50,896 bases of DNA from Macrostomum lignano (lineage: Eukaryota): positions 1 to 50,896 of the forward strand of contig NIVC01000541.1 of assembly GCA_002269645.1 (NCBI GenBank), given 5' to 3'. Below, in pieces: positions 1 to 50,896 of this stretch; the stretch's first letter is position 1; each line of letters opens with the position of its first letter. The notes under the pieces were generated by a model. That model worked only from the letters and a program-made list of their open reading frames with translations. It was not told the DNA's origin and made no database searches. The position numbers and the translations under genes are program-made.

Positions 1-517
1 TAGAAAAGTGAAGATGCACATCTGCAATGCACATTAGATAGAGGGTAGGAAAGTGAAGATGAACAGCACATTGCACTGGACAGTTCTGTGTTCTATAGAG
101 GCCAGTTTACTCCTAAATGCGAATATGAAACACACTGTAACGAAGGTGCAGAATGGGAAGTAAATATTGGCAGCATTTCTCTTTTCTCTTCTTCCCATAT
201 CCCTCTGAAAATTGGAACTGCCACTCTGGCTGCGTGAATTTGAAAAGTAATTTTAGCTCCCGCATTGCCGCTGACCATGGCCATGCTGCCCCATAAGCTG
301 GGGATCTAATAATCTACCCGGATTTGGGAGCAGAAAAGTTTTCCCACTGACTCCGCCTCACACCCTCATCTCCTGTCTAGTAACTCTCTGAGCTCTCCCA
401 CTCAGCGAAGCAATTTTGTTCAGCGCAGCATTTCGAAACTTTGTTGCTTAAAAAAGTGATGACGGAGACTGAAGCTCAGCTCGGAGCGTGCAATATTGAG
501 AGTATGCACTTTGAACT

Positions 518-658
518 AGATCTTGTGAATTGTAGATCTTGTGAATTGTATATCTTGTGAATCGTGAATCCTGTGAACCATAAATCTTGTGAATTGTAGA
601 TCTTGTGAATTGTAGATCGTGTGAATCGTAGATCTTGTGAATCGTAGATCTTGTGAAC
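518..658. repeat. 16-bp minisatellite (agatcttgtgaattgt)
   Basis: About 8 degenerate tandem copies. Confidence 0.85.
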
Positions 659-1420
659 TGTTTTCGGGTGGAAACCTGAACATGTTGCTGAGTTAGTTTA
701 GTTAGTTTTTTTAATCTCCCAGGAGCAGGAAAAACATTTGTTTTTCTTAGAAAGCACAGCTCATCAAATGGGATTTAATCCACCGGACAATCTTGGGTTT
801 ATTGTGAATTTTTCTGTCAAATAACTTTGCCAAAATAGGCAAAAAACTTGGCTCCCTCATCCAACTGTCACCGCCTTCTCCCATCTTAGCCTTTGAGTCC
901 CATCTCGCACTTGTATAGAATTGGAGGCGATTCAATCAACAGAACCGGCTCTTGTTGGGACGCGGCACTCGGGCCGGAATTAACAGGACCGGACGCGGAT
1001 TGATACAATCGATATCGATGATTTTTTCTCCCTCACTTCCCTGTCAGGGAGCAATTTCTGCAACTCAGCCTAAAAGTAAAGCGCTATCTCTGTGAAATAC
1101 TCACACATTTCCAGGCCTGTGACAAGGAGTACTGGCATCCATGCCGCATTACATCCGGGATTTTGTAAGGCCCCCCCGCAAATCTACTGAAAAATCCTCT
1201 GTCTTGCAGTCTGGCCTGCAGCAGCGCGAAAATAGATCTATTCTATGACTTTTTTAACACGCCAAGTAGTGACAGCTGGAGTAAATCCGATAGCTTGAGG
1301 CAAACAATTGTGTTGACCGTTTTTTTCTGCGCGCGCATCACCAAATAGCGGCCTTGTGTGTTCTAGCTGTGACTCTGTTGTCAACTGCCGCTGCGCGCCT
1401 TGGGGCTTCTGGACACCTGC

Positions 1421-2425
1421 GAGTGGGGTTGGGGTGGCTCAGGGAGTGAGGAGTGGGGCTGGGGTGGCTCAGAGAATGGGGATGGAGTGGCTGAGGGAAA
1501 GGGGGTTGGGATGGCTCAGGAGTGGGGATGGGGTGGCTCAGGGAATTCATGGGGATGGCGTGGCTCAGGGAGTGGGGATGGGATGGCTCAGGGAGTGGGG
1601 ATGGGATGGCTCAGGGAGTGGGGATGGGATGGCTCAGGGAGTGGGGTTGGGATGGCTCAGGGAGTGGGGATGGGGTGGCCCAGGGAATTCATGGGGATGT
1701 GTTGGCTCAGGTAGTGGGGATGGGATGGCTCAGGGAGTGGGGATGGGGTGGCTCAGGGAGTGGGGATGGGGTGGCTCAGGGAATGGGGATGGGATGGCTC
1801 AGGGAGTGGGGATGGGGTGGCTCAAAGAATGGGGATGGGGTGGCTCAGGGAATGGGGATGGGGTGGCTCAGGGAATGGGGATGGGGTGGCTCAGGGAATG
1901 GGGATGGGGTGGCTCAGGGAATGGGGATGGGGTGGCTCAGGAATGGGGATGGGGTGGCTCAGGGAATGGGGATGGGGTGGCTCAGGGAATGGGGATGGGA
2001 TGGCTCAGGGAGTGGGGATGGGGTGGCTCAAAGAATGGGGATGGGGTGGCTCAGGGAATGGGGATGGGGTGGCTCAGGGAGTGGGGATGGGGTGGCTCAG
2101 GGAGTGGGGATGGGGTGGCTCAGGAGTGGGATGGGGTGGCTCAGGGAATGGGATGGGGTGGCTCAGGGAGTGGGGATGGGGTGGCTCAGGGAATGAGGAT
2201 GGGGTGGCTCAGGGAGTGGGGATGGGGTGGCTCAGGGAGTGGGATGGGTGGCTCAGGGAGTGGGATGGGGTGGCTCAGGGAGTGGGGATGGGTGGCTCAG
2301 GGAGTGGAGATGGGGTGGCTCAGAAGGTGGGCATGGGGTAGCTCTGGGAGTGGGAATGGGGTGACACAGGAAATGGGAATGGGGTGGCTCAAGGAAAGGG
2401 ATGAGGTGGCTCAGGGAATGGGATG
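1421..2425. repeat. G-rich ~23-bp minisatellite (gggaatggggatggggtggctca)
   Basis: About 1 kb tandem array. Explains the Gly/Trp-rich ORFs. Confidence 0.9.
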
Positions 2426-2750
2426 CGGTGGGTCAGCTCAGATTTTACACGTCTTTTGGTGCCTAAAGTGAAATTTTGTGGTCGTAACTTTAGGTTCGCT
2501 TGTACGAGCTATCGCGTATTTTTTTAAAATTATCTGAAACTCATGTTCTGTATCTGAGTTAAATATGCATATTTATTGCGTCAAACTTGTTAGAAATCAT
2601 CGTATTCCAAACTTTCAGAAAGTGAAACCAGTTTGACCTCATAGTTGACCTTACATGACCTCTGTGTGACACATTTTGCAAGTTGGGCTTTTCAACGCTT
2701 TTTGCACTAATTTATGAATCATAAGTGATCAATCTCGCTTCTTTCCCCAG

Positions 2751-4041
2751 AGCTTCTACAAAGACGCAGTGAACTTTTACTTTGACAGTCGAGTTGAGTG
2801 CAAGCACTTCTGGAAGAAGTGCATCGAGCATCACACCTTCTTCAGGTGCCAATCCGCCAGGCCGCTGCTCAGGGCGAGAAATAAAGTTGTGTCGAAAGGA
2901 TCCTCGTTCAGGTGTGTTGGCCTGAGCATTGCTGCTTTACCAGGCTATCAGATCCGAATATATAGGATTGATCTATTGAATCTATAGGATTGATCTATCG
3001 AATCTAGAGGATTGATCTATCGAATCTAGAGGATTGATCTATCGAATCTATAGGATTGATCTATCGAATCTAGAGGATTGATCTATCGAATCTATAGGAT
3101 TGATCTATTGAATCTAGAGGATTGATATATCGAATCTATAGGATTGATCTATCGAATCTAGAGGATTGATCTATCGAATCTATAGGATTGATCTATTGAA
3201 TCTATAGGATTGATCTATCGAATCTAGAGGATTGATCTATCGAATCTATTGGATTGTTCTATCGAATCTATAGGATTGATCTATCGAATCTACAAGACTG
3301 ATCTATCAAATCTTACAAGATTAATCTATCGAATCTATTGAATTGATCTATCGAATCTACAAGATTGATCTATCGAATCTATTGAATTGATCTATCGAAT
3401 CTACAAGATTGATCTATCGAATCTATTGAATTGATCTATCGAATCTACAAGACTGATCTATCGAATCTATTGAATTGATCTATCGAATCTACAAGATTGA
3501 TCTATCGAATCTATTGAATTGATCTATCGAATCTACAAGATTGATCTATCGAATCTATTGAATTGATCTATCGAATCTACAAGACTGATCTATCGAATCT
3601 AGAGGAGTGATTTTTGGAATCCATAAGAGTGAGATATGCCATGTCTATAAGAGCACTGACTGCGTCTGCATTGCAGCAGAAAACTCCCACAGCTGCAAGC
3701 AATCAATGAGAGTTCAAAGGACTGTTAGAAATTGGAAGCAGCTGTCTGTACGAGTTTAAGGATGCGACTTGCTGCCTTCGAGTTTCTTCACTGCCACAGG
3801 AATTGGTCTCAATGAAGTTTATAGGTGCGGAAAGCTGGGTTATAAACATGCGCATTGCATCTCTGACCCCCCCCCGCGCAGGTACTGCGGCCGAACCCAG
3901 AAGCAGCTGCTGGAATTCGTTCGGCAAAATTACTACATCAGGCGGCCCTGCCCCGACTGGTGAGGACCCCGGGGGGTGAAAGGACATTTCAGGGGAGTGA
4001 AGAGCTGCTCATTTTCTGGATTAGCTAATCCTGTGTCTTTT

Positions 4042-4083
<42 letters not shown>

Positions 4084-6497
4084 TTACTCCCTCTGTCTTT
4101 TAGAGGCTGCAAAGAGGATTTATGATCCCCATAGAATCTTTGCAAATTTTGAGCACTATGGGAGATTGTAGCAAAGTAGGCAGAGGCAGAGCTTATCCCT
4201 TCTCCCTCTCGCGCTCTGAATGCTGAGCTCGGACAAAGGAGAAAGACAGCGCGAAGCCGCATAGTAATTAGCAGTTTTGTAATTTTTATAATTTGCACCT
4301 GAAACTATTGTTGCTAGCTGACGTTGACGACTCGGTAGTCGATAGATTTATAATCTGTGAGAACAGACGGTGCATCATCCACATGTGTGAGATTGGATAA
4401 GTAGATATGTTAGAGTCGATGAGAATAGGCAGTGCAATATCTATGAGAACAGGCAGTGCAATATCTATGAGAACAGGCAGTGCAATATCTATGAGAACAG
4501 GCAGTGCAATATCTATGAGAACAGGCAGTGCAATATCTATGAGAACAGTCAGTGCAATATCTATGAGAACAGGCAGTGCAATATCTATGAGAACAGGCAG
4601 TGCAATATCTATGAGAACAGGCAGTCAGCAACATCCCAAAGTCAGTTTCGGTGGGGACAAACACGCAGCTCCCACCTGCCCTCTCCAGGAGCTCCCGCTC
4701 CTTGCCAAGTCGCTCGCCTGGAGGCGCCCGCCGCGCCACGACAATCACGTCGGCTACCGCGGCAGCCGCCATGGCCGCCGCTGCGACTCTCAGCGGCCGC
4801 GGCTCGCGGGCGGCGTCCACCGGGTCCCGCGGCTCGCACACCCTGCTGCCGCTGCACCCGCTGGAGCCGCCTACGCAGAAGCCGCTGATCTCGCCGCCAA
4901 CCTCGATGCCTCCGATGCCGATTTCCTGCGCCGACAAAGCTCGCTTCGCCGCCGACTTTGCGCGCCACGATGCCGTCGTTGCAGCAGCGGCGCCAAACCG
5001 GGCCGCCGCCGGTGCCGCCAAAGCCGCAGCAGCAGCAGCCGCTTCTGTCTTCGTCGCCGCCGCTCCCGCCACCGCCGTTGGACTTTGGACTTCATCGCTG
5101 ACACCGACGCCGATGTCGACGCCGCATGGCGACGCTGCAGGACGTCGTCGTTGCGCGCCCGCTCGCTGCCCGATCGTCGCGTCGAATACGGAGATGGATT
5201 TGACGGCTACGGCGAGGCCGACGGTGACGACGCTGACGGGTTCGGCGACTACGACGGTGAGGGTGCATCGACGCCGCCGCCATTGGAGTCGCTGGAGCGG
5301 CTGGCCAGCACGCAGGCCTACGTCAACAGCTGCTGCTGCCCGCCGCCGCCCGCGGTGCCTTCAGCGGCCGGCTGCCACCGCCTGGACGATCTGGACGAGC
5401 GCACACACCTGGCCGGCACGATGACATCGGATGAGGACGGCGACTTGGACGCGAACGTTGACAACGACGACTGGTGCGCTGGGATGCGCCGGCCGCGCTC
5501 CGTTAGCCGGCTGGAGAGCGCCCTGGCGACGCCCAAGACGGGCGGCTCGCTGGTCGAGCTGGACGCGATCGAGGACAACTACGGCGACACGGACGCCTGC
5601 CTGAACGGCTTCGAAGATGACAACGGCGAAGGAGGCCGGCAAGATAATGCTGCCGCCGTAGTCCAGGAGGATGACCGGATAGAGGCAGCAGCTGCAGCAT
5701 CTCCCCCGCCTTCGCCGGTTTCACCTCTGCCGGAAGAGCCAGCAGCCCCCGCCCCGAACTTCGCCTCGCCGGCTGTCGCGTGCAGCGTCTCCAGCCTGGC
5801 AGCCAGCGGCGCCGCGCTAAGCACCGTCAGCGAAGAGTCCGGCGCCTCCTCGACTACGTCGGCAACCACATCGTCGGCGTCAACAACGGCGGGCGCCAAT
5901 GTACATGCAGCTGCGACAGTCGCGACGGAAGCTTCAAATGCTGCGCCGGCTGCTGACACCGCCGACGGCGCGGCCAGGAGATCCGGCAGCGAGTCCTCGG
6001 CCGCCGGGTCCAACAGCGACAGCAGCCGGGAGCCGTCGGTGTCCAGCCAGCTGGAGCTGCGCCTGTGCCATAACACCACCGTCGGGGAGGTCATCGACGA
6101 AGGCGATGACATCAACGACGATTGCGAAGATGACGAGGAGGAGGAGGCATCGAACTACTACGAGGCCGAGTTCCTGTCACGCGCGGAAGGCCGCCGACGG
6201 CAGCGGCAGCAGCGGCGAATCCAGGCGGTGCAGCAGCGGGACGGGCCGCCGATCCCGCCGAGGTCCAGCAGCATGATCGCCAGTGGCGCCGTCGCTGACA
6301 CGTCATCGCTGCTGCCGCCGCCGCCCCCGGAGCTACTAGAGATGACTCAGCAGCTGGAACAGCACGAGCAGCCAGATCAGCAGCAACCGCCGCTGCCTCC
6401 GCCTGGCGCGGCTGCTGCCGCGTCGGCCACCGCCACCGACGCCGCCGCCTGCTTCGCCAACCCGTGGGCCCGGCTAGACGTTGGCAGCGAAGTATAA
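2751..6497 (+). CDS. FERM + FERM-adjacent domain protein (FARP/FRMD7-like), last three coding exons; 5' exons not found in window
   Basis: Exons 2751-2911 (CAG|, phase 0, SFYKDAVNFYFDSRVECKHFWKKCIEHHTFFR...SKGSSFR), 3882-3959 (YCGRTQKQLLEFVRQ...), 4689-6497 (low-complexity tail). All GT-AG with compatible phases. CKxFWKxCxEHHxFFR and GSSFRYxGRTQKQ are the FERM C-lobe end and FA motif. The tail needs a one-base frame switch near 5080-5095 (see findings). Confidence 0.85.
2957..3603. repeat. 22-bp minisatellite (aatctagaggattgatctatcg) in FERM intron
   Basis: Tandem array between exons 2751-2911 and 3882-3959. Confidence 0.9.
4044..4081. repeat. (CT)n microsatellite
   Basis: Direct reading. 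Confidence 0.9.
4416..4625. repeat. 24-bp minisatellite (atgagaacaggcagtgcaatatct)
   Basis: About 8.5 copies. Gives the intronic MRTGSAIS repeat at the start of ORF 4407. Confidence 0.9.
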
Positions 6498-6924
6498 GAA
6501 CACAAGCTGATATAAGAGCGAATTCTATTTGCAAAATGTTGTGTACTCTGCCTACAGTAGCATTGTTAGCCTTTTGTTATATCTTTTCGTATTCGATGGG
6601 TTGTCCATTGCTTTAGAGGAATGTACTTTGCTTTTGAATTGAAACTTTTCTTTTTAACTATCAGATTTCACATCCCAAGTATTGTTATTCTCCTGACGCC
6701 TAAACTGGGATTCAGTTTAGTTAGCATTAATTAAGCAGTATTGCGAATCGGCTCGGGATGCTGGATGCAGCATGCGTTGTAGTCGGATATGAAGCTTGCG
6801 TGAGCCCTTCGCTTGTTCATTGTTTAGACAACTCCGAGTATTCAGCCTAAACATGCCTGTTCTGTAACGGACTTTAACGACTTAATGCAAGTATGCACTG
6901 CTGTTAGATAAACATACGGCTCTG

Positions 6925-7727
6925 ATTCTCACACTGAGATAAACATACAACTCCTGAATCTCACGCTGAGATAAAGCTACAGGCCCTGAATCTCACAATG
7001 AGATAAAGCTACAGGCCCTAAATCTCACACTGATATGAAGTTACGGGCCCTGAATCTCACACTGAGATAAAGTTACAGTCTTTAAATCTCACACTGAGAT
7101 AAAGCTACAGTCCCTGAATCTCACACTGAGATAAAGCTACAGTCCCTGAATCTCACACTGAGATAAAGCTACAGGCCCTGAATCTCACAATGAGATAAAG
7201 CTACAGGCCCAAAATCTCACACTGATATGAAGTTACGGGCCCTGAATCTCACACTGAGATAAAGTTACAGTCTTTAAATCTCACACTGAGATAAAGCTAC
7301 AGTCCCTGAATCTCACACTCAGATAAAGCTAGAGTCCCTGAATCTCACACTTGAGATAAAGCTACAGGCGCTGAAACTCACACTGAGATAAAGCTACAGT
7401 CCCGGAATCTCACACTGAGATAAAAATACGGCTCCTGAAACTTAAAGCTACAGTCCCTGAATCTCACATTCAGATAAAGCTACAGGCCCTAAATCTCACA
7501 CTGATATGAAGTTACGGGCCCTGAATCTCACACTGAGATAAAGTTACAGTCTTTAAATCTCACACTGAGATAGAGCTACAGTCCCTGAATCTCACACTGA
7601 TATGAAGTTACGGGCCCTGAATCTCATACTGAGATAAAGCTACAGGCCCTGAATCTCCCAGAGATAAAGCTACAGTCCCCGAATCTCACACTGAGATAAA
7701 GCTAGTCCCTGAATCTCACACTGAGAT
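6925..7727. repeat. 32-bp minisatellite A (ctgaatctcacactgagataaagctacagtcc)
   Basis: Tandem array downstream of the FERM stop. Confidence 0.9.
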
Positions 7728-8199
7728 TACACTACACCCTAGCAAATTAGCAACGTTAATATTATTAACATAATAAATTGTACAGTATTTACTTGGCATA
7801 ATATAATTCCTAGATTTACGAGTATTCATGTTCCAAGACATTGCACGCCCATCGAAAGCACCGTTGCCATGGAAATGAACAAACAAATCGAACCCATTGT
7901 TGCTTTTCAATTACATTTTTTTGTTTCGTTAATTTTTTTTAAATAAAAGAAAGGATAAATATAAAGGAAATTATCTAATTGTCCTAGTGCTATAGTATGT
8001 TGAACATTGGTGTACTTTTGTTTATATATAACTGAAATATAAGCAGATTTTGCCTAGCAAAACAATAGAGTAGAATTTTATGATCAAGCAGTTTATCTTA
8101 TAGATTGCCTGTGATTGGACAGCGTAATGCCAAAGTCTGGGCTCAGCATAGGCAGTTAAGCAGAAATGAAACTTAAATATAATATTTTTGTTTCAAGAC

Positions 8200-9025
8200 C
8201 CCATCTCCACCTGTCTATCTCACACTCGGATCTCATCTCCATCTGTCTATCTCACACTGGGACCTCATCTCTACCTGTCTATCTCACACTGGGATCTCAT
8301 CTCTACCTGTCTATCTCACACTCGGATCTCCTCTCTACCTGTCTATCTTACACTGGGATCTCCTCTCTACCTGTCTATCTTACACTGGGATCTCATCTCT
8401 ACCTGTCTCTCTCCCACTCGGATCTCATCTCCACCTGTCTATCTCACACTGGGATCTAATCTCCACCTGTCTATCTTACACTAGGGATCTCATCTCTACC
8501 TGTCTATCTCACACTAGGATCTCATCTCTACCTGTCTATCTTACACTGGGATCTCATCTCTACCTGTCTATCTCACACTGGGATCTCATCTCTACCTGTC
8601 TATCTCACACTGGGATCTCATCTCTACCTGTCTATCTTACACTGGGATCTAATCTCCACCTGTCTATCTCACACTGGGATCTAATCTCCACCTGTCTATC
8701 TCACACTGGGATCTCATCTCTACCTGTCTATCTCACACTAGGATCTCATCTCTACCTGTCTATCTTACACTGGGATCTCATCTCTACCTGTCTATCTCAC
8801 ACTGGGATCTCATCTCTACCTGTCTATCTCACACTGGGATCTCATCTCTACCTGTCTATCTTACACTCGGACCTGATCTCTACCTGTCTATCTTACACTA
8901 GGGATCTCATTTCTACCTGTCTATCCCACACTCGGATCTCCTCTCTACCTGTCTATCTTACACTGGGACCTCATCTCTACCTGTCTATCTCACACTCGGA
9001 TCTCATATCCACCTGTCTATCTCAC
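8200..9025. repeat. 32-bp minisatellite B (cctgtctatctcacactgggatctcatctcta)
   Basis: Tandem array downstream of the PREP stop. Confidence 0.9.
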
Positions 9026-9216
9026 AGATGTCTTCTTTTTCACCCCTAGTCTAGAACAAGAAAACTGACAACATAAATACTCGGATTAAACAGAACCAAA
9101 AAAGCCAGCACAGGTTAATTGGAATCTCAATAGACGCTAAATACACAGGGATAAATTATGTGAGTAAAGCAAGGACAAGCAACACATAGGTGAAGCGGTG
9201 AAAGATAAAGCATTCG

Positions 9217-12200
9217 CTAGTCGCGCCAGACCAGTGCCAGGCTGCGCTGCATGAAGCAGTACACATCGGCGCGCTCCTCGATGGTCTTATTCAGTGGCCG
9301 ACCGAATCCGTGCCCGTCTTTGGTCTCGATTCTGGCCAGCAGTGGCCGAGTTTGTCCGGGCCGGCTGCCCAGCCTGTACTGCACTTCGGCCACGAATTTC
9401 AAGCTGTGCAGCGCCATCACTCGATCGTCATGGCTGGCCGTCAGCACCAGCAGGGCCGGGAAGTCCGAGCCCCAGTCTGAACGGTCCGCCACCCGGGCCA
9501 CGTTGTGCAGCGGCGAGTAGGCGAAGACGTTGCGGAACTCCGACTTGCTGCCGTCCGGGGTGCCGTAGTCTGAGACCCAGCCGTGACCGATGGTGAACCT
9601 GGCGGAGAGACGGGTCCGTTCTGTACCTGAGACCAGCTAGATTAGCAATCCATTCTATTCCTGCATCCTTGTGGGCCAGATTAGCAATCCATTCTATTCC
9701 TGCATCCTTGTGGGCTAGATTAGCAATCCATTCTATTCCTGCATCCTTGTGGGCTAGATTAGCAATCCATTCTATTCCTGCATCCTTGTGGGCTAGATTA
9801 TCAATCCATTCTATTCCTGCATCCTTGTGGGCTAGATTAGCAATCCATTCTAATTCTGCATCATTGTGGGCTAGATTAGCAATCCATTCTATTCCTGCAT
9901 CATTGTGGGCTAGATTAGCAATCCATTCTATTCCTGCATCCTTGTGGGCTAGATTAGCAATCCATTCTATTCCTGCATCCTTGTGGGCTAGATTAGCAAT
10001 CCATTCTAATTCTGCATCCTTGTGGGCTAGATTAGCAATCCATTCTATTCCTGCATCCTTGTGGGCTAGATTAGCAATCCATTCTATTCCTGCATCCTTG
10101 TGGGCTAGATTAGCAATACATTTTATCTATTCATCGGTGGACTTTGATTCATCAAATTCATGATGGCCAAGCCATCAGTAGGCCAGTGCGCACTTGTGAA
10201 ATCGCAGCATATCCAGCACGCCCATGCTGCAGACCACGCCGGCGTACAGATCCGGGCGTTGCAGGGCGCAGGCGGCTACCAGAAGGCCGCCGTTGCTAGC
10301 GCCCTCGATGACCAGCTTGTCGGGCAGGGCGACGCCCTCCTTAACCAAGTACTCGGCTGCCGCAATGAAATCGTCGAAGCAGTTCTGCTTATTCATGAGG
10401 CAGCCGCCGAGGTGCCAGTCTTCGCCAAATTCATCGCCGCCTCGAATATTGGCTACGGCGAAGGCGCAGCGATAATTGCGCAGCAGAGGCAGCCGGTCGG
10501 TGCTGAAGTACGGCATAATGCTGATGTTGAAGCCGCCGTAGCCGTACAGCAGGCAGGGCGCCGGGCCTTCGAGATCCCGGTGACGGACGATGAACATGGG
10601 CACCCTGGTGCCGTCCTTCGATGTGTAGAACACCTGCGGGCGTTTGCGATTTTTATAGTGGCTACAGAATTTTCTAGGATATCAAATTGGGATCAATGAA
10701 CATAGGGATCTAGAATTGGGATCGGTGATCATAGGGATCTGGAATTGGGATTGATGATCATAGGGATCTAGAATTGGGATTGATGATCATAGGGATCTAG
10801 AATTGGGATTGGTGATCATAGGGATCTAGAATTGGGATTGGTGATCATATGGATCTAGAATTGGGATTGGTGATCATAGGGATCTAGAATTGGGATTGGT
10901 GATCATATGGATCTAGAATTGGGATTGGTGATCATAGGGATCTAGAATTGGGATCGGTGATCATAGGGATCTAGAATTGGGATTGGTGATCATATGGATC
11001 TAGAATTGGGATTGGTGATCATAGGGATCTAGAATTGGGATCTAGAATTGGGATTGGTGATCATATGGATCTAGAATTGGGATTGGTGATCATAGGGATC
11101 TAGAATTGGGATTGGTGATCATATGGATCTAGAATTGGGATTGGTGATCATAGGGATCTAGAATTGGGATCGATGATCATAGGGATCTAGAATTGGGATC
11201 TATGATCATAGGGATCTAGAATTGGGATCGATGATGATAGGGATCTAGAATTGGGATTGGTGATCATATGGATCTAGAATTGGGATTGGTGATCATAGGG
11301 ATCTAGAATTGGGATTGGTGATCATATGGATCTAGAATTGGGATTGGTGATCATAGGGATCTAGAATTGGGATCGATGATCATAGGGATCTAGAATTGGG
11401 ATCTATGATCATAGGGATCTAGAATTGGGATCGATGATGATAGGGATCTAGAATTGGGATCGATGATGATAGGGATCTAGAATTCGGATCGATGATCATA
11501 GGGATCTAGAATTGGGATCGATGATCATAGGGATCTAGAATTGGGATCGATGATCATAGGGATCTAGAATTGGGATCGGTGATCATAGGGATCTAGAATT
11601 GGGATCTATGATCATAGGGATCTAGAATGGGGATTGATGATCATAGGGATCTAGAATGGGGATTGATGATCATAGGGATCTAGAATTTGGACCGATGATC
11701 ATAGGGATCTATTGCAATAGAATTGGGATTGATGATCATCGAAGGATCTCGGGTTGGGATTTATGATCATAGGGATCTTGAACTATGATAATCGTTGAAG
11801 AATTAGGACCACGCTTCGAACAGTTAAGAGTGAATGCCAGGACACTGACTAGTTAGTCAATTATCAAACCTGTTTCTCCGTGTACTCAGACGCATCGAAT
11901 CCTTTTGGCGAAGACTTGCGCACCAGAGTGGTAGTAAAGTCCCCTTCGGGAGAAAACTCAACCCTGTACTGATTCGATGGCGTTAAGAAGCTGCTGTAGC
12001 TGAAGAACAACTCGTTGTGCCATCGTTCGCACGTAATGCTGCCCACTGTGCCCAGGCCGAATTCAATCTGCTTCCAAGCCTGCCGGTTCAGCAGATCCGT
12101 TACTAGCAGCACGTCCTGCACGTTGCGGCGATAGGACAGGATTAGGGAGCGGTTGACAACAGCTGCGGTGCTGAGCACGTCAGTCTCGTGCTGCGGCACC

Positions 12201-15023
12201 AGCTCGAGCCAGCGCATTGTGTCCAGGCAGAAAGTCACGATTCTGTGCGGAGAATAGAGTTAGGGAATGTGGTAGAATGGGTCATGCGTGCGTGTATGGG
12301 TTATAGATGCTTTATTGGGCCATGGTTGTCTTATATGGGTCATAAATGCCTAATATGCGTCATGGGCGTCTTGTATGGGTCATAGATGCTTAATATAGGT
12401 CATGGGTGTCTTATATGGGTCATAGATGCTTTATATGGGTCATGGGTGTTTTATATGGGTCATAGATGCTTTATATGGGTCATGGGTGTTTTATATGGGT
12501 CATAGATGCCTTATATGGGTCATAGATGCCTAATCTTGGTCATGTGTGCCTAATTTGGGTCATGTGTGCCTAATTTGTGCCTAAATATGTGCCTAAATAT
12601 GGACTATATGGAAAATAGGTACTCGTAGGTGCCTAATATGAGTTAAGGTCATGGGGCTGTCTAATGCGCATTATCTTAATCTAAGGCTACCATGCAATAG
12701 CCCGAATGAAAAATTAATGAGCTGACCTATTCCTAGGCGCTTCTCCGTTAGTCATCAGATAGAACAGCGGCCCATCATTAGTGATGTAATGATAGCTGCA
12801 GTCGAACGAGTCGGACACCACAGTGTAGGGCAGGGGGCCGCTGCCGGCGGCCACGCCATTCGGACAGTCCTTGGCCAATTGGCAGACGTGCAGCTGATTG
12901 GCCGGCTTGCACCCGTCGGTGAGGAAGATCAAAGCGTATTGGCCGCAATCGCTAACGCTGGCCGTGACAAGCCATTTCGGCGCGTCGGGGAATTCGGCGC
13001 ACAGCCGGTCCCGAGACTGCGGCTCGCCCAGCTTGTGGTACATCAGCTTGTGATTCAGATCGAGGTCGCCAGTGGCGCCGCCCTCCGACATGCGACCGTG
13101 CGGGTAGCAACTGTAGAACACGCCGGCGCCGTCCTCTGTCCAGGCCAGGCCGCTGAACTTCACCTTGTCCAACTGGTCGGGCAGATCTGAACCGTCCGCG
13201 ACGCGTTTGAATCGAATTGTCTTCCAGTCCAAGCCGCAGCTGGATTGGCAGTAGGCCATTACCGAGCCGTCCCGCGTCATCGACAGCTGATTGGGTTAGA
13301 GGAGAGTGATAGTGAGAACTACAAGAGTGACAGTGGGACAGCGGGAACGAGCTGAGTGACATTGCGAGCTAGGAGAGTGACATTGCGAGCTAAGAGAGTG
13401 ACATTGCGAGCTAGGAGAGTGACATTGGGAACAAGGAGAGTGACATTGGGAACAAGGAGAGTGACATTGGGAACTAGAATAGTGACATTGAGTACAAGGA
13501 GAGTGACATTAGGAACTAGAATTGTGACATTGGGAACAAGGAGAGTGACATTGGGAACTAGAATAGTGATATTGGGAACAAGGAGAGTGACATTGGGAAC
13601 AAGGAGAGTGACATTGGGAACAAGGAGAGTGACATTGGGAACAAAGAGAGTGACATTGGGAACTAGAATAGTGATATTGGGAACTAGAATAGTGATAATT
13701 GAGAACTAGAATAGTGACGTTGGGAACAAGGAGGGTGACATTGGGAACAAGGAGAGTGACATTGGGAACAAAGAGAGTGACATTGGGAACAAGGAGAGTG
13801 ACATTGGAAACAAGGAGAGTGACATTGGGAACAAGGAGAGTGACATTGGGAACAAGAAGAGTGACATTGGGAACAAGGAGAGTGACATTGGGAACAAGGA
13901 GAGTGACATTGAGAACAAAGAGAGTGACATTGGGAACAAGAATAGTGACATTGAGAACAAGGAGAGTGACATTGGGAACAAAGAGAGTGACATTGGGAAC
14001 TAGAATAGTGACATTGGGAACAAGGAGAGTGACATTGGAAACAAGGAGAGTGACATTGGGAACAAGGAGAGTGACATTGGGAAGAAGGAGAGTGACATTG
14101 AGAACAAGGAGAGTGACATTGGGAACAAGGAGAGTGACATTGGGAACAAGAAGAGTGACATTGGGAACAAGGAGAGTGACATTGGGAACAAGGAGAGTGA
14201 CATTGGGAACAAGGAGAGTGACATTGGGAACAAGAATAGTGACATTGAGAACAAGGAGAGTGACATTGGGAACAAAGAGAGTGACATTGGGAACTAGAAT
14301 AGTGACATTGGGAACAAGGAGAGTGACATTGGAAACAAGGAGAGTGACATTGGGAACAAGGAGAGTGACATTGGGAAGAAGGAGAGTGACATTGAGAACA
14401 AGGAGAGTGACATTGGGAACAAGGAGAGTGACATTGGGAACAAGGAGAGTGACATTGGGAACTAGAATAGTGACATTGGGAACAAGGAGAGTGGACATTG
14501 GGAACTAGAGAGGGACAAAATAGTAATTTCAATGACACAGAAAACAACACACAGCTTTACCTGGCCAATAGACACCGTGCCTTCTTCACTCATGGTGTTG
14601 GGATCCAGCAGCGTCCTCGACTCGCCATCGTAGGTGTCCCTGACTTTCAGCACCGACTGCGCCTGCAGGCCGGAATTGTACCAATAAAAATAGCGATCAC
14701 CTTCCCGGAAGTCCACCGAATACCTTGGATAATCTTTCAGATCGGTTAAGCACTGGCGCAGCTTCTCCCGATCTGGGCAGCCGGCCAAGTACTCAGACGA
14801 GATCTTATTCTGAGCTTCAACAAAACTTTTAGTGCCAGGACTGTCGCTGTCCTCCAGAGCCCGGTATGGGTCGCTGACTTTCACGCCAAAGAATTCGTCC
14901 ACAATGGACTCATCTCGGGGAGCATCGGGGTACTTAGGAAGGTTAGCCTGGAGTAGTGCAAGAATCGGAAGTGTCAAATATGCTTTAATAATATTATTTA
15001 AAATTTAATAATGCATAAACCAT
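9217..15023 (-). CDS. PREP: Prolyl oligopeptidase (peptidase S9A), about 714 aa
   Basis: Exons 14947-14561, 13286-12727, 12242-11870, 10633-10194, 9598-9217, all GT-AG and phase-compatible (713 codons plus stop). Tentative ATG-only first coding exon at 15023-15021 (ATG|GTTTAT, 73-nt intron). Motifs: [36 protein letters not shown], catalytic GASNGG (Ser), ASHDDRV (Asp), DGHGFG (His). Confidence 0.95.
9636..10120. repeat. 39-bp minisatellite in last PREP intron
   Basis: Unit gctagattagcaatccattctattcctgcatccttgtgg, about 12 copies. Confidence 0.9.
10670..11785. repeat. 29-bp minisatellite in PREP intron
   Basis: Unit gatcatagggatctagaattgggattggt. Confidence 0.9.
12275..12560. repeat. Degenerate ~20-22-bp minisatellite in PREP intron
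   Basis: Recurrent tatatgggtcatagatgc motif. Confidence 0.75.
13340..14510. repeat. 21-bp minisatellite in PREP intron with 294-bp higher-order duplication
   Basis: Unit gagagtgacattgggaacaag. The variant pattern recurs at 14-unit spacing. Confidence 0.9.
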
Positions 15024-17039
15024 ATTGATCAACTTCTTGAAATGAGCTTTGTAGTTAGTAGTCTAGAGTAAAAAAGCCTGGGTGTATACAGCTACTAAAC
15101 AATAAAACGAGTTTTATTTTTACACAAATAGCAATTATGTATTACATAAGGCTATTATTCTCTTAAATAGCCATAAATAGTTAAATAATAAATATAACTC
15201 CATCAAAAGTCAATCCGAAGTTTTCTGCCATAAGTCTTGCCAGATTGTAAAGAAATTACAATATATGGCAGTGATTATGAATTAAAAATATATTAAATGA
15301 TAGATTGGGGCTAATGAAAAATTAGTTATACCTCAACTAATATTACTTCATTAGGAAAATAAAGAAGCATATAGTATTTAGCAACAAAAAGTTTTTAGAT
15401 TTAGTTTTGATTATATTTTCGTACATGCAGAAAATAGTGCATCTTCTTTCTTTTCTTAGCATTTTTTGTTTTACTCAAAGGGTTTTTGCTGTAAACAATG
15501 CTAGCCAATGAAAGTACAGCCTTTATTATATTATTACACATAAAGGGATGAAACCAGGCACAATAAAATCAACTTTTGGAGTCTTTCAGTTTACTGCTAA
15601 AATTTGTTTGTCGTAAAAACTCTTTATCAGTTATTATATATAAGTAATGAGCAAAAAACTGAGTGGCAAAGCCAAATTTTTAGAATACTTAGAATTGAAT
15701 TGAATCAACAGAATACTCAGTTTCAACTAGAATTGAAAGTTGAGAATCAGAATACTAAATAGTCACTTTGATGTGGGGCAATGATTTGGAACAAGTCAAG
15801 AGTTGAGTATTGGTGTTGTGGCTTATAAATAAAGGAAAGGAATTAGGGAATTTTGGAATGAGAAGTTTGCATTTGAAGATTCAAGAGTTTTAGGGGTTGT
15901 AGGATTGTGGCTCATAAATGAGAGGGAATTTAGGATGGGATAATGTGGTACATCTTGAAGAAAGGCAGGGGTGCTTGAGTAGTCATGAGCACATTGTACT
16001 TAGATTGAGTACTAAGGCTTTAGGAGGCTTTACCACTTACACACATATAAGTTGCTATTGGCTGAGAGCAGTCAAGTGACTACTATTCTGTCCAATAGTG
16101 ACTTACATGTGTTGCCAATAGAAATAGAAATAGCTGCTCTGCTAATGGCAAGGCTTTATGGCAAGACACTTGCAGGTGTCCCATGTTTTTACTTTAGAGC
16201 AAACTTTTAAAATGCTGCATCCATTCTTTTAAGTTGCCTGCAATGAACAATCTATGGAAAACATTGTGGAATAAGTGCTATGCTACTTGTAAGTCAAGGC
16301 CACAGCTGTGAGTGACTTCTCTAAGCCTGTACATGTACACTATACACTGTGTCTACTGTACATTGGCAATGATACACATGCACAAACACTGTAAGCTAAT
16401 GGTGTCAGCACAACAACAGTCCTTTTCTGGTATATTGCCATCACAATGTGGACTAGCAGCTCTAGCAAGTTGTAGCCCCTCCCTTATACCCATTACACAA
16501 GGAATGATAGGACCACCTTTTAAAAGAGTTTAGAAATCATGGACATTTTAATTGGATCCAATATCATTTAGTCTTGGTCTAGTTGTGCTATTATTTATGT
16601 TGGTCCTGTATATATATATAATTGTTTTGAAAAAATAAAATGTAACACTTAGGCAGACAGTTATAAAATAATTTACTGATTTGAACTGTCTGTTCACTCA
16701 CAGAGCTTTATTAACTGTCTTATTTTCTATATCACACCGTATCTATTTTTAGTGGAAATCTATGTTAACTTCTTTCTATGTTTTTGTGTTAGCAATGCTG
16801 TATAGCAGATAGCTTTCTAAAACATGGATTTTTTCCTCTTAGTAAGGCAGATCTAATGACATTTGTCTTCATTTACCTACTTGACCTGTTGGACTATGTG
16901 CAGGGAAAATGCCACTGTAGAAATAAATACATGCTATTGTTGAATCTAAGATCTCAACCACTCAAGTGACGGTAATTATTGTGGAATAAGGCTTCCTTTT
17001 ATTATATTTGTAATATTGTACTTAATAATATCAATATAA

Positions 17040-19297
17040 CATCAAGTATGTCTTTGGAATTGTATTAGAGATCTTAGAGAATGCAAGTGCTATATGGTGC
17101 GACATGGATGCTATCAATCATTTTGCCTTGGTGGCCTAGTCTGGCTGCTTGGCCATTGGCAATAAGCCAAATATGATCTGCCATTTCAGAAACAGTCTAG
17201 CTGCTGCAGTGACCATTGCTTGGTTTCGGCCTGCAGGCTAGTCAGTAAGGTGCAGTGTGGCTTCTATGTGCCAGGCAAGGCTGGACCAGCCCAAGTAGCA
17301 TGGGCTATAGCTCATGGCAGAAGTAGCTGAGAAACTACTGCTAGGCAGTCAGTCTAGGATGGGGCTGATGAGGGCTATGACCTAGAAAAGCAGAAATGGT
17401 TTAAGCAGTGCCTCAAAGGTAGGCTGACCCTAGCCCCAGCAGACAAATAGGGTAGGGCTAGACTGCAAGAACTTCTAAGTTGAGGACACACTCATAGGCT
17501 AGGCAAAGGCATATCAGGATATAACACATGTCCTGGCCAAACCCTCCTGGCATGCGTCCAATATTGCTATGAGCCAGATCCCGAGAGGTCTAGAATGAAT
17601 TTACTTACTGCCTGAAGTATGGCAACTTGCTATCTAGTATCTAAGAAGTATACCCCAAGCCAGGTCCAAGCAGCTGTGGAAGCGGGCAGCCACTGTGGGG
17701 CCCTAGTAGTGGTAATGGCAGCTAAGGCTGAAAATACCAAGCCAGAAGGTAAAGCGCATGAGACTTTCTCGCACAACGTAACCCAAGAGATGAATATGCA
17801 GATAGACCATGCTATTAACCGCCTGTCAAAGTACATGCTAGAGCCAAGCATCAGGCGCACTACCAACCAGCTAGAGAAGACATTCCACAATATTGCCATG
17901 CAGACTGCCCCCACAGGTGACAACCCATGCTGCTACATGGTCATAGTGTCCAGCGACATAGTGGGCTGGAGCCCCAATAGGGACTGAAAGCTTATGACTA
18001 GCCATCACCTGGAGATAGTCAAAATGACCAAGCTGGGCCCTCAGTGGGACCTCCAAAGGCTATGGAAAGATTTTGTGATAACTATAAACAAGCACAGTGT
18101 GACTTGTCAGCAGTTCAAAACCATGGCATGTTCCAGGGCTAGACACCAATGGCTGACACACTGTACCATTCCAACATGCTTAGCTACATCATAAAGACTG
18201 CAAAAGAATGCTTGATCCTGGCTGAGAAAGAATATGCTACTGTTCTCTGCCTGATTGATGATGTAGTGCTAGCTGTGCCCATCTTAAGGCCAAGGGCTAA
18301 GGCCCCGGAGACTGCTGCAGACCAGTTCTACTGCCATGTCATAGACATGTATGCATATCTGGGCTATGTAGTGGAGATTTCAAAGACAATATATAGTAGC
18401 ATTAACTTCATATACCTGAATAGCCATTTTGTAGGAAGCAGTGAAGTGCTGTGCCCCATTAAATTTTGTGCAAAAGCAGACAACGAGTTCACAAGATGGT
18501 TCTACAGCTTAACTGACCAGTAGCATTCAGTATTCAATAGCTATGCTAGTGCTATAGCCAAGGGTGCAGATCCCATGGCATGCTACTTCTTAGCACTACG
18601 CAGAAGCATTGACCTATGAATGCAGACTGCTGACAAAGACTTCTGCAGGAAAGCCAAGCCAATGTGTGCTACTGCCTTTGTGCTGCTCAGCTTAAGGGGG
18701 CCTTGGTTTCCCAACATTTGGAGGGTTCTGCATAAAAGAGACCCTGGATCTGCTTAGCACATTTATCTAGGCCATCTAAAACCAAGTTTGCCGCAGCAGA
18801 GACCTAGTAAAATGAGCTAGCTAGGCTAGCCAGCTGGCCAAAGTATTTGGCTAGCCACTTGAGGAGCCAAGACTCAGGACCTACATATAGAACACAGCAA
18901 ATGTCTACGCTACAGGTGTGCTAGACCCCTTTGCCCCAGTGAAAAGAGAGCTAACAAAGGCACTTAGGAAATTTGCAATGGCTGCAGAGTTTAGAGATAT
19001 ATTCTCAATCCATGTACAAAAGCCTAGCATAGAGTTGGAGAGAGTAATCAAGGAGGATTGCAAGTGGGACCCACATATGCTGGCCGAGCTAGCAGAGTAC
19101 ACCCTGGCTGCCATGGTAGATGCGCTTGTTGCCTACTAGAATATGTAAATAATGAGTCGCTAGCTTACCTGCTGCCCTTTTGGAAGCAACAGAAAGAGGG
19201 GCTGGAAGTCTGCAGACTCAACACTAGCCAAGCCAAGTTTTTACTTCAGAAGCTACTATGCAGGCTACAGAAAGACCAGCTAATTGACTCGCCCTAG
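17040..19297 (+). pseudogene. Endogenous viral element: decayed L/RdRp of a negative-strand RNA virus, qinvirus-like
   Basis: Collinear polymerase motifs: F KAENTKPEGKAHETFS, A SSDIVGWSPN, B HGMFQG*TPMADTLYHS, C LCLIDDVV, D LGYVVEISKTIYS, E FIYLNSHF. In-frame stops at 17985, 18140 and 18521, and a frameshift near 18120. Further decayed coding-like sequence on both sides; outer limits approximate. Confidence 0.85.
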
Positions 19298-21099
19298 TTA
19301 ATATATAAAGAACCATTTTAAACTGAAAAAAACTAACCTGCACTTTGCACTCTTGCTTCTGCAAGCTCTCAAGCTATAACAGCTCAATTTTTAATATAGC
19401 TAGGTTTAAAAGGAACTCTTATCATGTTGGTTATTTTAAGGAAACACTAAGGGCTCATAGAGACCCTAGCTAAGCATTAAGTTACATATTAGGCATAAGA
19501 CTAAATATTAGGCTTCAGGCTTAAGAATTAGGCATAAATATTAGGCTAGGTATTAGGTGACAAGATTAGATATTAAATATTAGAAAATAAGGCTCATTGC
19601 TAGAAACCTCAGCATTCTTTTGTTTTACGATCACCTAGCATTGTCCCTATAGGAGTTGGCACTTTTGTTATATGATCCCCCCCACAGAGAATGGAAAATT
19701 GCTCTTAAAATTGAACTTCAAAATGGGACCACTTCTAAGTGTGTCATTTTAACATAAAATCTTGTGTCTTATAGAAGTTAGAAGCCTGTCCTTATATTCA
19801 CTTTCATTATGCGATCATTTAAATGGTGAATTTATATGCAGATGATCGCAAGACAAAACCAAAAGAGCTTGTAGATTTTGACTTACAATCACACCAATAG
19901 TAAAATTGTATTGGAGGGATCGTATGATGAAATAGTAGGAAATTGTCGCTATAATAGACATTTCAACCAAACAATCAATTGCAGCCTCTAATATGTTCGT
20001 GAACCTACGTGCTTTCATAACTAATGCTATGTCCACAATCCTCAAGTTGACTAGAAAATGAGTTGCAATGATTTTGTTCTTGGAAAATAAATGTGAAATG
20101 TACTTTTTTGATAAACTAGAGTATCTTTTTTACTCTTTTTTAATGGGGATTGTCAGACAAAAAATGATCTGCTCAGGGATTGTAAAACAAAAGAATGCCG
20201 AAACCCCTTGATCTACAGAAATACTATACTTTTGGACATAGCTTAGTTAGGATGTTAGACAGTGTCTTACCACTTGGGCACTAATCACTCCCATGAGATT
20301 TCTAAGATATCAAGTGAATTAGGAATTTTCCAAGAAAGATTTTTAATTTAGTGATAAGTAGGGCCTAATATGAATTTAAATAGGCCTAGGTAGCAGTTCT
20401 TAGTAGAACAACTTAGTAGAAGCAGTAGGATCTCATAGAAGAGAGGTTCTCCCTAGCACAACTTGGCAACTGCAGTGGGATAGAGTAGCAAATAGAAAAA
20501 AGAACTGCTACACTATACTATACAAAAAAGTTTAAACATTCCTAAATATAATATTAGTGATAAATATATTGATGTCCAAGTCTAACATTGCCTAAAAAGC
20601 TTAGTAGGGCCTAACTATATATATTTATGTAACTATATGTTTTCTACATTTTAAGACCATACAAATTAGTTTAGGAATAGAATAACTATAGGCCTACAAA
20701 GTTAACCAATAAGCCTTTAGCCTAGTTACAATTTCAACAATCAATCAGGCTTGAATTTAGAAATAGGCATTACAAATGTCAAATAACTTAATATTAATAA
20801 GTTAAGTATAAATATTATATTGGTATTAACTTAACGGCCTTAGGGTAAAAACCTTACAGAGAGAAAGATCCAACAAAGATATTACTTCAACCAAAGATTT
20901 AATTAAAACTATGAAATAGGCTGTATAAAGTAATTTATTTAAACTGGTACCTTTAATAAAAGAAACACTAAGGCTTGTATAATGCAGTATTAGAGCACAG
21001 TAGCAAAACGAGCTTTTTGCTCTTTCCCTGCTAGATGGAGCAAGTTTCTCTGCGTTTTCCCGTCGAGGCGGTAGGGTATAGGTAGGGTATAGAATGTCG

Positions 21100-23556
21100 C
21101 AGCCTGGTTGGGCTATGCCGCTATGGAATTATACTTAAACTGGTCAGCAACCACCGATGATCAAACTGGTGCTATTATACAAAAAATTGTAATAACCTAA
21201 ATATATACTACTTTAAAAATGTTTTTTACTGATACATTCAAAATTTAAAATATTTTTTTATTAAAAAATAACTTTTGCAATGGTAAAGCTAGATTTGTTT
21301 AAGCAAAAAAGTATATTTATTAACTATTCAAATGAATCAAAACGAGCGCTGTCGATGGAAAATCCATCGAAAACGAATATACTAAAGAAACTGGAAAGCA
21401 TAGACTTAAAACCACTAACTGAAGTCAAGATAAACTTTCCCAAAGCTTTAATAACGAGAAATACCTAATGAAAAAGCACCTCAGGATACACAGAGAAAGA
21501 GAACTTAGCCAAAAGCTAGAGAATCAGCAACATATTAAACTCTACAAAAACGCCTATCTCTACAAAAAAATCTGCAGGCCTGACCTTTCAGATTACTTTC
21601 CATGCACATTTAGAAACAAAAAATTCCTAACAACCCTCCTAAAACTGAAATGTGAGATTACACCCAACATTTTTTCTCAAGAAGCATGTAGACTGTGTGG
21701 AGCGAGAAATGGTTCAGATATCCTACACTACTTGACCGAATGTCCACAAACTGAAGAGATCAGAAAAAAATACTTCTGTCAATACCTCTTAAATGACAAA
21801 CAAATACACAACACGAGATAGGATATGCTACAAATGAAAAAAGAGTCAGAAAAGAGCTCACTGGTGTAGCTAAAATATATGAAGTCATGAATAGCTAAAA
21901 CAGTCATGCAAACTGAAACAGATACATCAGCAGTGTAATAAATCCGCTTTTCAGTTGTTTATTCATTTACTGTCTTTTTTAATTCCCTATTTAATTCGTC
22001 GTTAATCGTTAGACGTTAAGTTCGTTCGAAGTGTGTTTATGCTCGTTTTTTCACGCTTTGAAATATCACGCGCTTTCAAAAATACTATATCTTTTTACAA
22101 AAATCGCCTATTATTGAGAACAATCCTTAATTATACTAGATATTTGTTATATTGACAAAATAATATTGAACTACCTTTTCTGAATCGCATTTTCATAGAA
22201 GAATCGTTTTGCATTAAGGTCATATATATACAACATCGATTTTCGGTAAGGGGTACAACACTACCCGAAAAATGGGGTAAAAGGCTACCCGATGATTTTA
22301 GGCGTCTACCCGCTTCAAATCGTCCAGAAAATGCGCCTAACCTATGCAGCTTCAAGTGTGGAATTTTTTTAGGTGAAAAACTGAAAGATTATGATGAAAT
22401 TCACGTTTATTTTTGTTGGTAGTGTTTTACTCCAAAAAGCTACCCAAAACTACCCGACCCCTACCCCCGTCATTGAGAATCGAAAATCAATAGCTAAGCT
22501 TACTTTTACATCTTCTGCCATAATGTATAATATCAAGTGGTTTTAACGTGTATGAGCAAAGTTAGGGTAATGGGTAATTTGTTTTACTGTATTTTACTTT
22601 CGCATTTTTAACAGGCATTTTCGTTTACGTTTGACTTAGTTATTGTGTAGCCCGATAAGCTAGCGTAAGGTGCAAACTAATATTAAAGCATCGTTTTTTA
22701 GTTGCATGATGCATAGTATAGAAAATAAATTACCTCTAATAGAGGCCTCGTGAAATTCACTTCACGTGACAGTGAAATTCACTTTGAATTGAGGCAAAAA
22801 TATACCGAGCCTCTATTAGAGTTAATTTATTTTCTATACTATGCATCAACTAAAAAACGATGCTTTAATATTAGTTTGCACCTTACGCTAGCTTAACGGG
22901 CTACACAATTTAACTAGCTAAGTCAAACGTAAACGAAAATGCCTGTTAAAAAATGCGAAAGTAAAATACAGTAAAACAAATTACCCATTACCCTAACTTT
23001 GCTCATACACGTTAAAACCACTTGATATTATACATTATGGCAGAAGATGTAAAAGTAAGTTTAGCTATTGATTTTCGATTCTCGATGACGGGGGTAGGGG
23101 TCGGGTAGTTTTGGGTAGCTTTTTGGAGTAAAACACTACCAACAAAAATAAACGTGAATTTCATCATAATCTTTCAGTTTTTCACCTAAAAAAATTCCAC
23201 ACTTGAAGCTGCATAGGTTAGGCGCATTTTCTGGACGATTTGAAGCGGGTAGACGCCTAAAATCATCGGAAAGCCTTTTACCCCATTTTTCGGGTAGTGT
23301 TTTACCCCTTACCTCGATTTTCTATTTTTCCTGTTAGTCGTTAATCGGCTGAAAAAAAACCGTAAAAAAAATTCCAGACGCTCTTTTAAATACCTTACTT
23401 AATACAAATATCGTAACTCGTTTTCAGCGAGTTGGCAAGTTCAGCAAAAATTTAACCTTTTGAATAAATACTAATTACTAAATACATCGGATTATACTGG
23501 CATAACAGGCTCCTTAAGCCTGAGCCAAATTTACTACTACTACTACTACTACTACT
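21100..23556 (+). mobile_element. 3' fragment of a non-LTR retrotransposon, interrupted by the palindromic element
   Basis: Broken ORF 21280-21821 ends in the ORF2-type CCHC knuckle CRLCGARNGSDILHYLTECP. A (TAC)8 tail at 23532-23556 may be its 3' end. The 5' limit is approximate. Confidence 0.55.
22245..23313. mobile_element. Non-autonomous Mutator/foldback-type palindromic element
   Basis: ~500-bp near-identical inverted arms (22245-22745 / 22808-23313), ~60-bp spacer, termini GGTAAGGGG...CCCCTTACC, exact 9-bp TSD tcgattttc (22236-22244, 23314-23322). Confidence 0.9.
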
Positions 23557-23774
23557 CGTCGGACTCCGATCGCGCCCGTCGTCTCGTCGTCGTCGGTCTC
23601 AGCTCGGATGACGCGTGCGAGCGCGACCTGGGATATAGGCAACCAATCCAATTCAACTTTATAAATGTTCACAATGATTATGGAGCCATCATAAATGTTT
23701 TTCAGTTGTTCTGATTTAAATCAAAATCAAATAACTAGGTCAGACATTTCGAACAGTGAACACCAAAAATTATA

Positions 23775-24427
23775 TACTTTTTTTGCGATTGAATTCATCC
23801 AAACTGCAAAACCTTTCGTCCACAAATGCTTTCTTAATGGGAGCTAAATTTAGATTATACCATAGACAACTGTGTTCACGCAAAACGGTTCATCCAGTTT
23901 GTAAAACATTTCGTCTAAACCCTACGTCCAAACAGCTAACAGCTAAACGGAGCGACTTTATTTGATATCACGAGATATTGAACAAAGCAAAAACAGTGTC
24001 TCTTGTTAGAATGTTAGTTCAAAATGTCTTCGTAGTCCAAACAGCGGCCGTAGTAACCCACAGTGTGATTGGTCCATTGCTGGCACTTCTCCTGTGTAAT
24101 CACGTGCAGTGCAGCTTCGACCTCTCTCTTCAAAATGTGCATCCGCCAGGCCTCGGTTCATCTTCGACTGTTTTGCCGGGTTCAGAATGGAAGATATGCG
24201 TTGCTGTAGCTGTAGTGGTAGCAAAAGCGAACTGTCAATTGGGTGTTAACTATGGTAGGAACAGTACACTCGGTCTCTAGTCTAGGGGACGAAATGTTTT
24301 ACAAACTGGATGAACCGTTCCGCGCGAACACAGTTGTCTATGGTATGATCTAAATTTAGCTCCCATTAAGAAAGCATTTGTGGACGAAAGGTTTTGCAGT
24401 TTGGATGAATTCAATCGCAAAAAAGTA
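23775..24427. mobile_element. MITE with ~140-bp TIRs, TA-flanked (Tc1/mariner-like)
   Basis: Inverted arms 23775-23915 and 24288-24427. TA dinucleotide on both sides (23773-23774, 24428-24429). Confidence 0.7.
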
Positions 24428-25018
24428 TACTTTTTTTCATTAAATCTGTTCCACGCTCAAATGCTACTTGAGTTGAAATGCAAGTTGTCTATGGAAAAAA
24501 TAGTTTAAAAAATCGAAAGGGGCTCAAGTGGGGGGGGGGGCTTGAACTATTTCCCTTTAGCTGAGAAGCTGCTAATATCTGCTTTTTCTTTTGGACAACA
24601 TATTGTATCATGGCTGGACAACTACCAAGACCCTCGTGGATAGTTCCGCCGAATGTGGAACAGTGCCCAGTGACAAGCTCTGTATCCGCCACTAGAACAC
24701 AATGACGAGTTGGCAAGTTCGGCAACCAGGGAGCTAAAAACTCTGCCACAATCGTTAGAATGGTTTAAAACATCATTTATTGTTGTTATTGTTTTCTGGT
24801 TTCGAACTTTCAAATTTAAACGAAAAATAATTTCGCGAACGAAACTGCACTACTATTGCCGGCCTTACCCTTAAATTTATTTGATTCTTTTGCAACTGCA
24901 TTTTACTATCTTAGTAAAATCCGTTTGTGTAAAAGAACAGCACTCTAGACCAAATCCTTTCATATCTGGTTTAATTTTTTTCACTTTTTCTTTGCCGCGG
25001 CCCTGGTAGCGAGACAAC

Positions 25019-25128
25019 CGAAGCTACCTGTACAAGCGCACAGGCCCGACGCGGCCTTCTGCCCTGCTGAGTCAGCGGCGCCTGCAGCTTGCCGGACATG
25101 TCATCCGGGCCAAAGCCTACTGCCCTGA
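25019..25128 (+). mobile_element. RTE-clade LINE RT C-terminal fragment
   Basis: Translates YLYKRTGPTRPSALLSQRRLQLAGHVIR, matching the RTE motif LY...RRLxxAGHVxR. Confidence 0.6.
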
Positions 25129-25708
25129 AAGGAATTTGTATATCTTTAACTCCACTGCAGCTTGCACTAGGCCTAGGCCTAGTCTAACAACCAAGGAAAT
25201 ACGCATTTCTTAGGAGGCCATTTAAATTTCAAAGTCCTTTAAGAGAAACTTAAAATTTCCATGGTGTGACTAATTTAGTAGGGTTGTATTGTATTGCATT
25301 GCAATCTTTTGCTTTTACAAACCATGCTAGATCTGGATTGCCTGCCCTTGACTTTCCAATTGCTATCCACTATTAGGTCTAAACTATTGCAGAGTTTGTC
25401 TATAATATAGAGGGCAGTGGTTAGAATTTCTCACTAAACTGTTAGGCCTATGGCTAAATGTAGTTTCTTATTCTCTGGGTACAGAGAAGACTATAAAGAA
25501 AGTTATTCTAAAACAAAACACTATACATTTGCTATGTAGGCCTATATTTAGCCTTATCTATTGCCTTATCCTTGGTCTGGCTCTGGGCAGTCTGGGGGAA
25601 TAAATGAGTGAGTGAGTAAGTGGCACAAACAACAGAAAAAACAGACAAACTTCATATGCTTACAGTTTCTATTCTGATTGAGTTACAGAATTGAATCTTT
25701 ACATTTAG

Positions 25709-27555
25709 TAGAGCTATCAAAATTAGAGATTTTATTCGAGACGAGATTTGAGATGAGAAAGGCTTATAAGTTGAAAATTTCGAGACGAGACAAGACAAAG
25801 TAAATCTAAAAAAATATTTTTCAGAATTGTATCTTGTCTTGCTCTTATCTTGTCTTATCTTGTCTTAAATTTCTTGATAAGATACAATTCTAAAATATAT
25901 TTTTTAGATTTTCCAGAATACTTTCTTAATTCTAGTTTTAATTCTTTGCTATTTATTCATAAGCATTTATGCTTATAGCATATAAGCCCTTGGCCCTACT
26001 ATGTCTATTACTAATTTGTCAAAAGACCTGTGTAGATTGTCTTCGAGTCTGCTGTGATACACCTTGCCACAGAACTGAAATGATAACTAAAAGAGTGCAT
26101 ATGCAATATAAACTGGTATATAACGACATTCGTTAAATTAAATTAGGGGTTCCAGTGAGGTTTTGAAACATTTTTTATTCTTGGATATTTTTGGGCAGCT
26201 AAGTAGATCTCTGCAACCAAAATTCAAAATGGCCTCACTTGTTAATTTCTGTCAAGGAATAAAAAAGTTATAGCATTTTTAGTTGTAAAAAATTTTGTAA
26301 TTCCTTATGGCATTTTTGCATTACAGCCTGACCTTTTTTGCGCAAAAAGTACAATTTTTCATATACTTTTATTTATAACTTTTTTGTCCCTTATCCAATT
26401 TTAATATGTTTGGTGTCATTTTTTGCATTTTTTATATTTCCTATACATGCCCTCTTTGCATTCAGTTTCATTAAGGACATCATATTGATCGAAAAAAGCA
26501 AAATAAAAAAACAAAAAAAAATCTGCAAATTTACCATTTATCTACTACAAGTAGACGCGCATTTTTTGGCAAGTTAACTTAAATATTGACCTTGCGGCAA
26601 ACTTTCATGCAATGGGACTTATACCATGTCATTCAGCATGGAAATCTGCAAATTAAACATGTTTAATTTCCTCGTCTCCGCATCTGTGAAGACAGACATC
26701 AACTTTATTGTCTTCTTAATGGCAGTTTACATGTATAAAGGAACAGAGGCTCAGTTGCCTTGTGGCAAGTCATTTGAGATGCCTCTTTTTGGCAAAATGG
26801 AGCAAAGGTTACCCGCATATCAAATTGAATTGTTTAAAATGCGGCCTTTCATGACGACACAAAGAAAAACGTGTTGAAAATTTTCAACTGACAGTAGAGG
26901 AGCCTTAGAAATTTTTTTTTCATTTTTTTATTGCAAAATTTATGCTTTACTATATCCTTTATTCATTCCTTTCATTTAATTTGTTATTCCTAGCACGCTT
27001 TAAGGTGATATTTCAATTGGCCATATGAACCCTCATTTTTACGATTGGCTTCATTTCGTATTTGTGACACTTTTTGTGGTAACTTTCGACATGTATAACT
27101 TTTTTCTTATGTCATACTATAAGAAGGTTCAACACATTTTGGAAAGTATAATTTGTCTAGTTTCTGTTGTATATTTCAGTTTGTCTTTATTTCGTAATTT
27201 AGTACCTTTTTTCTTCATTCTACGTAGGACACATTTTCACGTTTTTCGTGTTTTGGGACATATTTCACAAACCTCATCGGAACCCCTAATTAAATAACTA
27301 AAACTGCTTGACATTGGCTAGATTTTACCATTTGAAAATTGCCCTATCAAGCGTGTTACAACAAACAGTTGTATTTATATGAAAATTTGCTCCCCTTTTT
27401 ATATCTTATCACTTAAAGCTTTTAAAAAAAGGTATCAGAAAAATTCTTGAATCTTGTCTCAAATTTCTTGACAAAATTCAAGATTTCTCAAGACGAGAAA
27501 AAATGTCGAGATCTTATCTCAAATCTTGTCTCGTCAAGATCTCGTGATAGCTCTA
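25709..27555. mobile_element. Non-autonomous hAT-type element
   Basis: Termini TAGAGCTATCA...TGATAGCTCTA, subterminal GAGACGAGA/TCTTGTCT motifs, exact 8-bp TSD acatttag (25701-25708, 27556-27563). Confidence 0.85.
26145..27287. mobile_element. TIR element nested inside the hAT element
   Basis: Imperfect ~25-bp inverted ends aggggttccagtgaggttt / aaacctcatcggaacccct. Flanks aattaaatt / aattaaata (8 of 9 identical). Confidence 0.5.
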
Positions 27556-27661
27556 ACATTTAGACAAAATGAGTCAATAAAGCATTGTGTAAATTCTGAA
27601 GTCAATTGCTTCATATGGAGCAAACTTATAGCAGCCAAAAGTTAGTCAATTTTGCAACCCT

Positions 27662-28784
27662 TTTTATACATCTGGGCCCAGATTAGGAAAGAGAGGCAGG
27701 CAGAGGTTGGGGTGGCTGTCTTATTGACAAAAACAGCCTAACTTTAAAAGTGCACAGCACCATTTAGGATTAACTTTGAGATTCAAAATTTTACACATTT
27801 GTGTTAAAGTAGTTGAAGATAGCTTGTGTCAAATTTGAAGACATTTGGTAAAAGTGGAGCAGTGCTATGAAATGTTTAATAAAAAATTGCATATTTTGAA
27901 GTTTTTTGCAATTTTAGGTAGGAAGACTTGAATTTAGGAAATGTTAAAGTAGTTCAAGACATTCTCCATAGTGAGTTTAGGGTGGGAACAAAATTTGGTG
28001 TCATTTGGTTGAGCAGTTTAGGAGTCCATCAGTCTTCCCACTAGCTGCAGAATTTTCGTAGTGAGGAAATTTTAAATAGACTTGCAGAAAATCAAGGGGA
28101 TTTTCGTACTCTGCGGAAATTTTTCATTTCTGAATTTGCTCTCATGTTATACCCCAATACTGATTACTGGTTTGGTTTGTTGTTCAATGTCTTTGTGGAA
28201 ATTGTTATGCTGCAATTTTGTTGTACTGTTCTTGTGATTTTCTGATTTGCTATACTCGATCCAGACTACCTGATGTCATCTGATCACCGTCACCTTTATT
28301 GTATCGCTGCCCTTCCTGTCTTCTCCCTTCTTGTCCTTTCCCTTCCTGTTCCTCTCCCTTCCTGTCCTGTCCTCTCCCTTCCTTTCCTGTCCCTGTGATT
28401 TCCCCATACCAAGATTTCTGAGCATACAGAATGGAATTTGCTTATCCATTCACCTGCATGCTTGCAGCTTGCATGCATTCACAGCTAGCTGCATCAGTTG
28501 CAGCAAGATGAAGTTTTAGCTCAAAACTGGCTTAGGGGGTCATCTGAACCAGCGCAAAACAGCCTTGGGTAGGGCATTTGTGAACCTAAAAAGTAGTAAA
28601 AATTTATGTGTCTAGCTTCATTTTTTAGGGCTTGCATTGGTTAGGACATATTTTTCTACCCTGCAGAATTTCTTTTAAGCTGTGGAAGAAAAATGGGCAA
28701 AGTGGCAAGGCAACACTGGAGTCCATAGCAATCAAATTTGTATAGAGACACACAGGTGAAGTTTTGATTTTTATAGGTAGAGAT
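27662..28784 (+). mobile_element. Possible Helentron/DINE-like non-autonomous element, CpG-decayed
   Basis: Motif aaatttggtgtcatttggttgagcagtttaggag (27991-28024), internal CT-rich microsatellite (28310-28395) and 3' end ...tttttataggtagagat resemble DINE/HINE-type elements. Recognised from memory only. Confidence 0.35.
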
Positions 28785-28989
28785 GTACAATTATATTTGT
28801 AGGTAGCTTATAGGCCTTATTTAACATAGAATGCTAATTTTCTAAACTAAAAGCTTTATAAATTTTGATAAATGATAAGAAACAAGATATAAGTCTAGGC
28901 CAAAAAATGAAAACTTATCTTGATAGCCCAATATATTTGTTAGTAAAATCTACTTCCTATTTTTTTTCCAAATATGTAGTTTCTTATTC

Positions 28990-29400
28990 TACTACTTGAG
29001 TAGTCTTATTGTCCCATGGGTTGCTTTTGCCTTCTAGAATAATCCCACTGATGGTACCAAAATTGTCCTAGGGCTTATTTCCTTCTTAACAATATCCTAG
29101 TGATGCCACCAAATTGTACTAGTTCTAAACTTCTCCTACTGTTGTATTCTACTTTTTCTTTGTATAAGTCTGGTAGCTTTCTGGTAGCATTCTAAGTAGC
29201 CTGAGCAGTCTTACTGGTATATATGTACTACTTTTCCAGTCTGGGCGTTATCAAGATTAGAGCATCATGGTGCTTGCCTTTACCTTTACTTCTAAATGCA
29301 TATACTCCCAAATGTCTCTAAATACTTCTTGGAATCTCTTACTATATAATGATTAATACTCTGAGAATGGTTTTCAGTGAACAAGTTTCTAAGCTTATTG
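28990..29400 (-). mobile_element. Heavily decayed CR1/L2-like RT fragment
   Basis: Broken translation RHLGVY...ITPRLE...NATRKLPDL...EYNSRRSLEL resembles KDLGV...RPHLEY...RATRLVPEL..YEERL. Many stops. Confidence 0.4.
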
Positions 29401-30104
29401 CTTGAGAGCAAGCTGCAAACAAGTTGTTCTTTCTTCTATAACTTTGCTCCTATTTATACTAAATTTATAAAAAAAATATAAACTGAGAATATTTTGTACA
29501 TTATAACAAAATATATTTTGTGCAAATTTAAAAGTAGGCTTTCCTAGAAACATTAGTAACTTGTTTTTTAAAACTAAAAAAAGATTCAATTTTCATTGAA
29601 GCTTTTTGTAAAGTTTAATTTTAGAAATATATGTGGCCTAGCTGAAATTATGTTTAAAGACTAGGCTAAGTTATTGTAAAGACTCTAATAAGATTTTCTT
29701 CGTATCAATTGAAATATCTCAATTTAGACATATTTCTTATTTACTAGTACTAACCTTATTATTAAATATTTATGCAAGAGCCAGCCAACTAGAACACTGC
29801 TAGGGATGCAGCCCTTGTGCCACAGCTGGGCTGGCATGCCAACACCCTCTAGCTAAGCTCGCCACAAAGTGCACCAGGCCCTAACTAAGAAATGCACAAG
29901 AATAATGCCAAAATTTGGTGCATTTGTTAAATTGTACAAAAGCATTGTATACCAAGTAATTTTATAAATATGGTTTCTATTATAATTTTACAAGTTGAAA
30001 TATATGGATGTTGGAGTTTACAATGATGACCTGATGTCAAAACATTATAATGCCGGAAATGCCCCCTCATTGTTCATGGTATTATTGCTACAATATTGTA
30101 AACA

Positions 30105-32154
30105 ATGGGCCTGCCCTGCGGTGGATTCACCTGTACTAAAACTGCTCTAACTGTGCTCAATGGTGTCTTCATGCTAGTTGCTATAGCCCTGATGGCTCTG
30201 GCTGGCTATTCTCGCATGGCCGCCGTTGTGACCAGCATCAATATCCTGTCTGGCCTCATCGTGTGCGGAGTGTTTCTCTTCTTTGTCAGCTTGCTGGGGT
30301 TGCTTAGCGCTCGTCTGCACAACCAAGTAAGTTTTTATTCACCTTAGGCTTTCTGTCAATTCTGGCTGCATCGCATCGTTGTAAAATAACCAAGACTCCT
30401 AGACTCTCAGTTGCTGGGCCAGCCTCCCCAATCCTCTGTTGCTGGGCCAGCCTCCCAGATCCTCAGTTGCTGAGCCAGCCTCCCAGACTCTCAGTTGCTG
30501 GGCCAGCCTACCAGACTCTCAGTTGCTGGGCCAGCCTCCCCGATCCTCTGTTGCTGGGCCAGCCTCCCAGATCCTCAGTTGCTGGGCCAGCCTCCCAGAT
30601 CCTCAGTTTCTGGGCCAGCCTCCCAGATCCTCAGTTGCTGGGCCAGCCTCCCAGATCCTCAGTTTCTGGGCCAGCCTCCCAGATCCTCAGTTGCTGGGCC
30701 AGCCTCCCAGATCCTCAGTTTCTGGGCCAGCCTCCCAGATCCTCAGTTGCTGGGCCAGCCTCCCAGATCCTCAGTTTCTGGGCCAGCCTCCCAGATCCTC
30801 AGTTGCTGGGCCAGCCTCTCAGATCCTCAGTTGCTGGGCCAGCCTCCCAGAGTGTCAGTTGCTGGGCCAGCCTCCCAGATCCTCAGTTTCTGGGCCAGCC
30901 TCCCAGATCCTCAGTTTCTGGGCCAGCCTCCCAGATCCTCAGTTTCTGGGCCAGCCTCCCAGATCCTCAGTTGCTGGGCCAGCCTCCCAGATCCTCAGTT
31001 GCTGGGCCAGCCTCCCAGATCCTCAGTTTCTGGGCCAGCCTCCCAGATCCTCAGTTGCTGGGCCAGCCTCCCAGATCCTCAGTTGCTGGGCCAGCCTCCC
31101 AGATCCTCAGTTGCTGGGCCAGCCTCCCAGATCCTCAGTTGCTGGGCCAGCCTCCCAGATCCTCAGTTGCTGGGCCAGCCTCCCAGAGTGTCAGTTGCTG
31201 GGCCAGCCTCCCAGATCCTCAGTTTCTGGGCCAGCCTCCCAGATCCTCAGTTTCTGGGCCAGCCTCCCAGATCCTCAGTTGCTGGGCCAGCCTCCCAGAT
31301 CCTCAGTTGCTGGGCCAGCCTCCCAGATCCTCAGTTGCTGGGCCAGCCTCCCAGATCCTCAGTTTCTGGGCCAGCCTCCCAGATCTTCAGTTGCTGGGCC
31401 AGCCTCCCAAATCCTCAGTTGCTGGGCCAGCCTCTCAGATCCTCAGTTGCTGGGCCAGCCTCCCAGATCCTCAGTTGCTGGGCCAGCCTCCCAGATCCTC
31501 AGTTGCTCACCCACCGCCGCTCTCCCAAATCTTAATGCTCATCAAGCGCCAATCTCCTAAACTCAGACTGTGCCAATGTCCTAGTGTCACATATATGACT
31601 ACTTTCAGTAGGCCTATATCAGCAGAATCCTTAAGTCTAATTAGTCGCCCAAATGCCGCCCCGGAATCGCGCAGGCCATGCTGTTCTTCTACATAATCGT
31701 GCTATTCCTGCTGTTCCTGCTGCAATTCGCCATCGCCTGCGCCTGCTTAGCGGTGAACTCCAGCCAGCAGGAGACCATACTTGAGGCGGCCTGGGGCCAG
31801 CTTGGCAATTATAGCCGTGCTGACGCCCAGCGCCTGTTCCAGTGCTGCGGCTTCCGCAACCCAATGCAGCTGGACGAGCCGCTGGGCCATCCGCCGTGCG
31901 CTCCGCTGGCCTGCTGCTCCGGCAGCGCCAGCCTGTGCTGCACTGGCAACCTGAATTCTACAGCCAATCTCGGCCTAGCCTGCCCGTGCCAGCTCAACTG
32001 CCTGACCGCCACCAAGGCTAAGTTTAATCGGGCCGCCAAACTCACTGGCAGTGTTGGCCTGCTGGTGTCCTTTGCCGAGATTGCGGGCGTCTGGCTGGCC
32101 ATCCGCTATCGCAATCTCAAGGATCCTCGGGCTGATCTGTCTGCTTTTCTTTGA
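30105..32154 (+). CDS. TSPAN13/31: Tetraspanin of the TSPAN13/TSPAN31 subfamily, 233 aa
   Basis: Exon 1 30105-30326 (CAA|GTAAGT), exon 2 31675-32154 (CAG|GCC), phase 0. N-terminal CGGFTC, four hydrophobic segments, CCG motif in the large loop, C-terminal RYRNLKDPRADLSAFL matching the subfamily tail RxRNxKDPRAxxSAFL. Confidence 0.93.
30395..31510. repeat. 28-bp minisatellite in tetraspanin intron
   Basis: Unit cagttgctgggccagcctcccagatcct. Stop-free on +, hence three long false ORFs. Confidence 0.92.
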
Positions 32155-32234
32155 CAGTTCGTGTCTAAGGGAATTGGGAGCAAATACTTTTGCAATAAAG
32201 TCTGTAGGGGGAGGGCAGAGCAGGGAAGGAGGCA

Positions 32235-34510
32235 GATTCAGTAGTAGTAGAGAGGCAGATTCAACAATAGTAGAGAGGCAGATTCAACAATAGTGAAGAG
32301 GCAGATTCAACGGTAGTGGAGAGGCAGATTCAACGGTAGTGGAGAGGCAGATTCAACGGTAGTGGAGAGGCAGATTCAACGGTAGTGGAGAGGCAGATTC
32401 AACGGTAGTGGAGAGGCAGATTCAACGGTAGTGGAGAGGCAGTTTTAATGGTAGTGGAGAGGCAGATTCAACGGTAGTGGAGAGGCAGTTTTAATGGTAG
32501 TAGAGAGGTAGATTTAATGGTAGTGGCTGCAGATTTAAGGGTAGTGGCTGCAGATTCAATGATAGTGGCTGCAGATTCAATGATAGTGGCTGCAGATTCA
32601 ATGATAGTGGCTGCAGATTCAATGATAGTGGCTGCAGATTCAATGATAGTGGAGAGGCAGATTCAACGGTAGTGGAGAGGCAGTTTTAATGGTAGTGGAG
32701 AGGCAGATTTAACGGTAGTGGAGAGGCAGTTTTAATGGTAGTGGAGAGGCAGATTCAACGGTAGTGGAGAGGCAGATTCAACGGTAGTGGAGAGGCAGTT
32801 TTAATGGTAGTGGAGAGGCAGATTCAACAATAGTAGAGAGGCAGATTCAACAATAGTGGAGAGGCAGATTCAACGGTAGTGGAGAGGCAGATTCAACGGT
32901 AGTGGAGAGGCAGATTCAACGGTAGTGGAGAGGCAGATTCAACGGTAGTGGAGAGGCAGATTCAACGGTAGTGGAGAGGCAGTTTTAATGGTAGTGGAGA
33001 GGCAGATTTAACGGTAGTGGAGAGGCAGTTTTAATGGTAGTGGAGAGGCAGATTCAACGGTAGTGGAGAGGCAGATTCAACGGTAGTGGAGAGGCAGTTT
33101 TAATGGTAGTGGAGAGGCAGATTCAACAATAGTAGAGAGGCAGATTCAACAATAGTGGAGAGGCAGATTCAACGGTAGTGGAGAGGCAGATTCAACGGTA
33201 GTGGAGAGGCAGATTCAACGGTAGTGGAGAGGCAGATTCAACGGTAGTGGAGAGGCAGATTCAACGGTAGTGGAGAGGCAGATTCAACGGTAGTGGAGAG
33301 GCAATTTTAATGGTAGTGGAGAGGCAGATTTAACGGTAGTGGAGAGGCAGTTTTAATGGTAGTGGAGAGGCAGATTCAACGGTAGTGGAGAGGCAGATTC
33401 AACGGTAGTGGAGAGGCAGTTTTAATGGTAGTGGAGAGGCAGATTCAACAATAGTAGAGAGGCAGATTCAACAATAGTGGAGAGGCAGATTCAACGGTAG
33501 TGGAGAGGCAGATTCAACGGTAGTGGAGAGGCAGATTCAACGGTAGTGGAGAGGCAGATTCAACGGTAGTGGAGAGGCAGATTCAACGGTAGTGGAGAGG
33601 CAGATTTAATGGTAGTGGAGAGGCAGATTCAACGGTAGTGGAGAGGCAGTTTTAATGGTAGTAGAGAGGTAGATTTAATGGTAGTGGCTGCAGATTTAAG
33701 GGTAGTGGCTGCAGATTCAATGATAGTGGCTGCAGATTCAATGATAGTGGCTGCAGATTCAATGATAGTGGCTGCAGATTCAATGATAGTGGCTGCAGAT
33801 TCAATGGTAGTGGCTGCAGATTCAATGGTAGTGGAGAGGCAGATTCAACGGTAGTGGAGAGGCAGATTCAAGGGTAGTGGAGAAGCAGATTCAACGTTAG
33901 TGGAGAGGCAGATTCAAGGGTAGTGGAGAGGTAGATTTAATGGTAGTGGCTGCAGATTTAAGGGTAGTGGCTGCAGATTCAATGATAGTGGCTGCAGATT
34001 CAAGGATAGTGGCTGCAGATTCAATGATAGTGGCTGCAGATTCAATGATAGTGGCTGCAGATTCAATGATAGTGGCTGCAGATTCAATGGTAGTGGCTGC
34101 AGATTCAACGGTAGTGGAGAGGCAGATTCAACGGTAGTGGAGAGGCAGATTCAACGGTAGTGGAGAGGCAGTTTTAATGGTAGTGGAGAGGCAGATTTAA
34201 CGGTAGTGGAGAGGCAGTTTTAATGGTAGTGGAGAGGCAGATTCAATGGTAGTGGAGAGGCTGATTCAATGGTAGTAGAGAGGCAGTTTTAATGGTAGTG
34301 GCTGCAGATTTAAGGGTAGTGGCTGCAGATTCAATGATAGTGGCTGCAGATTCAATGATAGTGGCTGCAGATTCAATGGTAGTGGCTGCAGATTCAATGG
34401 TAGTGGAGAGGCAGATTCAACGGTAGTGGAGAGGCAGATTCAAGGGTAGTGGAGAAGCAGATTCAACGTTAGTGGAGAGGCAGATTCAAGGGTAGTGGAG
34501 AGGCAGATTA
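32235..34510. repeat. Composite 23-bp/21-bp minisatellite
   Basis: Blocks of ggtagtggagaggcagattcaac alternate with blocks of gatagtggctgcagattcaat. Confidence 0.92.
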
Positions 34511-34525
34511 AGGATTAAGAGCATT

Positions 34526-34806
34526 CATACATGCGCAACCCCCCTGATTTACACTGGCCATGCGACTTACTTTTTGACCAAAAATGTGACCTACCTGTGA
34601 AAGAAACCCTAGAGCAACATTAACGTAATTCTGGGTAAACGGCAGGAGTAACTATGACTGTCTTATAAGGGCTAAATGCCTCGTCATCTAATTAGTACTA
34701 CGTCTGTATCCTTTGGGGTGGGCATTTTTTGCGACTTACCCCTGGTCCACCACAATTTACGGTGGCCAGATCGGCCAGGTCGGCCAGCAGTTGCGCATGT
34801 ATGCTC
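34526..34806. mobile_element. MITE-like element enclosing the 28S fragment
   Basis: Perfect 14-bp inverted repeat catacatgcgcaac (34526-34539) / gttgcgcatgtatg (34790-34803). 8-bp direct repeat agagcatt at 34518-34525 and 34807-34814; the right end has 3 extra bases. Confidence 0.6.
34633..34696 (+). rRNA. 64-bp 28S rRNA fragment (not a functional gene)
   Basis: gggtaaacggcaggagtaactatgactgtcttataagggctaaatgcctcgtcatctaattagt aligns to the conserved eukaryotic 28S segment GGGTAAACGGCGGGAGTAACTATGACTCTCTTAAGGTAGCCAAATGCCTCGTCATCTAATTAGT. Flanks do not continue as rRNA. Confidence 0.85.
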
Positions 34807-35268
34807 AGAGCATTGGTCCTGTTTCGTGGTCTCGACAATACTATATATTTCTATTGTGTGTAAACTTAGCATAGCAACAAAAGTGCAAAATTCGATGTTT
34901 CGGTCAGCAACAATGTGTTCACTGATTTTCATTATCGATATTGTCCCAGATGCACTTTTCAGTTCACAACTGGTGTGTTCGTTTTGAAGCTGTGTAATCT
35001 GTGAAGTCTAAGAGTTATTTTACATAATTATTGCATAATCCAGAGCGCAGTCTGTGCCGCTTATTTTACGTGCTTGTCCTTTTTTTCTCTGCTAGTCTTG
35101 CTAACACAAGCCCGTTGTTTTGTTGTGTGGCGGCGCTTTCTGTAATTGTGCTTACTTATAATTATATCCAGCCAATTACCCACGATTCATCTGTTATTCT
35201 CTTTTGTCTGTCTGCTTTATTGGCCAGGTTCGAGTCCTCCATGAAGGTGCCGGAAGTTGCAGGTCTAG

Positions 35269-35620
35269 CCCACTGAAGGGGTAAGCGCCCACTGAAGGGG
35301 GTAAGCGCTCACTGAAGAGGTAAGCGCCCAGTGAAGTGGATAAGCACCCACTGAAGGGGTAAGCGTCCACTGAAGAGGTAAGCGCCCACTGAAGAGGTAA
35401 GCGCCCACTGAAGAGGTAAGCGCCCACTGAAGAGGTAAGCGCCCACTGAAGTGGATAAGCACCCACTGAAGGGGGTAAGCGCCCATTGCTGAAGGGGGGT
35501 AAGCGTCTACTGCTGAGGGGGATAAGCGCCCACTGAAGGGGATAAACGCCCACTAAGGGGGTAAGCACCCACTAAGGGGGTAAACGCCCACTAAGGGGGT
35601 AAGCACCCACTGAAGGGGGT
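35269..35620. repeat. 19-20-bp minisatellite (cccactgaagaggtaagcg)
   Basis: Direct reading. Confidence 0.85.
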
Positions 35621-36265
35621 CAGCGCACACAAAGCTAACGTGGTCAATAAAATCTACTGTGTATTTTATCATTTTCTATAAAGCAATATAACTGCAAATA
35701 GGGAAACTCCTGAGTTATAATTAGTCAGTAGCTGCTACGAATTGTTAAACATTGATTTTCAATTAAAATGCGTGATTTTTCCCATCGAAGAAATCCCAAC
35801 TATGAGGTTCATCGCATCGTAGTTTAGTGCTGCTGCCGCTGTTTTTTCTTCAATTTTTTTCTTTATCGCGTCTTGTCCTACCTTGGTGTCGGTGTCTTGT
35901 GCTTCTGTCCTTGCGGTCGTATTAACTAATTTTTTTATGTTGACTCTCATAATTTTTGTTTCCATAGAAGACTATTGTTATTATATTGAACATTGACTAC
36001 GCATTGAGCTCCTATCGATGTACTATTGTACATTAATATGCTTGCACACACAGACCTGTAGACCATATGCGATCTTCAAACCTTCCAGTCAGTCTTTGTT
36101 CCTTTTCTATTGTTAATTTCGGCTCTCTGTCCAATTGTTATTTATTGTTGTCATGAATTGTTGCAATTGCACAATACCATTTAGCCTGCGCATATATACA
36201 TATATAATTAAATTGATGTGGGTTGTACCGTTGTATCTAGAATTATTGTCTCGGTTTTCAGACTT

Positions 36266-36770
36266 CGTTGGTGATTTGCGGTGATGTGACTTGGTTGGTG
36301 ATTTGCGGTGATGTGACTTGGTTGGTGATTTGCGGTGATGTGACTTGGTTGGTGATTTGCGGTGATGTGACTTGGTTGGTGATTTGCGGTGATGTGACTT
36401 GGTTGGTGATTTGCGGTGATGTGACTTGGTTGGTGATTTGCGGTGATGTGACTTGGTTGGTGATTTGCGGTGATGTGACTTGGTTGGTGATTTGCGGTGA
36501 TGTGACTTGGTTGGTGATTTGCGGTGATGTGACTTGGTTGGTGATTTGCGGTGATGTGACTTGGTTGGTGATTTGCGGTGATGTGACTTGGTTGGTGATT
36601 TGCGGTGATGTGACTTGGTTGGTGATTTGCGGTGATGTGACTTGGTTGGTGATTTGCGGTGATGTGACTTGGTTGGTGATTTGCGGTGATGTGACTTGGT
36701 TGGTGATTTGCGGTGATGTGACTTGGTTGGTGATTTGCGGTGATGTGACTTGGTTGGTGATTTGCGGTGA
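36266..36770. repeat. Perfect 27-bp minisatellite (ggtgatttgcggtgatgtgacttggtt)
   Basis: About 18 identical copies. Confidence 0.95.
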
Positions 36771-36774
36771 AGTG

Positions 36775-37480
36775 AGCGGAGAGGCAGATTCTCAAGCAGT
36801 GGAGATGCAGATTCTCAAGCACTGTGAGAGTGGAGAGGCAGATTCTCAAGCACTGTGAGAGTGGAGAGGCAGATTCTCAAGCACTGTGAGAGTGGAGACA
36901 GAGAGGCAGATTCTCAAGCACTGTGAGAGTGGAGAGGCAGATTCTCAAGCACTGTGAGAGTGGAGATGCAGATTCTTAAGCACTGTGGGAGTGGAAAGGC
37001 AGATTCTCAAGCACTGTGAGAGTGGAGAGGCAGATTCTCAAGCACTGTGAGAGTGGAGAGGCAGATTCTCAAGCACTGTGAGAGTGGAGATGCAGATTCT
37101 TAAGCACTGTGGGAGTGGAGAGGCAGATTCTCAAGCACTGAGTGAGCGGAGAGGCAGATTCTCGAGCACTGTGAGAGTGGAGAGGCAGATTCTCAAGCAC
37201 TGTGGGAGTGGAGAGGCAGATTCTCAAGCACTGTGAGAGTGGAGAGGCAGATTCTCAAGCACTGTGAGAGTGGACAGGCAGATTCTCAAGCACTGTGGGA
37301 GTGGAGAGGCAGATTCTCAAGCACTGTGAGAGTGGAGAGGCAGATTCTCAAGCACTGTGAGAGTGGAGAGGCAGATTATCAAGCACTGAGAGTGGAGAGG
37401 CAGATTCTCAAGCACTGTGAGAGTGGAGAGGCAGATTATCAAGCACTGAGAGTGGAGACGCAGATTCTCAAGCACTGAGT
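36775..37480. repeat. 31-bp minisatellite (gagagtggagaggcagattctcaagcactgt)
   Basis: Directly abuts the 27-bp array. Confidence 0.9.
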
Positions 37481-37790
37481 GGGTGGAAGCTGCAGATTAT
37501 CACACTGGGGGAGCGTAGCGGCTGATTTAAGTTCAGCAGCAGATTCGGTAAATTGTATGTCAAAAGTGATGCTACATGTAAGACTCGCAGTCTTTTTCAC
37601 CTCTTATGGCCGCCATGTGGTCAAGTAATTGTTGACTATGGACTTTTTAATGCCATGCAAAGAGAAAGTGTCTGCTTTCACAAAAATGTTAGAAAATGGC
37701 TTGATTTATTAGTTTCTGCTTTTAACACAGCTTTCGTAGCTTATAGCATCACTTCGCTACTGTTGGTAAAAAGTTAAGTAAAGTATTTTG

Positions 37791-38110
37791 TTAAAACCCC
37801 ATCTTGCAAATCCTGTTGATCAGCTTGTTGAGCTCTGCCTGCTGCTTGAACTCGCCGGTCCTTCGCATCTTCAACAGGATGTGCAGCACGCAGGTCAGGC
37901 AGACATCCTGCCTCGGCATTTGAGTGCCGCACTGCAGCTCCAGCGTCTTGGCCAGGTCGGCGCTATTTGAGTCCGGCGATTCGCCCGTGTTGGCCGACTC
38001 AATCAGCTGCGGCGCCGAGTTCAACGTGAGCAGCAGGGCGATGAGCAGTGTGGCGGTGCGAGGTGCCTGCAGATGGTTAATCAGTTTGGTGCAGAAGCTT
38101 TACGAACCAT
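37791..38110 (-). CDS. Candidate small secreted protein (~92 aa, 4 Cys), family not recognised
   Basis: GC-rich exon 38066-37791 behind a clean acceptor (ccatctgcag|) in AT-richer flanks. Reads APRTATLLIALLLTLNSAPQLIESA (signal-peptide-like) ... LQCG...DVCLTC...RICKMGF*. Tentative start is ATG|GTTCGT at 38110-38108 with a 41-nt intron. Confidence 0.5.
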
Positions 38111-38261
38111 CTGTAATTTTATCATCATCGTCTAAAAGTTGCCCAGAAACTGCTCAAGAACTGCGTGTACATTAAAAATGGGCTCAGAATTTAAATTTTC
38201 CGCGAACTGGCTCAAAGAAAATACCCCTTAAAGACGACAGTCGCCCCTAAAACATCCCAAA

Positions 38262-38705
38262 GAATCACCGCTGAACCAACCCGAAGGATCACCGCTGAAC
38301 CATCATGAAGAATCACCGCTGAACCATCCCAAAGAATCACCGCTGAACCATCCTGAAGGATCACCGCTGAACCATCCCGAAGAATCACCGCTGAACCATC
38401 CCGAAGAATCACCGCTGAACCATCCCAAAAAATCACCGCTGAACCATCCCAAAAAATCACCGCTGAACCATCCCGAAGAATCACCGCTGAACCATCCCGA
38501 AGAATCACCGCTGAACCATCCTGAAAAATCGTCCCTGAACCATCCCGAAGAATCACCGCTGAACCATCCCGAAGAATCACCGCTGAACCATCCCGAAGAA
38601 TCACCGCTGAACCATCCCGAAGAATCACCGCTGAACCATCCCGAAGAATCACCGCTGAACCATCCCAAAAAATCACCGCTGAACCATCCTGAAAAATCGT
38701 CCCTA
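38262..38705. repeat. 24-bp minisatellite (gaatcaccgctgaaccatcccgaa)
   Basis: Direct reading. Confidence 0.9.
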
Positions 38706-41465
38706 AACTATCTCGAAGAGAGTTGTTTCCCAAACTATCGTCAGGATAAATTTCAGCAACAAACGTTTACCTTCATATTTGATGATTTGAGAAATCGAAT
38801 TTCGGAATTTCCGGAAGTCAAAATTGTTGATAGCACAGTGCGAGCCGGTCTTAACCTGGGGCGTTTCTACCTGCACGGGCGGGGCATTTATAGCGGCTAC
38901 GCCTATCCATTTTTCCTTTTCCGGGTGAATAAGCATTCAACAAAGACCATCAAACGGCTTCTTGGCTTTATGCGATCTTGTATGATATAGATTAGCACAT
39001 GGACTACCTCAAAGATTCTTAAATCGATTTACCATGTGGATAGCAAGAACACTAAGTGATGATGAGGAGCTTCAAGGTGAAACTGCTCTGGAATTAGCTG
39101 TTTTGATTAATTGATTGGTTGGGCTCTGGTGATATTTGCTAATATATCAAAATTTTCCCTCTGTTCGATCCGCTTGAGAAGGCTTTTACAATTTTAGTTT
39201 GAATAAAATATACGAGTACTCAGCAACATCGAAAAGTCGCCATCACAGAAGATTCAGTCTGTGGTCGCTACTTTTGAGAGCGCAGGTAAAGTCTCTCAAT
39301 CTTTGCGAGTGACGCAACTCAGCTACACCGCGGCAGACTTGCGTTGAGGAATGAAGTGGGGGAGCGGTGTGCGAGAGTTGGACGGATTAAGCTTACCCCA
39401 ATCAGTTTTCTCGTATCTTTTATTTCAGAATAGTCCAAGAGAAATTGCTAACTGGCGCAGAGAGTGGCGACTTTTCAATGTTTCTGATTATAGTTCTTTG
39501 ACGTTGATCTTTTATCGTACTGACGACAATAAAAGGGATAGCGACGCTTGGCTGCCCGACGTTTGCCAGCCTTACTTGTTCTTTCTATGTAATCCACGGC
39601 ATGTGCGACTCCGGCGGAGATAATGGTTTATCTCCGCTATCCATGTCCATCCATCTCGTTGCTTTGTCTATGGGAGCAGAGTTACGCTACTGATTATCGC
39701 CGCTCATTTAACACTGGGGGAATAGACGAGGCGCACAGGCAAAGTCTCCGAGTCTTCGCTCGGAGATTCTGTATGGCTCATCTCCTCGTCAGGTGATTTT
39801 AGCCTTGATTTTTTAAAGTTATATCTATGACCTCAACTCCCAACCAAAGCCGCTAAAGACCTCAGCTTTCCTTTTCTTTTTTTAAGACTTGCTATGCTTA
39901 TACCTTATTTCCAACGATAAAATACAAGTGTTGACTGCAAGGTTCAATCCACAACAGTACCAAAGCAACCGATGTAATCAAAAGGCATGAGGGAGGGAGA
40001 GAGATTAGAAACATTGGACTAGACAGAGGGAGAGAGAAAACAGAGTAAATAAAGAGAAGTGCAGATGAACTAAGGAAATAAATAAGAAAGTCGATAACAC
40101 ATGTCCTACCAACGACTTACTCAATAACTTATTAAGCTTGTTGAGTTGTTAAGTTGTCCTTGTGCTAAACTTGTCGACATGAGCTTTGAAGCTGCATGGA
40201 GAGGAAATCTCGCCGATCACAGTACGAGTTGACTCGTAGTTGTTACTCCCCCTCTTTTTCCCAGACTGGCACTGGCACTGGCACACTAAAGCGACCTCTC
40301 AGTGCTCCTTGGCTTAGTTTTTTCGGCCTCAAAATGCCGAAACTTCGAAGTACGCTCGCATAAGGCAAGCTCTGTTGTCAGTTTTCAGAAAAAACATTTT
40401 CAGTTACGTTCAAATCATGTCTAAGCACGGATTATGAGATAGGCCTTTATTACACGAACTATATGCATTTTAAATTCCGCGCAAAAGCAAGAAAAACTTT
40501 TGTTTTAATACTCGTATTTTTTAAGAATTTTTTCGCGATTTATTTGTTGTTTTAATGGAGTCAAAAACTAATAAAAATAGGAGAGCCCACCGCGGTTCAA
40601 GCATTCAGAGGATAAGTAAAAGCGAGTAATCAAGAAGAAAAGTGTTCTGATTAAAACCTTGAGAATTCTATTTGTCTTTAATTGTTTTCAATTTAATTTT
40701 TCGATAGAGTGAAGTAGAAGAAAACGCATACCGTATATACTACTGAGAAGTAGAACATGAAAAGGAAAGGGATACGAAGTAGATCCCTAGAATACCGAGG
40801 CTGTGACCCTCTAATCTCGGGAATGTCCAGGACTAAAGAGATACTCGTACATGCAATACATATACCAGTAAAGTACATAGCACTCAGGCCAGATCTATCA
40901 AGAACGTTATTAGTAAAGAATAATAACGCTACCAGTAAGGAATAGGAAATACTCAGACTCAGATATATATACTTAGAACTTAGACAAATACTTAGATTAT
41001 ACTCAGAACTATACTAAGACTAATCCTCAGAATATTACTCAGATTAATGCTATGACTTATGTGCTCAGGGGTAAACTATAATCTACTTTACACAATTACT
41101 TTACACTCAATGCAGCTGCAGGCAAATTTTACAATACTATTCGCAACCCCGATTTGCATAGTCAAAGGCTATGAATTCTGGCGCATAGTTTCAGAGGACC
41201 AAGGGTGGTCGCCGAGACAACGAACTGAGAGTTTTACTGGCTAAATTTCTGTAGTTAGCCAACTCACACTCAACTCAAATGATTGCTGCGCGAGTCAGCT
41301 TCGCTTGGGAGAAGAGGAATGTAGAATACTCGTAGAATAATCTAGAGACTCTTTCGTAATATACAGTACAACAAGAGTTCGTCTGAGTTCTCACAACTCA
41401 GACGTTATATAGACGGTGAGAGATAAAATTGCAGACTAATAATGCGCTACGAGTAGGTTTCATAA

Positions 41466-42361
41466 GGGGAGTACGAGATCTGCTAGCCGAAATCTGCTAG
41501 CCGAAGTTTGCTAGCCGAAGTTTGCTAGCCGACTAGCCGAAATCTGCTAGCCGAAATCTGCTAGCCGAAATCTGCTAGCCGAAATCTGCTAGCCGAAATC
41601 TGCTAGCAATAATCGAACCAAAACCGGCGAGCAGCAATTTACGAAGTTGCAATTTGCTAGAGACAATTTTGCTTGCCCAATTTCGCAAGAAACTTTGCAG
41701 GACTTATCGTGCAGGACAATTGAATTTGCGCTTAATCGCTCTAATGGCTCTCATTTTGTCATGCTTATTAGCAGTGATCCGCAAATTACAATTTATAATA
41801 ATAATTGCATTCTGCATTGCTGTATTGTAATGTAATGCATTTGAAAATTACCCAATCAGAAATTTCTTTGTTCTTAATTCTATTCTTCTTAACACCTTTT
41901 AAAATGTGGCTTCTTTGGTCAAAATAAATAACCGATTTGCTTTTTTAAAGTGTTTAGGAAGAGGCCGATCGCGGGCTAAAATTATAAGTGTGCCCCACAA
42001 TGCAATCATAAAATGAAAAGCGCAAATTCAATTGTCCTGCACGATAAGTCCTGCAAAGTTTCTTGCGAAATTGGGCAAGCAAAATTGTGTCTAGCAAATT
42101 GCAACTTCGTAAATTGCTGCTCGTCGGTTTTGATTCGATTATTGCTAGCAGATTTCAGCTAGCAGATTTCGGCTAGCAGATTTCGGCTAGCAGATTTCGG
42201 CTAGCAGATTTCGGCTAGCAGATTTCGGCTAGCAGATTTCGGCTAGCAGATTTCGGCTAGCAGATTTTGGCTAGCAGATTTCGGCTAGCAGATTTCGGCT
42301 AGCAGATTTCGGCTAGCAGATTTCGGCTAGCAGATTTCCTGCTAGCAAACTTCATAGACCC
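41466..42361. mobile_element. TIR element with subterminal 14-bp tandem repeats (Mutator/Phantom-like, non-autonomous)
   Basis: Arms 41478-41733 and 42018-42340 are inverted, each with a tandem gaaatctgctagcc array. GGG...CCC termini, 7-bp direct repeat ttcataa (41459-41465, 42362-42368). Confidence 0.75.
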
Positions 42362-42943
42362 TTCATAACACTCAGTTACTCGACCCTCAGACTGTAGCCC
42401 CAGACACACCAAAAACCCTTCATTAGTTACAATTGAGCTAGCAAGCAAGCAGAAGCCGTTCTCAGAGAATTCCAACTGCATTCATTCAACTACAGCTGAA
42501 AAAAACTTTAAAGTTCATAGCACAGAATCTCTCCTCCATCAAATGTAGACGTTTTCTGTCCAGCTATACTCATCGAACAAATAACCCCTTGGACTAGCCC
42601 TGTACCCCAGGGCGCCCACCCAGTCCTTTCTCCGATTCTAATTGCGCGGCCTTGTGACCGAGGAGTGCAGGACGGGGTGGGGGGGAGAGTGATGAGGCGC
42701 TGCATGCTACAGCAGTACCGCTGGGCCTGTGGGACTGGCTCAAGACGTTCCAGCTGCCTAAGCCCTGAGCAATCTCTATGCTTTCTCTGTCCCTCGCCTC
42801 ATCTCTAACTCACCTGCCGCTCTCTCCATACCTCTGTCCCAACACACATTCATATACTGAGGCTCGTCAGTTCCAGACAGCCACAGCCCTGGCAGTCCCT
42901 ACTCTGTCGCTACTCCGTTTTGCACCTCTAACAGGCAGGCGAA

Positions 42944-47816
<4,873 letters not shown>

Positions 47817-48127
47817 TAAGTGAACTCCTGTGAGACTCGTATCTTGTAGTCTCTATAAGTTGATTTGAGTCCTAATTTTGATATGCAGTTCTAAAAGTTC
47901 ATCTTTAAGTTCTTGCAATAAAAACTATGAATCGATCATTTGATTTGGGATAGGGTAGCAGCAGTTTCAATTGAATTTAATGTGGCAGCTAAAAGAGGAT
48001 GTGAACTTAAGCGCGATTTGGAAGCCGTGAGTCCAGCAACCAAACCGCTGCGAAATTCTCACTATTCAGACCCAAAATAGACAAGAAAAGCGTAATTGAT
48101 CTTTCTTCCACCCCGGCCGCTTCCGCA

Positions 48128-50896
48128 TGGGATAAATGGGGAAAAATGGGGATTTCATGTGAACTTAAGGCTCTGAAATGGAAGCGGTGGCCAATTGAGC
48201 CGGTTTCTCGATCGGATCTCTCTACTGGACCGACAAAGAGAGAAGAATCGTTGAAAACCGCATCTCTCTATCATTTGGTCTCCCTGAATGGGATAAATGG
48301 GGAAAAATGGGGATTTCATGTGAACTTAAGGCTCTGAAATGGAAGCGGTGGCCAATCGAGCCGGTTTCTCGATCGGATCTCTCTACTGGACCGACAAAGA
48401 GAGAAGAATCGTTGAAAACCGCATCTCTCTATCATTTGGTCTCCCTGAATGGGATAAATGGGGAAAAATGGGGATTTCATGTGAACTTAAGGCTCTGAAA
48501 TGGAAGCGGTGGCCAATTGAGCCGGTTTCTCGATCGGATCTCTCTACTGGACCGACAATGAGAGAAGAATCGTTGAAAACCGCATCTCTCTATCATTTGG
48601 TCTCCCTGAATGGGATAAATGGGAAAAATGGGGATTTCATGTGAACTTAAGCTCCAGAATGGAGTTGAATGAGGTCAGCAGACCAAACCGACTGGAATCG
48701 ATGACTCGTCGGCCGAGATGACTATAACCGTCAGGACATTTGGCCCTGTACTCTTATTTAATGAATGAGAATTCAAAGAGCGATTGTATTTTGAATGCAT
48801 GTAATGTCTTCGTATTATTGTATTTATTATCACAGCACTCCTTTATTAGTCGGAAACAAATATAAAATATTTGTAACTAACAAGGTGAAAGCTTTGATAA
48901 AAGTTTACTTAAATGTTTGTCATCTTGAAAGCAAAATGCGCTTTAGCTGTCGTCATACGAGTAGCAGATCACTAACTGCCTAAGCCTGCACCAGTACGAT
49001 CAATGTAAGGAATCCTGTTTCATGAACGAATGGATTCCAACCTTGTTCAATCGTCATGTCATCGATTTTATGCCAGACGTTGCTTTTAAAGATGCAGCAG
49101 ATGCAGTGCCTTTCTTGCATAGAGCGGCCTTGATGCGAAATAGTAAACACTGGGCAACCAAGGGCCGAGACACTTCCTGCTCGATTCGACCAATTGACGC
49201 TCGTGTGCAGCTTGTGCCCATTAGATTCCGTCCGGTCAGTGTACAGCAGAGTCACTCTCCCGGAAACAGCTTTTACTTCTTGGACGGACTCACCATTGCA
49301 CTCTGTATTCACACATTGCTAACGCTGCGGTGTTGTCCATGCATTGTAGAGGTTCTCAATGTTGATTGCTGCACTTGAAAACTGCTGTAATGCGATTGAA
49401 ATCACTCTGCTGTCGATGGCTTCATTGGGAAGCTCTTCAATGGAGCTGAGGCAGCTCTGGCAAGTTCGAACCAGAGAAAACTCTGTGAGACTGCGCGGCT
49501 CCAGTTCCATTCGCTGGAGAACGCACTGCAGCAGTTCATTCAGTTGGCCTCTCAGTGCTTCCATCCATCTACACTGGCAGGCCCTGTCGTCATGGCGGTC
49601 AGCAGGTCTCTCATGCGTTATGTACCATACCGCCATTCACAGGCAATATGATCTTCATGTCGTGTTGAAGAAAGTGAAAGAGCTGCACGACAACATTAGC
49701 GTAACATTGCAGACCTCTATTTGAGAGGCCAACAAGTCTCGGATTCTGCGAACGGCCAAGTCTGATTGTTGAGTCTCATGTTGACTCTGCTGATCTTGAC
49801 GATGATGTTGGGGATGCTGGCTCCGGTCCCGTTGGCTGTTTTGGTGAGCCTGAGATGTTGTTTCATCTACACTGCCATAAAATCTGGAAATGAGTCTGCG
49901 CGGAAGGACAGAATCAAAGAAACGAACTCTTGCACCAGAATTCTGGTAACTTTGAGGCTCGTCTTCAGCACGGCCATGACATGGCAGTCACAACCTGCGG
50001 TTCTGCTACAGGCAACTGATGTCGAGCAGTAGCCATGTAGAAATCGAAGGCCAGAATCTCGAAAGTCAAATCGATTGCTTAAGTTCTGGAGCTTTAGTTC
50101 ACATGAAATCCCCATTTATCCCATTTCTTCTCCAGGACCCAGTAGAATAGACTCAGATGGAATGTGTCAGCGTTTGTAGTCATCTGAGTCGACAAGTTAT
50201 CGATTCCAGTCGGTTTGGTCTGCTGGCCTCATTCGAGCTCCATTTTGGAGCTTAAGTTCACATGAAATCCCCATTTTTCCCCATTTATCCCATTCAGGGA
50301 GACCAAATGATAGAGAGATGCGGTTTTCAACGATTCTTCTCTCAGTGTCGGTCCAGTAGAGAGATCCGATCGAGAAATCGGCTCAATTGGCCACCGCTTC
50401 CATTTCAGAGCCTTAAGTTCACATGAAATCCCCATTTTTCCCCATTTATCCCATTCAGGGAGACCAAATGATAGAGAGATGCGGTTTTCAACGATTCTTC
50501 TCTCAGTGTCGGTCCAGTAGAGAGATCCGATCGAGAAATCGGCTCAATTGGCCACCGCTTCCATTTCAGAGCCTTAAGTTCACATGAAATCCCCATTTTT
50601 CCCCATTTATCCCATTCAGGGAGACCAAATGATAGAGAGATGCGGTTTTCAACGATTCTTCTCTCAGTGTCGGTCCAGTAGAGAGATCCGATCGAGAAAC
50701 CGGCTCAATTGGCCACCGCTTCCATTTCAGAGCCTTAAGTTCACATGAAATCCCCATTTTTCCCCATTTATCCCATTCAGGGAGACCAAATGATAGAGAG
50801 ATGCGGTTTTCAACGATTCTTCTCTCAGTGTCGGTCAGTAGAGAGATCCGATCGAGAAACCGGCTCGATTGGCCACCGCTTCCATTTCAGAGCCTT
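48128..50896. mobile_element. Foldback-like element with inverted arrays of a 161-bp unit; right end lies beyond the window
   Basis: About 3 tandem 161-bp units on + (48128-48650) plus ~90 bp unique, mirrored on - by 50160-50896 (at least 4 units). The ~1.4-kb core contains the USP remnant. TSD cannot be seen. Confidence 0.65.
48980..49760 (-). pseudogene. Decayed intronless ubiquitin-specific protease (peptidase C19/USP) domain
   Basis: Cys box VGLSNRGLQCYANVVVQLF (Cys codon 49706-49704), finger-type CQSC and CVNTEC, His box ISHQGRSMQERHC (His 49108-49106) and WHKIDD (49066-49058). One frameshift near 49640-49615 and one in-frame TAG at 49321-49319. Confidence 0.75.

What the first reader, a model, noticed from the sequence alone, without database searches (positions are those of the whole stretch)
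17040..19297. Fossil qinvirus-like RNA virus polymerase integrated in an animal chromosome
Seen: joining three broken ORFs gives all RdRp palm motifs in order and at plausible spacing. F KAENTKPEGKAHETFS; A SSDIVGWSPN; B HGMFQG (restored by a 1-nt frameshift near 18120, then TAG 18140); C LCLIDDVV; D GYVVEISKTIYS; E FIYLNSHF; then RWFYSLTDQ*HSVF...GADPMACY. Established, from memory: Mononegavirales use GDN and bunya/orthomyxoviruses SDD in motif C, while IDD is typical of Qinviridae (Muvirales), a poorly sampled group of invertebrate viruses. Inference: an old endogenised L-gene fragment recording past infection of this host lineage by a deep-branching negative-strand virus. It lies among retrotransposon debris that could have supplied the reverse transcriptase.
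Basis: partly seen in the sequence, partly recalled or inferred. Interest (0 to 1): 0.9.

Follow-up and report, generated by a model that had tools for sequence, protein, structure and literature searches.

The report
Fossil qinvirus-like polymerase fragment in animal DNA
A broken 1.8-kb piece of the polymerase gene of a qinvirus-like negative-strand RNA virus sits between ordinary animal genes, a genuine viral fossil of a kind already reported from a few arthropod genomes.

Summary
A single-frame read of window 18104-18757 (stops marked X) finds 121 proteins at E<=1e-3 among 1.84 billion. The best scores 1.9e-27. Every named hit is an RdRp of Qinviridae or of a qin-like virus.

A profile of 45 full-length relatives matches only the + strand, 17364-19133. 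That equals positions 459-1045 of about 1817, the RdRp core. Motifs F, A, B, C (IDD), D and E lie on the family's conserved columns.

The fragment lacks both ends of the gene. It carries at least 2 frameshifts and about 13-15 in-frame stops, with no large internal indel.

It forms a GC island about 2.4 kb upstream of an apparently intact prolyl oligopeptidase gene. A tetraspanin gene lies on its other side. It is therefore an endogenous viral element in a metazoan genome.

Not supported: the 'retrotransposon debris'. I found no RT or integrase domain, no target-site duplication and no poly(A). The host species could not be identified.

Qinvirus-derived EVEs are already published (ants, bristletails), so this is a new member of a known kind.

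The parts
17364..19133 (+). Fragment of a qinvirus-like L (RNA-dependent RNA polymerase) gene. It corresponds to profile positions 459-1045 of about 1817. It is broken by truncation at both ends, at least 2 frameshifts and about 13-15 in-frame stops. There is no large internal insertion or deletion.
   Evidence: Profile hmmsearch of six-frame fragments. tblastn chains with 73 full-length relatives. phmmer against 1.84 billion proteins.
17724..18586 (+). RdRp catalytic (palm) motif block within the fragment. It holds motifs F, A, B, C (IDD), D and E and the downstream G..P...Y column set, in the order and spacing of qin-like polymerases.
   Evidence: Per-frame alignment to 45 relatives. Invariant columns of alignment A2.
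17100..19330 (.). Compositional island (GC 0.43-0.51 against 0.26-0.35 in the flanks). It gives the probable full extent of the inserted DNA. Its outer roughly 200-260 bp on each side have no detectable homology.
   Evidence: Composition profile. No profile match outside 17364-19133.
9220..15004 (-). Neighbour: host prolyl oligopeptidase (PREP) gene. Five open exons cover the whole Peptidase_S9_N and Peptidase_S9 profiles, and its introns are filled with minisatellites. Its 5' end lies about 2.4 kb from the viral fragment, in divergent orientation.
   Evidence: Pfam. About 50% identity to mammalian PREP in PDB, E = 1.4e-46. Tandem repeats.
30102..32151 (+). Neighbour: two exons of a host tetraspanin gene, about 11 kb downstream of the viral fragment.
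   Evidence: Pfam PF00335.

Best explanation
This is a non-retroviral endogenous viral element (EVE). At some time, RNA of a qinvirus-like negative-strand virus (order Muvirales, Qinviridae or a close relative) was copied into DNA in the germline of an animal. The RNA was the L segment or its mRNA. The copy became inserted in the intergenic region upstream of the prolyl oligopeptidase gene.

Only an internal third of the L gene, the RdRp core, is detectable. Since insertion it has decayed as non-coding host DNA, so it encodes no polymerase today.

What is shown: the viral origin, the family-level affinity, the extent, the pseudogenisation, and physical continuity with host genes in this assembly.

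What is inferred: germline integration by a host or retroelement reverse transcriptase, or by non-homologous joining of a cDNA. No hallmark of the mechanism survives. Also inferred is an age of roughly 0.1-0.2 substitutions per site, estimated from the stop density. If the element has any present activity, it would be as RNA (for example a small-RNA template, as known for arthropod EVEs). That was not tested.
For: Similarity:
- 121 hits at E<=1e-3, best 1.9e-27, to proteins of 1600-2000 aa matched at about residues 700-900.
- Every named hit is a Qinviridae or qin-like RdRp.
- The nearest relatives sit on 5.6-5.8 kb contigs with one intact ORF. That is the L-segment size given by ICTV (PMC10721934).

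Extent and motifs:
- Profile matches are collinear and confined to 17364-19133 on the + strand.
- Motifs F to E, including IDD, fall on conserved columns.

Decay:
- The tblastn frame order is 3,2,3, and the longest chains carry 13-15 in-frame stops.
- The span is 1770 nt against 1761 expected.

Setting:
- A GC island stands in AT-rich flanks.
- Host PREP, tetraspanin and FERM exons lie on the same stretch.

Precedent:
- Comparable broken qin-like RdRp fragments occur in other DNA assemblies.
- Such elements are also reported in the literature (PMC6540820, PMC6955108).
Against: - No target-site duplication above chance and no A or T run of 8 or more.
- No RT or integrase domain in the scanned parts of the window. 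The integration mechanism is therefore unsupported by direct traces.
- Junctions rest on one assembly. No read-level evidence is available.
- The host species is unidentified.
- Tree placement has weak bootstrap support and no outgroup.
- Neither the window pieces nor a profile of the qin-like L proteins matches any Pfam or PDB entry significantly. The RdRp identity therefore rests on database names, motif conservation and the literature. The only meaningful weak PDB matches are mononegaviral L proteins (E = 0.1 and 0.85).
Confidence: 0.9

Rival explanations
1. Assembly chimera or contamination. Sequence from an exogenous qin-like virus present in the sample was wrongly joined into a host contig.
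For: Junctions were not verified at read level. The segment differs sharply in GC from its flanks. No integration hallmarks were found.
Against: The segment carries at least 2 frameshifts and 13-15 stops, and it covers only a third of the gene. That is not what a replicating RNA virus looks like. RNA viruses are also not expected in a DNA assembly. The nearest relatives, by contrast, have single intact ORFs. Host genes lie on both sides within 2.4 and 11 kb.
Confidence: 0.03
2. A genuine EVE, but derived from a lineage outside Qinviridae proper. The source would be an unclassified sister group within Muvirales or Haploviricotina that shares the IDD triad.
For: Identity to every known relative is only 25-40%. 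NJ placement has 5-27% bootstrap support and no outgroup was available. Qin-like viruses with IDD also occur in fungi, oomycetes and trypanosomatids.
Against: In both pieces the nearest sequences are classified or invertebrate-associated Qinviridae, namely Beihai sesarmid crab virus 4, Hubei qinvirus-like virus 1 and OKIAV112. Identity to them (28-38%) equals or exceeds the median among qin-like viruses themselves (29-32%). The fungal and trypanosomatid members are more distant.
Confidence: 0.12
3. The fossil is not merely inert. It is retained as a source of antiviral small RNAs or as part of the regulatory region of the adjacent prolyl oligopeptidase gene.
For: It lies about 2.4 kb upstream of the PREP coding start in divergent orientation. 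From established knowledge, arthropod EVEs often yield piRNAs. This is inference only.
Against: There are no expression or small-RNA data. The decay level is what neutrality predicts. No promoter or conserved element was tested. The protein-coding reading is excluded by the breaks.
Confidence: 0.12
4. A chance resemblance to polymerase motifs, or a cellular or transposon protein.
For: Pfam, PDB and the word-indexed protein search found nothing for the pieces.
Against: E = 1.9e-27 in 1.84 billion proteins, with 121 collinear hits that, where named, are all viral RdRps. The negative Pfam result is explained. Of five qin-like L proteins scanned, four have no Pfam match and one a sub-threshold PF00946 match.
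Confidence: 0.01

Closest known systems
L proteins (RdRp) of Qinviridae, genus Yingvirus, and unclassified qin-like viruses. Examples: Beihai sesarmid crab virus 4 (YP_009330273.1), Hubei qinvirus-like virus 1 (YP_009337847.1), Collembolan qin-related virus OKIAV112 (QMP82146.1).
   Same: Collinear similarity over the RdRp core. The motif F-A-B-C-D-E columns are shared, including the IDD triad. Identity of 28-40% lies within the spread seen among members of the group.
   Different: Only about a third of the gene is present, it is broken many times, and it lies in DNA. No close exogenous relative exists among about 15 billion proteins (best 38-40% over the core), so the donor lineage is unsampled.
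Published qinvirus-derived EVEs: Camponotus floridanus EVE7 (PMC6540820), a Qinvirus-clade EVE in the bristletail Machilis, and arthropod EVEs noted by Shi et al. 2016 (as cited in PMC6955108).
   Same: RdRp-derived fragments of the Qinvirus clade in animal genomes, fragmentary, and with no retroposon reported nearby in basal hexapods.
   Different: I could not compare sequences because these EVEs are not held by the tools. The host here is unidentified and may or may not be an arthropod.
Other broken qin-like RdRp fragments found here in DNA assemblies: L005 (GCA_964197005.1, OZ077899.1), L006 (ENA ERZ25070786) and L004.
   Same: They cover the same gene region, with multiple frames or in-frame stops. 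L005 and L006 also have non-viral genes beside the fragment (a Sushi-domain gene and an rve integrase respectively).
   Different: No nucleotide similarity to the window, so they are independent insertions and not orthologues.
Mononegavirales L polymerase EVEs (for example rhabdovirus- or chuvirus-like L fragments in arthropods)
   Same: The same class of fossil and the same polymerase superfamily. The only meaningful weak PDB matches of the qin profile are mononegaviral L proteins.
   Different: Motif C is IDD, not GDN. PF00946 does not match the window pieces. All significant hits are qin-like.

Membership tests
Qinviridae / qin-like (Muvirales) L polymerase, as donor of the fragment | Significant sequence similarity to L proteins of classified Qinviridae | tested here: met
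   Best E = 1.9e-27. Hits include Yingvirus beihaiense and Y. xinzhouense members.
Qinviridae / qin-like (Muvirales) L polymerase, as donor of the fragment | IDD triad in RdRp motif C (against SDD in Yueviridae and GDN in Mononegavirales) | tested here: met
   IDD in the window lies on a column set that is invariant in 18 relatives and at least 85% conserved in 45. Literature: PMC11417338.
Qinviridae / qin-like (Muvirales) L polymerase, as donor of the fragment | Motifs F, A, B, D and E on the family's conserved columns, collinear | tested here: met
   32 of 43 highly conserved columns are retained in the two main pieces.
Qinviridae / qin-like (Muvirales) L polymerase, as donor of the fragment | Phylogenetic nesting within the family relative to outgroups | tested here: inconclusive
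   Per-piece NJ trees place it beside invertebrate-associated Qinviridae. Bootstrap support is 5-27% and no outgroup was available.
Qinviridae / qin-like (Muvirales) L polymerase, as donor of the fragment | Full L architecture (about 1800 aa, RdRp plus PRNTase) and a second segment encoding N | tested here: inconclusive
   Only profile positions 459-1045 are present, and nothing matches 1-458 or 1046-1817 anywhere in the window. That is expected for a fossil fragment. No N-protein comparator is held by the tools, so an N-derived element was not searched for.
Non-retroviral endogenous viral element (EVE) | Virus-derived sequence physically continuous with host genes | tested here: met
   PREP lies 2.4 kb away, tetraspanin 11 kb away, and a FERM exon further off, all on the same 50.9-kb stretch. 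This holds at assembly level only.
Non-retroviral endogenous viral element (EVE) | Loss of coding capacity consistent with evolution as host DNA | tested here: met
   At least 2 frameshifts, 13-15 in-frame stops, and truncation at both ends.
Non-retroviral endogenous viral element (EVE) | Junctions confirmed by reads or PCR; presence in the germline of the species or in related species | not testable with these tools
   No reads, and no eukaryotic genome collection. The host was not identified.
Non-retroviral endogenous viral element (EVE) | Traces of retroelement-mediated insertion (target-site duplication, poly(A), adjoining retroelement). These are typical, not obligatory. | tested here: not met
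   The longest shared edge repeat is 9 nt, as in shuffles. There is no A or T run of 8 or more. No RT or integrase domain was found.
Mononegavirales L polymerase | GDN(Q) motif C and a match to Pfam PF00946 | tested here: not met
   Motif C is IDD. The pieces have no Pfam match.
Retrotransposon reverse transcriptase or a cellular protein | Match to RT or another cellular family | tested here: not met
   No Pfam family matches. All named hits are viral RdRps.

The most novel reading that the evidence does not exclude
The host may turn out to lie outside the groups so far linked to qinviruses (decapods, insects, gastropods, nematodes) and outside the arthropods in which qin-like EVEs are published. 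The fossil would then be direct genomic proof that an unsampled qin-like lineage infected the germline of that animal group. That matters because, by one recent account (PMC11108086), only trypanosomatids are experimentally confirmed hosts of this family. If orthologous copies exist in related species, it would also give the family a minimum age.
Probability: 0.25. Interest if true: 0.55.

Novelty: new member of a known kind. Interest (0 to 1): 0.4.

Why it matters
Qinviridae are known almost only from metatranscriptomes. Their virions and replication are unknown, and their true hosts are mostly unknown too (PMC10721934, PMC11108086). A decayed polymerase fragment fixed in animal chromosomal DNA is host-linked evidence that sequence surveys cannot give. 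It shows that a relative of these viruses once replicated in germline cells of this animal lineage. It also samples a lineage with no close living representative in about 15 billion proteins.

There is a practical point as well. Neither the fragment nor four of five intact qin-like L proteins match any Pfam family, and the fifth gives only a sub-threshold match. A word-indexed search also missed the fragment. Routine domain-based EVE screens will therefore overlook such elements.

Tried and rejected
- Pfam scan of the individual open pieces: nothing relevant.
- phmmer of the pieces against PDB sequences: nothing, or a chance match.
- Word-indexed search of 5.8 billion proteins: no hit. Only the exhaustive HMMER search worked.
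- Profile of 18 qin-like L proteins against PDB: nothing at E<=0.01. The weak top hit is a mononegaviral L.
- Host identification: exact-protein look-ups of four window ORFs, a homologue search with a PREP exon, Rfam and tRNA scans, and a literature search for the 161-bp satellite. All were empty.
- Literature look-up of the run and assembly accessions of the relatives: empty.
- Search for retroelement domains in open fragments of at least 55 aa: none. The scans omitted fragments that are 30% or more tandem repeat and 16 fragments right of about 47.3 kb.
- Flanking direct repeats, target-site duplication and poly(A): none above chance.
- Further L-gene parts or second copies elsewhere in the window: none.
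- A weak frame-2 profile match overlapping the first main piece was treated as spurious, because tblastn chains run through that stretch in one frame.

Full report
**1. What is in the sequence**

The + strand between about 17.3 and 19.2 kb holds a run of short open stretches in two alternating frames. The longest are 122 and 124 codons. I read each frame only as it stands, with stops marked X for search tools. I never joined frames.

The standard shortcuts failed:
- Pfam had no match.
- PDB sequences gave none.
- The word-indexed search of 5.8 billion proteins gave none.

The exhaustive HMMER search gave a clear answer. The query was the single-frame read 18104-18757, searched against 1.84 billion representatives. 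It found 121 proteins at E<=1e-3 and 63 at E<=1e-10, and the best scored 1.9e-27. Most hits are 1600-2000 aa long and match at about residues 700-900.

**2. What the relatives are**

Every hit that carries a name is an RNA-dependent RNA polymerase of a qinvirus or qin-like virus:
- Collembolan qin-related virus OKIAV112
- Beihai sesarmid crab virus 4
- Hubei qinvirus-like virus 1
- Xinzhou nematode virus 3
- Diaporthe helianthi qinvirus 1
- Obscuromonas Qin-like virus

NCBI taxonomy places the three I looked up in Negarnaviricota; Chunqiuviricetes; Muvirales; Qinviridae. The best, unnamed hits lie on 5.6-5.8 kb contigs from sequencing-run assemblies. Each has one intact ORF of 1824-1878 codons filling the contig. 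That is the L-segment size given by ICTV, 5.6-6.6 kb (PMC10721934).

Four of five qin-like L proteins scanned have no Pfam match, and the fifth has only a sub-threshold PF00946 match. This explains the negative Pfam result for the window.

**3. Extent**

I built a profile from 45 full-length relatives (1817 positions) and searched it against all six-frame open fragments of the window. It matches only the + strand, 17364-19133, collinearly over profile positions 459-1045. Domain i-E-values reach 2.4e-38.

Nothing in the window matches positions 1-458 or 1046-1817, and there is no second copy. tblastn with 73 full-length relatives gives the same bounds.

A GC island of 0.43-0.51, against 0.26-0.35 in the flanks, runs from about 17100 to about 19330. 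It suggests the insert is about 2.2 kb, with edges too diverged to recognise.

**4. Motifs**

Aligned frame by frame to the relatives, the window pieces carry the family's conserved columns in the right order and spacing. These are motif F (K.ENTK...K..ET.S), A (S.D...WS), B (G..QG.....D), C (IDD), D (K), E (S...LN.....G) and a downstream G..P...Y.

The first main piece keeps 17 of 26 columns conserved at 85% or more. The second keeps 15 of 17. The same columns are invariant in an 18-sequence alignment. The IDD triad is described as the qin-type motif C, in contrast to SDD in Yueviridae (PMC11417338).

**5. State of the gene**

One gene is represented, L. It is broken in these ways:
- It is truncated at both ends, and about a third of the ORF remains.
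- It has at least two frameshifts (tblastn frame order 3,2,3).
- It has about 13-15 in-frame stops along the longest chains, 6-7 of them in the best-conserved part.
- It has no large internal insertion or deletion. The span is 1770 nt, against 1761 nt expected for the profile span.

One short stretch towards the 3' side is ambiguous as to frame, so the frameshift count is a minimum.

By rough inference, about 4% of single-base changes in sense codons create stops. The observed stop density then corresponds to about 0.1-0.2 substitutions per site. That is old, but it cannot be dated without the host's rate or orthologous loci.

**6. Placement**

I made separate neighbour-joining trees for the two main pieces. 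Each used only columns where that piece has residues. Both put the window sequence next to invertebrate-associated Qinviridae (P0001, P0003, Beihai sesarmid crab virus 4, Hubei qinvirus-like virus 1, OKIAV112). The fungal and trypanosomatid qin-like viruses are further away.

Identities to the closest relatives and the named Qinviridae are 28-40%, against a median of 29-32% among the relatives themselves. Bootstrap support is weak (5-27%) and I had no outgroup. Assignment to the qin-like radiation is firm. Nesting inside the family proper is probable but not proven.

**7. Surroundings**

The window is minisatellite-rich eukaryotic DNA. Its recognisable genes are:
- A prolyl oligopeptidase gene on the - strand. 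Five open exons (9220-15004) cover both Pfam domains end to end. It is about 50% identical to mammalian PREP (E = 1.4e-46). Its 5' end is about 2.4 kb from the viral fragment, in divergent orientation.
- Two tetraspanin exons downstream, at 30102-32151.
- A FERM_C exon upstream, at 2718-2984.

This is a metazoan gene set, so 'animal chromosome' is reasonable. I could not name the species.

**8. Mechanism**

The accepted route for such fossils is reverse transcription of viral RNA by a cellular retroelement enzyme, followed by insertion in the germline. Here that remains inference:
- No reverse-transcriptase or integrase domain occurs in any open fragment of at least 55 aa that was scanned. The scans omitted fragments that are 30% or more tandem repeat and 16 fragments right of about 47.3 kb.
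- No target-site duplication exceeds chance, and there is no A or T run of 8 or more.
- No flanking repeats were found.

A study of basal hexapod EVEs likewise reported no retroposon beside them (PMC6955108).

**9. Rivals**

- A chimeric assembly is very unlikely. The segment is heavily pseudogenised and partial, unlike the intact relatives.
- A chance or cellular origin is excluded.
- A donor just outside Qinviridae remains possible (about 0.12).
- A present role as a small-RNA template or regulatory DNA is untested.

**10. Known or new**

Qinvirus-clade EVEs are already reported:
- Arthropod EVEs in Shi et al. 2016, as cited in PMC6955108.
- Camponotus floridanus EVE7 (PMC6540820).
- The bristletail Machilis.

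One lies beside a Sushi-domain gene in GCA_964197005.1. One lies on a 22.9-kb contig with an integrase gene. None is similar to the window at nucleotide level.

The finding is therefore a new member of a known kind. Its value lies in host evidence for a family whose hosts are largely unconfirmed (PMC11108086). It also samples an otherwise unseen lineage.

**11. Housekeeping**

All searches, alignments and trees used single-frame pieces as they stand. The local profile file was deleted after use. The outputs printed consensus lines of the relatives of their own accord. I neither copied nor used them.

Noticed in passing
window 9220-15004 (-): An apparently intact prolyl oligopeptidase gene in five large exons. 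Each of its four introns holds a minisatellite array (periods 39, 29/58, 20/40 and 21 bp).
   Followed up: partly
window 2718-2984 (+) and 4407-6497 (+): A FERM_C exon (E = 3.5e-8). Another fragment, not localised, matched the FERM-adjacent (FA) domain. Just downstream lies a 696-codon, 61% GC open frame with no Pfam match. It might be a large exon of the same gene.
   Followed up: partly
window 30102-30344 and 31645-32151 (+): Two tetraspanin exons separated by a 28-bp minisatellite array (30406-31507).
   Followed up: partly
window 22558-23000: A nested set of near-perfect inverted repeats (arms of 38-63 nt, 97-100% complementary). Together they form one roughly 440-bp foldback, like a foldback or MITE-type element.
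   Followed up: no
window 48127-48651 and 50239-50896; also 41474-41607 and 42144-42347: Two arrays of a 161-bp satellite in opposite orientation flank about 1.6 kb. Likewise, two arrays of a 14-bp unit lie in opposite orientation about 540 bp apart. A literature search for the 161-bp unit found nothing.
   Followed up: partly
window 15750-16500: A second, weaker GC rise (0.38-0.41) with strong positive GC skew lies between the PREP 5' end and the viral fragment. It has no protein match. It could be the PREP promoter or 5' UTR, or unrelated.
   Followed up: no
L005 4067-5506 (GCA_964197005.1, OZ077899.1); L006 7316-10828 (ENA ERZ25070786); L004 3-914: Other qin-like polymerase fragments in DNA assemblies, split over several frames or carrying stops. 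One lies beside a Sushi-domain gene and one lies on a contig with an rve integrase. They look like independent EVEs of the same virus group in other genomes.
   Followed up: partly
proteins P0001, P0007, P0008, P0010, P0014: Four of five full-length qin-like L proteins have no Pfam match, and the fifth has only a sub-threshold PF00946 match. A profile of 18 of them finds no solved structure. The family lacks both a domain model and a structural reference.
   Followed up: yes
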